Source: Alphaproteobacteria bacterium (GTDB lineage Bacteria > Pseudomonadota > Alphaproteobacteria > GCA-2731375). From it: DNA of 64,000 nucleotides. Location: contig CBDDPY010000002.1 in the NCBI GenBank assembly GCA_965232515.1, positions 4,000,001-4,064,000 of the forward strand, written 5' to 3'. Below the pieces are notes generated by a model that made no database searches, had not been told where the DNA came from, and worked only from the letters and a program-made list of their open reading frames with translations. The translations under genes and the position numbers were made by a program. Shown piece after piece: positions 1 to 64,000 of this stretch; positions within the stretch are counted from its first letter, which is position 1; each line of letters begins with the position of its first letter.

Positions 1-709
1 TGTCAACCTGCTGTCGACCGGCGCGGCCAAACGACAGATCCTCGAACCCGCGAGCCCGGAACGCCTTACCCTGCTGGAGGCAGTCCGCGCCTACCGGCGC
101 TGGCTCGGACGCCGGCAGGGACCGGTGGTCGGCGTTCCGAACTGGTGCGTAACGGCCCTGGCGCGCCTGGGCGATATCGTCAAGCTCGATCCCATTACGA
201 CCACGGCAATTGCGCAGTTCAGGGCAAGGCTGACGGGCGACGCCGCCGGTTTCGAGGCGGCGACTGGCGTCTGCGCCCGCGGCCTGCAAGCCGTCTTGGC
301 GGACCGGCCCGCCGAATCCCAGGATCTCTGGCACGCGCGCCTCTACCTCGTCCGGCCGATCGTCCGCTTCACGTTGGCCGTGCTGTGGCTGGTCTCGGGC
401 CTGCTCGGCCTGTTCGCAGATCCCGCGCGCTACGTCGCGATATTCGCGCCGATCACCGAGAACCAGACGTTCGCAACGGCGCTCGCCGTTTTGACGAGCC
501 TGATCGATCTGGCCATCGCCGCCGCCCTGTTGCTCGGCTGGCGGTTGAAGGCGGTCGCCGACGTTCAGCTGGTCGTCGTTCTCGGCTACACGGCGGCGCT
601 CAGTCTGCTGTCGCCGGCCCTTTGGGGCGATCTGTTCGGCGGCCTGCTGAAGAACCTGCCGATCATTGCCTTGATCCTGGTGCACCGGATACTGGAAGAA
701 GAGCGGTGA
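1..709 (+). CDS. SDR/NAD-dependent epimerase fused to a DoxX-like membrane domain (5'-partial)
   Basis: Frame is open from base 2 (VNLLSTGAAKRQILEP...). C-terminal hydrophobic helices end in LWGDLFGGLLKNLP. Coupled to a DUF2269 gene, the usual arrangement. Confidence 0.75.
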   Translation, partial: VNLLSTGAAKRQILEPASPERLTLLEAVRAYRRWLGRRQGPVVGVPNWCVTALARLGDIVKLDPITTTAIAQFRARLTGDAAGFEAATGVCARGLQAVLADRPAESQDLWHARLYLVRPIVRFTLAVLWLVSGLLGLFADPARYVAIFAPITENQTFATALAVLTSLIDLAIAAALLLGWRLKAVADVQLVVVLGYTAALSLLSPALWGDLFGGLLKNLPIIALILVHRILEEER

Positions 710-1182
710 GCGATCCGTACCTCTGGATCAGATGGGTGCATATCCTGAGCGCGACCGTTCTGTTCGGCACCGGCCTCGGCACCGCCTTCCATATGTTCGC
801 GACGCACCTGCGCGGCGACGTCAATGCCATCGCCGCGACGACCCGAAACACGGTCCTCGCCGACTGGCTGTTCACCGCCGTCGCCGGCGTCGTGCAGCCG
901 CTTACCGGCCTGCTCATGGTCTATCTCGCCGGCTACGACCCGTTCGAAAGCTGGCTGGTCGCGACCTATGCGCTCTATGTCGTCGCCGGGATTTGCTGGC
1001 TGAAGGTCGTGCAGCTGCAATATCGCATGCGCCGCCTTGCCGTTCGTGCGGCCGAGAATGGCGATGCCCTGCCGCCCCAATATCACGACGCCATGCGCCT
1101 CTGGTTCATCCTCGGCTGGCCGGCGTTCGTCAGTCTCGTGATCGTCTTCGCGCTGATGGTGATGCGCCCCGAAATCTGGTGA
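706..1182 (+). CDS. DUF2269 family integral membrane protein
   Basis: GTGA overlap with the upstream stop. Motifs HILSATVLFGTGLGTAF, DWLFT, QPLTG and WFILGWPAF...LMVMRP. Confidence 0.85.
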   Translation: MSDPYLWIRWVHILSATVLFGTGLGTAFHMFATHLRGDVNAIAATTRNTVLADWLFTAVAGVVQPLTGLLMVYLAGYDPFESWLVATYALYVVAGICWLKVVQLQYRMRRLAVRAAENGDALPPQYHDAMRLWFILGWPAFVSLVIVFALMVMRPEIW

Positions 1183-1195
1183 GGCCGGCGGCACG

Positions 1196-1780
1196 TCAGT
1201 CGGCCGAAGGTGGATTGGCCGGCGATATGCCGGCTGCCGCGGCCTCGAACACGCTGGTGTCGTCGAGGGAGCGGGCCATCAGCATGGCGCCTTCGAGCAC
1301 GGCGATGATGCGGATCGCGGCCGCCCGGCTTTCGTCCGGCGATCGCTTTGATTCAGCGCGCGCGAAGACCCGTACCAGCCAGTCGATGTTGCGGCCGAAG
1401 AACAGCTTGGCCTCGGCGGCGACGGACGGCGGCAGGTATGCGACCTCGGCGCCGAACATGCCGCAGAGGCACATCAGCCCCTCGTCGACCAGCGAGCTGC
1501 GATAGGCGTCGACATATCGGCGGAGCAACTCGTTGGGCGCCATCGACGGGTCGTCGGGATCGCCGAGCCCGTCCAGAAAACGTTCCGTGTAGCGTCGGGC
1601 GAGCGCCACGCCCAGATCGTCCTTGCCCGGGAAATGGTAGTGGACGCTCGCCGCCTTGATGCCGACCTGCTTGGCGATCTCGCGGAAGCTGAAGCCGTTA
1701 TACCCCCCGGTCCGGGCCATGCGCTCGGCCACGTCTAGGATCTCGTCCGCTTTTGCTGATCGTACGGGCATCGTCCGCAT
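1196..1780 (-). CDS. TetR/AcrR family regulator (NemR-like)
   Basis: HTH GYNGFSFREIAKQVGIKAASVHYHFPGKDDL and a CLCG motif. Start is 1780 or 1771. Confidence 0.9.
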   Translation of the reverse strand: MRTMPVRSAKADEILDVAERMARTGGYNGFSFREIAKQVGIKAASVHYHFPGKDDLGVALARRYTERFLDGLGDPDDPSMAPNELLRRYVDAYRSSLVDEGLMCLCGMFGAEVAYLPPSVAAEAKLFFGRNIDWLVRVFARAESKRSPDESRAAAIRIIAVLEGAMLMARSLDDTSVFEAAAAGISPANPPSAD

Positions 1781-1790
1781 CCAGATTCTT

Positions 1791-1865
1791 TCTACCACAC
1801 GTTAGATAGGGGTTGACCTCGGCCGGAGCAATGCCATATCGGCGTTATCTACCTATCGTTAGATA
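1791..1865. promoter_or_regulatory. Two imperfect palindromic TetR operators TCTACC-N4-GTTAGATA
   Basis: Copies at 1791-1808 and 1848-1865 in the divergent tetR/SDR spacer, with TTGACC at 1813 between them. Confidence 0.65.
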
Positions 1866-1881
1866 AATTAGGAGAACGATC

Positions 1882-2658
1882 ATGACCACCACGCCCAACA
1901 GCGTCGCCCTCGTTGTCGGCGGTTCCAGCGGCATGGGCCTGGAAACGGCCCGCCTGCTGCGCGCACGCGGCCTCGACCTGATCCTGCTGTCGTCCAATGT
2001 CGAAAAGCTCGAGGCGGCCCGCGCCGATCTTGCGGCCCAACCCGGCGGCGCCATCGACATCGAGGCCGTCGACCTCTACGACCAACCCGCCGTCGGCGCC
2101 TTCATCGCCCGGCTCGATGCCGAGCCCCGGCACGTCACGCATCTGGTGAACGCCGCCGGTACTTTCAAACCGACGCCGTTCCTCGAACACACGCCGACCG
2201 ACTACGACGCCTATCTCGGCCTCAACCGTGCGCTGTTCTTCATCACCCAGGCCGTCGCCCGCAACATGGCCAGACACGGCGGCGGCGGCATCGTCAACAT
2301 CGGCTCGATGTGGGCGCAGCAGGCGATCAAAGCGACGCCCTCGTCCGCGTATTCCATGGCCAAGGCCGGCCTGCACGCGCTGACCCAGCACCTCGCCATG
2401 GAGCTGGCCGACAACGGCATTCGCGTGAACGCGGTCTCGCCGGCGGTCGTCGTCACGCCGATCTACGGCGCCTTCATCGACCCGGCCGAGATCGAGGACA
2501 CGCTGACATCGGGCTTCGGCGCGTTCCACCCGATCGGCCGCGTCGGCCGGCCGGAAGAGATCGCCAAAACCGTCGACTTCCTGCTGTCGGACGACGCGGG
2601 CTGGGTCACCGGCGCCGTCTGGGACATCGACGGCGGCGTCATGGCCGGCCGCAACTGA
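1882..2658 (+). CDS. SDR family NAD(P)-dependent oxidoreductase
   Basis: GGSSGMG, NAAG and YSMAK motifs; AGGAG RBS. Confidence 0.95.
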   Translation: MTTTPNSVALVVGGSSGMGLETARLLRARGLDLILLSSNVEKLEAARADLAAQPGGAIDIEAVDLYDQPAVGAFIARLDAEPRHVTHLVNAAGTFKPTPFLEHTPTDYDAYLGLNRALFFITQAVARNMARHGGGGIVNIGSMWAQQAIKATPSSAYSMAKAGLHALTQHLAMELADNGIRVNAVSPAVVVTPIYGAFIDPAEIEDTLTSGFGAFHPIGRVGRPEEIAKTVDFLLSDDAGWVTGAVWDIDGGVMAGRN

Positions 2659-2822
2659 CACGGCCGCGGCCAGATCCGGATCGAGATTGTCCACCGGTCT
2701 CGGGCGACCTCGATCCGGCTGCCGGCCGGTCGTTGATATCGATCATGGGCGGAATCCCGTTCGCGGCTAGGGTCGGCCCGGCGGTCGCGGATCGGCGGTC
2801 GCGGCGAACAGGGGTCGAGGTC

Positions 2823-3323
2823 ATGGTCGCGAAGACGAAGGCGGAGCTCATTGCCGTCGCCGAGAAGGAATTCGACAAGCTGCAGACGCTGCTGGCCGAC
2901 ATCGACCGGGACCTGGCCCAGACGCCGCACCCCGACGACGGCATCTCGGTCAAGGACACGCTGGCGCATCGCGCCCACTGGATCGACCTGTTCTTCGGCT
3001 GGTACGAAAACGGCGTCGCCGGCAAGCCCGTGCACGTGCCGGCAGAGGGCTACAACTGGAGCCAGCTCAAAGCCTACAACGCCAAGGTGCGCGAGCAAAC
3101 GGCGGGCCTGTCGTGGGACGAGGCCAAGACCCGGCTCGCGGCGGGTCACGAACGGCTGATGCATTTCATCGCCGATCGCGGCGACGACGACCTCTACGGC
3201 CCGCGAAAATACGACTGGCAGGGCAACTATAAACTCGGCCGCTGGGCGGAATCGGCCGGTCCCAGCCATTACCGCTCGGCCGCCAAGTATATCCGCGAGA
3301 TCAAACGTAAACTGGCCGACTGA
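2823..3323 (+). CDS. ClbS/DfsB (DUF1706) four-helix-bundle protein
   Basis: KTKAELI, SVKDTLAHRAHW, PAEGYNWSQL and SHYRSAAK match the family pattern; GAGG RBS. Confidence 0.8.
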   Translation: MVAKTKAELIAVAEKEFDKLQTLLADIDRDLAQTPHPDDGISVKDTLAHRAHWIDLFFGWYENGVAGKPVHVPAEGYNWSQLKAYNAKVREQTAGLSWDEAKTRLAAGHERLMHFIADRGDDDLYGPRKYDWQGNYKLGRWAESAGPSHYRSAAKYIREIKRKLAD

Positions 3324-4572
3324 CGTCCAGGATCAGATCGGCAGCGGCCACGGCGCCGGCTTCCGATCGCAACCGTTCGCTCAGCGCTTGCGCCTTTTCC
3401 TGAAGAGACGTCGACTGTAGGGCCTGCAGCGCCGCTGAAAATCCGTCCACGTCCAGGCGTTTCAGCGGAATTGGCGCGGGCCCCACGCCCAGCCGTTCGA
3501 CGGCCCGACCCCAGAACGGCTGATCGCCGAAGACCGGACAGACCAGCGTCGGCCGGCCCCAGCGCACGCCCTCGTGCGTCGTGCCGGCGCCGCCGTGATG
3601 GACGACGGCGCGGCAGCGCGGAAACAACCAGTCGTGCGGCGCCCCGTCGATAACATGAATGTCGCCGCCGGCGGCCACGCCCGACAGCGCGCCCCAGCCC
3701 TTCGCGACAATGGCTCGCGTCTTGGTTTGCCGCAACGCCGTCATCACCACCGACGCCGTGCGTTCGCCGTCGACCGACGGCATGCTGCCGAAACCCACAT
3801 AGACCGGCGGCAGCCCCGAGCCGAGAAAGGCCGCGAGGTCTGCCGGCGGGTCCCAGTCGGCCGTCGGCCCGTGGAACCAATAGCCCGTCACATGCTCGTC
3901 CGCGCCCCAGTCCGCCGGCTTCGGCACGATATGGCGGCTGTGGCCATGCAGGCGCGGGACCGCGCGCGCGTTCGGGTGATAGCCGCGCAACGGGTCAAGA
4001 CCGGGACGCGCCGGCACGTCCGGATGCCGCGGCAGCCACTTGCGAAGGATCGCGCGATAACCGAGGCGCATCAGCCCCGTCATCGCCCGGCCCGACAGCC
4101 GGTTGCCGAGCCGCCCGAGATCGGGCAGCGGCACGATCGGGTTCGGGAAGGCGCCGGTCGGAACGAACGCCGGCTGCAGGAATGCCGGCACGGCGACGGC
4201 GCCGAGCTTACGCGCGAACCAAGGCGCGGCGAATGCCTTCATGTTGTAGACGATGATCTGCGGCGCCGCTTGGCGGGCCACATCCCACATCTCGTCGAGC
4301 TGACGCTGCATCAGCGCCTGGCTCGACCGGAACGCCGTCAGCCACCCGCGCGGGGACGTCAGTGCCGCCTTGACCTCGGGCGAGTCGACCATCGCCTGCA
4401 TGTCGATCGACAGCGGCGCCGGCGTCAGCCCCTGTGCCGCGATCAGATCGTCGAACCCCTGTCCGGTCGACAGCGTGACGGCGTGCCCCCGCGCCGTCAG
4501 CGCCGCGCCCAACGCCACGAAGGGCTGCACGTCGCCCCGCGACCCGAATGTCAGGATCAGAATGTTCGCCAC
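3301..4572 (-). CDS. GT-B glycosyltransferase (sterol 3-beta-glucosyltransferase-like)
   Basis: GSRGDVQP, YVGFGSM, HHGGAGTT and FGDQPFWG motifs. Confidence 0.9.
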   Translation of the reverse strand: MANILILTFGSRGDVQPFVALGAALTARGHAVTLSTGQGFDDLIAAQGLTPAPLSIDMQAMVDSPEVKAALTSPRGWLTAFRSSQALMQRQLDEMWDVARQAAPQIIVYNMKAFAAPWFARKLGAVAVPAFLQPAFVPTGAFPNPIVPLPDLGRLGNRLSGRAMTGLMRLGYRAILRKWLPRHPDVPARPGLDPLRGYHPNARAVPRLHGHSRHIVPKPADWGADEHVTGYWFHGPTADWDPPADLAAFLGSGLPPVYVGFGSMPSVDGERTASVVMTALRQTKTRAIVAKGWGALSGVAAGGDIHVIDGAPHDWLFPRCRAVVHHGGAGTTHEGVRWGRPTLVCPVFGDQPFWGRAVERLGVGPAPIPLKRLDVDGFSAALQALQSTSLQEKAQALSERLRSEAGAVAAADLILDVSRPVYV

Positions 4573-4594
4573 CGGGTACTCGGCTTTCGTCTCG

Positions 4595-5230
4595 TCAGTC
4601 GACGGCGCGGCCGCGCCAGGGGATCAACGCCGGCACGCGGGCGCGATAGGCGCGGTAGCGCGCGCCGTGCAGGCGGATCAGGTCCCGCTCCTCGAACCAG
4701 AGGCCGATGACGATATAGAGGCTGGCCCAAACGGCGAGCGCCAACCGCTCCTCGTCATCGACGATGCCCCAGAGGATCAGCACGAGACCGAAATAGAGCG
4801 GGTGCCGGACATAGCGGTGCAGGCCGTCAAGGCGCAGCGGCTCGTCCTCCGGCTCCGCGATCCCCCGCCGCCGGTTGCGCAACTGCCGGAGTCCCGTGAA
4901 GCGGTCGAGGTCGTAGCCGCGTCCCACCACGATCAGCACGCCGAACCCCGCCAGCACCACGGCCCAGCGCAGCACGTCAACCGCCAGCGGCCAGTCCCAA
5001 TGCGCGCCATGCCGGAACAGCACCTCGCCGGCGCCGATCACCACGCCGAACGTCGCAACTGCAAACACGCCGTACGCAAACCGATAGCCCGCCCCGAACA
5101 GCGGCCGCAGCCGCCGCTTGACCAACTCGCGCGCCAGCAGCGAGTGCAAAACCCCGAACCCGATCCAGACCAGCCCGTAGATCAGATGTGCTTCGAGACT
5201 TGCTGCCACGAACCTGTCAGTAGCATCCAT
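4595..5230 (-). CDS. NnrU/ICMT-like membrane methyltransferase family protein
   Basis: HSLLA, GLHRYVRHPLYFG and EERDL...Y..YRARVP motifs. Confidence 0.8.
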   Translation of the reverse strand: MDATDRFVAASLEAHLIYGLVWIGFGVLHSLLARELVKRRLRPLFGAGYRFAYGVFAVATFGVVIGAGEVLFRHGAHWDWPLAVDVLRWAVVLAGFGVLIVVGRGYDLDRFTGLRQLRNRRRGIAEPEDEPLRLDGLHRYVRHPLYFGLVLILWGIVDDEERLALAVWASLYIVIGLWFEERDLIRLHGARYRAYRARVPALIPWRGRAVD

Positions 5231-5310
5231 ACTTCGCTCATCGTCGAAACAAACATTGGTGACCCGATGATAACGTCACCGCCACAGGCTAACAGGAAAG
5301 GGCAACGCAG

Positions 5311-5640
5311 ATGGAAGACGTCTCATTTACACTGCGGGCGCTGAACGACGGATTTGTCGTGGCGATCAACATCGAAGCGAAGCAGGACGAGGCCGACAAG
5401 GTAGCGGAGATCTTGCAGGGACTGGTGGCCCCGACCATGGCCGAACCCGGCGTCAAGCTGTTCCTGCCCTACCGCTCGCCGACCGACCCGGCGTCGTTCT
5501 TCATCTTCGAACTCTACGAAAACGAGACGGCCTGGAACGCGCACCAGGAAACAAACCATTTCAAGGAGGCCATCGAGGACCTCGTGCCCCGCGCCGCCCA
5601 CCGCGAACGCGTGCCGTTCGTTCCCTTCACGTCGGCCTAG
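5311..5640 (+). CDS. Antibiotic-biosynthesis-monooxygenase (ABM) family protein
   Basis: EPGV, FFIFELY and AHQETNHF motifs; 109 aa. Confidence 0.85.
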   Translation: MEDVSFTLRALNDGFVVAINIEAKQDEADKVAEILQGLVAPTMAEPGVKLFLPYRSPTDPASFFIFELYENETAWNAHQETNHFKEAIEDLVPRAAHRERVPFVPFTSA

Positions 5641-5801
5641 GCCGCGGCGAAAGCTCAAAAACCAACGCATCGACCTCCGATCCGCCCACAGCGCAATTGA
5701 TCTGGCGCCGCGCAAGCGTTATGCACGGCGCCGGGTCATCTTTCGTCCGGCCGCCGCGCGGGCCGCGCCGTTGCCTGCAACCCCACATCGGGAGCTGTGA
5801 G

Positions 5802-6392
5802 ATGGACCAGACCAAGACCACCGACATCGTTATCCGCGCCGCGCGGCGCGCCGACGCGCGCGACATCGCCGAGCTGTTTCTGATTTCGTCGGACGGCCTC
5901 GCCACCTATATCTGGAGCCGCCTCGCCGAGCCGGGCCAGTCGCTGGAGGACGTCGGCGCCGCCCGCTACGCCCGCGACGGCGTCGCGTTTTCCTATCAGA
6001 ACTGCGAGGTCATGGAGTCCGACGGCGACGTCATCGCCATGGCGCACGCCTTTGTCATGGACCCGCGCGCGCCCGACGACGTCGAGGACGACCCGGTGCT
6101 CAAGCCCTATGCCGAGCTCGAGGATCCCGACAGCCTCTATCTATCGGGCCTGGCCGTGCGGCCGGAATTCCAGGGCCAGGGCCTCGGCAGCCAATTGCTG
6201 TACCGGGTGCACGACAACGCGGCAATGCTCGGCTGTCCGCGCGTCAGCCTGATCTGCTTCGAGCGCAACGAGGGCGCGTACCGGCTCTACCGGCGCGAAG
6301 GCTACACCGAGCTCGCCCGCCGCCCCCTCGTGCCGCACCCCAGCCTGCACTTCACCGACGGCGACATCCTACTGCTGGCGAAAACGCTTTAG
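5802..6392 (+). CDS. GNAT family N-acetyltransferase
   Basis: LAVRPEFQGQGLGSQLL acetyl-CoA loop, NEGAYRLY; GGAG RBS before ATG 5802. Confidence 0.9.
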   Translation: MDQTKTTDIVIRAARRADARDIAELFLISSDGLATYIWSRLAEPGQSLEDVGAARYARDGVAFSYQNCEVMESDGDVIAMAHAFVMDPRAPDDVEDDPVLKPYAELEDPDSLYLSGLAVRPEFQGQGLGSQLLYRVHDNAAMLGCPRVSLICFERNEGAYRLYRREGYTELARRPLVPHPSLHFTDGDILLLAKTL

Positions 6393-6413
6393 GCCGCGAC
6401 GGGATAACCGGCG

Positions 6414-7244
6414 TCAGACGGCCGCCGCCGCGTCGATCAACGCGCGGACAATGGGGCGGCGGTCCAACGACCGCCAGGCCAGGCTGGTTTCCATTGTGCC
6501 GAGCGCCTGCGCCTCGGCCGGATTCCCGAGCGCCGCCGTGGCGGCATGCGGGAAGCCGGCGGGCGCGACGAAATCGCCGTAACCGGCCTGCGACAAAACG
6601 ATGGCGCCGAGCACGGTGTCCGCCTCGACCGGCACGCCGCGGCCCGCGTCTTCACGGCCGAGCCGCCCCATCAGCACCGGCGCTTCGGCCCGCGGATAGT
6701 GGACCAGCGACGTCTCGCCGTCCTCGGGCCCGGCGTTGCTGCGCAGCAGCGGGCGGCTCGCCAGCAGCCGCTCCGACAGGCCGGCGCCGTGCAGCGGCGG
6801 ATGCACGAAGGCGGCGTCGATTTCGCGCTGTTCCAGCTTGGCCTCGAGCAGGGCCGTCGTGCTCTCGATCAGCCGGACGCGCGCCATGGGATGGGCCCGG
6901 CGAAAGGCGGCGAGGCATCCGGCCACGACCTGATAGGCCGCCACCTGGGTCATGCCGATCCGCAAGGTCTGGCCGTAACCCTGGCGCGCGCCCCGCACGG
7001 CGTCGGCCGTTTCGTCGGCCGCGTCCAGCACCCGGCGCGCACCCTCGACGAAGGCGAGCCCCGCCGCCGTCGGCTCGACCCCGCCCCGGCCGCGCTCGAA
7101 CAGCCGGGCGTCCAGCGCCGCTTCGATCCGGCGCAGGCGCGAGGTCAGCGCCGGCTGCGTGACGCCCAGACGGCGCGCCGCGCGGCCGAAATGCCGCTCC
7201 TCGAACAGCGCGATGACACAGCGATAGTCCTGAAGCGCCAGCAT
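6414..7244 (-). CDS. LysR family regulator (short effector domain)
   Basis: HFGRAARRLGVTQPALTSRLRRIE HTH. Confidence 0.9.
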   Translation of the reverse strand: MLALQDYRCVIALFEERHFGRAARRLGVTQPALTSRLRRIEAALDARLFERGRGGVEPTAAGLAFVEGARRVLDAADETADAVRGARQGYGQTLRIGMTQVAAYQVVAGCLAAFRRAHPMARVRLIESTTALLEAKLEQREIDAAFVHPPLHGAGLSERLLASRPLLRSNAGPEDGETSLVHYPRAEAPVLMGRLGREDAGRGVPVEADTVLGAIVLSQAGYGDFVAPAGFPHAATAALGNPAEAQALGTMETSLAWRSLDRRPIVRALIDAAAAV

Positions 7245-7245
7245 C

Positions 7246-7268
7246 TTCGATAACCATCGTTTATCGAA
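7246..7268. promoter_or_regulatory. LysR-type operator TTCGATAA-N7-TTATCGAA
   Basis: Perfect 8-bp inverted repeat containing T-N11-A, directly upstream of the lysR start. Confidence 0.7.
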
Positions 7269-7345
7269 CTTATCGTTCAGTAATCTGGAAGTCCTGTCAT
7301 CGCAACCGACTTCTTCGGCATCGAACCGCTCTCGGGGAAGTCACC

Positions 7346-8257
7346 ATGAAATCAGGATCATTGCATCTCGCCGCCCTGGCGTTATGCGTCATCGCGCCTT
7401 CGTTCGTGCAGACCGCGTTTGCCGAAACCAAGCCCGACGACATCAAGCACCTCTCGACGGTCTTCGACCGGCCGGCCGCGCTGGAAGACTGGCGGGAGCA
7501 CGCCGTTCCCGGATTCTCGAAGAAGTGGGCGGCCCCTGCTGTCGAGGACGGCAAGCTCGTCCTGCGCCCGACATCGTCGGGCTGGTTCGAGGATATGCAG
7601 GCAGGCCATCTCTACCGCCCTGTCGACGGCAACTTCGTCGTCACCGCCCGGCTCAAGGTCGAAGGCACCGAGGTGCAGCTGCCGCAGACGCTGTTTTCGC
7701 TCGCCGGCCTGTTCATCCGCGCGCCGCGCGACGGCCTGACCGCCGAGACCTGGCGGCCTGGCGGCGAGAACTGGATGTTCTTCTCCGTCGGCACGGCGAC
7801 GCCGGCCGGCACGCCGCAGTTCGAGATCAAGACGACCTACAACTCGCTCTCGACGCTGAAGATCGCGGATGCGTCCGCCGCCTATGCGAACGGCGAGACG
7901 CGCTGGGTCGATCTGCGCATCGCCCGCCAGGGCGAGCTGTTCTCGCTGCTCTACCGCATCGACGGTGAGGCCGCCTTCACGCTGCACGACCAGTTCATCC
8001 GCCCGGATCTGCCCGCGCGCCTCAATGTCGGCGTCACCGCCTATGCCGACTGGGGGTCGGCCGCGCCGATCTATCCGGACTTCGCCCGCTACAACACCGA
8101 AGCGCCGGCCATGAATGCCGACCTCGTCGCCGTCGTCGAACGGATCGACTTCCGCCGGCCCACGGTTGACCGGTTTCCGGTCGCGTCCTTCGACGTGGAA
8201 GCCTCTCCCAATCCGGATCTCAGCCAGGCCCGCATCGACGACCTGATCAGGAACTGA
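7346..8257 (+). CDS. Secreted beta-sandwich (ConA/DUF1349-like) protein
   Basis: Signal peptide ending AFA; LYRPVDGNFVVTARL...AGLFIR...LRIARQG beta-rich pattern. Confidence 0.6.
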   Translation: MKSGSLHLAALALCVIAPSFVQTAFAETKPDDIKHLSTVFDRPAALEDWREHAVPGFSKKWAAPAVEDGKLVLRPTSSGWFEDMQAGHLYRPVDGNFVVTARLKVEGTEVQLPQTLFSLAGLFIRAPRDGLTAETWRPGGENWMFFSVGTATPAGTPQFEIKTTYNSLSTLKIADASAAYANGETRWVDLRIARQGELFSLLYRIDGEAAFTLHDQFIRPDLPARLNVGVTAYADWGSAAPIYPDFARYNTEAPAMNADLVAVVERIDFRRPTVDRFPVASFDVEASPNPDLSQARIDDLIRN

Positions 8258-8258
8258 C

Positions 8259-8795
8259 GTGGCGCACGCCATGCTTCTCGGAGCTGTGATCCTCACGTTC
8301 GGCATCTTATCGGCCGCCGCGCTGCTGACAGCCTCGGCGCAGGAAAGAGACCTCGCCGCGCCGGCGATCCAGGCCTACGGCCTGGATCTCGTCGCCTACG
8401 CCACGGTCCGTCGCAACGACGGCACCTACCGGCGCATGCTGATCGCGTCCGATGCGCTCAGGTCCATCACCCCGGACACGTCGCTGCCCGACGGCACCCG
8501 CATTTTGATGGAGACGTACTACCGCCCCGATCAGGTCGGCACGGTGTTTCACAAGCAGAAGGTCCGCGGCAAATGGCAGTACGGCTCGTTTTCCGCCACC
8601 CAGCCCGATCTGACGGTGCAGCCCCGGGCCTCCTGCCTGTCCTGCCACGCCGGCGCGGCGCGGACCGACTTCACCTTCACCCTGCCCAGCATCCGCGCCG
8701 TCGCCGCGGGCGCTGAACCATCGGACTTCACCTGCGACCGCGGCGGCCGCTCGCCCTGCGGCGCCGGCACCTACCGCGACGGCGCCGCGCGGTGA
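8259..8795 (+). CDS. Cytochrome P460/c'-beta-like heme protein
   Basis: Signal peptide, LPDGTRILMETY, WQYGSF, and CLSCH followed by DFTF. Confidence 0.7.
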   Translation: MAHAMLLGAVILTFGILSAAALLTASAQERDLAAPAIQAYGLDLVAYATVRRNDGTYRRMLIASDALRSITPDTSLPDGTRILMETYYRPDQVGTVFHKQKVRGKWQYGSFSATQPDLTVQPRASCLSCHAGAARTDFTFTLPSIRAVAAGAEPSDFTCDRGGRSPCGAGTYRDGAAR

Positions 8796-9361
8796 GCGCA
8801 GGCCCAGCCGCCTATGCGCGTCCCCTGCGCCTGCTGCATTGGACGACCGCGCTGCTGGTCGCCGCACAGGCCGGCCTGGCGCTGACCAACGCGCTGGTCT
8901 ACGAACGGCGGCCGGTGCTGGCCGAGACGGTCGTACAGGCGCATCTGTCCCTCGGCGTGCTGATCTTCGGCCTCACCCTGCTGCGTCTCGCTGTGCGCGC
9001 CGCGATGGTCTCTCCCGCCATGCCGGGCGACATGGCGCCGCCCATGTGGCTAGCTGCGCGCACCGTCCATGCCGCGCTCTACGTCCTGCTGCTGGTCCTG
9101 CCGCTCTCGGGCTACGTCAAGCTGGCCGCGCTCGGCTTCGAGATCGTGGTATTCGGCCTGCTGCCGCTGCCAGCCTTGCCGGTCGACCCGGACCTCGCCG
9201 CGCTGGCCCGGTCGATGCATACCGGCGCCGCCATCGCGCTCGGCGTGCTGCTGACCGGGCATATCGGCGCCGCCGTCTTTCACAAGCTCCTGATGGGCGC
9301 GCCGGTGCTGCAGCGGATGTATCCGACCTGCTACCGGTACGGATCGTCGGCCGCCAGATAG
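8792..9361 (+). CDS. Cytochrome b561
   Basis: LHWTTA, HLSLG, HAALY..LPLSG and HIGAA heme-ligand histidines. Confidence 0.9.
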   Translation: MSAGPAAYARPLRLLHWTTALLVAAQAGLALTNALVYERRPVLAETVVQAHLSLGVLIFGLTLLRLAVRAAMVSPAMPGDMAPPMWLAARTVHAALYVLLLVLPLSGYVKLAALGFEIVVFGLLPLPALPVDPDLAALARSMHTGAAIALGVLLTGHIGAAVFHKLLMGAPVLQRMYPTCYRYGSSAAR

Positions 9362-10314
9362 TTGCGGACATAGTCGGCGACGCCGTCTTCCAGCGAGGTG
9401 AACGGTCGGTCGTAGCCCGCCGCGCGCAGGCGGTCCATGCGCGCTTCGGTGAAATACTGGTACTTGTCGCGGATCTCGGCTGGCGTGTCGGCATAGTCGA
9501 TACGCGCGTTGGCCCCCAGCGCCTTGAACAGCGCCCCGATCAGATCGGCGAACGAACGCGCCTTGCCGGTGCCCAGGTTGAACAGGCCCGACACGTCGCG
9601 CCGCTCCAGCAGCCAGAGGATCACGTCGACGCAGTCACGCACGTAGATGAAGTCCCGCGACTGGCCGCCGTCGGCATAGTCCGGATGGTGCGACTTGAAC
9701 AGCGTCACCGCGTCGCCCGCCGCCGCCGTCGGATAAGCCTTGCAGACGACGCTGCGCATGTCGTCCTTGTGATACTCGTTCGGCCCGTAGACGTTGAAGA
9801 ACTTGAGGCCGACCCATTGCCGCGGCGCCGGCCCGCCGCGCCCGGCAAGCGCGATCGCCCGCCGGTCGAAGGCCTGCTTGCTCCAGCCGTATCCGTTCAA
9901 GGGCCGGAGCTGGGCCAGCGCCGCCGGATCGTTGTCGTCGTCGAAGCCCGCCGCGCCGTCGCCATAGGTCGCCGCCGACGAGGCATAGATCAGGCGCGCA
10001 CCGTTCCCGGCGCACCAGTGCCAGAGATCGAGCGAGAAGCGGAAGTTGTTGCGCACCAGCGCGTCGAGATCGCGTTCCGTGGTCGACGAGATCGCGCCCA
10101 TGTGCACCACCGCCTCGATCCGGCGGCCCTGCGCCGCCAGCCAGTCGAGGCAGGCTTCCGGCGCGACGATATCGGCGAGCGCGTGCTTGGCGACGTTGCG
10201 CCATTTGTCGCCGCTGCCCAGGTAATCGCAGATCGCCACGTCCTGGCCGGCGTCCGCCAGCGCCGCCACCACGTTCGAGCCGATGAAGCCGGCGCCGCCA
10301 GTGACCAGGATCAT
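9331..10314 (-). CDS. hldD: ADP-L-glycero-D-manno-heptose 6-epimerase
   Basis: [36 protein letters not shown] and KYQYFTEA motifs; follows hldE. Confidence 0.95.
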
Positions 10315-11789
10315 GCGCCGCCGCCCGACGCCCGGTTCATGCGCGCGATGGTGCCGGTGGTGCTGTGGCCGTCGACGATGTCGGCCAGCAGCACGCGGCC
10401 GCCCCAGGCCTGCACCTCCTTGGCGCCCACCACCTGATCGATTGTGTAGTCCGCGCCCTTGACCAGCAGGTCCGGCTTCAACGTCTCGAGCAGCTTGAGC
10501 GGCGTGTCCTCGTCGAACACCACCACCAAATCGGCCGACGCAATCGAGGCCAGCACCCGAGCCCGCGCCGTCTCAGTCTGCACCGGCCGGTCCGGGCCTT
10601 TCAGTCGCGCCACCGAGGCATCGCTGTTCAGCCCGACGATCAGCCGGTCGCAGGCCGCCCGCGCCTGCCGCAGCAGCGAGACGTGGCCGGGGTGCAGAAT
10701 ATCGAAGCAGCCGTTGGTGAAGCCGACGCGCAAGCCCCGCGCGCGCCAGCGCGCCACCCGTTCGGCCGCGCCCGTGGCGGTGACGATCTTGGCGTCCTGC
10801 GCCGAGGCCTCGGCGCTGGTCAGCGCGGCGGCCAGATCGTCGGCATGCACCACGGCCGTGCCGACCTTGCCGACCACGACGCCGCCAGCGAGGTTCGCCA
10901 ACCGCGCCGCCTGCTCCAGATCGGCGCCCGCGGCCAGCGCCGCCGCCGCGGTCGCGACCACCGTGTCGCCGGCGCCGGAGACGTCGAACACCTCGCGCGC
11001 GTCGGCCGGCAGGTGCGTCGCCGCGCCGTCGGCCGTGACCAGCGACACGCCGGCGCCCGACCGGCTGACCAGCATGGCGGCGATGTCGTTGCCCGCCAGC
11101 AATTTGGCCGCCGCCGCCGCGACCCCGGCATCGTCGTCGCAAGCCAGGCCCGAGGCGGCAGCCAGTTCGCCGACATTCGGTTTCAGCAGCGTGACGCCGG
11201 CATAGGCCGCGATGTCGCGCCGCTTCGGATCGGCGACCACCGGCACGCCGGCCGCCTTCGCCTTCTCGATCGCCGCCGCCAGCACGTCATCGCCCAGCAC
11301 GCCCTTGGCATAGTCCGACAGCACCAGCACATCGGCCGTCATCAGCGCGGCATCGAGCGCCGCCAGAAGGTCCGCGACCGTGGCCGCCGACAGCGCCGAC
11401 GCGGTCTCGGCATCGGCGCGCAGCAACTGCTGGCCGTCGGCGACATAGCGGGTCTTCAGGGTCGTCGGCCGGCCGGCCTCGACGATCAGCCGCGCCTCGA
11501 CGTTCACCTCCGACGCCGCGAGCTCGGTGACAACTCGGCCGGGCGCATCGTCGCCGACGGCGGCGATCAGCACCGTCTCGACGCCCAGCGCCGCCAGATT
11601 GCGCGCCACGTTGCCGGCGCCACCCAGCATCTCGGCCTCGCGGTCGATGCGCAGCACCGGGATCGGCGCCTCGGGCGAGACCCGCGAAACCGCGCCATAG
11701 GTGAACCGGTCCAGCATGACGTCGCCCAGGCAGACCACCCGGCCGTTGGCCAGCGTGTCGATCAGGTTATGCAGCGCGCTTCCGTCCAA
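10311..11789 (-). CDS. hldE: Bifunctional heptose-7-P kinase / heptose-1-P adenylyltransferase
   Basis: [29 protein letters not shown] and KGADY motifs. Confidence 0.95.
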
Positions 11790-11870
11790 CGCACATCACC
11801 GAAATTCCGTAATTCCTGCATGGCCTTACACCAAAGACGCCGACGATACCAGCGGCGGTGCTCCCATTAG

Positions 11871-11993
11871 CCCTCACCCCAGCCCTCTCCCGCAAGCGGG
11901 AGAGGGGGCCACCACCGCTGCGGTTGTACCCCCTCTCCCGTTTACGGGAGAGGGGGGGACCCGCGCGCTGCTAAGCGTGTGGGAGGGTGAGGG
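11871..11993. repeat. Palindromic REP/MITE-like intergenic element
   Basis: Ends CCCTCACCC...GGGTGAGGG enclose two CCCTCTCCCG-n-CGGGAGAGGG hairpins. Confidence 0.8.
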
Positions 11994-12050
11994 CTGACCG
12001 CACTGAAGTCACGACGGCGTCACCGGCATTTCGACACACGTGACGGCACT

Positions 12051-12812
12051 TCACGTCTGCAGCAGCCGCCGCGCGGCGCCGTCCAGGACCAGGCAGGTCA
12101 GCCGGCCGGACCGGAAGGCGCCGGTGTCGATACCGATGCGGTTCGGCATCAGCTCCACCTCCGGCCGGATCGAATGGCCGTGCACGATGATCTTGCCGTA
12201 GTCTTCGGTCGCGTCCAGGAACTCGTCGCGGATCCACATCAGGTCGCCGTCGTCCTGCCGCGCCAGATCGACGCCCGGCCGGACGCCGGCATGCACGAAC
12301 AGGTAGTCGCCCTCCAGGTGCATCAGCTTCAGCCCGCGCAGGAATTCGTCGTGGTCCGGCGGCAAATGCGCGGCCAGCGCCTGCCGGGCCTGGGCCGGCA
12401 TGTCGTCGCCGGCATAGTCGACCATCGGCACGCCATAGCTGGCGAGCGTGGCGTTGCCGCCGTTGTAGAGCCACATGCGGCCGATCTCCTCGCCGTCGAG
12501 GAAGGCCAGCATCAGGTCCTCGTGATTGCCCTTCAGGCAGACCGACTCGATGCCGTCCGCCGGCGCCAGCAGCATGTCGATCACCTCGCGGCTCTGCGGG
12601 CCGCGATCCACATAGTCGCCGAGATGCACGATCGCCACGGTCTTGCCGTCGCCGGCCGCTTCCGAGTCCTGCCGGATCATCTCGTAGACTTCGGTCAGCA
12701 GGTCGGCCCGGCCGTGAATATCGCCGATGGCGTAGATCCGCCGGCCGTCCGGCACGCGGGCGGTCTCGGCCAAGTCGGATTTCGACGAGGACCCGAAGAA
12801 GCGTCGCAACAT
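12051..12812 (-). CDS. Metallophosphoesterase (PPP-type Ser/Thr phosphatase-like)
   Basis: GDIHG, GDYVDRG, GNHE, HGHS and IDTGA motifs. Confidence 0.9.
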   Translation of the reverse strand: MLRRFFGSSSKSDLAETARVPDGRRIYAIGDIHGRADLLTEVYEMIRQDSEAAGDGKTVAIVHLGDYVDRGPQSREVIDMLLAPADGIESVCLKGNHEDLMLAFLDGEEIGRMWLYNGGNATLASYGVPMVDYAGDDMPAQARQALAAHLPPDHDEFLRGLKLMHLEGDYLFVHAGVRPGVDLARQDDGDLMWIRDEFLDATEDYGKIIVHGHSIRPEVELMPNRIGIDTGAFRSGRLTCLVLDGAARRLLQT

Positions 12813-12882
12813 GGCGGCAATCTAACACATCCCGGCCGGCCGCCGTGTGACGCGCTACACCACCTGTCGCCCGTTCGACAAC

Positions 12883-15045
12883 TTACGATACGTCCGGCGA
12901 GGCCGGTGACGGGGCGGGCGCCGCGGCCGGCGGGGCGGCGAAATGCGCCCAGGCCTGACGGCCGCCGCGGTTGTCGAGATAGTTCAGCAACGCCAGCACC
13001 GGCCGGTGATCGTAACGCCGGCCGGCGTCCGCCATCAGGGCTTCCGACGCCTGCGCGAAGCTGAGCGCGCCGCGATAGGCCCGTGGGCTGATCATGCCGA
13101 CGAAGGCGTTGGCCACGGCGACGATGCGGGCGGCCAGCAGGATGCGCTCGCCGGCGAGACCCTGCGGCGCCCCACTGCCGTCCCAGGCTTCCTGCAGCTG
13201 CCGGATGGTCTCGACCACCGGCCCGTCGAACGGCACGCCGTCCAGCAGATCGGCGCTGGTCAGGATGCTGTCGCGGATCGTCGCCAGTTCGTCCTGGGTC
13301 AGCCCTTCGGTCTTGGTCAACACCGCTTCCGGCACGAGGATCTTGCCGAGATTCATCAGCGCGCCGGCCACCGCCGCCGTTTCCTGCTCGGCTTCGTTCA
13401 GCGACATCTCGCCGGCGATCGCATGCGCGACCTCGGCGACGCGCGCCGAATGGTTCGCCGAATAGGGATCGCGCCGGTCGACCACGCCCAGCAGCGTGGC
13501 GATCAATTGACGCAGCGTCTCCTCGCGCCGTTCCCGCTCGATCACAAGCTCGGTGACATCGTTGTGGATCATCAACGTGGCGCCGGCATGGACGATATCG
13601 TCGTCCAGCGGCACGTGATCGGCTTTCACCACCCGGCGCTTGTCGTCATCGCCGGTCAACTTGACCACCTCGCTGACGCCGCCATCGGCCGTCACTTTTT
13701 CGTTCAGGCGCTCGAACACCTCGGCGCGAGCCGGACCGAGCACGCTGCGCATATTCTTGCCCAGCATCTCGTCGGCCAGCAGGCCGGCCTGCCGGGCCGC
13801 CAGCGCGTTGGCAAAGGAGTAGTTCCCCTCGGCGTCGATGACGCTGATGCTGGTCGGCTGGCCGTCCGCGACGGTACGCAGGAATCGGCTCAGCGCCTCG
13901 AACCGTTCCGTCGACCGCCGGAAGCGTTCGGCCGCGGCCGAAGCGCGCACCGAGGTGCCGTGCCGCCAGACCGCCACCAGCGCGAAGCCGGCGACGCCGA
14001 TGCCCAGCAACAGCACGATCAGCAAGGTCTGCAGTCGCCGGTCGGTTTCCGCCAGCGCCTCGTCCCGGTCCACCTTGCGCATCAGCACCCATGGCACCCC
14101 GGCCAGCGCCCGGCTGGTGGCCAGCACCTCGTGGCCGGCATAGTCGGTGAAGATGCCGAAGCCGCCAGGCCGGTCCAGCATGCCGACCGCGGCCAGATCG
14201 GGCGTATCGCCGGCCAGCCGCAGGCCCAGTGCCGGCGAGCCGTCACGCAGCGGCGACAGATATTCGACGCCATCGCCGTCGGCCCGCACCAGCATGACCT
14301 CGGCCGTCTCGAGAATTTCGCCCGGCTGCCGCAGCCGCGCGAACAGGGCGTCGCCGGCCGGCCGCAGGCCGATCACGAAGCCGACCACGTTCTCGACCGT
14401 CGCGTCGCCCTGCAGCGCGAAAACCGGCGCCATGAAGCCCATCGACGGCCGGTCGCCCGGGCCGGCATGCAGATCGATGATCCCGGGCTCGTCCCGCGGT
14501 GTCTCGGCCAGCAGGCGCTCCATCTGGGCGCTCAGATCCGGCATCTCCGGCGTCGCCACCAGGACGGCGCCGTCGATGTCCAGCACCGCCAGTCCCGATT
14601 GCGGCACGCGCTCGACATTGGCCGGCACGTCGGGACCCAGCGCCGGCGCGTCATAGCCGCCGCGCGACGCCGTCACGGTCAGCAGATTGCCGAGAAATTC
14701 GGCCTGCGCCTGGACCGCGGCCCGGGCCTTGCGGTTCAGCGTCTTGCCGCGATTGGCGTCGTGTTCGGTCAGGAACAACTGCACCGTCGCGTTCTCGGCC
14801 AGGCCGTTGATCGTGTCGCGCTGCGCCGTCAGCCAGTCGGACACGGCGGCGGCGCGGCTGTCGGCGACGATGCCCAGCCGGATCTGCCAGGTCTGCAGGT
14901 CGCGCTGGCGTTCGGCCTCGACGAATTTCAGCACCGCGGCAATGCCGAGCACCGCCAGCAGCGCCAGCACGAACGCCGAGGTCGCCACGACCACGGCGGC
15001 CCGCATGCCCGGCCGGCGGCCGGATTCGTCAACGATGCTGACCAC
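12883..15045 (-). CDS. Inner-membrane Cache/PAS protein with degenerate HD-GYP domain
   Basis: GGAGG RBS and GTG at 15045; two TM helices flank a periplasmic domain, then PAS, then HD-GYP fold with MNLGK, LQE and GAP replacing HDIGK, HHE and GYP. Confidence 0.85.
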   Translation of the reverse strand: MVSIVDESGRRPGMRAAVVVATSAFVLALLAVLGIAAVLKFVEAERQRDLQTWQIRLGIVADSRAAAVSDWLTAQRDTINGLAENATVQLFLTEHDANRGKTLNRKARAAVQAQAEFLGNLLTVTASRGGYDAPALGPDVPANVERVPQSGLAVLDIDGAVLVATPEMPDLSAQMERLLAETPRDEPGIIDLHAGPGDRPSMGFMAPVFALQGDATVENVVGFVIGLRPAGDALFARLRQPGEILETAEVMLVRADGDGVEYLSPLRDGSPALGLRLAGDTPDLAAVGMLDRPGGFGIFTDYAGHEVLATSRALAGVPWVLMRKVDRDEALAETDRRLQTLLIVLLLGIGVAGFALVAVWRHGTSVRASAAAERFRRSTERFEALSRFLRTVADGQPTSISVIDAEGNYSFANALAARQAGLLADEMLGKNMRSVLGPARAEVFERLNEKVTADGGVSEVVKLTGDDDKRRVVKADHVPLDDDIVHAGATLMIHNDVTELVIERERREETLRQLIATLLGVVDRRDPYSANHSARVAEVAHAIAGEMSLNEAEQETAAVAGALMNLGKILVPEAVLTKTEGLTQDELATIRDSILTSADLLDGVPFDGPVVETIRQLQEAWDGSGAPQGLAGERILLAARIVAVANAFVGMISPRAYRGALSFAQASEALMADAGRRYDHRPVLALLNYLDNRGGRQAWAHFAAPPAAAPAPSPASPDVS

Positions 15046-15111
15046 GTCTCGTCTCCTCCGGCGCCGCCGCCCGGCGGACGGGCGGGCGCCCCGCAGTTCC
15101 AAAGGCACGGC

Positions 15112-15128
15112 GTTAAGCCGCATTTAAC
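15112..15128. promoter_or_regulatory. CtrA full binding site
   Basis: GTTAA-GCCGCAT-TTAAC matches TTAA-N7-TTAAC on both strands, in a divergent promoter. Confidence 0.7.
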
Positions 15129-15194
15129 GACCTGTCGGCAAGCTCGGACCAGGCAGGCGTTTCGCTGCTGCTATACGGGGGCAACCGGAAACAT

Positions 15195-15875
15195 ATGGTT
15201 AATGCATCCTTTCGCCGCGGTGTCCTGTATGGCGGTCGAACCGTATTGCTGGCCGTCGTCGCCGCCGCCATGACCTGGACGTCCACCGCCCAGGCGCGCG
15301 CCCTCGGCGGCGGCATTTTCGGTTACACCGAGGTGCGCAGCGACGACCTCGGCCCGTTCGTGAAATGGACCGGCATGCTTGACCGTTTCCTGCAGGAAGA
15401 CGGCGAGACCGACGGCGATTGCACCTCGACCAGCTACAACGCCTGTCACCACCAGGAATGGCAATCGCTGATCGCCGACCTGCGCGGCCTGGACCTCAAC
15501 GCCCAGCTCGACCGGGTCAACCGCTTCATGAACGAGCGCCGCTATATCGTCGACCCGATCAATTGGGGCGTGCGCGACTATTGGGCGACGCCGGGTCAGT
15601 TCTTTCGCAAGCAGGGCGATTGCGAGGACTACGCCATCGCCAAGTACCTGACCCTGCGTCAGCTCGGCATCTCGGACGCGCAGATGCGCATCGTCGTGCT
15701 GCAGGATCTGAATCTGGGCATTCCGCACGCCGTTCTGGCGGTCGCCACGCCCGACGGCACCATGATCCTCGACAACCAGATCAGCCAGGTCGTCGACGAC
15801 CGCGTCATCCGCCACTATCAGCCGATCTACTCGATCAACGAAAGCGCCTGGTGGCTCCACCGCCCGCCGAGCTGA
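15195..15875 (+). CDS. Transglutaminase-like cysteine peptidase (BTLCP/LapG-like), exported
   Basis: Signal peptide (RR..AQA); DYWATP, GDCEDYAIAKY, HAVL and LDN give the Cys-His-Asp triad. Confidence 0.9.
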   Translation: MVNASFRRGVLYGGRTVLLAVVAAAMTWTSTAQARALGGGIFGYTEVRSDDLGPFVKWTGMLDRFLQEDGETDGDCTSTSYNACHHQEWQSLIADLRGLDLNAQLDRVNRFMNERRYIVDPINWGVRDYWATPGQFFRKQGDCEDYAIAKYLTLRQLGISDAQMRIVVLQDLNLGIPHAVLAVATPDGTMILDNQISQVVDDRVIRHYQPIYSINESAWWLHRPPS

Positions 15876-16024
15876 TTCTTTTATCCGACGTGACACTTCG
15901 CGTGGCACCGGAAAGACGTCTGTAAGGCAGTTCCGTCGGCCCTATAGGTCGCGACTGCGGCCCGCCGGCCGTCCGGCGCGCCCGCGCAGACGCGGACCGT
16001 CAGGTCCGCTGTCGTGAGCGCAAA

Positions 16025-16051
16025 ATCACTTCCCATGAAATGGGAAGTGAT
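16025..16051. promoter_or_regulatory. Perfect 12-bp inverted repeat (operator or hairpin)
   Basis: ATCACTTCCCAT-GAA-ATGGGAAGTGAT. Confidence 0.5.
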
Positions 16052-16145
16052 CGAGATGTGAGCCGCTTCACATCGCCGACACGGCTAATGCTCCGATATC
16101 TCCTGTGCACGACGAAATTCGTCGAATGCTGCAAGGAGATCGAAG

Positions 16146-16322
16146 ATGCGAGGTTCGGGCGCATCGGGTTTCGTCATTCTGCTCGCGTTCTGGCTGATCG
16201 GCGTGTTGGCCTTGACGATGTTCTGGCCAACCACGCGCCCCGGCCGGATACCGGCGATCTCGGCTGACGCGACACTGGCCGCGCAAGACGGCCCTGTCGG
16301 CTCGCCATCCGAGCAACGTTGA
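16146..16322 (+). CDS. Small 58-aa single-TM protein (absent from the ORF track)
   Basis: AAGGAG 7 nt before ATG; MRGSGASGFVILLAFWLIGVLALTMFWPTTRPGRIPAISADATLAAQDGPVGSPSEQR. Confidence 0.6.
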   Translation: MRGSGASGFVILLAFWLIGVLALTMFWPTTRPGRIPAISADATLAAQDGPVGSPSEQR

Positions 16323-16513
16323 CACCCGCGCACACCACATTCCGCGCCGCGCGCGCCGCACCGCGCGACGCGTGAACGCCGGCAGCACCTTCCGCCATCA
16401 CGGCCCGGTTGCGAACAATTCTTCGGCGGTGAGGATTGCAACACTGGACTCCCTGACTAGATACATGGGTCAATTCGCCCACCGCAAATGATGGGCAGAT
16501 CAGGGGTCTATCG

Positions 16514-17725
16514 GTGTCTGCTAATGCTTTGGCCTTATTGGGATTGCGCCCAATATTAAGGCAGTTCTCGGCCAAGAAATTCTTCCTGCCCGCGGCGCTG
16601 CTTCTTGCCGCCTGCAATCCGTCGGAATCGAACGTGGCGCAGGCGCCGCCCGTGCCGCCGGCGGTCACCGTCAGCGCGCCGCTGGTGCGCGAGATCGTAG
16701 AGTGGGACGAATATACCGGCCGCTTCCAGGCCGTCGAGACCGTCGATGTCCGCTCGCGCGTCAGCGGCTATCTCGATTCCATCAACTTCACCGACGGCGA
16801 GATCGTCAACCAGGGCGACCTCCTGTTCGTCATCGACCAACGGCCGTTCCAGGTGGCGCTGGCGCAGGCCGAAGCCGAGCTGAACCAGGCCCGCACCCGC
16901 GCCGAGCTGGCGGCCAAGGACCTGGAACGGGCCCGACCGCTGCTGCAGCGCGGCAACATCTCGCAGGCCGTGTTCGACGAGCGTCTTCAAGCCCGCCAGG
17001 AGGCCGATGCGGCCGTGCGCTCGGCCGAGGCTCAGGTCGAGGCGGCCCGGCTCGATCTCGAATATTCCGAAATCCGCGCGCCCGTCACCGGCCGCATCAG
17101 CCGCTATCTGGTCAGCGTCGGCAACCTGGTCACGGGCGGCGCCGCCAACGCCACGTTGCTGACCACCATCGTTTCGCTCGATCCGATCCACTTCTTCTTC
17201 GACGCCAACGAGGCCGCGTACCTGAAATACGTCCGCCTCGACCGCACCGGCCAGCGCACCAGCTCGCGCGACGCGCAAAACCCGGTGCAACTGTCGTTGC
17301 TGGACGAGATCGACTTTCCCCATCGCGGGCGCATGGACTTCGTCGAGAACCGGCTCGATCAACAGACAGCGACGATCCGCGCCCGCGCGGTGTTCGACAA
17401 CGGCGAGCTGTTGTTCCTGCCGGGCATGTTCGGCCGCATTCGGCTGATCGGCAGTGGGCGTTACGCGGCCATCATGCTGCCCGACGAGGCGATCGGCACA
17501 GACCAGTCGCGCAAGTTCGTCTATGTCCTCGACGAGGACAACGTGGTCGGCATCCGCCTGGTCGAGCTCGGCCCCATCATCGACGGCCTGCGCGTGATCC
17601 GCGACGGCCTCGGGCCCGAGGACCGGGTCATTATCGACGGGCTGCAGCGCGCCCGGCCCGGCGCGCCGGTCACGCCGGAGGAAGGACGCATCGAGGTCGC
17701 CGAGGCCGCAACGGCCACGCAGTAG
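16514..17725 (+). CDS. RND efflux periplasmic adaptor (MexE-like)
   Basis: Lipobox-like LAAC, EWDEYTGRFQA, VRSRVSG and APVTGRIS. Start uncertain. Confidence 0.9.
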   Translation: MSANALALLGLRPILRQFSAKKFFLPAALLLAACNPSESNVAQAPPVPPAVTVSAPLVREIVEWDEYTGRFQAVETVDVRSRVSGYLDSINFTDGEIVNQGDLLFVIDQRPFQVALAQAEAELNQARTRAELAAKDLERARPLLQRGNISQAVFDERLQARQEADAAVRSAEAQVEAARLDLEYSEIRAPVTGRISRYLVSVGNLVTGGAANATLLTTIVSLDPIHFFFDANEAAYLKYVRLDRTGQRTSSRDAQNPVQLSLLDEIDFPHRGRMDFVENRLDQQTATIRARAVFDNGELLFLPGMFGRIRLIGSGRYAAIMLPDEAIGTDQSRKFVYVLDEDNVVGIRLVELGPIIDGLRVIRDGLGPEDRVIIDGLQRARPGAPVTPEEGRIEVAEAATATQ

Positions 17726-17732
17726 CCAACAG

Positions 17733-20700
17733 ATGAAATTCCCGCATTTTTTCATCGACCGGCCGATCTTCGCGGCCGTCCTGTCAATCTTCCTGCTGAT
17801 CATCGGCGGCATCGCCTATGTCTCGCTGCCGGTGGCGCAATATCCAGAGGTCGTGCCGCCCACGGTCGTGGTCAGCGCGCAGTATCCCGGCGCCAGCGCC
17901 GAGGTCATCGCCGATACCGTGGCGACGCCGCTCGAGCAGGAGATCAACGGCGTCGAGAACATGCTCTACATGTACTCGCAGTCGAGCAACGACGGCCGCA
18001 TGTCCTTGACCGTGACCTTCGCGCTCGGCACCGACCTCGATCAGGCCCAGGTGCTGGTGCAGAACCGGGTCGCCGTGGCCGAGCCGCGCCTGCCCGAAGA
18101 AGTCCGGCGCATCGGCGTCACCACGCGCAAGAACTCGCCCGACCTGCTGATGGTCGTGCACATGATCTCGCCCGACGACACCTTCGACCAGCTCTACATC
18201 AGCAACTACGCGACGCTGCAGGTGCGCGACGTGCTGGCCCGGCTCGACGGCGTCGGCGACATCCAGATGTTCGGCGCGCGCGACTACTCCATGCGCATCT
18301 GGCTCGACCCCGACCGGATCTCCTCCTTCCAGATGACGGCGAGCGACGTGGTCGAGGCGATCCGACAGCAGAACGTGCAGGTGGCCGGCGGCGCGCTCGG
18401 CCAGCCGCCGGTCGTGGACGCGCGGGCCTTCCAGACCAACCTACAGCTGCTCGGCCGGCTCACCGACCCCGAACAGTTCGCCGATATCGTCGTGCGCACC
18501 GCGCCCGACGGCCGCTTTCTCCGGTTGCGCGACGTCGCCCGGGTCGAGCTCGGCGCCCGCGACTACGTCACCAACTCCTATCTCGACGGCAAGTCCGCCG
18601 TGGTGCTGGCGATCTCGCAGCGGCCTGGCTCGAACGCGCTGGCGACGGCCGAGTCGATCCAGGCCGCCATGGCCGAGCTGGCCGGGGATTTCCCGCCCGG
18701 CCTCGAATACCGCATCATCTACAACCCGACCGAGTTCATCGCCGAATCCATCGACGAGCTGATCCTCACCATCTACGAGGCCGTGTTCCTGGTCGTGCTC
18801 GTGGTGCTCTTGTTCCTGCAGTCCTGGCGCGCCTCGATCATCCCGATCATCGCTATCCCGGTCTCGCTGGTCGGCACCTTCGCGGTGATGGCCGCGTTCG
18901 GCTTCTCGGTTAACAACCTGACGCTGTTCGGCCTGGTGCTGGCCGTCGGCATCGTCGTCGACGACGCCATCGTCGTGGTCGAGAATGTCGAGCGCAACCT
19001 GCGCGACGGGCTCAGTCCGCGCGAGGCGGCGCGCAAGACCATGACCGAGGTCGGCGGCGCGCTCGTCGCCATCGCGCTGGTGCTGTCGGCGGTGTTCATT
19101 CCGGCCGCCTTCATCCCCGGCATATCCGGCGAGTTCTACCGCCAGTTCGCGCTGACCATCGCGGTGGCCACCATCATCTCGGCCTTCAACTCGCTGACGC
19201 TGAGCCCGGCCTTGAGCGCGCTGTTGCTGAAGCCGCATGACGAAACAGACCGCCGCGGCGCCGTCGCCCGCATCCTCGGCGCGCCGTTCCGCTGGTTCTT
19301 CAACGGCTTCAATCGGGGCTTCGATCTGCTGGCCGCCGGCTATGCCCGGCTCGTCGGCGTCGTCAATCGCGGCGCCGTCGTCATGCTGGTGGTCTACGTG
19401 GGCCTGATCAGCCTCACCGTTTGGGGCTTCACCCGGGTGCCGACCGGCTTCATCCCGCAGCAGGATCAGGGCTATTTCATCACCGCGATTCAGCTGCCCG
19501 ACGGCGCCGCGCTGGGCCGCACGGACGCCGTCATTACCGAGGCCGAGCGCATCATCCTCGACACGCCGGGCATCGCGCACACCGCGACGTTCTCCGGCTT
19601 CTCCGGCGCCACCCGCACCAACGCGTCGAACGCCGGCGCCATCTTCGCCGTCATGGACGCGTTCGAAGACCGCGAGGCTGCGGGCCTCAGCGGCAACGCC
19701 ATCCTCGCCGACATGCGCCAGCGGCTCGGCGCCATCCAGGGCGCCTTCATCGCCGTGTTCCCGCCGCCGCCGGTCCAGGGCATCGGCACGGCCGGCGGCT
19801 TCCGCATGATGCTGCAGGACCGTCGCGGCCGCGGTCTCGAGGTGCTGCAGCAGGCGACCAACGACATGGTCGCCGCCGCCAACGCCGAGCCCGGCCTGAT
19901 CGGCGTCTACAGCACCTTCCGTTCCAGCACGCCCCAGCTCTACGTCGACGTCGACCGCACCAAGGCGCAGATCCTTGACGTGCCGATGGAGAACCTGTTC
20001 GAAACGCTGGAGATCTATCTCGGCTCGGCCTACGTCAACGACTTCAACCTGTTCGGCCGCACCTATCGCGTCACGGCCCAGGCCGACGCCGCGCACCGGC
20101 TTGATCCCGAGGACATCTCGCGCCTGCGCACGCGCAGCGACAGCGGCGCCATCGTGCCGCTGGGCTCGGTCGTCACCTTCCGCGACATCGCGGCGCCCGA
20201 CCGCGTGCCGCGCTACAACATCTACCCCGCCGCCGAGATCGACGGCGGCAGCCTGCCGGGCGTCAGCTCGGGCGAAGCCATCGCCAGTATGGAGCGGCTG
20301 GCCGCCGAAATCCTGCCCGACGGCATCGATTTCGAATGGACGGATTTGGCCTACCAGCAGATCCAGGCCGGCAACACGGCGTTCTTCATCTTCCCGCTCG
20401 CGGTGCTGTTCGTGTTCCTGGTGCTGGCGGCGCAATACGAGAGCTGGAGCCTGCCGCTCGCCATCGTACTGATCGTGCCCATGTGCCTGCTGTCGGCGAT
20501 CGGCGGCGTCGCCTTGCGGGGCATGGACAACAACATCCTGACCCAGATCGGCTTCGTCGTGCTGGTCGGCTTGGCCAGCAAGAACGCGATCCTGATCGTT
20601 GAGTTCGCGCGCCAGCTCGAGGCCCAGGGCCGCAACCGCTTCGACGCCGCGGTCGAAGCCTGCCGCCTGCGCCTGCGCCCCATCCTGATGACGTCCTTCG

Positions 20701-20894
20701 CCTTCATCCTCGGCGTCGTGCCGCTCTTGATCGCGTCCGGCGCCGGCGCCGAAATGCGCCAGGCCCTCGGCACGGCGGTGTTCTACGGCATGCTCGGCGT
20801 CACCTTCTTCGGCCTGATCTTCACCCCGGCCTTCTACGTCCTCATCCGCGGCCTAACCACCCGCCGCAAAGCCCCCGCCCCCGAAGCCGCCTGA
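17733..20894 (+). CDS. RND efflux permease (MexF/OqxB-like)
   Basis: FFIDRPIFA, GIVVDDAIVVVENVER, KNAILIVEFA and RLRPILMTS; 1053 aa. Confidence 0.95.
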   Translation: MKFPHFFIDRPIFAAVLSIFLLIIGGIAYVSLPVAQYPEVVPPTVVVSAQYPGASAEVIADTVATPLEQEINGVENMLYMYSQSSNDGRMSLTVTFALGTDLDQAQVLVQNRVAVAEPRLPEEVRRIGVTTRKNSPDLLMVVHMISPDDTFDQLYISNYATLQVRDVLARLDGVGDIQMFGARDYSMRIWLDPDRISSFQMTASDVVEAIRQQNVQVAGGALGQPPVVDARAFQTNLQLLGRLTDPEQFADIVVRTAPDGRFLRLRDVARVELGARDYVTNSYLDGKSAVVLAISQRPGSNALATAESIQAAMAELAGDFPPGLEYRIIYNPTEFIAESIDELILTIYEAVFLVVLVVLLFLQSWRASIIPIIAIPVSLVGTFAVMAAFGFSVNNLTLFGLVLAVGIVVDDAIVVVENVERNLRDGLSPREAARKTMTEVGGALVAIALVLSAVFIPAAFIPGISGEFYRQFALTIAVATIISAFNSLTLSPALSALLLKPHDETDRRGAVARILGAPFRWFFNGFNRGFDLLAAGYARLVGVVNRGAVVMLVVYVGLISLTVWGFTRVPTGFIPQQDQGYFITAIQLPDGAALGRTDAVITEAERIILDTPGIAHTATFSGFSGATRTNASNAGAIFAVMDAFEDREAAGLSGNAILADMRQRLGAIQGAFIAVFPPPPVQGIGTAGGFRMMLQDRRGRGLEVLQQATNDMVAAANAEPGLIGVYSTFRSSTPQLYVDVDRTKAQILDVPMENLFETLEIYLGSAYVNDFNLFGRTYRVTAQADAAHRLDPEDISRLRTRSDSGAIVPLGSVVTFRDIAAPDRVPRYNIYPAAEIDGGSLPGVSSGEAIASMERLAAEILPDGIDFEWTDLAYQQIQAGNTAFFIFPLAVLFVFLVLAAQYESWSLPLAIVLIVPMCLLSAIGGVALRGMDNNILTQIGFVVLVGLASKNAILIVEFARQLEAQGRNRFDAAVEACRLRLRPILMTSFAFILGVVPLLIASGAGAEMRQALGTAVFYGMLGVTFFGLIFTPAFYVLIRGLTTRRKAPAPEAA

Positions 20895-20906
20895 CCGCCT
20901 CCACAA

Positions 20907-21038
20907 ATTCCGGGGACAGTAACCGTAATTCAGTAAACATCACTATTCCGGTGACAGTAACCGTAACTCCATCGAGCTGCCGGTTTGCCGACGCTCGGTG
21001 GGTCAAATTAGTCGAGTTATGATTACTGTCACCGGAAT
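20907..21038. repeat. REP/REPIN-like element with GG(T/G)GACAGT core
   Basis: Direct copies ATTCCGG(G/T)GACAGTAACCGTAA at 20907 and 20945; inverted copy at 21014-21038. Confidence 0.8.
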
Positions 21039-21176
21039 TATGACACCGAAGCGAGTGCGTCAAACGATACATGCCACGTCCGATTTCCGGGCGCAGGCAC
21101 GACTGGCATTGATCGAGCGCAGTTGCAGGCGCCATAGCCGTGCTAGCCTCGGTACGCTATTGCCATCGAGCCGTCC

Positions 21177-22406
21177 ATGCCCCGCGCGCCCGCCCCGGAA
21201 CCGACACTCAAGCGCTCCCTGTCGCTGCCGCTGCTGACGCTCTATGGCGTCGGCACCACAATCGGCGCCGGCATCTATGTGCTGATCGGCAAGGTCGTCG
21301 GCGAGGCCGGCGTCTACGCGCCGCTGTCGTTCCTGCTGGCGGCCGCGCTCGCCGGGCTGTCGGCCTTGTCGTTCGCCGAGATGTCGGCGCGCTTTCCGGC
21401 CAGCGCCGGCGAAGCCGTCTACGTGCAGGAAGGCCTGGGCCGGCGGCGGCTGACCGTGGTGGTCGGCCTGCTGGTCGTCGCCGCCGGCCTGGTCTCCTGC
21501 GCCACGCTGGCGCACGGCTTTGTCGGCTACATGACGGAGTTCGTCGACCTGCCGGACGCGGTCCTGCTGGTGGCGCTCGTCGGCGCGCTCGGTCTGATCG
21601 CCAGCATCGGCATCACCGAATCCGTGGCGCTGGCCGCCGTGCTGACGCTGCTGGAGGTCGGCGGCCTGGTCGCCATCATCGGCGGCGCGGCGTTCGGCGA
21701 GTCGGCCGCGGCGATCGAGATCACACCCTCAGCCGGCGCACCGCTCATCTGGACCGGCGTGCTGTCGGGCGCCGTGCTCGCTTTCTACGCCTTCATCGGC
21801 TTCGAGGACATGGTCAACGTCGCCGAGGAGGTAAAGGACGCCCGCCGCACGCTGCCGCGCGCCATCCTGGCGACACTCGTCATCACGTCCGCCTTTTACG
21901 TCGCAATCTCACTGATCGCCGTCGCCATGGTGCCGGCCGGCCTGCTGGCGGAGAGCGATGCGCCGCTGGCGCTGCTGTTCGAGCGCACGACCGGCCTCGC
22001 GGGCGCGCCGATCAGCGTCATCGCCATCCTCGCCGTGCTGAACGGCATGCTGATCCAGATCATCATGGCCGCCCGCGTGCTCTACGGCATGGGCAGCCGC
22101 GGCTGGCTGCCGGCGGTGCTGGCGCACGTCAACCCGCGCACCCGCACGCCGCTGCGGTCGACGGCGCTGGCGACGGCGATCGTGCTGGGGCTCGCGCTGG
22201 CGTTTCCCATCGTCACGCTGGCCAAGGCAACCTCGGCCGTGGCGCTCAGCATCTTCACGCTGGTCAACCTGTCGCTGCACCGGCTCAAGGCGGCCGATCC
22301 GGCACCGCACGAGGGCTTCACCGCGCCTCGCTGGCTGCCGCTCCTGGGCGCGCTCGCCAGCGCCGCCCTGCTCGCCTTCGAGCTCGGCCACGGCCTGCTC
22401 GGCTGA
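21177..22406 (+). CDS. APC family amino-acid permease
   Basis: GTTIGAGIYVL and AFYAFIGFEDMVNVAEE motifs. Confidence 0.9.
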   Translation: MPRAPAPEPTLKRSLSLPLLTLYGVGTTIGAGIYVLIGKVVGEAGVYAPLSFLLAAALAGLSALSFAEMSARFPASAGEAVYVQEGLGRRRLTVVVGLLVVAAGLVSCATLAHGFVGYMTEFVDLPDAVLLVALVGALGLIASIGITESVALAAVLTLLEVGGLVAIIGGAAFGESAAAIEITPSAGAPLIWTGVLSGAVLAFYAFIGFEDMVNVAEEVKDARRTLPRAILATLVITSAFYVAISLIAVAMVPAGLLAESDAPLALLFERTTGLAGAPISVIAILAVLNGMLIQIIMAARVLYGMGSRGWLPAVLAHVNPRTRTPLRSTALATAIVLGLALAFPIVTLAKATSAVALSIFTLVNLSLHRLKAADPAPHEGFTAPRWLPLLGALASAALLAFELGHGLLG

Positions 22407-22460
22407 CGGCGTCGTTTCCCGTTAAGATTAGCGCGTTCGCAGGATCGGGAGGCGGCGCGC

Positions 22461-23333
22461 ATGCATCAGCTCAACGAGTTCCAACTCATGTCGGTGATCG
22501 AGCTCGAGGCGCCGTTTCTCGGCCCCTTCGAGTTCTTCCCCAATGCGACTCAGGACGTCTTCGACGCGCACGCGCACTGGCTGAAGCCCCGCTATCAGGA
22601 TCCCGAAACGGACCGCCTGATGTTCTGCTTCCAGTCCTACATCGTGCGCACGCCACGCCACACGATCCTGGTCGACAGCTGCATCGGCAACGACAAGGAC
22701 CGCCCGAACCGCCCGGACTGGCACCGGCGCAACGGGACCTTCCTGGCCGACCTGGCGCGCCTCGGCGTCCGGCCGGAAGACATCGACATGGTCTTCTGCA
22801 CGCACCTGCACGCCGACCATATCGGCTGGAACACGCAACTCGTGGACGGCCGCTGGGTGCCGACCTTTCCGAACGCCAAATACCTGCTCGGCCGCACCGA
22901 ATACGATTTCTGGGAACAGCGTTACCGCGCCGACGTCAGCGGCCCGCGGCAGATCGCCTTCGCCGACAGCGTGCTGCCGGTGGTCGACGCCGGCCAGGCC
23001 GTCTTCGTGGACGGCGACCATGCGGTCGAGGACGGCGTCGTGCTCGAGGCGGCGCCCGGCCACACGCCCGGCAACATGGTCGTCAACCTGCGCTCGGGCG
23101 ACGCGTCGGCGGTGCTGCTGGGCGACACCATCCACCATCCGATCCAGCTCAAACGGCCGGACTGGTCCTGCATGGCCTGCGAGGACAAGGCGCTGTCGGC
23201 GACCACGCGCCGTGGCCTGATCGAGCGCTACGCCGACACATCAACGCTGATGGCGCCGGTGCATTTCCCGGCGCCGTCGGTCTGCCGCTTCGTCCGCGAC
23301 GGCGACGCCTTCGGCTTCGAGATGGATATCTGA
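22461..23333 (+). CDS. MBL-fold metallo-hydrolase
   Basis: THLHADHIG, PGHTPG, GD and HFP motifs. Confidence 0.9.
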   Translation: MHQLNEFQLMSVIELEAPFLGPFEFFPNATQDVFDAHAHWLKPRYQDPETDRLMFCFQSYIVRTPRHTILVDSCIGNDKDRPNRPDWHRRNGTFLADLARLGVRPEDIDMVFCTHLHADHIGWNTQLVDGRWVPTFPNAKYLLGRTEYDFWEQRYRADVSGPRQIAFADSVLPVVDAGQAVFVDGDHAVEDGVVLEAAPGHTPGNMVVNLRSGDASAVLLGDTIHHPIQLKRPDWSCMACEDKALSATTRRGLIERYADTSTLMAPVHFPAPSVCRFVRDGDAFGFEMDI

Positions 23334-23453
23334 CCCCGACTGTCCGACCGGCGGTTGCTTGAATGCCGGTTCAGATGCGGTCATCCTGAACGCATAACAA
23401 GCGTTGCCCGGAACCTTCGGACCGGGAGCGCCAAAAACGGGAGGGTGGGCATC

Positions 23454-23963
23454 ATGATCCGCATGCTGTTTGCGGCCGGCCTGAGCGTCGGCCTGATGGC
23501 GACAACGGCTGTCGCCGGGCCGGAAAACGTGCAATGGCCGGGCGACTACAAGACCAAGTTCACGAACTATTTCAACGGCGACCGCACGGCGAACGACAAG
23601 CAGGTCATCCGTGTCTTCGCCAACGGCACCGCCATGCAGGGCGCCGGCGCGGACGGCAAGCTGCCCTACGGCTCGGTCTTGGTTGGCGAGCTGTACAGCG
23701 TCAAGCTCGACGCCGACGGCGAGCCGGTCGAGAGCGTGCTCGGCCGCCGCATCGCCGAAAAGTTCTCGGCCATCGTCGTCATGGAGCGTGGCAAGGACTT
23801 CGACGCGGAGTATTCAGACGACCTCAAGGTCGGCGACTGGGAGTTCGCGGTGTTCAGCCCGGACGGCAAGCGGCTCGACAAGGACATTACCGGTTGCCGC
23901 GCGTGCCATCACCCGCTCACCGAAACCGAATACGTCTGGTCCTACGAGCACCTCGTGCGCTGA
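23454..23963 (+). CDS. Cytochrome P460/c'-beta family protein
   Basis: Signal peptide, LPYGSVLVGELY, VMERG, GDWEFAVF and CRACH. Confidence 0.85.
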   Translation: MIRMLFAAGLSVGLMATTAVAGPENVQWPGDYKTKFTNYFNGDRTANDKQVIRVFANGTAMQGAGADGKLPYGSVLVGELYSVKLDADGEPVESVLGRRIAEKFSAIVVMERGKDFDAEYSDDLKVGDWEFAVFSPDGKRLDKDITGCRACHHPLTETEYVWSYEHLVR

Positions 23964-24034
23964 GTGGCGTCGGCCAGCGACACGCAGCCGTCGCCTTCTC
24001 TGTTTCGCAAGTGCTCGTTTCAGGCCGCGACGGC

Positions 24035-24059
24035 GGCCCGCCGGCTTATCCGGCGGGCC
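24035..24059. terminator. GC hairpin between convergent genes
   Basis: GGCCCGCCGG-CTTAT-CCGGCGGGCC. Confidence 0.5.
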
Positions 24060-24104
24060 CGCGCAGGCGCGGAACGTCAGGTCCGCTTGCCGTGAGCGCA
24101 GAAA

Positions 24105-24737
24105 CTAACCGAACAGGATCGCCTCGACGTTCTCGACCAGGAAGGCGGCGCCAACGCCCGCCACCACGGCGCCTGCGAGGCGCGGCTTGACGGCGGCGGG
24201 TTCGGTCGCGTGCCAGATCCAGGCGACGACCGCGCCGGCGGCGACGGCGATGGCGTACTGGATCGCGGCGAAGCCGACCATGTAGGCGATGAGCGGCGTC
24301 GGCTCGGCGCCGAGAATGCTGCCGCCATAGGCCCAGCCGTGGAACAGGCCGGCGACCGCGAACAGCCCCACATAAACGCCCTGCGACACCGCGCGTCCCG
24401 ACAGGATCAACGCGCCCAGCACGACGATGGACGCGGCCACGATGATCTCGACCAGCGGCAGCGCGATGCCCGAGATGTGAATGATGCAGCCGGCGAGCGT
24501 CGCCAGGATGAAGGCCAGCGGCGACAGGAAGCGGTTCGCCGTGAACACCGCGGCGACGCCCATGGCGACGATGAAGGCGAAATGGTCGACGCCGATGATC
24601 GGGTGACCGAAGCCCGACAACAGTCCTGCCATGAACGTGTCCGGCACGCCGCCGCCCATGACGTGATGCGCCAACGCGGGTTCGGCAAAAAGCACGGTCG
24701 CCGCGGCAACGGCAAGCGTGGAGATCTTCTTGTGCAT
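24105..24737 (-). CDS. HupE/UreJ family Ni/Co transporter
   Basis: ALAHH, GFGHPIIGVDH and GLFHGWAYG; GGAGG RBS before ATG 24737. Confidence 0.9.
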   Translation of the reverse strand: MHKKISTLAVAAATVLFAEPALAHHVMGGGVPDTFMAGLLSGFGHPIIGVDHFAFIVAMGVAAVFTANRFLSPLAFILATLAGCIIHISGIALPLVEIIVAASIVVLGALILSGRAVSQGVYVGLFAVAGLFHGWAYGGSILGAEPTPLIAYMVGFAAIQYAIAVAAGAVVAWIWHATEPAAVKPRLAGAVVAGVGAAFLVENVEAILFG

Positions 24738-25017
24738 TCTTTGTCCTCCCGAGTGGTCACGCCCGATGGAATTTCGAAGATCTGGGTAACAGGCCGGCAA
24801 CGGCGCCGCTACCCGCACTGAATCGATTGCTAGCTTCGGGCAAGCAGGCGTCGCGATCAAGGGCGGAGGTCCCGGTGACATTGGCCAGCCGGGCGACAAC
24901 CCACGGGCCCCGTTGCACGAACGCGCTTCGCGAATGCGCTTTTCGGCCCTATCCTGTCGTCCGCCTCGCACGCGGCGATAGGGGTTGGCGCCGGCGCGAC
25001 GGCATGACGGGGGTCGA

Positions 25018-25842
25018 ATGGCAAAACTCGGCGATGAGGTCATCGCGCTCGCGACGGCCGGCCGGCTGGACGAGCTCAGACAACGGCTCGACGACGATCC
25101 GGAGATCGCCCGGCGGCGCGGGCCCGGCGCCGAGACGCTGCTGCACGTCGTCGCCCGGCAATGGCCCAAGCTCGCCGCCGGGCCCGAAATCGCCCGGGCG
25201 CTGATCGCCGCCGGGGCGAACGTCAACGCCGCCGACGCCGACGGCCTGCGCCCGATCCAGGGCGCCACCGGCGACCCGGCCCTGACCGGGGTGCTGCTCG
25301 ACGCCGGCGCCGACACCCGGGTCTATGCCGAAAACCACATGAACATGAGCCCGATCGAGGTCTGCCTCTATTACGGCCTGCCGGGCGAGGCGCGCCTGTT
25401 GGCGAATGCCGGCGCCGCCATCGACCTGCGCGTCGCCGCCGGCCTCGGTGATGCGCCCTACGTCCGCTCCTGCCTGGACGAAAACGACCGTTTCCGCGCC
25501 GACAGCATCGGCCTGCCGGGCCAGCCCGGCCCCCGCCTGTCATTGGCGGACGGCATGACCCAGGCGCTCGCCTATGCCGCCCGCAACGGCCAGGGGACGA
25601 TCGTCGAGCTGCTGCTCGATCACGGCGCCGATATCGACGCGCTTGCGCCGCATTTCGACGTCGGCTGCACCCCGCTCCATCAGGCCGTCTCGGGCGGTCA
25701 TCTGATGATCGCCGAATTGCTCGTCCGCCGCGGCGCTCGTCTCGACATCCGCGACGACGGCCACAATTCAACGCCGCGCCAGTGGGCCGAGCACCAGAGC
25801 AGGGCCGAGATCGCCGGATTCCTTGCCGCCCAGGGCGGTTAA
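25018..25842 (+). CDS. Ankyrin-repeat protein
   Basis: GAETLLH, LIAAGANVNA, LLDHGADID and GCTPLHQAV. Confidence 0.9.
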   Translation: MAKLGDEVIALATAGRLDELRQRLDDDPEIARRRGPGAETLLHVVARQWPKLAAGPEIARALIAAGANVNAADADGLRPIQGATGDPALTGVLLDAGADTRVYAENHMNMSPIEVCLYYGLPGEARLLANAGAAIDLRVAAGLGDAPYVRSCLDENDRFRADSIGLPGQPGPRLSLADGMTQALAYAARNGQGTIVELLLDHGADIDALAPHFDVGCTPLHQAVSGGHLMIAELLVRRGARLDIRDDGHNSTPRQWAEHQSRAEIAGFLAAQGG

Positions 25843-25914
25843 CGTCCCACCGCGCCACCGCGGACAGCCGCCAGGGCCGTCCGGCACGAGGAGTTTCCGG
25901 CCCAAAAAAATCCT

Positions 25915-25959
25915 TGAACATTGTTCACATCATCGCCATATGCATATGAACGCTGTTCA
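25915..25959. promoter_or_regulatory. Twin palindromic operators TGAAC-N3-GTTCA
   Basis: Copies at 25915-25927 and 25947-25959 in an AT-rich spacer upstream of the desaturase-GH3-enolase operon. Confidence 0.65.
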
Positions 25960-26023
25960 AATAAATTTTCCATAATCTCGCACCGCATCACGACATCGCC
26001 ACTCTGGTTCTGGAGACACGACC

Positions 26024-27382
26024 ATGACAGTGACCAATCGTGTGCAGGTATTGCCGCTTGCCGGCCCCCAGGGCGCGCGGCGCGGCATCGAGGATGCCGG
26101 ACATGTCCGGCTGGCGCTCGCCATACTGACCGCGCTGTTTGCCGTTCGCGTGGGGCTGCAGCTGCTGCAGAGCCTGGTCGATCTGCCCGCCGTGCCGGCC
26201 TTCGCGGCCTGGGACAGCGGCCTCTTGCCCTATCCCTGGCTGCTCGGCGCGCAGATCGCCATCCTGGCCATGCAATTGCGTTCGATCCGCGCCGTCGACG
26301 GCCGCGCGCGGCCGCGTCGGGGCACGGCGCTCGCAATCCTGGGCGGCGTCTATTTCATCGGCATGCTCGCCCGCGCCGTCATCGGCATGGCGTCGCTGTC
26401 GGATAACGTCTGGTTCCAGGCGCCGCTGGCGACCTCGTTTCATCTCGTGCTGGCGAGCTTCCTGATCGTCCTCGGCCTGCATTGGCGCCGCGCCGGCGCG
26501 GCGCCGGCGGGACCGCGTTCGAAAGCCGCCCGGTGGCTGCTCTACCCGCTGACGCTCGCCGCGGCCGTGGCGCTGTTCGCCTGGTCGACCAGGAATGGCC
26601 TGCCGGTCATGTTCGCCGCCTATCACGCGGCCATGCTCGGCATCGCCGTTGTCGTCATCGCCGAACAGCTTCTGCCCTATCGGCCAAGCTGGCGTCCGGA
26701 CCGGGCCGAGACGGCGACGGACGCGCTCTACCTGTTGACGGTGCAGATGGCGCTGCCGGCGCTGCTGTCGTTGGGCCTCGCTTCAGTTCTTCTCGGCCTC
26801 GACCTGCCGAAAACGGCGCTCTGGCCGCATGCCTGGCCGGTCACCGCGCAGGTGCTGTTGATGCTGCTCGCCGCCGATTTCGCGCGTTACTGGTTGCACC
26901 GGGCCTGCCACGCCTGGGCGCCGCTGTGGCGGCTGCACGCCGTGCACCACGCGCCGGAGCGGCTGCACGCGCTCAACGTCTGCCGCTTTCACCCGCTGGA
27001 AAAGACCCTGCAGTTCACGCTCGACGCCCTGCCGTTCGTGCTGCTCGGCGTCGCCGAACCGGTCGTCGCCGGCTATTTCGTGGTCTATGCCATCAACGGT
27101 TTCTTCCAGCATGCGAACGTGGACCTGCGGCTCGGCTGGCTGAACTGGATCGTCGCCGGCCCGGAACTGCATCGCTGGCATCATGCCCGCGAGCCCCGCC
27201 TCAGCGACCACAATTTCGGCAACAACCTGATCGTCTGGGACGCCGTCTTCGGCACCCGCTGGCTACCGCGGGGTGAGGCCGTCGACGCGCTCGGTCTCGT
27301 CAACCGCGCCTATCCGCGCGGCCTGCCCGCCCAGCTTGTCGCGCCGTTCCGCATCGACCCCAACCGCACGGAGGCGATCTGA
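26024..27382 (+). CDS. Sterol desaturase/fatty-acid hydroxylase family protein with extra N-terminal membrane domain
   Basis: His boxes HRACH, HAVHH, FQHAN and HRWHH; GGAG RBS. Confidence 0.85.
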   Translation: MTVTNRVQVLPLAGPQGARRGIEDAGHVRLALAILTALFAVRVGLQLLQSLVDLPAVPAFAAWDSGLLPYPWLLGAQIAILAMQLRSIRAVDGRARPRRGTALAILGGVYFIGMLARAVIGMASLSDNVWFQAPLATSFHLVLASFLIVLGLHWRRAGAAPAGPRSKAARWLLYPLTLAAAVALFAWSTRNGLPVMFAAYHAAMLGIAVVVIAEQLLPYRPSWRPDRAETATDALYLLTVQMALPALLSLGLASVLLGLDLPKTALWPHAWPVTAQVLLMLLAADFARYWLHRACHAWAPLWRLHAVHHAPERLHALNVCRFHPLEKTLQFTLDALPFVLLGVAEPVVAGYFVVYAINGFFQHANVDLRLGWLNWIVAGPELHRWHHAREPRLSDHNFGNNLIVWDAVFGTRWLPRGEAVDALGLVNRAYPRGLPAQLVAPFRIDPNRTEAI

Positions 27383-29088
27383 TGCGCCGACTCTGGCAGG
27401 CCATGGCCCGGCGCGCGCTGCCGCTCGCCATGGCCGACATCGACCGGCGACAGCGGGCGCCGCTGCTGACGGCGGCCGACGACCCGGAAGCGACGCAGCT
27501 CCGCCTGCTGCTCGACATTCTGCGCGCCAACGCCGAAACGGACTTCGGCCGCGATCACGGCTTCGCCGACATCACCGACTGGCAAAGCTTCCGCGCCGCC
27601 GTGCCGGTGCAGACGCATGAAAGCCTGCTGCCGGCCATCGACCGGCAGGCCGCCACCCGCGCGCCGGTCCTCACCACCGATCCGCCGCTCTGGTACGCCC
27701 GCACCAGCGGCACCACCGGCCGGCCGAAAGACATTCCCGTCACCCGGCGGACCGCGGCGCTGAACCGCGCCGCGCAGCGCCAGACCGCACTCACGCTCCA
27801 ACGTCAGACCCGGTTCTTCGACGGCGAGATCCTGGCCTTCAGCGGCCCGGCCGTCGAGGGCCGCCGCGACGACGGCGCCGCCTACGGTTCGGCCACCGGC
27901 CACGCCTATGCCAAGACGTCGGCCCTGGTCCGGTCGCTGTTCGTGCTGCCGCCCGCCGTCTACGCGATCCCGGACTACGACCTGAAATACTACGTCGCGG
28001 CCCTGCTCGGCCTCGGCGCGCGCCGCCTGACCGGCCTGGTGGCGGCGAACCCCTCGACGTTGCTGAAGCTGATCGAGACCATCGAGACGCACCGCCAGAA
28101 CCTGCTCGCCGATCTCGGCGGCGGCCGGGCGGCCTTCCTCGACCGGCTCGACCCGCCGGCGCGTGCGGCCGTCGCCCGCCGCTTGCGTGCCGCCACACCG
28201 CCGTCGGACCGCCTCCGGCGCGTGCTGGCCGACGACGGCCCGATCCGCCTCGCCGACCTCTGGCCCGACCTCGGCGCCGTGCTCACCTGGACCGGCGGCA
28301 GCTGCGGCATCGCCATCGAGGCGCTGCGCCCGCACCTGCCCACCGACTGCCGCATCGTCGAGGTCGGCTACCGTGCCAGCGAGGTCACCGCCACCGTCAG
28401 TATCGATGCCGACGAGACCGGCTGCCTTCCCATGCTGCGCCATGTCGTGTTCGAGTTCGTCGAACGGGACGCCTGGGAACGCGGCGAACCTGCCTTCCGC
28501 ACGCTCGGCCAGCTCGAAACCGGGCGCCAGTACTACGTCTTCATCACCACGGCGGCCGGCCTCTACCGCTACGACATGAACGATGTCGTCGAGGTCACGG
28601 ACTGGACCGGCCGCACGCCGATGCTGGCCTTCGTGCGCAAGGGCCGCGGCGTCACCAACATCACCGGCGAGAAGCTGACCGAGCCCGATGTCATCGCCGC
28701 CGTCGCGCAGGCGCTCGCGGACATCGGCCGGCGTTCGCCGTTCTTCGTCGCGCTCGCCGACGCGCGGATCAGGCGCTATGACCTGCTGCTCGAGGCGGAC
28801 GCGACACTCGGCGCGGACCAGACCCAGCGGCTCGCCAAGGCGATCGATTCCGGGCTGCGCCGACGCAACCTCGAATACGACGCCAAGCGCGCCAGCGGCC
28901 GGCTCGAACCGCTGCGGGTGGTGCCACTCGGTTCCGGCGCCGGCGAACACTGCAAGCGCGCGGCGCTGCAACTCGGCCAACGGGAAGCGCAGTACAAACC
29001 GGTCTGCCTGGCCGACCGCGCGGACTGGCCCGTCGATCTCACTACTTATGTCGTGTCGGAGCAGCGGCAATGCGCGACGGCATCCTGA
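27382..29088 (+). CDS. GH3 family acyl-adenylating enzyme
   Basis: TSGTTGRPKDIP, YRASE, GLYRYDMND and ITGEKL; TGATG coupling. Confidence 0.9.
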   Translation: MRRLWQAMARRALPLAMADIDRRQRAPLLTAADDPEATQLRLLLDILRANAETDFGRDHGFADITDWQSFRAAVPVQTHESLLPAIDRQAATRAPVLTTDPPLWYARTSGTTGRPKDIPVTRRTAALNRAAQRQTALTLQRQTRFFDGEILAFSGPAVEGRRDDGAAYGSATGHAYAKTSALVRSLFVLPPAVYAIPDYDLKYYVAALLGLGARRLTGLVAANPSTLLKLIETIETHRQNLLADLGGGRAAFLDRLDPPARAAVARRLRAATPPSDRLRRVLADDGPIRLADLWPDLGAVLTWTGGSCGIAIEALRPHLPTDCRIVEVGYRASEVTATVSIDADETGCLPMLRHVVFEFVERDAWERGEPAFRTLGQLETGRQYYVFITTAAGLYRYDMNDVVEVTDWTGRTPMLAFVRKGRGVTNITGEKLTEPDVIAAVAQALADIGRRSPFFVALADARIRRYDLLLEADATLGADQTQRLAKAIDSGLRRRNLEYDAKRASGRLEPLRVVPLGSGAGEHCKRAALQLGQREAQYKPVCLADRADWPVDLTTYVVSEQRQCATAS

Positions 29089-30194
29089 CGCTCGCCACCT
29101 TCCCGGCGGCGCTGCGCACGACCTTCCGGCATGCATCCGCCACCCGCCGTGCGACGGAGAATGTCATCGTCCGCGTCGGCGGCGCCGACGGCATCGACGG
29201 CTATGGCGAGGCCTGCCCGCGCGGCTACGTCACGGGCGAGAGCGTCGAATCGGTGGCGCGGTTTCTCCGGCGACAGGGACCGGCGCTGGCGAGCGAGATC
29301 CGCTCGGTCGCGGCGTTGCAGGCCTGGATCGCCGCGAACGGTGAGCTGATCGACGCCAATCCGTCCGCCTTCGGCGCGCTGGAGATCGCGCTGCTCGACC
29401 GGCTCGGCCGGCGGTCGAACCTGACACTGGAGCAACTGATCGGCGGCGCCCGGCGCGCCGGGCCGTTCCGCTATACCGCCGTGCTCGGCGATTCGACCCT
29501 GCCGACGCTGGCGTTGCAGGCGCTCGCCTACCGATTCGCCGGCCTCACCGATGTCAAGATCAAGCTCGGCGGCGATCCCGCGCGCGACCGGCGCAAGTTC
29601 GCGCTTCTGCGCACGCTCTTCGGATCGCGCCTGCGCCTCCGGACCGACGCCAACAACCTCTGGCGTCAGGCCGCCGAATGCACCAGCCATCTCAGATGCA
29701 TGGCGCCGCACCTCTGGGCCATCGAGGAGCCGCTGGCGCCGGGCGATCTCGACGGCTGCCGCGCCGTGGCCAAGGCCCTCGGCCTGCGGATCGTCCTGGA
29801 TGAAAGCGCCTGCCGGGCCGAGCAGCTCGACGCGCTGGCGGCCGACCCCGAGACCTGGGTGATCAACATCCGCGTCTCCAAGATGGGCGGAATCCTGCGG
29901 TCGCTGGAGGTCGCGCGGCGGGCCGCCGAGCGCGGCCTCGGCGTCATCCTCGGCGCCCATGTCGGCGAGACCAGCATCCTGACCCGCGCCGCGCTGGCCG
30001 TGGCGGCCTGCGCGCCCCGTCCGGCGATCGCCATGGAAGGCGCCTTCGGCACACGCCTGCTGGCGTCCGACATCGTCACCGCACCGGTCATGTTCGGCCG
30101 CCACGGCCTGCTCGATCCGCAACACCAGCCCTGGGCGCGGCAGACGGGTCACGGCCTGCGCATCGACGCGGACGCCCTCATGCCGATCCACTGA
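29070..30194 (+). CDS. Enolase-superfamily enzyme (MR/MLE, dipeptide-epimerase-like)
   Basis: GEACPRGYVTGE, KIK, DAN, EEP, DES, NIRVSKMGG and GAHVGETSIL. Confidence 0.9.
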   Translation: MRDGILTLATFPAALRTTFRHASATRRATENVIVRVGGADGIDGYGEACPRGYVTGESVESVARFLRRQGPALASEIRSVAALQAWIAANGELIDANPSAFGALEIALLDRLGRRSNLTLEQLIGGARRAGPFRYTAVLGDSTLPTLALQALAYRFAGLTDVKIKLGGDPARDRRKFALLRTLFGSRLRLRTDANNLWRQAAECTSHLRCMAPHLWAIEEPLAPGDLDGCRAVAKALGLRIVLDESACRAEQLDALAADPETWVINIRVSKMGGILRSLEVARRAAERGLGVILGAHVGETSILTRAALAVAACAPRPAIAMEGAFGTRLLASDIVTAPVMFGRHGLLDPQHQPWARQTGHGLRIDADALMPIH

Positions 30195-30212
30195 ACGTCC
30201 GCTGCCTTCCGG

Positions 30213-30252
30213 CTGTCCCCAAACCGTCATATTTACGTCGCATATCTGAAAA
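30213..30252 (+). promoter_or_regulatory. Tandem Pho-box-like repeats
   Basis: 11-bp-periodic CTGTCCC/CCGTCAT/ACGTCGC/CTGAAAA units upstream of phnC. Confidence 0.6.
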
Positions 30253-30371
30253 ACGACGCACGTAGGGTCCGTCCCGAACAGGGGGATGAAGGCCGTTGCG
30301 GCGTGCGGCGGCCGGCCTCCAACCGTACCTGGACACCGAGCTTCGGGACAACGGCAGGCGACGGACCGAGC

Positions 30372-31190
30372 ATGTACGTTAGCAACCTCACCAAGGCCTT
30401 CGGACCGGTCGTCGCCGTCGACGACGTGTCGTTTGCGATCGATCAGCCGCAGATGGTCGGCATCATCGGCCGCTCCGGCGCCGGCAAGTCGACGCTGCTG
30501 CGCATGATCAACCGCCTGACGCCGGCGACAGGCGGCGAGGTGGTCGTCGACGGCCGCGACGTGCTGGCGCTCAAGGGCGCCGAGATGCGCCGCTGGCAGC
30601 GCGACTGCGCCATGATCTTCCAGCAGTTCAACCTGGTGCCGCGCCTCGACGTCGTGACCAACGTGATGCTCGGCCGGCTGAACGGCCACGGCACCCTCAA
30701 GAGCCTGTTCAACGTCTTCGGCCGCGCCGAGATCAAGCGCGCGCTGACCGCGCTCGAGCGCCTCGGCATCGCCGACCAGGCCCTGCAGCGGGCCGAGACC
30801 CTGTCGGGCGGCCAGCAGCAGCGCGTCGCCATCGCCCGCGCGCTGACGCAGGCGCCGAAGATGATCCTCGCCGACGAGCCCATCGCCTCGCTCGATCCAT
30901 TGAGCGCCGAGGTGGTGATGACCTCGCTGCGCCAGATCCACGAACGCGACCGCCTGACCGTGATCTGCAATCTGCACACGCTCGACACCGCCCGCAGCTA
31001 TTGCGACCGGGTGATCGGCATGCTGCACGGCCGGCTGGTCTTCGACGGTCCGCCCGCGGCGTTGACCGCGCGGGTCGTGCGCGAGATCTACGGCGCCGAT
31101 CAGGACATAAACGAGGCCACGACCTCGACGGCGCTCGGCGCCGCGCCCGCGGACGCCCCGCTCCCCGCGCCCGCCGCCATCCCGGCCTGA
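30372..31190 (+). CDS. phnC: Phosphonate ABC transporter ATPase
   Basis: [33 protein letters not shown] and DEPIASLDP. Confidence 0.95.
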
Positions 31191-31246
31191 CCGTTACCGC
31201 ACCGAACATCGGACGACATGACGATCACCTACAGCAGGAGAGGAAG

Positions 31247-32155
31247 ATGAAGCTCACCACTGCACTCGCGGCCGCGGCCGCGACCGTATTGCTCGCCAGC
31301 GGCGCATTCGCGCAAGACAGCATCAAGGAATTCCGCATCGGCATCCTCGGCGGCGAGAACGCGTCGGACCGGCTGCGCAGCAACGAATGCCTGGTCGAGA
31401 AGACAACCGAGCTGCTTGGCGTCGAGACCAAGCTGTTCGCGCCGGCCGACTATAACGGCGTCATCGAAGGCCTGCTCGGCGGCAACCTCGACATGGCCTG
31501 GCTCGGCGCCTCGGCCTACGCCAAGGTCTATCTCTCCAATCCCGACGCCGTCGAGCCGGTGCTGACCAAGATCAACGCCGACGGCTCCTTCGGCTACTAC
31601 TCGATCGGCTTCGCTCGCGTCGACAGCGACATCGCCAGCCTCAAGGACATGCAGGGCAAGAAGTTCGGCTTCGGCGATCCGAACTCCACGTCGGGCTACC
31701 TGATCCCGTCGATCGAGATCCCGCAGGCCGGCTACGACATGGAATCGGGCAAGTATTTCGGCGAGGTCGTCTTTACCGGCGGCCATGAACAGACCATCGT
31801 CGCGGTCTCGAACGGCGACATCGACGCCGGCGTGACCTGGGCCGACGGCCTCGGCGCCTGGGAGGACGGCTTCAACAGCGGCGCGCTGCGCAAGGCGACC
31901 GACGCCGGCCTGGTCGACATGACGCAGATCAAGGAGATCTGGCGTTCCAAGGTCATTCCGGAAGGCCCGATCGTGCTGCGCAAGGACCTGCCGACCGACG
32001 TCAAGCTGAAGATGGTCGGCATGCTGGCCAGTCTGCCGTCGATGGACGCGGAATGCGCCTACGGCTTCATGGCCGGCGAGATCAAGGCGATCGCCCCGAT
32101 CTCGCACCAGGACTACGAAGTCATCATCGAGGCGCGCAAGCGCAAGGCCAGCTGA
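31247..32155 (+). CDS. phnD: Phosphonate ABC transporter substrate-binding protein
   Basis: Signal peptide, APADYNGV, DPNSTSGYLIP and GGHE; AGGAG RBS. Confidence 0.95.
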   Translation: MKLTTALAAAAATVLLASGAFAQDSIKEFRIGILGGENASDRLRSNECLVEKTTELLGVETKLFAPADYNGVIEGLLGGNLDMAWLGASAYAKVYLSNPDAVEPVLTKINADGSFGYYSIGFARVDSDIASLKDMQGKKFGFGDPNSTSGYLIPSIEIPQAGYDMESGKYFGEVVFTGGHEQTIVAVSNGDIDAGVTWADGLGAWEDGFNSGALRKATDAGLVDMTQIKEIWRSKVIPEGPIVLRKDLPTDVKLKMVGMLASLPSMDAECAYGFMAGEIKAIAPISHQDYEVIIEARKRKAS

Positions 32156-32177
32156 TCCTTGGCCGAACCCACGCATT

Positions 32178-32208
32178 CGGGCGGTCCCGCACATAGCGGG
32201 GCCGCCCG
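32178..32208 (+). terminator. Stem-loop after phnD (mRNA stabiliser or partial terminator)
   Basis: CGGGCGGTCCCGC-ACATA-GCGGGGCCGCCCG. Confidence 0.55.
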
Positions 32209-32238
32209 TTCGCGGTCCTATCAGATCTCAATTCCCGC

Positions 32239-33087
32239 ATGACAACCGTCGCCGACCTCGCGGGAGATATTGCTCGCGACGAAAAGCGCCGCCAGCTCTA
32301 TTCGCTGGCCCTGATCGCGGTACTCGGCGCCGTCGTCTTCGCCGGCTACGGCCAGGCCAACGACATGAACTCGGGCAGCTTCCTGCGGGGCCTGGCCAAG
32401 TTCTTCGAATATCCAAGTGAAATCGTCATCGAGGCCTGGCAGTCGGGCGCCGAATTCCCCGGCCTGCTCATCCGCTTCCTGCCGGCGCTGGTCGAAACGC
32501 TCAACATTGCCGCCGTCGCCACCATCCTGGGCGGCGTCGCGGCCATGGTCTTCGCCTTCCTGGGCAGCAGCAATCTCGGCGTCTGGGCGCCCGCCGTACC
32601 GGTCGCCCGGCGCCTCATGGACCTGATGCGCGCGTTTCCCGAGCTGATCATCGCCCTGTTCCTGATCTTCGTGCTCGGCACCAGCCCGGTGCCGGCGATG
32701 ATCGCCGTCGCCTTTCACACCACCGGCGCGCTCGGCAAGCAGTTCTCCGAGGTCAACGAGAATCTGGATGCCAAAGCCATCGAAGGTCTGCAGGCCTGCG
32801 GCGCCAGCTGGCTGCAGCGCATGAAGTTCGCGGTGCTGCCGCAAGTGCTGCCGAACTATCTCAGCTATTTCATGCTGCGCTTCGAGATCAACGTGCGGGC
32901 CTCGGCCATTCTCGGTTTCGTCGGCGCCGGCGGCATCGGCACCGAGCTCCGCCGCACCATCGGCTGGGGCCAGGGCAGTGGCGACGAGACGGCGGCGCTG
33001 TTCGTGCTGCTGATCCTGTCGATCTTCCTGATCGATCAGGCCTCCTCGTTTCTGCGCAAACGCCTGACCGAGGGGCGCGCCGCATGA
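32239..33087 (+). CDS. phnE: Phosphonate ABC transporter permease
   Basis: RAFPEL, GALGKQFSEVNE and RFEINVRASAILGFVGAGGIG. Confidence 0.95.
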   Translation: MTTVADLAGDIARDEKRRQLYSLALIAVLGAVVFAGYGQANDMNSGSFLRGLAKFFEYPSEIVIEAWQSGAEFPGLLIRFLPALVETLNIAAVATILGGVAAMVFAFLGSSNLGVWAPAVPVARRLMDLMRAFPELIIALFLIFVLGTSPVPAMIAVAFHTTGALGKQFSEVNENLDAKAIEGLQACGASWLQRMKFAVLPQVLPNYLSYFMLRFEINVRASAILGFVGAGGIGTELRRTIGWGQGSGDETAALFVLLILSIFLIDQASSFLRKRLTEGRAA

Positions 33088-34436
33088 CCGTCACAGCGCT
33101 CGGCCTCGAACCCGGCCCACATGCCCGCCGACAGGCAGTGATGTCATCGGTGCGCCGGCGGACGATGATCGGCTTCGCCATTCTGGCCGCCGTGTTGACC
33201 TATCTTGCCTATGCCTGGCTCGCCTTCGATATGTCGGGCCTGATTTCCCGCGCGCAGCCCGACCGCGCCGTGCTGCTGGCGATCGATTCCGTCGCCCACA
33301 AGGTGCATGTGACCAAATCGCTGCGCACGGACAGGATCACGATCGCCGTCGAGGGCGAGCGCACGGCCACCTACGACGCCCCGCCCGACTGGGTGGTCAA
33401 ATCGGGCGATACCGTCCGGGTCGATCTGGGCGAAGGCTATGGCGCCGAGATCGTCGGCAAGACGCTCCATTTCACCGTCCCCGGCTATGGCGACATCACC
33501 GTCACGGCGGAGACGTCGGGCATCGTCGCCACGCTCCCCGACGGCCCCATCCCCGACTGGCTGAACGCCACCAAGGCCAAGTTCGACGCCCGGCCCAGCC
33601 TCGGCCGCCGCGTGCAGGTCTCGCGCGCGCGCATCGAGGTGCATCGCTTTTTCGTGGGCTGGGAGAACTTCTTCTTCCCCTTCAATTCCGAGCTGCAGAC
33701 CTACTCCTTCGGCGACATCCTGTCGCTGGTCGGCAGCGACGAACGCCTGCAACCCGACACGCCGAACTGGGCCTACGTCTTCGAGACATTCTGGGACAAT
33801 CCCGACTGGCAGCACGGCAACGTCTTCGTCGCGCTCTTGGAAACCCTGCTGATGGCGGTGCTGGGCACGGTCACAGCGGCGTTCGTGGGCCTGCCGCTGG
33901 CGGTGCTGGCGGCGCGCAACTTCTCGCCCTCCGGCATCGTCCGCTTCGTCGTGCGCCGCCTGTTCGACTTTCTGCGCGGCATCGACATGCTCATCTGGTC
34001 GCTGATTTTCATTCGCGCCTTCGGCCTCGGCCCGCTCACCGGCGCGCTCGCCATCGCCTTCACCGACACCGGCACGCTCGGAAAGCTGTTCTCCGAAGCG
34101 CTGGAAAACATCGACGGCAAACAGGTCGAGGGCGTGAAGTCGACCGGCGCGCGCAAGCTCCAGACCTACCGTTTCGGCGTGATCCCGCAGATCCTGCCGA
34201 TCTTCGTTTCGCAGGGCCTCTACTACCTCGAATCCAACACCCGTTCGGCCACCGTCATCGGCGCGCTCGGCGCCGGCGGCATCGGGCTGATGCTGGTCGA
34301 AACCATGCGCACCTCGCGCGATTGGGAGAACACCCTCTACATCATCATCCTGACCGTCATCCTGGTCGTGATGATGGACAGCCTCTCCGGCTGGCTCCGC
34401 CGCCGCCTGATCCACGGCCGCGATGTGAACGCCTGA
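33084..34436 (+). CDS. phnE: Phosphonate ABC transporter permease, long form with periplasmic insert
   Basis: GTLGKLFSEALE and ESNTRSATVIGALGAGGIG. Confidence 0.9.
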   Translation: MTVTALGLEPGPHARRQAVMSSVRRRTMIGFAILAAVLTYLAYAWLAFDMSGLISRAQPDRAVLLAIDSVAHKVHVTKSLRTDRITIAVEGERTATYDAPPDWVVKSGDTVRVDLGEGYGAEIVGKTLHFTVPGYGDITVTAETSGIVATLPDGPIPDWLNATKAKFDARPSLGRRVQVSRARIEVHRFFVGWENFFFPFNSELQTYSFGDILSLVGSDERLQPDTPNWAYVFETFWDNPDWQHGNVFVALLETLLMAVLGTVTAAFVGLPLAVLAARNFSPSGIVRFVVRRLFDFLRGIDMLIWSLIFIRAFGLGPLTGALAIAFTDTGTLGKLFSEALENIDGKQVEGVKSTGARKLQTYRFGVIPQILPIFVSQGLYYLESNTRSATVIGALGAGGIGLMLVETMRTSRDWENTLYIIILTVILVVMMDSLSGWLRRRLIHGRDVNA

Positions 34437-34530
34437 GCGCGCTGCGCCTCCGACGCCAGACCTGCCACCCATCACGTCATGCGGCCGGCTAACGAGTTTG
34501 CCCTATCGGCGACGACGAGACCTCCGAAGA

Positions 34531-34830
34531 TCAAGCCTCAGTTCCGAGATGCCGCGTCAAATCCACTTCGTCTCGCAGCAACCTAACGACCACGATGTGG
34601 GCCTCACCGATCAGATAGACGATGTAATGCTTGGCGTGATGATGGATGCGCACCGGCGGGTCGTACTCGCGGCGTTCGGCAGCGATCTGTGGATTTGCCG
34701 CAATGATATCGATGGCCCGACGCAGACCGGCTTAATACCGGTCGGCCTGGTCGCGGCCGAAATTCTCGAATCCGTAGAGATAGCTGTCGATGATGCCGGT
34801 TTCGGCCTGGACCGTGAACCTAACCTTCAT
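34531..34830 (-). pseudogene. parE: ParE/RelE toxin with premature stop
   Basis: MKVRFTVQAETGIIDSYLYGFENFGRDQADRY*AGLRRAIDIIAANPQIAAERREYDPPVRIHHHAKHYIVYLI...; TAA at codon 33 (34732-34734); overlaps the parD stop. Confidence 0.85.
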
Positions 34831-35077
34831 TCGCTGCGGCATTATCGGCGCGCCGCCGCGCTTCAGCCAATATCTCGTCGATCGTCCGGCCGCTGAGCCC
34901 GCTGGCCAGCCCGTCGTCGATAGCTGCCTGCAACGCCTTGATACCGGCTTGACTGTCCTGGTCTCGGCGGATCAGGTCGCGGACATAGTCGCTTGTCGTC
35001 GAGTAGCGCCCTTGGCGAACCTGAGCTTCGCACCAGTCCTTCATGCGCTCCGGCACGGAAACATTCATCTGAGCCAT
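34820..35077 (-). CDS. parD: ParD family RHH antitoxin
   Basis: MAQMNVSVPERMKDWCEAQVRQGRYSTTSDYVRDLIRRDQ; GGGAG RBS. Confidence 0.9.
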   Translation of the reverse strand: MAQMNVSVPERMKDWCEAQVRQGRYSTTSDYVRDLIRRDQDSQAGIKALQAAIDDGLASGLSGRTIDEILAEARRRADNAAANEG

Positions 35078-35107
35078 ATCAGCTCCCTTTGCCTCTGGAA
35101 TTTGACG

Positions 35108-35142
35108 CGATATATCAATAATTGTCAAATTTTGATATATCG
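35108..35142. promoter_or_regulatory. parDE operator-like inverted repeat
   Basis: CGATATATCAA-N13-TTGATATATCG upstream of parD. Confidence 0.6.
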
Positions 35143-35175
35143 TCGACGCGAAACCAGTGCGCCGCCGCACACGCT

Positions 35176-36375
35176 CTAACTCATGAACCCAATGAACATC
35201 TTGATCACCAGGGCGTTCAGGATGTCGACGAAGAAGGCGCCGACCAGGGGCACGACCAGGAAGGCCTTGGGCGAGGGACCGAAGCGCGAGGTCACGGCGT
35301 GCATGTTGGCGATCGCCACCGGCGTCGCGCCCAGGCCCAGCCCGACGAAGCCGGCGGATATCACGCCGGCGTCGTAATCCCGGCCCATGACGCGGAAGAC
35401 GATGAACACGGCGACGAACGTGATCACCAGCATCTGCGCCAGCAACCCCATCAGGATCGGCGCAAAGGCGGTCGCCAGCGTCCAGAGCTGCATGCTCATC
35501 AGGCTCATGGCCAGGAACACGTTCAGTGCGACCTCGCCGAACTTGTCGATGGTCAGCGGATGGATCTCGAACTCGAACGCATCCGACAGATTGGCGATGA
35601 CGATGCCGACGAACATCGCCGTCAGGAACCCCGGCAGCAGCACGCCTTCCGCGAACAGGAACCGGTTCACCGAATCGCCGACGGCGATGCAGATCGCCAG
35701 CATCAGGATCGCCGTCAGGATGTTGAACAGATCGCCCGCGCGGCCGTCGTCCTTGGCCACATCGGCCGCCATCGTCTTAGCGTCGTCGTCCGGTGACAGA
35801 TCGTGACGCTGCACCAGCCAGCGCGCCACCGGCCCGCCCAGCAGGCCGCCGGCGACCAGGCCGAAGGTGGCGAACGCGATGCCGACCGCGCCGGCGCCGA
35901 CGAGACCGGCCGCCTCCGCCTCCTTGCCCCAGGCGATCGCCGTGCCGTGTCCGCCGGCGAAGGATACGCTACCGCCCATCAGGCCGTAGCCCGGATGTTC
36001 GCCGAAGCCCAGCGCCAGCAGCACGCCGGTCAGGTTCTGCATCACCAGGAACACCGCCGCCACGCCGACCAGAATGGCCAGCGCCTTGCCGCCCGCCGCC
36101 AGCGTGCGCAACTTGGCGGTCAGGCCGATGGTGCTGAAAAACACCAGCAGCAGGACGTCGCGGATCTGCATGTCGAAGCTGATTTCCAGATCGAGCGTCC
36201 CGTAGATCACCGCGACCACGAGGCTGCAGACCAGGCCGCCGGTGACCGCCGGCGGAATGTAGAACTCGCTCAGCACCCGGATCTTCTCGTTCAGATAGAA
36301 GCCGAGATAGAGCACCAGGATGCTCAACATTAGGACGTCGAGCGGCTCGACCTGGTATTTCAGAAGCGACTCCAC
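35176..36375 (-). CDS. gltS: Sodium/glutamate symporter
   Basis: GGHGTAIAW, ATFGLVAGGLLGGP and GLGATPVAIANM. Confidence 0.9.
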   Translation of the reverse strand: MESLLKYQVEPLDVLMLSILVLYLGFYLNEKIRVLSEFYIPPAVTGGLVCSLVVAVIYGTLDLEISFDMQIRDVLLLVFFSTIGLTAKLRTLAAGGKALAILVGVAAVFLVMQNLTGVLLALGFGEHPGYGLMGGSVSFAGGHGTAIAWGKEAEAAGLVGAGAVGIAFATFGLVAGGLLGGPVARWLVQRHDLSPDDDAKTMAADVAKDDGRAGDLFNILTAILMLAICIAVGDSVNRFLFAEGVLLPGFLTAMFVGIVIANLSDAFEFEIHPLTIDKFGEVALNVFLAMSLMSMQLWTLATAFAPILMGLLAQMLVITFVAVFIVFRVMGRDYDAGVISAGFVGLGLGATPVAIANMHAVTSRFGPSPKAFLVVPLVGAFFVDILNALVIKMFIGFMS

Positions 36376-36387
36376 GACCGGCGTGTC

Positions 36388-37305
36388 CTATTGCGGCAGC
36401 GCGCGCAAGAAGGCGCGCACGACGGCGGCCGAGTTGCGCGAGGCGAGCTGGAAGAAGGTGCCGAGCTCGTTTTCGCCGTCGCCGCCGCCGGCCAGGTCCG
36501 ACAGGCTGCGGAAGGCGATGAACGGGATGCCGTTGTTGAAGGCGACATGCGCCGTCGCCGCGCTTTCCATGTCCAGCACCTTCGCCTCAAAGGTATCGAA
36601 CACATAGGTCCGGAAGTCGGCATTGTCGACAAAGGCCGAGCCCGAGACGCCGCTGCCGCCGACGACGATCCGGGGCGCGCGCGACAGGCATTCGTTCGCC
36701 GCGGCGCACGCCGTCAGATTCACATCGGCCGCCGCCGCCCGCGCGGTCGCCAGCAGGCCCGCATCGACGTCGAACCAGAACTTCTTCACCGGCTTGTCGG
36801 CGCCGGCCCGGGTCACATCGATCACCCGCGGATGGATCATGCCGTAGTTCGCGAACGGCGTTTCCAGGAACGGCGGCGGACTGTAGCCGTCGGGCGTCTG
36901 GCGGGCGTAGACGGCGTCGAGGTATTGCGCCCAGCGGTCGGCGACCACGACGTCGCCGATGTTCAGCGCCGGGTCGACGCCGCCGGCGATGCCGGAAAAG
37001 ACGATCGCGCGCAGCGAGAACCGGTCGATCGCCTGTTGCGTCGTCATCGCCGCGTTGACCATGCTGACGCCGCTCAGGAACAGCACCACGTCGTGGCCTT
37101 CCAGCTCGCCGGTGACGAACGTGCTGCCGTTGACGTCGTGCGCCGCCGGCGCCACGACCGCTTCGCGCAGCGTCTGCCACTCCGGCGGAAAGGCCGACAT
37201 CACGGCAATGCGCGGCTTGTCGTCCAGCAGCCCGGCGGCGAAGCCGGGCGTCGCCATTGCCAACAGCATGACGGCGATAAGGCCGATGACGCGATACATC
37301 CGCAT
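36388..37305 (-). CDS. Exported MTA/SAH nucleosidase family protein
   Basis: Signal peptide; SGVSMVNAA, SGIAGG, DMESAA and RSLSDLAGG. Confidence 0.85.
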   Translation of the reverse strand: MRMYRVIGLIAVMLLAMATPGFAAGLLDDKPRIAVMSAFPPEWQTLREAVVAPAAHDVNGSTFVTGELEGHDVVLFLSGVSMVNAAMTTQQAIDRFSLRAIVFSGIAGGVDPALNIGDVVVADRWAQYLDAVYARQTPDGYSPPPFLETPFANYGMIHPRVIDVTRAGADKPVKKFWFDVDAGLLATARAAAADVNLTACAAANECLSRAPRIVVGGSGVSGSAFVDNADFRTYVFDTFEAKVLDMESAATAHVAFNNGIPFIAFRSLSDLAGGGDGENELGTFFQLASRNSAAVVRAFLRALPQ

Positions 37306-37365
37306 TTGAACTCCCCCTATGCTCGCCCACGCAATCTAGCAATCCCGGTCAACATTCGGACAGTG

Positions 37366-38286
37366 TCAACCGGTCTGCCCGGCCGTACCGGCTAGCATCG
37401 GGTCGGCGCGGAATTCGTCGGCCAGGAAATCGGCCACGGCGCGGACCTTTGGCGAGACCAGCCGCCGCGAGGCGTGCACGAGCTGGATCGGCAGCGCTGT
37501 CGGGGCATGATCCGGCAGCACGACACGCACGCGGCCGTCGGCGATGGCGTCGTGGAACAGCCAGAGCGGCGACACGCTGATGCCGAGGCCGGCGAGCGTC
37601 GCCTCGCGGATCGCATCGGAATTGTTGGCCAGGAACGGCCCGCTGACCCGCACCTTTATCGGCCCGCCGGCGCCCGTGAAGTGCCATTCGTTGCCGGTGG
37701 CGAGCTGGGTGTAGACGATGCATTGGTGTTTTTTCAGGTCCTGCGGCGTTGCCGGCACCCCGGCACGTTCGAAATAGGCCGGCGTGCCGACCGTGACCCG
37801 CCCCGTCGTGCCGACGCGCCGGGCGACAAGCGCGGTATCGGCCAGTTCGCCGATCCGCACGGCCAGATCGATGCCCGCCTCGACCAGGTCGTCATAGGCG
37901 TCCGCCGTCACCAGCTCGACCCGGATGTCGGGATAAGCGCGGAGCAGGCGGGGTAAGAGCGGCACGACGTGCAGCCGGCCGAACGCCACCGAGCTGGCGA
38001 TGCGGATCAGCCCCGACGGCGCCGCGGCGCGGCGGCCGACGGAGGTCTCGGCCGCATCGGCGGCATCCAGCAGCCGCCGGCAATGCTCGTAATAGATCTT
38101 GCCGTCCTCGGTCAGCGACAGGGCGCGCGTCGTGCGCTGGATCAACCGCGCGCCGAGATGCTCCTCCAGCGCCGAGAGCTTGCGGCTGACCGTGGGTTGG
38201 GTCAGCCCGAGCTGGCGGGCGACGGCCGTCAGGTTGCCGATCTCGGCGACCCTGACGAATATCTGCGCGCTCTCGATCCGATCCAT
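37366..38286 (-). CDS. LysR family regulator (CrgA/DmlR-like)
   Basis: LTQPTVSRKLSALEEHLGARLIQRTTR HTH; upstream TTCATAC-N7-GTATGAA dyad at about 38290-38310. Confidence 0.95.
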   Translation of the reverse strand: MDRIESAQIFVRVAEIGNLTAVARQLGLTQPTVSRKLSALEEHLGARLIQRTTRALSLTEDGKIYYEHCRRLLDAADAAETSVGRRAAAPSGLIRIASSVAFGRLHVVPLLPRLLRAYPDIRVELVTADAYDDLVEAGIDLAVRIGELADTALVARRVGTTGRVTVGTPAYFERAGVPATPQDLKKHQCIVYTQLATGNEWHFTGAGGPIKVRVSGPFLANNSDAIREATLAGLGISVSPLWLFHDAIADGRVRVVLPDHAPTALPIQLVHASRRLVSPKVRAVADFLADEFRADPMLAGTAGQTG

Positions 38287-38388
38287 CGTTTCATACCGTT
38301 TCCGTATGAATGTTATCCACAGTCCCATTATTCATTCTAATTTCCGGATCACCTAATTTGTCGGTTCGCTGCCGCCAAAAGCTGAAAG

Positions 38389-39519
38389 ATGTCGCTGCTT
38401 TTCGAACCGCTGCGCCTTCGCGACCTCACCTTGCGCAACCGCATCGTGGTCTCGCCGATGAGCCAATATGCCGCCGTCGACGGTCTGCCGACCGATTGGC
38501 ACCTGCCGCATCTCGCCCGCTTCGCGCTTGGCGGCGCCGGCCTGGTCTTCACCGAGGCGACGGCCGTCGAGCGCCGCGGCCGCCGCACGCATGGCGACCT
38601 CGGCCTCTGGGACGACGCCCAGATCGGGCCACTGCGCCAGATCGTGGCGGCGATCCATGGCCTCGGTGCCAAGGCGGGCGTCCAGCTTGGCCATGCCGGC
38701 CGCAAGGCCAGCGAGCGCCGGCCCTGGCACGGCGAGTCGCCGCTCGACGACGAGGATACGAAGGCGCGCGACGAGCCGCCCTGGCCGGCGCTCGCGCCCT
38801 CGCCGCTGCCGTACCGAGACGGCTGGCCGACGCCGTCGGCGATGGACACGGCCGACATGCGCGCGGTCGCCGATGCCTTCGGACAGGCCGCGCGGCGCGC
38901 CGATAGCGCCGGCTTCGACGCCATCGAGCTCTATGCCGGCCACGGCTTCCTGCTGCATCAGTTCCTGTCGCCGGTCGCCAATGTCCGCGACGATGACTAT
39001 GGCGGCTCGCTCGAGAACCGCGCACGCTTCCCGCTCGAGGTCGTCGATGCGGTGCGTGCACACTGGCCGGCCGAGAAGCCGCTGTTCGTGCGCCTGTCGG
39101 TGATCGACTGGGTCGACGGCGGCCTGACGCTGGACGACAGCGTCGCCATCGCCGCGCTGCTCGGCGCCCACGGCGTCGACGTCTTCGACTGCTCGACCGG
39201 CGGTATCGGTAGCGCTGCCGGCCGGCAGCGGATCCCCGTCGGCCCGGCGTTCCAGGCGCCCTATGCCAAGCCGTTTCGCGACGCCGGCCATCTGAGCATG
39301 GCCGTCGGCCTGATCCGCACCGCGCACGAGGCCGAGGCGATCCTGCAGGCCGGCCAGGCCGACCTGGTGGCGCTCGCCCGCGAGATGCTGAATGATCCGA
39401 ACTGGCCGCTGCACGCCGCCGGCGAGCTGGGACTGGATGATGACTTTGAGCACTGGCCGCCGGCCTTCGGGTGGTGGCTCAACCGGCGCGCCAAGGCATT
39501 GGCACGACTGCAGAGCTGA
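38389..39519 (+). CDS. NADH:flavin oxidoreductase (Old Yellow Enzyme, YqjM/XenA-like)
   Basis: NRIVVSPM, QLGHAGRKAS and R.DDYGGSLENRARF. Confidence 0.9.
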   Translation: MSLLFEPLRLRDLTLRNRIVVSPMSQYAAVDGLPTDWHLPHLARFALGGAGLVFTEATAVERRGRRTHGDLGLWDDAQIGPLRQIVAAIHGLGAKAGVQLGHAGRKASERRPWHGESPLDDEDTKARDEPPWPALAPSPLPYRDGWPTPSAMDTADMRAVADAFGQAARRADSAGFDAIELYAGHGFLLHQFLSPVANVRDDDYGGSLENRARFPLEVVDAVRAHWPAEKPLFVRLSVIDWVDGGLTLDDSVAIAALLGAHGVDVFDCSTGGIGSAAGRQRIPVGPAFQAPYAKPFRDAGHLSMAVGLIRTAHEAEAILQAGQADLVALAREMLNDPNWPLHAAGELGLDDDFEHWPPAFGWWLNRRAKALARLQS

Positions 39520-39550
39520 CCGGCGCGCGGCACAAATCGAGGAGACGCCC

Positions 39551-39940
39551 ATGGCCCGACGCAACATCGACGTGGACAAACCCTGGCACCGCAGCATTCC
39601 CTTCGCGCAAGGCGTCGAGGTCAGCGGCCGGGTCCTGTTCACCGCCGGCATCACCGCCCGCGACCCGGAGGGCAAGCTGATCGGCGCCGGCGATATCCGC
39701 CGCCAGATGGAGGCCTGCTTCGAAAACCTGGGCGACGTGCTTGCCGCCGCCGGCGCCACGTTCGAAGATATCGTCAGGATCGTCATGTACACGACCGACA
39801 TCGAAGGGTTCAGCCAGCACGCCGACGTCTGGCGCAGCTACTTCGTCGCCCGGCCCGCCAGCACGCTGGTCGAGGTGCGGCGGCTGGCGCTGCCGGAAAT
39901 GACGGTCGAGATCGAAGCCGTGGCGCATCTCGGCGATTGA
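39551..39940 (+). CDS. RidA/YjgF family protein
   Basis: PASTLVEVRRLALPEMTVEIEAVA; GAGGAG RBS. Confidence 0.9.
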   Translation: MARRNIDVDKPWHRSIPFAQGVEVSGRVLFTAGITARDPEGKLIGAGDIRRQMEACFENLGDVLAAAGATFEDIVRIVMYTTDIEGFSQHADVWRSYFVARPASTLVEVRRLALPEMTVEIEAVAHLGD

Positions 39941-39967
39941 ATGATCTTGTTGGCCAGAGGACCATGA

Positions 39968-40125
39968 CTTGGCCCGTCCCGCTCCCCCACCCGACCACCC
40001 ACGGGAGTATGCTTGATGGGTGGTCGGGTGGGGCTTTCCGTGCCGAGCGCGTCGGCAAAGCCGACGCTGGCTCGGTTGTCCAGCGCCCCTTGGGCGCGAC
40101 AACCACGGAAAGGGGACGGGTCGAG
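39968..40125. repeat. Structured intergenic element (MITE/REP-like or ncRNA)
   Basis: 17-bp perfect stem 39985-40001/40017-40033, second hairpin about 40043-40075, outer imperfect inverted repeat. Confidence 0.6.
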
Positions 40126-40151
40126 CTCAATACGAATTGAACACGAAGGGG

Positions 40152-41465
40152 ATGGGGACAGTGACGGAACAGCGTTTAAGTGACTTCATGGCCGACGCGG
40201 CCGACGACATCACGTCCGCCTGCACGTCCTGTGGCAAATGCGTCGAGATCTGCCCGGTGGTGCCGCATGCCGGCGTCGCCGATGTCGCGCCCGCGACGCT
40301 GGTCGGCGGCGTGCTCGACGTGCTGCGCGACGGCGGCGAGCTGACCGGCGGCTCCGCCGCCTGGGCGCACCAGTGCGATGGCTGCGGACGCTGCATTCCG
40401 GCCTGCCCCGAGGGCGTCAATCCGCGCACCATGCTGATGCTGGCGAACAGCGTCTCCGCCGAAACCCACAGCGAGACGCCGCAGCTCTTCCGCCGCATGT
40501 CCCGCGCCATCCGCCTGATGGCGGCAATGCAGCTGGCACCCAACGACCTCGACCGGCTGCTGCGGCCGTCGAAGGCGCGCGAGGTGCCGGTCGTATTCTA
40601 TGTCGGCTGCAACGCCATCCGCACGCCGCATCTCTTGTTCAATGCCATGTACGTGCTCGACGCCGTCGACGTCGATTACGAAGTGCTGGGCGGCCCGGCC
40701 GCCTGCTGCGGCATCGTCCACACCAAGTGGCAGGGCGAGGCCGAAGCCGGCGGCCGCGTCACCGACGGCACGCTGCGCCGCTTCGGCGACTTCGAGCCCG
40801 AGACCGTGCTGAGCTGGTGTCCGTCCTGCAATCTTCATATCGGCGAGTCGCTCAGCGGTTACCGCGAGACCGGCTTCGCCTTCGAGCATGTGACCGACTA
40901 CATGGTCGAGCACGAGGCCAAGCTGCAGGCGCGCTATACGACCGAGGTGCCGATGCGCGTGTTGCTGCACGCGCACGAGGGCATGGCCGATCTCGGCGAA
41001 AACGTCGCCCGGCTGCTCCGCGCCGTACCCGGCCTAGAGGTCGCCGACATCGCCTGGGAATCCGGCTATACCTGCGGCGGCTCGGGCGCCGACCGTTCGC
41101 CGGGCCTGAAAGCCGAACGCCGCCAGGCAACGTTGGAGCGGGCCGCGCAACCGGACATCGACGCGCTCGTCTCGCTCTACCACGGCTGCCACATCCAGCT
41201 CGCCGCGACCGCCGAGCAGGGCGGCAAGCCAGTGATGAACTTTACCGACATCCTGGTGCGCGCGCTCGGCGGCGAGCCGCGCGAGGACGCACTTCAGGGC
41301 TGGCGCATGGCAGGCGATTGGCGGGCGCTGGTCGACGAAACTGCGCCGATGCTGCAGCGGAACGGTATGGACCTCGACCCGGACTGGCTCGCCGAGGTGC
41401 TGCCCGACGTGTTCGCCGCCAAGGAATTCGCCGGCGGCCTGGAGGCGATCGACCGCAACCGCTGA
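40152..41465 (+). CDS. (Fe-S)-binding protein with two 4Fe-4S motifs and CCG-like domains (HdrD/GlcF-like)
   Basis: CTSCGKCVEICP, CDGCGRCIPACP, YVGC, CCG and WCPSC. Confidence 0.85.
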   Translation: MGTVTEQRLSDFMADAADDITSACTSCGKCVEICPVVPHAGVADVAPATLVGGVLDVLRDGGELTGGSAAWAHQCDGCGRCIPACPEGVNPRTMLMLANSVSAETHSETPQLFRRMSRAIRLMAAMQLAPNDLDRLLRPSKAREVPVVFYVGCNAIRTPHLLFNAMYVLDAVDVDYEVLGGPAACCGIVHTKWQGEAEAGGRVTDGTLRRFGDFEPETVLSWCPSCNLHIGESLSGYRETGFAFEHVTDYMVEHEAKLQARYTTEVPMRVLLHAHEGMADLGENVARLLRAVPGLEVADIAWESGYTCGGSGADRSPGLKAERRQATLERAAQPDIDALVSLYHGCHIQLAATAEQGGKPVMNFTDILVRALGGEPREDALQGWRMAGDWRALVDETAPMLQRNGMDLDPDWLAEVLPDVFAAKEFAGGLEAIDRNR

Positions 41466-41483
41466 ACCGACGCCGCACGCCCG

Positions 41484-42731
41484 ATGACCGCCTGGGACCT
41501 GCTGTTCACGAACGCCTGCCTGGCGACGATGGCCGACGGCGACGGCTTCGGCCGCATCGACGGCGGCGCGGTCGCGGTCGCCGACGGCCGCATCGCCTGG
41601 CTCGGCCCGATGGACGCACTGCCGGCCGGCGAGGCCCACACCGTACGCGACCTCGGCGGCAAGTTACTGACCCCCGGCCTCGTCGATCCGCATACCCACA
41701 TCGTTTATGGCGAGGAAGGCCTTGTCGACTTCGAGGTGCTGTCGCAAGGCGGCGGCCGCGCCGAGCTGGAAGCGAAAGGCGGCGCCGTCCAGGGCCTCGT
41801 TCGCCGCACCCGCGAGATGTCGGAAGCGGATCTCTTCGCCGCCAGCCGCGCGCGCATGGCGCGACTGATCGCCAATGGCGTCACCACCGTCGAAAGCAAG
41901 TCCGGCGCGGGCCTCGACTACGATACCGAGCTCCGTGCCATGCGCATCTCCCGCGCCCTCGGCCGCGACCTGCCGGTCACTGTGATCTCGACGTTCCTGG
42001 GGGCGCACGGCCTGCCGCCGGAATACCGGGACCGGCGCGACGATTATGTCGACTTCCTCTGCGACACGGTCCTGCCGGCCGCCGTGCAGCAGGACCTGGT
42101 CGACCAGGTCGATGGCTTCTGCGACGCCGTCGGCTTCGACCATGCCCAGATCGGCCGCCTGTTCGACCGCGCGACCGCCTATGGCCTGCCGGTCAAGCTG
42201 CACGCCGACCAGTACACCGACTTCGGCGCCGGCGCGCTCGTCGCCGAATATGGCGGCCTGTCGGCGGACCATTGCGAATACGCGTCCGAAGCGACCGTGC
42301 GGGCAATGGCGGCGGCCGGCACCGTGGCGACGCTGCTGCCCGGCGCCAACTGGACCTTGCATGAAACCCAGAAACCGCCGGTGGCCCTCTTCCGAGAATT
42401 GGGCGTGCCCATGGCGCTGGCAACCAACTGCAATCCCGTCAGCTCGCCGGCCACCTCGCCGTCCGCCGTCATGCACATGGCCTGCTACATGTTCGGCCTG
42501 ACGCCGGAAGAAGCGCTCGGCGGCTTCACTGTCAGCGGCGCGAAGGCGCTGGGCCTGGAAGACAGCGCCGGCCGCATCGCCGTCGGCCGCACCGCCGACC
42601 TCGCCGCCTGGGACACGGACGACCCGCGCGGCATCGCTTATCCCATCGGCGGCGCGCCCTGCCTGACAGTGGTGAAGGACGGCGTCGTCGTGCACGAAAG
42701 CCCGCCGCCCGCCTTCGGAGCCGCGCCGTGA
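41484..42731 (+). CDS. Imidazolonepropionase (HutI)-like amidohydrolase, divergent
   Basis: DPHTH, GVTTVESKSG, FLGAH, KLHADQ and SADH follow HutI, but several active-site residues differ. Confidence 0.8.
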   Translation: MTAWDLLFTNACLATMADGDGFGRIDGGAVAVADGRIAWLGPMDALPAGEAHTVRDLGGKLLTPGLVDPHTHIVYGEEGLVDFEVLSQGGGRAELEAKGGAVQGLVRRTREMSEADLFAASRARMARLIANGVTTVESKSGAGLDYDTELRAMRISRALGRDLPVTVISTFLGAHGLPPEYRDRRDDYVDFLCDTVLPAAVQQDLVDQVDGFCDAVGFDHAQIGRLFDRATAYGLPVKLHADQYTDFGAGALVAEYGGLSADHCEYASEATVRAMAAAGTVATLLPGANWTLHETQKPPVALFRELGVPMALATNCNPVSSPATSPSAVMHMACYMFGLTPEEALGGFTVSGAKALGLEDSAGRIAVGRTADLAAWDTDDPRGIAYPIGGAPCLTVVKDGVVVHESPPPAFGAAP

Positions 42732-44011
42732 CCGCCGAGCCGCAAGCCGATCTCCTCGCCTGGCTCGATGCCGAGCGCGACCGCCAACGCGATTTCCTGC
42801 AGGCACTGACCCGCATTGACACCTGCAATCCGCCCGGCGACACCCGCGCGGCGGCCTCCTTCGTGCGCCGTTTCCTCGACGACGAGGGCATCCCCTACCG
42901 CATAGAATCCCCGCAGGCCGAGATGCCGAACCTGATCAGCAGCTTCGGCGGCACGGGCGCCGGCCGGCACTTGGTGCTGAACGGCCATCTCGACGTCTTC
43001 CCCATCGGCGACCGCGATGCCTGGACGCGCGACCCGTTGAGCGGCGACCTGGCCGACGGCCGCGTTCACGGCCGCGGCACCGTCGACATGAAGTGCGGCA
43101 CCACGGCGATGATCTTCGCGCATGCCTATCTGCACCGGCTGCGCGACCGCCTGCCCGGCCGCGTTACGCTGACCGTGGTCTCCGACGAAGAGACTGGCGG
43201 CCGCTGGGGCGCCGACTGGCTGACCAGCCGCTGCGCCGAAGAGGTACTGGGCGACTGCGTGCTGAACGCCGAGCCGAGCGGCCTGCAGACCATCCGCTTC
43301 GGCGAGAAGTCGATCCTCTGGGTGCGTTTCAAGATATCTGTGCCCGGCGGCCACAGCGCCTATCCGCACACCAGCGCCAGCGCCAACAAGATCGCCGCGC
43401 AACTGATCCGCGATCTCGAGGCCATCGAGATCATGCAGCCGGACGAGCCCGACGTGGTCCGCGACACCCTCGACCGCGCCGAGGTGCGGGCAGCCACCGA
43501 CCGCGCGCTCGGCGCCGGCGCGGCCCAGGTCATGCGCCGGGTCTCGGTCAATATCGGCGTCATGCAGGGCGGCGTCGCCATCAACATGCTGCCCGACGCC
43601 TGCGTGCTCGACATCGACTTCCGCTTGCCCGTCGGCATCGCGCGGGCGGCGGTGCTGGCCCAGATCGCGAACATCGCCGCGCGCTATCCGGCCGTGTCGT
43701 TCGAGGAGCTGCTGGCCGGCGGCCCGGAAGCGAACTGCTCCGACCCCACGCACGAGATGGTCGGCCACCTGCAGCGCCATGCCGCGCCCGCCGTCGGCCA
43801 CGACCCCCAGCCCATCGTCAGCCTCGGCGGCACCGACACACGGTTCTGGCGCGACCGCGGCGTCCCCGCCTTCGTCTACGGCTGCTCGCCCGCCGGCATG
43901 GGCGCGCCCAACGAAAGCGTCGATCTCGACGAGTTCCACCATGTCCTCCGCGTCCACGCACTGGCCGCCCTCGACTTTCTGACAGCCGCAAATCCCGGAG
44001 CATCCACGTGA
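42728..44011 (+). CDS. M20/ArgE/DapE family metallo-amidohydrolase
   Basis: NGHLDV, GRGTVDMK, DEETGG, AEPS and GGTD. Confidence 0.9.
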   Translation: MTAEPQADLLAWLDAERDRQRDFLQALTRIDTCNPPGDTRAAASFVRRFLDDEGIPYRIESPQAEMPNLISSFGGTGAGRHLVLNGHLDVFPIGDRDAWTRDPLSGDLADGRVHGRGTVDMKCGTTAMIFAHAYLHRLRDRLPGRVTLTVVSDEETGGRWGADWLTSRCAEEVLGDCVLNAEPSGLQTIRFGEKSILWVRFKISVPGGHSAYPHTSASANKIAAQLIRDLEAIEIMQPDEPDVVRDTLDRAEVRAATDRALGAGAAQVMRRVSVNIGVMQGGVAINMLPDACVLDIDFRLPVGIARAAVLAQIANIAARYPAVSFEELLAGGPEANCSDPTHEMVGHLQRHAAPAVGHDPQPIVSLGGTDTRFWRDRGVPAFVYGCSPAGMGAPNESVDLDEFHHVLRVHALAALDFLTAANPGAST

Positions 44012-45429
44012 CCTTTGCCGACTACGCCGATTACGACGCCCTGGGCCTCGCCGAACTTGTCCGCGACGGATCGGTCAGCGCCGCGGAGGTGCTGGAGGCC
44101 GCCATCGACCGCATCGAGGCCCACGACGGCACGCTGAATGCCGTCGTCCACAAGGCCTACGAGCAGGCCCGCGCCGACCTCGACGACCTGCCCGACGGTC
44201 CGTTCAAGGGTGTGCCGTTCCTGGTCAAGGACCTGGGTTGCGCCGTTGCCGGCATGCCGATGACGCAGGGCAGCCGGTTCTTCCGCGACTACGTGCCGGC
44301 GGCCGACAGCGAGCTCGCCACGGCCTACCGTGACGCCGGCCTCGTCATCCTCGGCAAGACGAACACGCCGGAATTCGGCATCTCCGGCACGGCGGAATCG
44401 GCCATGCTGGGGGCCTGCCGCAATCCCTGGAACCCGGAACGCATTTCCGGTGGCTCCAGCGGCGGCGCCGCGGCCGCGGTCGCGTCCGGCATGGTGCCGG
44501 TCGCGCATGCGAGCGACGGTGCCGGTTCGATTCGCCTGCCCGCCGCCATGTGCGGCATCTTTGGCCTGAAACCCAGCCGCGGCCGCCACCGCCCGGTCGT
44601 GCCGCGCGCCGACGTGATGCACGGCTTCTCCAGCCAGCACGTGCTCACCCGCACGGTGCGCGACAGCGCCGCCATGCTCGATGCGACGCTCGACCGCCGC
44701 AATCCCTACGGCCCACCGCCGCCGGCGCGGTCGTATCTCGACGAGGTCGGCGCGCCGACGGGCCGCCTGCGCATCGCCTTCTCGCCCGACCGGCCGTCCG
44801 GCGAGGCGCCGCAGCCGTTCATGGCCGACGCCCTTCGCGGCGTCGCCGACCGTCTTGCCGATCTCGGCCACGAGGTCGTCGAGCAACCGATCCCGCTGCC
44901 CTATCAGCCCTTCTACAACGCCTTCGCCACGGTCGCCGCCGCCCAGTTCGCCGCCCGGATCGACGCCGCCATCGAACTGCTCGGCCGCCAACCCGAAGCC
45001 GATGACCTAGAGCCCGTGACCTGGGCCCGCCTCGAACGCGGTCGTGGCAAATCAGGCGCCGACGTCGCCGCCGCCCTGGAAGTGCTGGCGTCGCACGGCC
45101 GCATCGTCACCGACTTCTTCGACGACCATGATATCTTCCTGAATCCCGTCATGGCCGGCGGCACGCCCGAGGTCGGCTATCTCGACCCTGTCACCGTGCC
45201 GCCGCCCGAGCATTCGAAGCGCTCGGGCTACATCTTCTTCATGACGCTGCCGTTCAACGCCACCGGCCAGCCCGCCATGTCCGTGCCCATGGGCTTCGAC
45301 GCCGACGGCCTGCCGCTCGGCTTCCACTTCGTCGCACGCTACGGCGACGAGGCGACGCTGATCCGCCTCGCGTCACAACTCGAGGAAGCCCACCCTTGGA
45401 CCGGGAAGAAACCGGCGATCTGGGGCTAA
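44008..45429 (+). CDS. Amidase (amidase-signature family)
   Basis: GTGA overlap; GVPFLVKD, GKTNTPEFG, GGSSGG and SDGAGSIR. Confidence 0.95.
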   Translation: MTFADYADYDALGLAELVRDGSVSAAEVLEAAIDRIEAHDGTLNAVVHKAYEQARADLDDLPDGPFKGVPFLVKDLGCAVAGMPMTQGSRFFRDYVPAADSELATAYRDAGLVILGKTNTPEFGISGTAESAMLGACRNPWNPERISGGSSGGAAAAVASGMVPVAHASDGAGSIRLPAAMCGIFGLKPSRGRHRPVVPRADVMHGFSSQHVLTRTVRDSAAMLDATLDRRNPYGPPPPARSYLDEVGAPTGRLRIAFSPDRPSGEAPQPFMADALRGVADRLADLGHEVVEQPIPLPYQPFYNAFATVAAAQFAARIDAAIELLGRQPEADDLEPVTWARLERGRGKSGADVAAALEVLASHGRIVTDFFDDHDIFLNPVMAGGTPEVGYLDPVTVPPPEHSKRSGYIFFMTLPFNATGQPAMSVPMGFDADGLPLGFHFVARYGDEATLIRLASQLEEAHPWTGKKPAIWG

Positions 45430-45635
45430 CCGACCAGGTTCAGCTTCTTCGCGACCGCGTCGACCGCTTCCTTGACGTCCTGATAGGTCTTGTTGATGAA
45501 GTCGATGCGCGTGCCGCCGTCGAGCGGTCCGCCCGAGGCGCCCTCCGGCCGCGGCGCCGGCGTCAGCATCAGAATCTCATCCGTGTTGACTACCACTGGA
45601 CTGCCGTCCGGCCGCGTCAAATCGATAAACGCCAT
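45426..45635 (-). CDS. Small protein, FlbD-like
   Basis: GGAGG RBS; MAFIDLTRPDGSPVVVNTDEIL...VKEAVDAV resembles the FlbD pattern. Confidence 0.55.
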   Translation of the reverse strand: MAFIDLTRPDGSPVVVNTDEILMLTPAPRPEGASGGPLDGGTRIDFINKTYQDVKEAVDAVAKKLNLVG

Positions 45636-45738
45636 GTCTCTGCCCTCCAGTCGGCGTCGGGCCATCCGACACCCGTCGTGACACATTAGTGCGCCCCACA
45701 CCCTGTGCGCTCTGCGCTCCCTGTGCTTAGATCGGGTC

Positions 45739-46764
45739 ATGACGATCCCAAACAACCCGCTAACGGACTCGACCGACCTGCGGCACGACGGCGCGGCGTT
45801 GCGCGAGCGCGCACAACGGGACGGCTATCTGCTGATCCGGGGCCTGCTGCCGCGCGACGTGGTCGACGCCGCCGCGGCGGAGCTCGCCGCGACCATGGCG
45901 GACGCCGGCTGGATCCCTGCCGGCCGGCCGCTCGACGACGCGCCCGCCAACGGCGACACGTTCTGCGTCGAGCCGCAGCCCGCCTTCATGGACGTGTTCT
46001 ACCGCCAGCTCGGTTTACGCAGTCTGCACGCGCTCAAGCTTCGGCCCGAGCTGATGCGGTTCTTCCGGAAGCTGTTCGGCGAGACGCCGTTCTGCCCGCC
46101 GCATTTCGTCACCCGCCTCGCCTTCCCGGACCGCGACGCCTACGCCACGCCCGCGCATCAGGACTACGTGCATTTCGAGGGCAGCCGCGACAATTGGGCC
46201 GCCTGGATTCCCTTCACCACCATCGACGCGGCGCGCGGCGGTCTCGCCATCGCCGCCGGCTCGCACCGCGACGGCGCCTACGACATGCGGCCGGCGCTCG
46301 GCGCCGGCCAGATGGTCATCGACGCCGATCTCGACAATCTCGACTGGCGTTGGAGCCCGCTTGCGCCCGGCGACGTGCTGATCCACAACTGTCTGACCGT
46401 GCACAAGGGCCTGCCGAACAAATCCGCCGGCATGCGCGTCTCCATGGACTGCCGCTACCAGCCGCTGTCCCAGCCCATCGGCGAGAAGTTCCTCGGCGTC
46501 TCGCACCAGCTCCGCACCTGGGATGAGCTCTACCGCGACTGGCCCGACGACGCCGAGAGCCGGGCGCTGAAATACTACTGGCGCGACCTCGACCTCGACG
46601 TCGTGCCCTTCACCTACCACTGGTACGACCGTCGCGACGCCACGGCGCTCGCCATGGCCGAGGCCGGCGATACGCAAGCCGCCATCGCGCTGGAAAACAT
46701 CGCCCGGAAACACCGTGACCCGGCCATGCGCGCCCGCGCCGAACGGGCGCTTGCCGGGCTGGCG

Positions 46765-46773
<9 letters not shown>
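45739..46773 (+). CDS. PhyH family Fe(II)/2-oxoglutarate dioxygenase
   Basis: TPAHQD, AGSH and GDVLIHNCLTVHKGLPN..R motifs. Confidence 0.9.
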
Positions 46774-49209
<2,436 letters not shown>

Positions 49210-49464
49210 CCGACCCCTCGCATAAAGCCTATGCGTGTATCGCCTTATTTTTTCCTAACAAATGAAATTTACGCCACCCCAAGCTCGCCAAAAAATTGAT
49301 TCCACCGCCGCCGAATTCACGACCGTCTGACCCGGTCCCCAGCCTCCGTCAAGGACCGCGCGGCGAGACATCATTTTGTTCCCTGTGCCCTCCGCGATCT
49401 CTGTGGTTACATCGACGGGACGCGACGCCCTTGGCCCGCGACAAGAGGGAACGCAGCCCTGACA

Positions 49465-49911
49465 TTGCTACATCAGCCGTCATTGCCGACGATATTGCTG
49501 GCCGCGGCCGTGCTGACGTCTTGTCAGTCGTCCTTCCCCACGCCCGCCGCGCAGCCGCGCCCGCTCGACGCCGCGACGCTCCGCGACACGCTCGTCACCC
49601 ACACGCTGACCCGCTCGGGCGGCCCCTTCTGGCGCCCCTGGGATTATGCCGGCGTGCACGGTGCGGACGGCACCATGGCGGCCAGGGTCGTCTGGCGCGG
49701 CGGCGAAGACCGCGCCACCGGCATTTGGGAGCTCGACGCCGACGGTCGCTACTGCCGCACCTGGTCGAACGACTGGGCCGAGGGCCAACGCGGCTGCTTC
49801 CAGGTCACCCGTCATGGCGCGACGCTGATCTTCGACCATGAAAGCGGCGCCCGCGGCGACGCCGATCGCTACCGGTATCGGTTGCGGCCGGGCAACCCTT
49901 TCGGTCTTTGA
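49465..49911 (+). CDS. Lipoprotein (DUF995-like)
   Basis: Lipobox LTSC; G.W...G.YC.TW..W....C..V pattern. Confidence 0.6.
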   Translation: MLHQPSLPTILLAAAVLTSCQSSFPTPAAQPRPLDAATLRDTLVTHTLTRSGGPFWRPWDYAGVHGADGTMAARVVWRGGEDRATGIWELDADGRYCRTWSNDWAEGQRGCFQVTRHGATLIFDHESGARGDADRYRYRLRPGNPFGL

Positions 49912-49996
49912 GGCGCGCACGCGGGTTTCCGAAAATCCGATGCGCCGGGCCGCCGGCCATAAAAAGCGCGCGCATCCGGGCTTTTTCCGGCCGGCC

Positions 49997-50011
49997 TTAA
50001 GCACTCTTTAA
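49997..50011. promoter_or_regulatory. CtrA-type box upstream of motA
   Basis: TTAA-GCACTCT-TTAA. Confidence 0.65.
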
Positions 50012-50081
50012 TGGCGAACCACATAGCGTTCCATTACCCGCGTGCGTTTCGCGTAATTCATGTCGGATCGGTGGTCGCCCC

Positions 50082-50975
50082 ATGAAGCTCGTTGGTCTTT
50101 CGCTCGTCTTTTTCTGCACGTTCGGCGGTTTGTTCATCGCCATGCAATTCGACTATTCGGGCTTCTCGAAACTGATGTTCCTGATCCTGGGCGCCATGCC
50201 CGGCGAGATGGTGATCATCGGCGGCTGCGCGCTGGCCGCGTTCCTGGTCGCCAATTCCCGCGAGACCATCAAGGGAACGATCAGCTACCTCAGCGCGCTC
50301 ACCAAGCCGGCGGCCCACTCGAAGGAGGATTATGTCGAGCTGATGGCGACGCTGTTCGCTGTGTTCAAGCTCGTCCGCACCAAGGGCTGGCTGGCGCTGG
50401 AGCAGCATATCGAGCACCCGGACCGCAGCGATCTGTTCGCCCAGTTCCCCAGATTCGCCGCCAACGGCCACGCCACCATCTTTCTCTGCGACTATCTGCG
50501 CATCATCTCGATGGGGAACGAGAACCCGCACGAGCTCGAAGCGCTGATGGATGAGGAAATCGAGACCATCGAGCATCACGAATCGCATCCCGGCCATGCC
50601 GTGCAGACCATGGCCGATGGCATTCCGGCGCTCGGCATCGTCGCGGCCGTGCTGGGCGTGATCAAGACCATGACCTCGATCAACGAGCCGCCGGAAGTGC
50701 TGGGCAAGCTGATCGGCGCCGCGCTCGTCGGCACGTTTCTCGGCGTCTGGCTGGCCTACACCATGGTCGCGCCCGTGGCCGGCGCCATGCGGGTGAAGGC
50801 CGACTCCAAGGTCATGTACTACAAGAGCATGAAGGTCGGCATCATCGCCTTCCTCAACGGCGCGTCTCCGCAGGTCGCCGTCGAGTTCTCCAGAAAGCTC
50901 CTGCCGCACGAACTGCAGCCCAGCTTTCAGGAACTGGAAGAACACCTGAGCGACCTCCCGGCGCTGGCCGCCTAG
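50082..50975 (+). CDS. motA: Flagellar stator protein MotA
   Basis: G.LALEQHIEHP, FLCDYLR and PALGIVAAVLGVIKTM...GAALVGTFLG. Confidence 0.95.
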   Translation: MKLVGLSLVFFCTFGGLFIAMQFDYSGFSKLMFLILGAMPGEMVIIGGCALAAFLVANSRETIKGTISYLSALTKPAAHSKEDYVELMATLFAVFKLVRTKGWLALEQHIEHPDRSDLFAQFPRFAANGHATIFLCDYLRIISMGNENPHELEALMDEEIETIEHHESHPGHAVQTMADGIPALGIVAAVLGVIKTMTSINEPPEVLGKLIGAALVGTFLGVWLAYTMVAPVAGAMRVKADSKVMYYKSMKVGIIAFLNGASPQVAVEFSRKLLPHELQPSFQELEEHLSDLPALAA

Positions 50976-51085
50976 CGCTGGGTGCCTTTGGGCCGGATCG
51001 CCGCGTCGCTCCGGATATCGCCGCCCCACCTTCGTCATGCCGGCGCGGAAGGCTGTGAAGGCGTTGCCTGTGAACCGGCAACGCA

Positions 51086-51172
51086 CGTCATGCTGGCGCA
51101 GGCCAGCATCCAGCGGAATCGCAACCTGTTGAAAAACAACAAACCTGGATCCTGGCCTTCGCCAGGATGACG
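51086..51172. repeat. REP-like palindromic element
   Basis: CGTCATGCTGGC..GCCAGCATCCAG...CTGGATCCTGGC..GCCAGGATGACG. Confidence 0.75.
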
Positions 51173-51456
51173 GTAGAGATGGCATCCATGGGCCTGAACG
51201 GCGGGCGCGTTCTCTAGTCAGCAGGTTCGGATCGGCCCATTGCGGCCGGCGCCGGCCGCGTTTTTTTACATCCGCCGCGGCCCGTGTTAGGTTGCTCTCT
51301 CCAAGCCAACACGACGAACTCTGACCGGCGTCCCTCGGCGCGCGGGCGGCATGGCGTTCGCACGCCGCCTTCGCAGGGGACCGGTGGGAGGGCGACGTGC
51401 GGCCCGCGCGGGGCCGATGTGCAATCACAAGCGGTACGATACAGGGGGTCAAACCT

Positions 51457-52326
51457 GTGACCGACGACACTGTCTTTGAGGACATCAACGAAGCGAAAGC
51501 CGATCTGCATCACATCTACAACGAGCCCGATCCACGGGCCTATTTCCGCGAGCTGCGTAAGCTCGGCTACGCCATCCCCGGCGCCGCCAAGCCGATCTTC
51601 CGCAAGCTGATCGACGTCCTGGGCCGGCGCCAGGACGATCCGGTCCGCGTGCTCGACCTCGGCTGCTCCTATGGCGTCAACGCCGCGCTGCTCAAGCACG
51701 ACCTGTCGATGGACGCGCTCTACGACCACTGGGGACACAAACGGTTCGATGACGCCTCGCCCGACGAGGTCGCCGAATACGACCGGCAGTATTTCGCCAG
51801 CCTCGACGGCGGCGAGGACATCGAGGTGATCGGCCTCGACCAGTCGAAGAACGCCATTGCCTTCGCCGAGGAGGCCGGCTTGCTGGACGACGGCCTCGCC
51901 GTCGATCTCGAAACCGCGCCGCTGCCCGATGGCGCGCGGGACGATCTGACCCCGGTCGATCTGGTGACCTCGACCGGCTGTGTCGGCTACGTCACCGACA
52001 AGACCTTCGACCGCCTGCTGCCCGCCGTCACCAGCGGCCGCCCGTCCTGGCTCGCGAACTTCGTGCTGCGCATGTTTCCGTTCGAGGACATCGCCCGCAC
52101 GCTCGACGCGCGCGGCTACGTGACGGAAAAGCTCGCCGGCCGCACCTTCGTGCAGCGCCGCTTCGTTTCCGCCGACGAGCAGGACCAGGTCCTGGCGCAG
52201 CTGCGCGAGCAGGGCGTTGACCCCACCGGCAAGGAAGCCGACGGCCACCTGCACGCCGAGTTCTTCCTGTCCCGCCCCCGCTCGGACGCCGAAAAGCTGC
52301 CGCTCGAACGCCTGCTCGCCGCCTGA
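51457..52326 (+). CDS. Class I SAM-dependent methyltransferase-like protein
   Basis: VLDLGCSYGVNAAL, VIGLD and STGCVGYV. Confidence 0.8.
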   Translation: MTDDTVFEDINEAKADLHHIYNEPDPRAYFRELRKLGYAIPGAAKPIFRKLIDVLGRRQDDPVRVLDLGCSYGVNAALLKHDLSMDALYDHWGHKRFDDASPDEVAEYDRQYFASLDGGEDIEVIGLDQSKNAIAFAEEAGLLDDGLAVDLETAPLPDGARDDLTPVDLVTSTGCVGYVTDKTFDRLLPAVTSGRPSWLANFVLRMFPFEDIARTLDARGYVTEKLAGRTFVQRRFVSADEQDQVLAQLREQGVDPTGKEADGHLHAEFFLSRPRSDAEKLPLERLLAA

Positions 52327-52374
52327 CCCGGGCTGGCAGGCTGCTGAAAACGTCGCTATCCCAGGACAGCAATG

Positions 52375-52474
52375 CTTCGAGACGGCGCTTCGCGCCTCCT
52401 CAGCATGAGGTAAGGCATTGATATCAAATACGAACCTCATCCTGAGGAGCGGCCCGAAGGGACGCGTCTCGAAG
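52375..52474. repeat. REP-like palindromic element
   Basis: CTTCGAGACG...CTCCTCAGCATGAGG-spacer-CCTCATCCTGAGGAG...CGTCTCGAAG. Confidence 0.75.
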
Positions 52475-52511
52475 GATCGCCATGGGCGCTGCGCCCGTTT
52501 TCGGCAGCCTG

Positions 52512-54038
52512 CTAAACCCGCTTCGATGCCCAGCGCGCCACCAGCGGCAGGGCCTGCGCGGCCTCGGGGAAGACGTCCATGAACATGTCGCGGTACCAGG
52601 CCGTCTCCGCCGCCGCGCCGGCCGCCGCCGGCGCCGCCGCGGCCAGCAGCCTGTCGGTGCCGCTGCCCTGATCGAACTGGGCCTTGCGGCGCCAGACGAT
52701 GTCGTCGGGCAGCAGATCGGCGAAGGCGCGGCGCAGGATCCATTTCTCGATCCCGTCGCCGCCGTCGGCCGCCGCGCGCAGCTTCAGCGCCGGGTCGATG
52801 CGCATGGCGAGATCGATCATCTCCAGGTCGAGATAGGGCACCCGCGCCTCCAGCCCATGCGCCATGGTCATCCGGTCGACGCGCTGCAGGTTGATGTTGT
52901 GCATGGCCGTGATCGACCGGCGCAGCTCGCGGCCGAGCCGGGCGCCGTCGGCATAGTCCTTGTGGTAGGCGTAGCCGGCGAACAGCTCGTCGGCGCCCTC
53001 GCCGGTCAGCACCACCTTGACCCGCTGCGCCGCCTCGCGGGCGACGAACCAGGTCGGCGCCGCGCTGCGCACCAGGTCGGCGTCGAACGATTCCAGGTGG
53101 TAGAGGATCTCCGGCAGCGCCCGCAACAGCTCGTCGGCGGGGATCACGTATTCGTGGTGCGTGGCGCCGATATGCCGGGCGACATGGCGCGCCGCGGCAA
53201 GGTCGTCGCTGCCCTCCAGGCCGACCGCGAAGGTGTGCAGCCGGTCGAGATGCCGTTTGGCGAGCGCGGCGATGATGCTGGAATCGAGCCCGCCCGACAG
53301 GAATGCGCCCAGCGGCACGTCGCTGCGCAGCCGCTTCACCACCGCCCGCTCCAGCGTCGCGCGCAGGCGCGCCGCCGCCGCCGCCGGATCGGTGAGCGCC
53401 GCGGTCGGCGCCGGCACGGCGTAATAGGGCGTCAGGCCGGCGCCGACATCGCTATCGTCGCCATCATCACCGCCGTCGCCGATGCCACCATCGATGCCGC
53501 CGTCGAAGACATGGCCCGGCGGAAACTCGCTGAGCGTGTCGACGCGGCCGGTCAGCGCCTTGATCTCGGACGCGAGGTAGAGCGCGTCGTCGCGGCGGCC
53601 GATATAGAGCGGCTTGATGCCGATCGGGTCGCGCGCCGCCAGCACCCGGCCGCGGTCGCTCAGCACGAAAGCGAACATGCCGTCCAGGCGCCGCACGAAG
53701 TCCGGCCCGTGGGCGCGACAGCCGTGCAGGATCGGCTCGGAATCGCTGCCCGTGCGAAACGTCGCCGCCGGCGTCCCGGCGGCGAGATCCGCGCGCAGCA
53801 CCGCGTCGTTGTAGATCATGCCGTTGGCGATCAGCGCCGCCGCGCCGTCGGCGGTGGCGAGCGGCTGCGCGCCGCCTTCAGGATCGATGATCGCCAGCCG
53901 CTTGTGGCCCAGCACGCCGCCGGCGCGGTCCAGCCGCCGGCCCTCGCCGTCCGGCCCGCGATGGGCCAGCCGCTCGAGCATCTCGCCGACAATCCCCTCG
54001 CCCCCCGCCGCCCCGCGCACGAACGCAATCCCGCACAT
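52512..54038 (-). CDS. Asparagine synthase B-like amidotransferase
   Basis: MCGI, HRGPDG, LSGGLDSS, TGEGADELFAGY and EARVPYLD. Confidence 0.9.
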   Translation of the reverse strand: MCGIAFVRGAAGGEGIVGEMLERLAHRGPDGEGRRLDRAGGVLGHKRLAIIDPEGGAQPLATADGAAALIANGMIYNDAVLRADLAAGTPAATFRTGSDSEPILHGCRAHGPDFVRRLDGMFAFVLSDRGRVLAARDPIGIKPLYIGRRDDALYLASEIKALTGRVDTLSEFPPGHVFDGGIDGGIGDGGDDGDDSDVGAGLTPYYAVPAPTAALTDPAAAAARLRATLERAVVKRLRSDVPLGAFLSGGLDSSIIAALAKRHLDRLHTFAVGLEGSDDLAAARHVARHIGATHHEYVIPADELLRALPEILYHLESFDADLVRSAAPTWFVAREAAQRVKVVLTGEGADELFAGYAYHKDYADGARLGRELRRSITAMHNINLQRVDRMTMAHGLEARVPYLDLEMIDLAMRIDPALKLRAAADGGDGIEKWILRRAFADLLPDDIVWRRKAQFDQGSGTDRLLAAAAPAAAGAAAETAWYRDMFMDVFPEAAQALPLVARWASKRV

Positions 54039-54289
54039 CGCCCATCACCCCGCGCCCAAGACACCCACGCGGCCACCCCCACCGCCGCGCCGCCATCATA
54101 GGGACCAAGCCGTAATTGTCGAACGGCCCCTGCCGGGCCGCGGCGGCGAGAGGCCATCGAAACCGACGAACTGCTTCACACCTGCCGTGATCGGCACGTC
54201 GCGGCCTTTGCCGGACGCTTACCAACTGGTTCACGCAACGATTAGTGCACTGTCACCGTAATCGGCGTCCGACGGATCGAATTAGCGTT

Positions 54290-54526
54290 CTATTTTGGCG
54301 AATCGGGATCTTTCACCCAGACGGGGATGTCGGGACGAGTGAACCTCGCACCCGTGTTCGCTTGCATACAGTCCATCAGATATGGCGCCACGTCAGGTCT
54401 TTTCTCCAACGTGAGAGTTTCGCCCAGTTCTTGGGCAAACCATGCCACAGCGGTCGCATCGTCATTTGCATCAACCTGCATAAATGGATCGGTGAATGGC
54501 TCGCGCCACAGTCTGTAGACTGCCAT
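54290..54526 (-). CDS. Hypothetical protein (78 aa)
   Basis: AGGAGG RBS before ATG; no family recognised. Confidence 0.6.
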   Translation of the reverse strand: MAVYRLWREPFTDPFMQVDANDDATAVAWFAQELGETLTLEKRPDVAPYLMDCMQANTGARFTRPDIPVWVKDPDSPK

Positions 54527-54695
54527 GAAGCCCTCCTGCCAAGCCCCGTCACAATAGCCGCGTCAATCAGCGCAATCGCGAAACGCTACACTAGCGATGC
54601 AGTTAGTCTAAGCCTGAACTGCGCGCTCTCGATTTGACGATTTGGCACACCATCGTCGTTGTGGAAGAAAGAGCGAGAGGACCAATCGTTTGTGC

Positions 54696-55301
54696 TTAGG
54701 CGAGGCCCTGGGCAAGAAGAAATTTCGCCCAGAAGTCTTTTGCCACCGTGAACACATCGACAGCAGGTCGGTTGTCGCCGGCGGCATCCCTGATTTTGAG
54801 CCTATACGTCGTCGTTGTAGTTTCACGCCCCGATCCGTCAACGTTGGCCGTGCCCCGTACAGAGTTGGATAACAGGCTCGACGGTGCCGAAATCGTCGCG
54901 CTAGCTGTAGTTTCAACAACATCCGCCGGATAGAAATCTACCGTCATGTGCTTCGAGCCGTTGGCTACATCCTGGCATAGGCTTAGCTCAGGGCACTGCT
55001 GCCAAAGGAACCTTTTGAACCACATGGGCGGCATTCCCCGGTTCGCATCTGGTTTGGTTCTGGATGGTGACGTTGGTGCGACCAATAAATCTTGAGCCGA
55101 GACGTCGCTCTCGAACTTCGCCTTCCAACACCAGTCTACCAGGAGCCAAGCCGTGATCGCGGCATTAATGCCGTGGTCACTAATGCCATCACGTGAATGC
55201 GAAGCGCTTACTACGCGGGCAATCTCGCGCTCAAGCTTCGCAAGCATGCCGCGCGGCGCATCGAGCGCGAAAGATAAGCGTGCCGGCGTCGCCACGGCCA
55301 T
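54696..55301 (-). CDS. Hypothetical protein, possible HEPN-like fold
   Basis: Helical, with NAAITAW..VDW and CQDVANGSKH motifs. Confidence 0.65.
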   Translation of the reverse strand: MAVATPARLSFALDAPRGMLAKLEREIARVVSASHSRDGISDHGINAAITAWLLVDWCWKAKFESDVSAQDLLVAPTSPSRTKPDANRGMPPMWFKRFLWQQCPELSLCQDVANGSKHMTVDFYPADVVETTASATISAPSSLLSNSVRGTANVDGSGRETTTTTYRLKIRDAAGDNRPAVDVFTVAKDFWAKFLLAQGLA

Positions 55302-55405
55302 CAGATTTTACCTTATTGTCCACCGTCACTTCCGAAACCGACGCCACAGTCGGGATGACGGAAACCCTTAGCATCCACAATGATGCCGACGTATATCGGC
55401 GACCG

Positions 55406-56248
55406 TCAATCCGGATCGACTGTACCGGTATTGCCAAGAGCTTTTTGGTCCCGCTGCTCTATTCTATTGCGTTTGGTTTCGGGCAACGAATCGTAGACAG
55501 CCTGCACATGTTTGGGTTCGCTGATCATTTTCTCAGCAATCAGGTTGACGAGCCGGAAAAGAGTTTCTGCTGTCCCTCGGTCATCCTTCAAATCAATCTG
55601 CCCTGGATGAACCGCTTCATTGCCGATAACCCGAACAGCATCCAATGACTGTTGCACTCGCGTATCCAAGCCTTTTTTAACGAGGTCCCCGATCCTGTCG
55701 TCCAGAGACTTTCCTTTCGCGTTCAACTCGACGCAGATCTTTTCGATGCACAGTCGCAACAATGCGGCTGCACCACGCGGTGAAAGATCGAGGATCGATC
55801 GAGCTTCTTCATAATCCGCACTGATCTCATCGGACAAATCTTCGTTCGGCGGCGGGCCGGTCCTTTCGGGTGGGAATAGAAGTCGGTCATGCACCCAAAC
55901 TGCAATCTCTCCGCATGTATAACATTTGCTCAGATGGAGATTTGCCGCCTGAGTTTCGCTGTAGCAAGTAGCTGCTCCTATGAAGAACACCCTTCCCGTC
56001 AAGTGCTGCTTTATCTGCCTAAGCACCTGATCATAAAGCTCCTTGTCTGGATGAGGCGCCTTTTCTATTCGATGCAAATCGTCCTGATCAGGAACCGTAG
56101 GTAAGGCTCCCTTATCCTTCTTCTGGACGAACAAGCAATACCAATACTGGTGCGTAAAAGCTCCGCAATGGGGGCAGCTAAAGGCTTCGGCCCTAATTGA
56201 AGGTGCCGCAGGGCCTCTCGTGTTTGGTGTTTCTTCGATGTTAGACAT
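55406..56248 (-). CDS. Zn-ribbon plus DUF4145 (HEPN) domain protein
   Basis: CPHCG, CYTCG, SPRGAAALLRLCIE and RVIGNEAVHPG. Confidence 0.85.
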   Translation of the reverse strand: MSNIEETPNTRGPAAPSIRAEAFSCPHCGAFTHQYWYCLFVQKKDKGALPTVPDQDDLHRIEKAPHPDKELYDQVLRQIKQHLTGRVFFIGAATCYSETQAANLHLSKCYTCGEIAVWVHDRLLFPPERTGPPPNEDLSDEISADYEEARSILDLSPRGAAALLRLCIEKICVELNAKGKSLDDRIGDLVKKGLDTRVQQSLDAVRVIGNEAVHPGQIDLKDDRGTAETLFRLVNLIAEKMISEPKHVQAVYDSLPETKRNRIEQRDQKALGNTGTVDPD

Positions 56249-56710
56249 GGAACGTCATTTTCAGATGCTGCGGATCAAACCGATTCGGTTGGAAAACCAC
56301 ACAAATTGCACATCCCATGATTGTAGCATGGTCCGATCTCGAAGCCGTGATGTCGGCTACTCTGCCAACGGATATAGGATCCATATTCGAATTATTGTGA
56401 CAGTGCTGAACTACGGTGACAGTGCACTCAACTTAAACTGGTTATGAGTTCGCGCACCAATTTGTACACCATCAACGTAATCCAGGAAGCCAGCGCCGCC
56501 CTAGAAATCACCGGCGATAATCCGTGCCATCACATCGTCGTCGAGATTGATGGTCGTATCCGCGACGTTGATCTACGTTGCGATGATGGTACGCGTCTTT
56601 CTGATCGATTTTCTTTCGCCATCCAATTAGATTACTGTTGCCTTAATCTTCGGTCTTTCCTGCGTTAATCGGCTGAATCCCGCATACAATTCATCAATAT
56701 TTCGGTCGCT

Positions 56711-57808
56711 CTACAACAAGATCCAAATCAAAATAAAAAACACAATAATAAATATAAAGCACCCGTTCAAAAAACTCGAAATACCGCTTCGATCTTGAAT
56801 ATTTGATTTCAATACACGTTCAACTTTTCGTATTTCACGCGCCATCTCTCGATTCCAGTTTTTTGGCAAGCTAAGCTCAATTGTTTCTGTTACAATAACT
56901 GGCTCATCACCTTGGCCACTCGTGAGTTCGTCTATGTTTTCAACAATATGATCCAGTTTGTCTGGGATAACCGAAAACTTATCCGCTTGCGACCCAAGAC
57001 AATCCTGCAACAGAGAAACTAGGCGCTCAAATTCCTCCGAAACTCTAACAAATCGAGTTCTCTCCTCGTGATGAACAATCTGCCGCAAGTTTTCATGAAT
57101 GAGGCGGCAAGTATGGTGTATCTCTTCGATGTCTCCTGCTTCGCCTAGTTCACCCCAACTTGCTGTCAAGCGATCCAACAAGCTTTCCATGGGCCCGACT
57201 AAAGACGTCATTTCGGCCATCCGGGACCGCATCCATTCGATCACTTCTTCGTCGGGAATCGTTTCTAAGGGATGCGTGTAATAGCCTCTCCGTAGATCTT
57301 CCAACTGACGAAAGAGCGGACGATTGAGATGCCGCAATAGCTCTGCGGTTAATCGCCATTCCCATCCAGGCGGCTTATCAATGACTATCCGGCGAACAAC
57401 AGGCGGGTATTGCGAAAACTCGGAAAGTAACTCACCTTCCAATTCTGCTCGAACCAGGTCGCTCTTGTTTCTCAATTTTGACGCGATTCGTTTCTCGTGC
57501 TCTTCGCGCCATTTGAAAAGCAGATCTTCAGGATAAAGACCAGTGTCGTGATCGACCTTCTTGTGACAATTGCGGCATAGCCAAATAGCATTCGTTATCT
57601 CGCCGCGTGCGGCGTCAGACATTTCTGCGACGTAACGTGCGCTTCCAGCGCGAGCACCTCGAATATGAGCGGCTTCCCCAATTAGCGTCGCTTTGTTGGG
57701 ATCTGAATTAGGGCCGATAGTCGACACTCCGCAATCTGGATTCGAGCAACAGAATCCAGCGCGCTTTGCCAGTGTTTCAATTGTCTTATTGCTAAAATCT
57801 GGATTCAT
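56711..57808 (-). CDS. HNH endonuclease-domain protein with C-terminal TM helix
   Basis: CCSNPDC, GEAAHI and NAIWLCRNCHKKVD; hydrophobic tail FIFIIVFFILIWILL. Confidence 0.8.
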   Translation of the reverse strand: MNPDFSNKTIETLAKRAGFCCSNPDCGVSTIGPNSDPNKATLIGEAAHIRGARAGSARYVAEMSDAARGEITNAIWLCRNCHKKVDHDTGLYPEDLLFKWREEHEKRIASKLRNKSDLVRAELEGELLSEFSQYPPVVRRIVIDKPPGWEWRLTAELLRHLNRPLFRQLEDLRRGYYTHPLETIPDEEVIEWMRSRMAEMTSLVGPMESLLDRLTASWGELGEAGDIEEIHHTCRLIHENLRQIVHHEERTRFVRVSEEFERLVSLLQDCLGSQADKFSVIPDKLDHIVENIDELTSGQGDEPVIVTETIELSLPKNWNREMAREIRKVERVLKSNIQDRSGISSFLNGCFIFIIVFFILIWILL

Positions 57809-58019
57809 ACGAGTGCAAGATCGCTGATTAACCTAAAATCCTATCAGGCTTGCACCGAACTACCAAATATATTGATAATAAACATTTATCTTATCTATGT
57901 TATTATTTCATCTTATCTTCTTCACAATTCACTAAACGCAAGAGAACACCTCGCGTATTCGATTGATATACCAGTAGGTGCTGACCCCACTTTCATCCTG
58001 GCTGAGATGGCAATGCACT

Positions 58020-58113
58020 TTTCTTCGAGCGCCGTCGGTCGGACAGTCGTCCGCAGCGTAGTCACATATCGCAAGGGATTTGCGCCAGCTAGCGGCGAGA
58101 CGACGACCTTCAC
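58020..58113 (-). pseudogene. parE toxin remnant, N-terminal part, frameshifted
   Basis: GTGA overlap with the antitoxin; MKVVVSPLA, then LAICDYAADDCP in a shifted frame. 3' limit approximate. Confidence 0.6.
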
Positions 58114-58542
58114 GACGTGTGCTTTGGTGCCCGTTTCGCGATTTCCTCGGCGACCTTGTCAAGGTCGTAACAATCGTCCGGATGCGCATCGGCGTGTTCG
58201 ATCGCCGTCCGGATCTGCGCCTTTTTCCAGGCGAGATATTCGGGGTAGTCCGACTCCGGCTGCGGCGGCGTCGCCTCGTCGATTGTCCGCGGCTTGTCGT
58301 CCGGCATTGCTCGATCTCCGGGAATCACTAAGCCACGCACCGCCATCGATGCGTGCGCCATTCCTAAAGATCGCATATTTGTATTTCTAAGCAATCAATA
58401 AGCGTGGGAATTAGAGCGACGAACGCGCCGCCCAACCTTGGCGCCTTCGCGTCTTGGCGGTGAAAACCCGTTTGTTCTCTGCGCCTTCCCCGCCTCATCG
58501 GTTCCCCAAGCTTACTCCGCCGTCTCGGCCCGTTCCCCCGTC
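58102..58542. repeat. Diverged direct repeat of about 59438-59887 (mscS tail, spacer, antitoxin, toxin start)
   Basis: Alignable by eye across the whole segment, including the last 31 bp of mscS. Confidence 0.9.
58110..58307 (-). CDS. Putative antitoxin, copy 1
   Basis: GGAG RBS; EYLAWKKAQIRTAIEHADAHPDD; overlaps a parE-like start. Confidence 0.65.
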   Translation of the reverse strand: MPDDKPRTIDEATPPQPESDYPEYLAWKKAQIRTAIEHADAHPDDCYDLDKVAEEIAKRAPKHTS

Positions 58543-58557
58543 CACGGCAACGCATCC

Positions 58558-59244
58558 CTATTCAGGACGCCAAGCCCACGCCAAAGGTGGCGGCAAACGC
58601 CCAGCGCAATAATCAATGCGCAGCGTCCGACGACCTGTCAGCCGTGCCGACGTCCGAGAACGATGCAGCGTCAGCGCCTTGACAAAAAGAACATCGCCGC
58701 GCTGGGCCCGGCAGATCTCAAGCGGCGCGGATCCGGCGACAACATCCGCGTCTCCCGCCTTCACCCGCCCATGCGCATGGCTGCCGAGGGCCAGCTCAAG
58801 GCAACCGTTTTGCGCGTCGGCATCGTCGAGATGAACCCGCGCGAAAATCATGTCGCGCAGGAAGTCGATCGGCGGCTCGACATGCCAGACCCCGGCTTTC
58901 CTTGTCCAGGCGTGGAAGCCGTCAACATCGTGCCTTTCCCGCACCGCGATCACCCGGTCCTGATGCCACGGCACGTTCCAGTTCAGATCCGTGGACTTGT
59001 TGAAGACGACAACGCGCACCGGCACCGCGCCGGGCAGAAGGCGTCGCGCCAAGTCTGTCAACCCGCTCCCGACTCCGACCGTCCGCGCCAGACCTTCATT
59101 CCAGTCCAACCGCGCTCCCGGCGCACCCGACACCTCGCAGGCCCGGTCCAACAACCTGAGATCGTCCGCGCCCAGCGCGCCCCGAAACCAGACCCGGCCG
59201 TCGCGCTCAAGGGCGGTTTCATCTGAACAAAATGGCGCTCCCAT
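58558..59244 (-). CDS. PhyH family dioxygenase
   Basis: FNKS..NW.VPWHQD, RVHLDD, GSH and LHRS..RR.LRIDY. Confidence 0.85.
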   Translation of the reverse strand: MGAPFCSDETALERDGRVWFRGALGADDLRLLDRACEVSGAPGARLDWNEGLARTVGVGSGLTDLARRLLPGAVPVRVVVFNKSTDLNWNVPWHQDRVIAVRERHDVDGFHAWTRKAGVWHVEPPIDFLRDMIFARVHLDDADAQNGCLELALGSHAHGRVKAGDADVVAGSAPLEICRAQRGDVLFVKALTLHRSRTSARLTGRRTLRIDYCAGRLPPPLAWAWRPE

Positions 59245-59295
59245 GTTGTGCCCGTTAGGTCAGCGTCGTGACGAATTCGCCTAAATGCCTGGATG

Positions 59296-59346
59296 GAAGC
59301 CGGCGCGGGCTTCGTCCTCGACCATCTCCTTGATGCGGCAGGCGAG
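59296..59346. repeat. 51-bp copy of an mscS internal segment (59956-60006)
   Basis: 3 mismatches in 51 bp. Confidence 0.9.
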
Positions 59347-59349
59347 ACA

Positions 59350-59449
59350 TCAGGGCGCGTCCGGCCACTGTCGGCGTGTATGAATGATGCCAAGCATGCG
59401 GATCTGGTCCGGCTGAACGCGATAGACGACGCAATAGGACGACCTTCAC
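59350..59449 (-). pseudogene. parE toxin remnant with internal deletion (C-terminal part)
   Basis: MKVV joined out of frame to YCVVYRVQPDQIRMLGIIHTRRQWPDAP*, a typical ParE/RelE C-terminus. Confidence 0.75.
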
Positions 59450-59643
59450 GACGCGTGCTCAGATGCCCGTTTCTCGATTACCTCGGCAACCTCGTCGAGG
59501 TCATAGCAATCGTCCGGATGTGCATCCGCGTGTTCGATCGCCGCCCGGATTCGCACCTTTTTCCAGGCGAGATATTCGGGATCGTCCGACTCCGGCTGTG
59601 GCGTCGTCGCCTCGTCGATGGTCCGCGGCTTGTCGTCCGGCAT
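59446..59643 (-). CDS. Putative antitoxin, copy 2
   Basis: Paralogue of 58110-58307 with the same RBS. Confidence 0.65.
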   Translation of the reverse strand: MPDDKPRTIDEATTPQPESDDPEYLAWKKVRIRAAIEHADAHPDDCYDLDEVAEVIEKRASEHAS

Positions 59644-59856
59644 GGCTCGATCTCCGGAAATCATTGTACCACGCACCGCTGTCGATGCGTTTGCCACACC
59701 TTATGATCGTATATTTCTATTTCCAAGCAATCAATAAGAGCGCAACTTGCAGCGACGAAGGGGCTACTCTTTCTTGTCGTTCTTGGCGCCTTCGCGTCTT
59801 GGCGGTGAAAACCGTTTGTTCTCTGTGCCCTCGGCGCCCTCTGTGGTTCCCCAACC

Positions 59857-61029
59857 CTACTCCGCCGCCTCGGCCCGTTCCCCCGTCGGCGCTTCGAAGG
59901 CCTCGGGTTTGTCGAACGGCAGGGCCTCGACGTAGATCGAGCTCGACGGGAAGGCGAAGCCGGCGCCGGCTTCGTCCTCGACGATCTCCTTGATGCGGTA
60001 GGCGAGGCGTTCCTTGGCCTTCATCCACTCGCCCCAGTTCGTCGTCTTGGTGAAGCAGTAGAGCATGATGTCGATGCTGGAATCGTTGAACGAGTCCACG
60101 TGGATCAGCGTCGTCACGCGGGACCGGTCGGTCTCGAAATCGCCGTGTTCGTGGATGTAGCCGGTGATGCCGTCGACCACCTGGCGCAGCTGTTCCGTCG
60201 TCGTGCGGTATTCGAGGCCGATCTTCCAGTAGATCCGACGGTTGGTCATGCGGCTGAAATTGATCACCGCCTCGGAGGCGAGCTTGTTGTTGGGGATCGT
60301 CACCAGCGCCTTGTCGAAGCGGCGGATCTTGGTGGTGCGGAAGCCGATGTCCTCGACCGTGCCCTCGACATCGGGCGTGCGGATCCACTCGCCCTTCTCG
60401 AAGATATGGTCGAGGAAGATGCTGACGCCGGCGAACAGGTTGGCGATCAGGTTCTGGGCCCCGAAGGCGACGGCCATGCCGACGAGGCCGAGCCCGCCCA
60501 GCACGGCGGCGACGTTGAAGTCCCACTCCTCGAGCACGGCGACGATGCCGAGGCAGGCGATGACGAACTTGGCGAGCTTGGCGAAGAAGCCCTTCAGGCT
60601 GTCGCGCAGGCCGGTCGAGCCGAAGAGCGCCGTCGCCTTGTCCAGCAGGAACGACAGCGGGTCGACGCAGCGGTAGAGCGTCCAGAAGATCGTGAAGGCG
60701 ATCAGCGAGCGCACCAGCTTGTCGAGGATCTCCGTCACCTCGGTCGGGAACGGCGCCACGTGGCCGGCGGCATAGATGCCGATGATGACGAAGGCGAAGC
60801 GCAGCGGCTCGGACAAAGCCGCAATGATCTGGTCGTCGAGCGTGCTGCGGGTGCGCCGGGTCAGGACCTGCAGGAAGGCGATGATCGAGCGCGAGAACAG
60901 CCGGCGGGCGAACAGGAACAGGAAAAACACGGCGAGCGCGGTCAGGATCTCGCCGACGCTGACGCCGAGCACGCCCGTGCGCCAGACCGCCAGCACCTCC
61001 TGCCAGAATCCCTCGAATGTCTGCATCAC
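59857..61029 (-). CDS. mscS: MscS family mechanosensitive channel
   Basis: GLGLVGMAVAFGAQ, GTVEDIGFRTTKIR, IPN and FAFPS. Confidence 0.95.
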   Translation of the reverse strand: MMQTFEGFWQEVLAVWRTGVLGVSVGEILTALAVFFLFLFARRLFSRSIIAFLQVLTRRTRSTLDDQIIAALSEPLRFAFVIIGIYAAGHVAPFPTEVTEILDKLVRSLIAFTIFWTLYRCVDPLSFLLDKATALFGSTGLRDSLKGFFAKLAKFVIACLGIVAVLEEWDFNVAAVLGGLGLVGMAVAFGAQNLIANLFAGVSIFLDHIFEKGEWIRTPDVEGTVEDIGFRTTKIRRFDKALVTIPNNKLASEAVINFSRMTNRRIYWKIGLEYRTTTEQLRQVVDGITGYIHEHGDFETDRSRVTTLIHVDSFNDSSIDIMLYCFTKTTNWGEWMKAKERLAYRIKEIVEDEAGAGFAFPSSSIYVEALPFDKPEAFEAPTGERAEAAE

Positions 61030-61123
61030 ACCCCCGCGGTCCGCCCGCGCCTCTCGCTGTCGTTGCCGCCGTGCGTCCGGGCCACGCCCGTCACCCTTCC
61101 GGCCGCCGCCTTATTGGCCCGTC

Positions 61124-61211
61124 CTGGATTGCCGGGTCAAGCCCGGCAATGACGAGTGGCAGTGAAATCAATCGGTTAGTCGTCATACCCGTGCTCGACA
61201 CGGGCATCCAG
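61124..61211. repeat. REP-like palindromic element
   Basis: CTGGATTGCCGGGTCAAGCCCGGCAATGAC...GTCATACCCGTGCTCGACACGGGCATCCAG; related to 51086-51172. Confidence 0.75.
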
Positions 61212-61393
61212 CGACCGGGATGGCGATGCCCGCAGGCCGCTGACGCACCTCCGGACACACCGCCAAAATCCCCATCATTTCGACACAAATCGAAATATCG
61301 CAACCCGTTGATCCAATTGAACTCTTTTTCCTTGACGTCCCTGTGCATGGGGTTGTTCCGCTGTTTCCCCCGCTTGACACCCCCCTCCCCCGA

Positions 61394-62401
61394 TCAGGCC
61401 ATCTCCAGCACCACCTTGCCCAGCGCCCGGCGGGCGAGCACGGTCTGCATCGCCGCCTGGAAGTCCTCGAGGCTGAAGCGGTGCGAGACGAAGGGCCGGA
61501 GGTGGCCGGCGGTGTAGAGCTCGGCCAGCCGGTGCTGCAGCTCGGCGACCCGCGGCGCGTAGAGCTCGCGGTTGTCGCCCGGGCTCCAGCCCAGATAGGT
61601 CCCGTAGTTCAGTCCGATCACCGACAGGTTCTTGACCAGCAGCAGGTTCGCCGGGATCTCCGGAATGGTGCCGCCGGCATAGCCGATGGTCAGCAGCCGG
61701 CCCTCGCGGGCGAGGCAGCGGAGCGACGCCAGCGTCACGTCGCCGCCGACCGGATCGAAGACCACGTCGGCGCCGCGGTCCTGGGTCAGGAACTTGACCG
61801 TCGGGGCCAGGTCCTGGTTCGTATAGTTGACGGCGTGGTCGGCGCCGTGCGCGCGGGCGAGTTCCAGCTTCTCGCCCGTGCTGGCCGTGGCGATTACTTC
61901 CGCGCCCAGCGCCTTGCCGATCTCGACCGCGGCGAGGCCCACCGCGCCGGCGGCGCCGTGCACCAGCAGCGTTTCGCCCGCGGCCAGGTTCGCCTTCCAA
62001 ACCAACGCCGCATAGGACGTGGCGTAGGAAACCGGGAACGTTGTCGCCTCGGCGAAGCCCATGCCGTCCGGCATCGGGTGCACGCCGTCGGCGAGCGCCA
62101 CCGCCTCCTCGGCCTGGCCGCCCCAGTCGATGCTGGCGAGCACCCGGTCGCCGGGCTGCACGTGCGTCACGCCCGCCCCGGTCTCGGTCACCACGCCGGC
62201 GACCTCGGTGCCGGGCACGAAGGGCAGCGGGGGCTTGCGCTGGTAACGGCCGGTGACGATCAGGCTGGTGGCGAAGCTGACGCCCGCCGCGCGGGTGGCG
62301 ATGCGCACGCCGGTCTCGGGCAGCGCCGGCGGCGGCACCTCCTCCAGCTTCAGGTTCTCATACGGCCCGAACTCGCGGCACAGCACGGCGCGCATCGGCA
62401 T
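61394..62401 (-). CDS. NADPH:quinone oxidoreductase (MDR family)
   Basis: PFVPGTEVAG, HGAAGAVG, DPVGG and NLLLVKN. Confidence 0.9.
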   Translation of the reverse strand: MPMRAVLCREFGPYENLKLEEVPPPALPETGVRIATRAAGVSFATSLIVTGRYQRKPPLPFVPGTEVAGVVTETGAGVTHVQPGDRVLASIDWGGQAEEAVALADGVHPMPDGMGFAEATTFPVSYATSYAALVWKANLAAGETLLVHGAAGAVGLAAVEIGKALGAEVIATASTGEKLELARAHGADHAVNYTNQDLAPTVKFLTQDRGADVVFDPVGGDVTLASLRCLAREGRLLTIGYAGGTIPEIPANLLLVKNLSVIGLNYGTYLGWSPGDNRELYAPRVAELQHRLAELYTAGHLRPFVSHRFSLEDFQAAMQTVLARRALGKVVLEMA

Positions 62402-62466
62402 CCCTCCCTGTCACGACGCTGCTATGCTAACGCAATCCTCGCCCGCCCGGACCACCCGCCCGCCCG

Positions 62467-63732
62467 ATGACCGCCGACGCTCCAACCGACGACCGCGCCA
62501 GCCTGACCGGCTGGCTGATCTGGGGCGTCTGCGCCACGTTCTTCGCCTACGCCTTTTTCCACCGCGTGGCGCCGTCGGTGATGTTCGACCACCTGATGCG
62601 CGACTATGCCGTCGGCGCGGCCGTGCTGGGAAATCTCTCGGCCTGCTACTTCTACGCCTACTGCCTGGTGCAGATCCCGGTCGGCGCCATGCTGGACCGG
62701 GTCGGCCCACGCCTGCTGTTGACCGGCTCGGCGCTGGTGGCGGCGGGCGGCAGCCTGCTGTTCGGGCTCGCCGACCAGATCGAGCTGGCCTACGCGGCGC
62801 GGCTGTTGATTGGCGCCGGCACCGGGGTCGTGTTCCTCAGCACGCTGACGCTCGCCGGCATCTGGCTGCCGGCGCGCTATTTCGCCATGGTCACCGGCAT
62901 GACCCAGGCCGTCGCCATGCTGGGCGCGGTCGCGGGGCAAGCGCCGCTGGCGGCGTTCGTGGAGGCGACGGGCTGGCGTCAGGCCATGGTCTGGGCCGCG
63001 GGTGCCGGCCTGGTCATCGCGGTCGTCATCTGGTTCGTCGCCCGCGACCGCGCGAACCGCCGGCAAGAGCACGAGCACCGCGACCTCCGCCACGCCCTGG
63101 CCGAGGTGTTCGGCAACCGGCAGACCTGGCTCGCCGGTCTCTACAGCGCCGGCATGTCGGGGCCGATGCTGACCTTCGCCGTGCTCTGGGGCGTGCCGTA
63201 CCTGGTCCAGGTGCACGGCCTCGGCCGGACGGAAGCAGGCGCCAGCGCGTCGCTGATGCTAATTGGCTGGGCCGTGGCGGCGCCTGGCATTGGCTGGCTG
63301 TCGGACAGGCTCGGCCGGCGCAAGCCGATCATGCTGACGCTCACCGCCTTCGTGCTGGCGGCCTGGTGCGTCGTGCTCTGGCTGCCGGGCCTGCCCCTGC
63401 TCGGCCTGCAGGTGTTGCTGGTCCTGATCGGCGCCGCCAGCAGCGCCATGGCCTTGTCCTTCGCGGTCGGGCGCGAGCTGAACCCGCCGGCAAGCAGCGG
63501 CCTCGCCACGGGGTTCGTCAACTTCACCTCCATCGCCACGGCCGCCGCCATGCAGCCGCTGGTCGGCTGGCTCTTGGACCTGCGCTGGACCGGCGTGATG
63601 CTGGACGGCGCCCGGGTGTTCGACGCCGCGGCCTACGGCCAGGCCTTCCTGGTGTTCCCGGCGATCACGCTTCTGACCCTGATCGGCACGGCGTTTCTGC
63701 GCGAGACCTTCTGCCGCCAGGCCGTATCATAG
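62467..63732 (+). CDS. MFS transporter
   Basis: About 12 TM helices; GAMLDRVGPR and GWLSDRLGRRK. Confidence 0.9.
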   Translation: MTADAPTDDRASLTGWLIWGVCATFFAYAFFHRVAPSVMFDHLMRDYAVGAAVLGNLSACYFYAYCLVQIPVGAMLDRVGPRLLLTGSALVAAGGSLLFGLADQIELAYAARLLIGAGTGVVFLSTLTLAGIWLPARYFAMVTGMTQAVAMLGAVAGQAPLAAFVEATGWRQAMVWAAGAGLVIAVVIWFVARDRANRRQEHEHRDLRHALAEVFGNRQTWLAGLYSAGMSGPMLTFAVLWGVPYLVQVHGLGRTEAGASASLMLIGWAVAAPGIGWLSDRLGRRKPIMLTLTAFVLAAWCVVLWLPGLPLLGLQVLLVLIGAASSAMALSFAVGRELNPPASSGLATGFVNFTSIATAAAMQPLVGWLLDLRWTGVMLDGARVFDAAAYGQAFLVFPAITLLTLIGTAFLRETFCRQAVS

Positions 63733-63740
63733 GGCCCGCC

Positions 63741-64000
63741 ATGCCTTGGAATACCACGCCTGACGCGTTAGAGGCCGTGCCGCGGCCGCTCACCGCCATG
63801 GCCCGCGACCTCACCGACGGCGAAGCCATCGCGCCGCACAGTCATGGCCGGGCGCAGCTGGTCTACGCGTCCGCCGGCGTGATGACGGTGAACACATCGG
63901 ACGGCGCCTGGCTGGTGCCGCCGGAACGCGCGGTCTGGATGCCGGCCGGCGTCACGCACTGGATCGACTGTGCCGGCACCGTGCGCATGCGCACGCTCTA
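63741..64000 (+). CDS. AraC family regulator with cupin domain (3'-partial)
   Basis: HSHGRAQLVYASAGVM...WLVPPERAVWMPAG; runs off the window end. Confidence 0.85.
   Translation, partial: MPWNTTPDALEAVPRPLTAMARDLTDGEAIAPHSHGRAQLVYASAGVMTVNTSDGAWLVPPERAVWMPAGVTHWIDCAGTVRMRTL

Follow-up and report, generated by a model that had tools for sequence, protein, structure and literature searches.

Results

Two genes stand head to head at this locus, which was analyzed within a stretch of 64,000 nucleotides of alphaproteobacterial DNA (the window). Gene A encodes a DvhD-like membrane receptor and gene B a LapG/DvhG-like cysteine protease of the BTLCP type. The features of the locus are the following.

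12051..12812, minus strand: PPP-family metallophosphoesterase, directly downstream of gene A (Pfam Metallophos, E 2e-16)
12883..15123, minus strand: gene A, DvhD-like receptor, ORF of 746 aa, with an alternative start at M40 (nt 15006)
13006..13485, minus strand: degenerate HD-GYP domain, residues 547-706 (Pfam HD_5, E 1.9e-33)
13531..13884, minus strand: cytoplasmic PAS domain, residues 414-531 (Pfam PAS_4, TIGR00229, alignment to 9rc0)
13960..14037, minus strand: second predicted transmembrane helix, about residues 363-388 (hydropathy windows at residues 363-370)
14038..14925, minus strand: periplasmic dCache domain, about residues 67-362 (AF2 model and Foldseek)
14926..15000, minus strand: first predicted transmembrane helix, about residues 42-66 (hydropathy windows >1.8 at residues 39-53)
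15124..15194, no strand: divergent intergenic region, 71 bp (188 bp with the M40 start)
15195..15875, plus strand: gene B, putatively exported LapG/DvhG-like BTLCP cysteine protease, 226 aa (Pfam Peptidase_C93, E 5e-19)

Most orthologs of gene A start aligning at M40, which may be the true start, and both promoters presumably lie in the 15124..15194 region. Pfam, hydropathy and an AF2 model together give gene A the layout TM-periplasmic-TM-PAS-HD-GYP, the two transmembrane helices being predicted by hydropathy from sequence as hydrophobic stretches at about residues 40-66 and 363-388 that bracket a segment of ~300 residues. The LapD_MoxY_N, HAMP, GGDEF and EAL domains of Pfam are all absent. 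The PAS domain is matched by PAS_4 at residues 422-526 (E 3.1e-09) and by TIGR00229 (E 1.7e-07), and the DvhD PAS domain in 9rc0 aligns with it.

DvhD and its partner DvhG (DVU1020/DVU1019) were described in Desulfovibrio vulgaris Hildenborough in PNAS 2024 and Nat Commun 2026 (PMC10990149; PMC13090378), where the dead HD-GYP domain of DvhD is reported to bind c-di-GMP without hydrolyzing it and to control a LapG-like protease. The top PDB sequence match of gene A is the PAS/HD-GYP part of this protein (9rc0_A, E 1.7e-38, 136 bits, residues 423-721), and DvhD's HD-GYP domain with c-di-GMP bound, 9rbz, aligns with that of gene A at E 1.5e-32; the best active phosphodiesterase among PDB sequences reaches only 70 bits. 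The dCache domain was modeled with AF2 (residues 60-372, 36 orthologs; mean pLDDT 91.6), and the top PDB match of the model in Foldseek is 9rc2, the periplasmic domain of DvhD (E 1.9e-10, TM 0.78 on target). It outranks other dCache sensors, the remaining top structural matches being ligand-binding domains of chemoreceptors or kinases. The periplasmic domain gave no match to PDB sequences, profile search included (0 at E up to 1), and the domain is tied to DvhD by fold comparison alone.

An earlier note on this DNA had described a degenerate HD-GYP membrane protein stripped of nearly all its metal ligands, and every motif that it named is present: LMNLGK at 589, LQE at 643, GSGAP at 649, VANAF at 670 and SPRAYR at 679. 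HD is thus changed to MN, HHE to LQE, GYP to GAP and VADxF to VANAF, with R-x-Y-R kept, as that note had also said, and the metal ligands that survive are the first His (H558) and E645. These changes recur across the 42 type-1 proteins, that is, the window protein and 41 orthologs. N replaces the D of the HD motif in all 42 and that of VADxF in 40, and in 36 a Q stands for the second H of HHE. As read from these sequences, the HD-GYP domain of gene A is predicted to be catalytically inactive, the HD/HH metal ligands having been lost in 36-42 of 42 orthologs.

The nucleotide pocket is partly retained. The canonical c-di-GMP contacts given for DvhD are Y523, L577, K582, Y621, M646, R650, Y652 and E668 (PMC13090378), and gene A keeps five of the eight (Y, L, M, R, Y), with three replaced (L, A, A). 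Among the 42 type-1 proteins, the equivalents of L577, M646 and R650 are retained in 41, 38 and 41, that of Y652 is retained as an aromatic residue in 41, and the place of Y523 is taken by F, Y or H, again aromatic, in 41. The replaced contacts are K582 (L in gene A), Y621, which is the Y of GYP (A), and the guanine-specific E668 (A), and their columns are variable across orthologs; with these contacts lost, the affinity or the ligand of gene A could differ. The bridging-site residue R569 of DvhD also aligns with an A.

In Pseudomonas fluorescens and Legionella pneumophila, LapD, a receptor built from dead c-di-GMP-turnover domains, controls the BTLCP protease LapG, which cuts adhesins at [T/A/P]AAG. 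The top PDB matches of gene B are LapG structures, 4fgo (E 1.9e-22) and 4u65_E, and C143 (in GDCEDY), H178 and D193 of gene B, its triad, align with the LapG triad in both. The C, H and D and the GDCED of the active-site calcium motif are invariant or nearly so in 39 gene B orthologs. The NCBIfam LapG equivalog model scores gene B at 102 bits, under its cut-off of 320. The N-terminus looks like a putative signal peptide, as judged by eye. The head-to-head BTLCP protease with an intact triad that had been reported here is borne out, at a distance of 71 bp and putatively exported, and gene B is the sole BTLCP gene of the genome. Complex prediction that paired the mature protease (A2) with the dCache domain (residues 8-306 of alignment A1) scored 0.17 and 0.13, where the mark is 0.32; without controls, these scores speak neither for binding nor against it.

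Pairing of the two genes is widespread in the class. We sampled 401 alphaproteobacterial genomes, 70 of which carry a full-length gene A ortholog, and counted as paired any BTLCP gene at most 1.5 kb away on the same contig. Such a gene is found in 57 of the 70, and the pairs are divergent in 52 cases, same-strand in three and convergent in two. BTLCP is missing from the receptor contig in 10 of the 70 genomes, some of the genomes being fragmented. Within the bacterial family, gene A orthologs are present in 28 of 33 genomes and a receptor homolog accompanies BTLCP in every BTLCP-bearing genome (20/20); 8 of the 28 receptor-bearing genomes have no BTLCP match, again with some genomes fragmented. 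One genus (g3) has 17 orthologs, none with BTLCP within 1.5 kb, and 7 of these 17 genomes have no BTLCP at all; in this genus a phosphoesterase homolog adjoins BTLCP. Searching contigs for related loci yielded a single genuine relative, in an Alphaproteobacteria MAG (86% identity).

The same family also holds a second receptor type (type 2), which aligns over its full length with the window protein (28% identity, E 5e-48) and by sequence matches 9rc0 (222 bits) as well as 9rc2 (E 1e-22). The type-2 receptor bridges the window protein and DvhD. Type-2 receptors carry the SQ motif, are set in ABC-HlyD-BTLCP-receptor operons and are the closer DvhD orthologs; they occur in related genomes and not in the genome of the window, which has one receptor homolog.

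The phosphoesterase downstream of gene A has weak NCBIfam matches to Ser/Thr phosphatase, ApaH and PrpE models, all far under cut-offs. Of 20 class-level loci, 8 have a homolog immediately downstream of the receptor gene and the other 12 lack it, and the RND pump that adjoins the protease gene in the window is a conserved neighbor at none of the 20; neighbors in two low-GC relatives (L086, L087) were determined by tblastn. The window contains no T1SS or adhesin gene beside the pair. It holds no LapD-type protein either, as had been claimed. The genome has six EAL proteins, all of which were inspected, and none has LapD architecture. A search for LapD_MoxY_N (PF16448) gave no match in this genome and none in 14 control genomes, hence is weak on its own. 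The genome encodes GGDEF and EAL enzymes, and c-di-GMP signaling therefore exists in this organism.

Four proteins encoded elsewhere in the genome contain A-x-(I/L)-A-P-A-A-G and, judging by this motif, may be substrates of the protease: one is a giant RTX adhesin, another a CdrA-like two-partner-secreted adhesin, and the remaining two are FecR-domain proteins. The giant adhesin has PAAG at ORF residue 336, C-terminal to a FecR/retention-like domain, and (I/L)APAAG is kept in four of nine close homologs at 35-49% identity. The whole protein has two PAAG copies against 3.7 expected from composition, and the single copy in the N-terminal region is within chance; the retention_LapA model scores the N-terminal domain at 24-27 bits against a cut-off of 50. 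The two FecR proteins are encoded in tandem, and they and their relatives share (I/L)APAAG.

CdrA of Pseudomonas aeruginosa reportedly carries a di-alanine protease site close to the C-terminus, as well as a cysteine hook. The TpsA adhesin of the present genome resembles it, with VAQIAPAAGP near the C-terminus followed by two cysteines and with a TpsB gene adjacent, and a two-partner-secreted adhesin system with LapG is known from P. aeruginosa in CdrA/CdrB (PMC4694147). TpsA is a candidate substrate by its motif; its gene lies ~670 kb from the protease gene, and its tail is essentially genus-limited, being found in the same genus plus one marginal match (3 of 33 genomes). This restriction led us to reject the TpsA tail as an explanation of the class-wide pairing. 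At the 20 class-level loci, no protein of at least 600 aa has an (I/L)AP-type AAG site.

Discussion

The gene pair is probably an alphaproteobacterial module of the DvhD/DvhG type, with receptor, protease and release mechanism as proposed below. DvhD is the top match of gene A both in sequence and in structure, and the two proteins share the order TM, dCache, TM, PAS and HD-GYP, the loss of metal ligands, the VANAF motif, RxYR and most of the residues that clamp the nucleobase. Gene B and DvhG are both LapG-like BTLCP proteases and share the Cys-His-Asp triad as well as the calcium motif D-C-E. There are also differences. The HD dyad is SQ in DvhD and MN in gene A, which also lacks K582, E668 and the Tyr of GYP, and the periplasmic domains have no detectable sequence similarity. 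The dvh genes are co-directional and accompanied by T1SS genes and a giant adhesin, whereas the window genes are divergent and have no such neighbors, and a PPP phosphoesterase often accompanies this subfamily. DvhG is membrane-anchored, whereas gene B has a putative signal peptide, and the host here is an alphaproteobacterium. LapD/LapG follows the same logic and gene B is homologous to LapG, although below the equivalog cut-off, but the receptor of gene A is unrelated to LapD and has none of its domains.

The suggestion that a dead HD-GYP domain has taken the role of LapD thus stands as far as receptor and protease are concerned, by homology to a pair in which this has been demonstrated experimentally. 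The proposed control of T1SS adhesins finds no support in the locus itself: no such gene lies beside the pair, the 20 class-level loci likewise offered no large protein with the site, and the candidate substrates, picked out by motif, are encoded elsewhere in the genome. The architecture had moreover been thought undescribed, and the Dvh papers of 2024 and 2026 had already reported it (PMC10990149; PMC13090378). For this locus the practical result is one of annotation, as a DvhD-like receptor with a DvhG/LapG-like protease, and not a new kind of system.

We propose a model, drawn by analogy from DvhD/DvhG and LapD/LapG, for nucleotide binding, the direction of signaling, control of the protease and its substrates. 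Gene A would be an inner-membrane receptor whose cytoplasmic part most likely binds c-di-GMP but does not hydrolyze it. In the c-di-GMP-bound state it would restrain the calcium-dependent gene B protease in the periplasm, through an inside-out conformational change passed along its dimeric stalk and membrane helices. When the nucleotide level drops, the protease would be freed and would cut surface proteins at [T/A/P]AAG, and the cleaved proteins would be released from the cell.

The remodeled pocket allows a variant of this model in which the receptor belongs to the same family and controls the protease in the same way, but reads 3'3'-cGAMP, pGpG or a linear dinucleotide, possibly with the PPP phosphoesterase involved. 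Three DvhD residues, namely K582, Y621 and E668, which reads guanine, have no counterpart in gene A, and DvhD itself is reported to take 3'3'-cGAMP and also, though more weakly, pGpG and c-di-AMP (PMC13090378). The phosphoesterase, weakly like ApaH, PrpE and Ser/Thr phosphatases, lies downstream in the window and at 8 of 20 class loci, but its matches are far under cut-offs and it is absent from the other 12. Five of the eight canonical contacts and RxYR are nevertheless retained and c-di-GMP signaling exists in this organism, and we regard a different ligand as unlikely.

dCache domains are typical ligand sensors, and the other top structural matches of the periplasmic domain are ligand-binding chemoreceptor or kinase domains. 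Together with the persistence of the receptor in lineages without BTLCP, this would suit an outside-in sensor, in which the dCache domain binds a periplasmic small molecule, the dead HD-GYP domain is an interaction or dimerization module and the protease is co-regulated with the receptor, not controlled by it. We consider this distinctly unlikely, as the pocket residues are conserved where the catalytic residues are not, a BTLCP gene is paired with the receptor in 57 of 70 genomes and the published work on DvhD, its nearest relative in structure and sequence, reports no ligand on the periplasmic side and a reconstitution of inside-out control (PMC10990149; PMC13090378). That gene A is still an active c-di-GMP phosphodiesterase, using an unusual catalytic site, seems highly improbable. 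It has the HD-GYP fold with H558 and E645 in place, but 36-42 of 42 orthologs have other residues in place of the HD dyad, of both His in HHE and of the Asp in VADxF, and DvhD, with similar losses, is reported to show hydrolysis with none of the metals tested (PMC13090378).

If the DvhD/DvhG-type reading holds, its distribution is wider than the literature suggests. The text of both papers places DvhD/DvhG solely in Desulfovibrionales (PMC10990149; PMC13090378), and our literature search for an alphaproteobacterial version found these two papers alone to be relevant, the class-level census figure and data of PMC13090378 being outside its scope. A separate alphaproteobacterial branch, if there is one, would probably have been missed by the published census, which required 80% BLAST coverage (PMC13090378), as the dCache domain has no sequence similarity to that of DvhD. 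With the pair present in 57 of the 401 sampled genomes, dead HD-GYP receptors may commonly stand in for LapD where c-di-GMP controls the release of surface proteins.

More tentatively, we can imagine a separate, class-wide alphaproteobacterial branch of the DvhDG type, in the form of a free-standing module of three genes, for a BTLCP protease, a dead HD-GYP receptor and a PPP phosphoesterase. It might act in trans through (I/L)APAAG on a T1SS giant adhesin, a two-partner-secreted adhesin and Sec-exported FecR proteins, and its remodeled pocket may read a signal besides or instead of c-di-GMP. The present subfamily, which has no T1SS genes attached and a PPP phosphoesterase as a frequent neighbor, could reveal how several secretion routes are served by a single protease switch.

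The gene pair and its kinship with DvhD/DvhG

The locus comprises two divergent genes, the candidate receptor gene A and the protease gene B, with a phosphoesterase gene on the far side of gene A:

12051-12812, minus strand: PPP-family metallophosphoesterase, downstream of gene A
12883-15123, minus strand: gene A, DvhD-like receptor (ORF, 746 aa as called)
15195-15875, plus strand: gene B, Peptidase_C93/BTLCP (ORF, 226 aa; Pfam E 5e-19)

Gene A matches PAS_4 (residues 422-526) and HD_5 (residues 547-706, E 1.9e-33) in Pfam, preceded by a segment of ~300 residues between two hydrophobic helices (residues ~40-66 and ~363-388). Most ortholog alignments start near residue 40, and because most orthologs align only from there, M40 (nt 15006) may be the true start in place of the one called. 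The degenerate motifs listed in the earlier note are all present in this ORF: LMNLGK at 589, LQE at 643, GAP at 651-653, VANAF at 670 and SPRAYR at 679.

Against all PDB sequences, the top match of gene A is the PAS/HD-GYP portion of DvhD, the receptor of the Desulfovibrio vulgaris DvhD/DvhG receptor-protease pair (9rc0_A, E 1.7e-38, 136 bits, residues 423-721), followed by the DvhD HD-GYP domain with c-di-GMP (9rbz); the best match to an active enzyme, 5z7c, reaches 70 bits. The periplasmic part found no sequence match in the PDB, either as a single sequence or as a 36-sequence profile. Its AlphaFold2 model, built from the ortholog alignment (pLDDT 91.6, pTM 0.87), has as its top Foldseek match the DvhD periplasmic domain 9rc2 (E 1.9e-10, TM-score 0.78 on the target, 18% identity); PctA, PacA and other dCache domains rank lower. 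The DvhD domain is itself a dCache domain (Font et al., Nat Commun 2026, PMC13090378) whose long first helix is split in two (PMC13090378), and the gene A model predicts a like break (H2-50, H53-64). The gene A protein is a relative of DvhD, more than a look-alike, and the locus represents the published DvhD/DvhG kind in Alphaproteobacteria, set apart by its gene context and by three nucleotide-contact residues.

The architecture, of which the earlier note knew no description, is already described in two reports on DvhD (PMC10990149, 2024; PMC13090378, 2026). DvhD joins a periplasmic domain to a cytoplasmic PAS domain and an HD-GYP domain for which inactivity is predicted, and it binds c-di-GMP with a Kd of ~322 nM (Karbelkar et al., PNAS 2024, PMC10990149). 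The LapG-like protease DvhG came under c-di-GMP-dependent control by DvhD in a P. fluorescens strain (PMC10990149). In DvhD, HD is replaced by SQ and HH by MN, no hydrolysis occurred with any metal tested, and c-di-GMP splays the stalk helices (PMC13090378). The proposal that a dead HD-GYP receptor takes the LapD role for a LapG-like protease agrees with the mechanism demonstrated there and, by homology, is probably right here. Desulfovibrionales is the only group named in the text of PMC13090378, and the class-level census of that paper could already list Alphaproteobacteria, at least for the second receptor type discussed below. Our literature searches found no description of an alphaproteobacterial pair.

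A dead catalytic site with a partly retained pocket

From 53 loci inspected we obtained 42 proteins of the window's kind (type 1; the window plus 41), each with an ORF of 600 aa or more and 550 or more aligned residues; split or truncated genes were left out. In all 42, N stands in place of the D of HD, and the H has become M, L, I or A; Q replaces the second His of HHE in 36/42, and N the Asp of VADxF in 40/42. We took the c-di-GMP contacts of DvhD from PMC13090378. Those kept in the window are L577 (L in 41/42), M646 (M in 38/42), R650 (R in 41/42), Y652 (aromatic in 41/42) and Y523 (Y in the window; F, Y or H in 41/42). At the bridging site, the counterparts of P567 (P in 38/42) and K520 (R in 42/42) are kept. 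Four counterparts are lost: K582 (L in the window) and E668 (A in the window), both variable in other type-1 proteins, and Y621 (the Tyr of GYP) and R569, both A in the window, with Q at the former in 17 type-1 proteins and E at the latter in 29. By these alignments the loss of the catalytic residues is ancient, and type 1 keeps part of the nucleotide pocket. The gene A protein is almost certainly no enzyme; nucleotide binding is probable, with less certainty than for DvhD as to which ligand and at what affinity.

The protease and the search for another receptor

The head-to-head protease with an intact triad, as described earlier, corresponds to gene B, in which C143 (in GDCEDY), H178 and D193 line up with the catalytic triad seen in the solved LapG structures 4fgo (E 1.9e-22) and 4u65_E. 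Its 102 bits on the NCBIfam LapG equivalog model fall below the cut-off of 320; it is a LapG relative rather than a LapG equivalog. Across 39 gene B orthologs the catalytic C, H and D never vary. Nor do the G, C, E and final D of their GDCED segment, whose first D persists in at least 90%; in DvhG the calcium site is formed by the D and E on either side of the cysteine (PMC13090378). The protease is active-looking. It is the sole BTLCP of the 7.39-Mb genome (96% complete), in which none of the six EAL-domain proteins has the LapD layout. Should a LapG-type protease be regulated in this genome, gene A is the only candidate receptor found.

A second receptor type bridges to DvhD

A second receptor type (type 2) is carried by four genomes of the same family (G002, G026, G027, G028) and two of another (G214, G417), and is 24-31% identical to the window protein over its full length. 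The type-2 gene lies directly downstream of a same-strand BTLCP gene in 6/6 genomes. The order ABC-HlyD-BTLCP-receptor is complete in four, with a C39-like ABC protein in each, as judged by Pfam in G002 (L061) and G026 (L062) and by ORF sizes and BLAST in G214 (L079) and G417 (L078). In G028 (L060) an ABC gene precedes the BTLCP-receptor pair, with HlyD outside the captured stretch. For one type-2 protein the sequence match to DvhD extends to both parts (9rc0, 222 bits; 9rc2, E 1e-22), and in 3/3 sequences SQ replaces HD, as in DvhD. Type 2 keeps GYP; it is the closer DvhD ortholog and bridges type 1 to DvhD. The window's genome has type 1 only; in G214 and G417 a type-1 divergent pair lies within 10 kb of the type-2 operon.

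Conservation and loss of the pairing

Co-occurrence of receptor and protease was borne out, with exceptions. In a class sample of 401 genomes, 70 have a full-length type-1 ortholog (E ≤1.6e-97), which we compared by coordinates with BTLCP matches; the tallies 100/401 and 135/401 each take in one unpublished genome (G063, G237), on which no other result depends. A BTLCP lies within 1.5 kb on the same contig in 57/70 (52 divergent, 3 same strand, 2 convergent), including one weak BTLCP remnant. Two more have a BTLCP at 2.3-2.6 kb and one at 12 kb; in the other ten the receptor contig carries no BTLCP, and several of those contigs end beside the receptor gene. Among the 33 genomes of the window's family, the receptor homolog is found in 28 and a BTLCP in 20; all 20 BTLCP genomes have the receptor, and eight receptor genomes have no BTLCP match.

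In one genus of this family (g3), no BTLCP lies in the 1.5-kb flanks of any of the 17 receptor orthologs; an orthologous protease (47-62% identity) is encoded elsewhere in 10/17 genomes and absent from 7/17; the pair is split in this genus. At the three g3 loci examined (L056-L058; G019, G004, G005), the displaced protease sits within an exopolysaccharide cluster (Bac_transf, Wzy_C, GT1), with GNVR/Wzz also present in G004 and G005. Receptor and protease of G019 are 7.4 kb apart on the same contig. Outright decay is seen in G032 (L005), where only a protease remnant remains beside an intact receptor. A decayed or sub-threshold BTLCP remnant also adjoins an intact receptor gene at G060:C24:13304-13471. 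The two remnants suggest that the protease was lost and the receptor kept. Such exceptions (g3, G019, G032) argue that the receptor can act without the protease.

The metallophosphoesterase, a possible third partner of the pair, has a homolog directly downstream of the receptor in 8/20 class-level loci, and a PPP Metallophos gene adjoins the displaced protease in two of the three g3 loci (G019, G005). The window's metallophosphoesterase resembles Ser/Thr phosphatases, ApaH and PrpE weakly, under every cut-off, and no signal peptide was seen by eye. The RND pump beyond gene B was rejected as a conserved neighbour (0/20 class-level loci).

Candidate substrates

No T1SS or adhesin gene lies within the window. 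The motif A-x-(I/L)-A-P-A-A-G is common to four exported proteins encoded elsewhere in the genome; they are possible protease substrates, offered as leads rather than findings:

C2:7076479-7101138: giant RTX adhesin, 8219 aa, FecR-like N-terminal domain
two tandem FecR-domain proteins, 915 and 942 aa, carrying A-x-(I/L)-A-P-A-A-G
TpsA adhesin, 1262 aa, TPS domain, with an adjoining ShlB/POTRA TpsB gene

T1SS ABC and HlyD genes lie directly downstream of the giant adhesin, whose motif, at ORF residue 336, is past the N-terminal domain; [T/A/P]AAG sites number 2 in the whole protein against 3.7 expected. The motif is retained in homologs of G024, G005 and G029 (35-79% identity) and missing from five other close homologs, one of them cut by a contig end. 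On NCBIfam retention_LapA the N-terminal domain scores 24-27 bits (cut-off 50). The FecR-protein motif also occurs in relatives from G024, G005 and G010.

The TpsA tail, VAQIAPAAGP followed by two cysteines, is reminiscent of P. aeruginosa CdrA. This tail is confined to its own genus. CdrA is released by LapG (PMC4694147).

The giant-adhesin T1SS region also holds a CHASE2-adenylate/guanylate cyclase gene downstream of the T1SS genes and a VpsR-like sigma-54 activator gene upstream (G000:C2:7071168-7073378 and 7105141-7106532; L065, L067), which may encode regulators of the adhesin. A second giant RTX protein of 7816 aa, with lower GC3, is encoded at G000:C2:7033333-7056783 (L063, L064, L069), with an HlyC-type acyltransferase gene upstream. 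Given its neighbours, namely genes for an integrase, Trb/VirB conjugation proteins and a C39-type ABC exporter, it seems to belong to an integrated mobile element.

Other features of the window and genome

A low-GC island at 54000-59800 (GC 0.46-0.56 against ~0.68 elsewhere), encoding a DUF4145 protein and ORFs without Pfam matches, was probably acquired horizontally. Two small contigs of the genome, C3 (5.5 kb, GC 0.46) and C4 (10.9 kb, GC 0.42), may be small replicons or contamination; chromosome GC is 0.655. At 26024-30194 a GH3-family (plant auxin-amido-synthetase-like) gene is clustered with two others, for a fatty-acid hydroxylase-domain protein and for an enzyme of the MR/MLE enolase superfamily, the three being adjacent; GH3 clusters are unusual in bacteria. 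The window also carries two cytochrome P460-family genes, at 8259-8795, adjoining a cytochrome b561 gene, and at 23355-23963.
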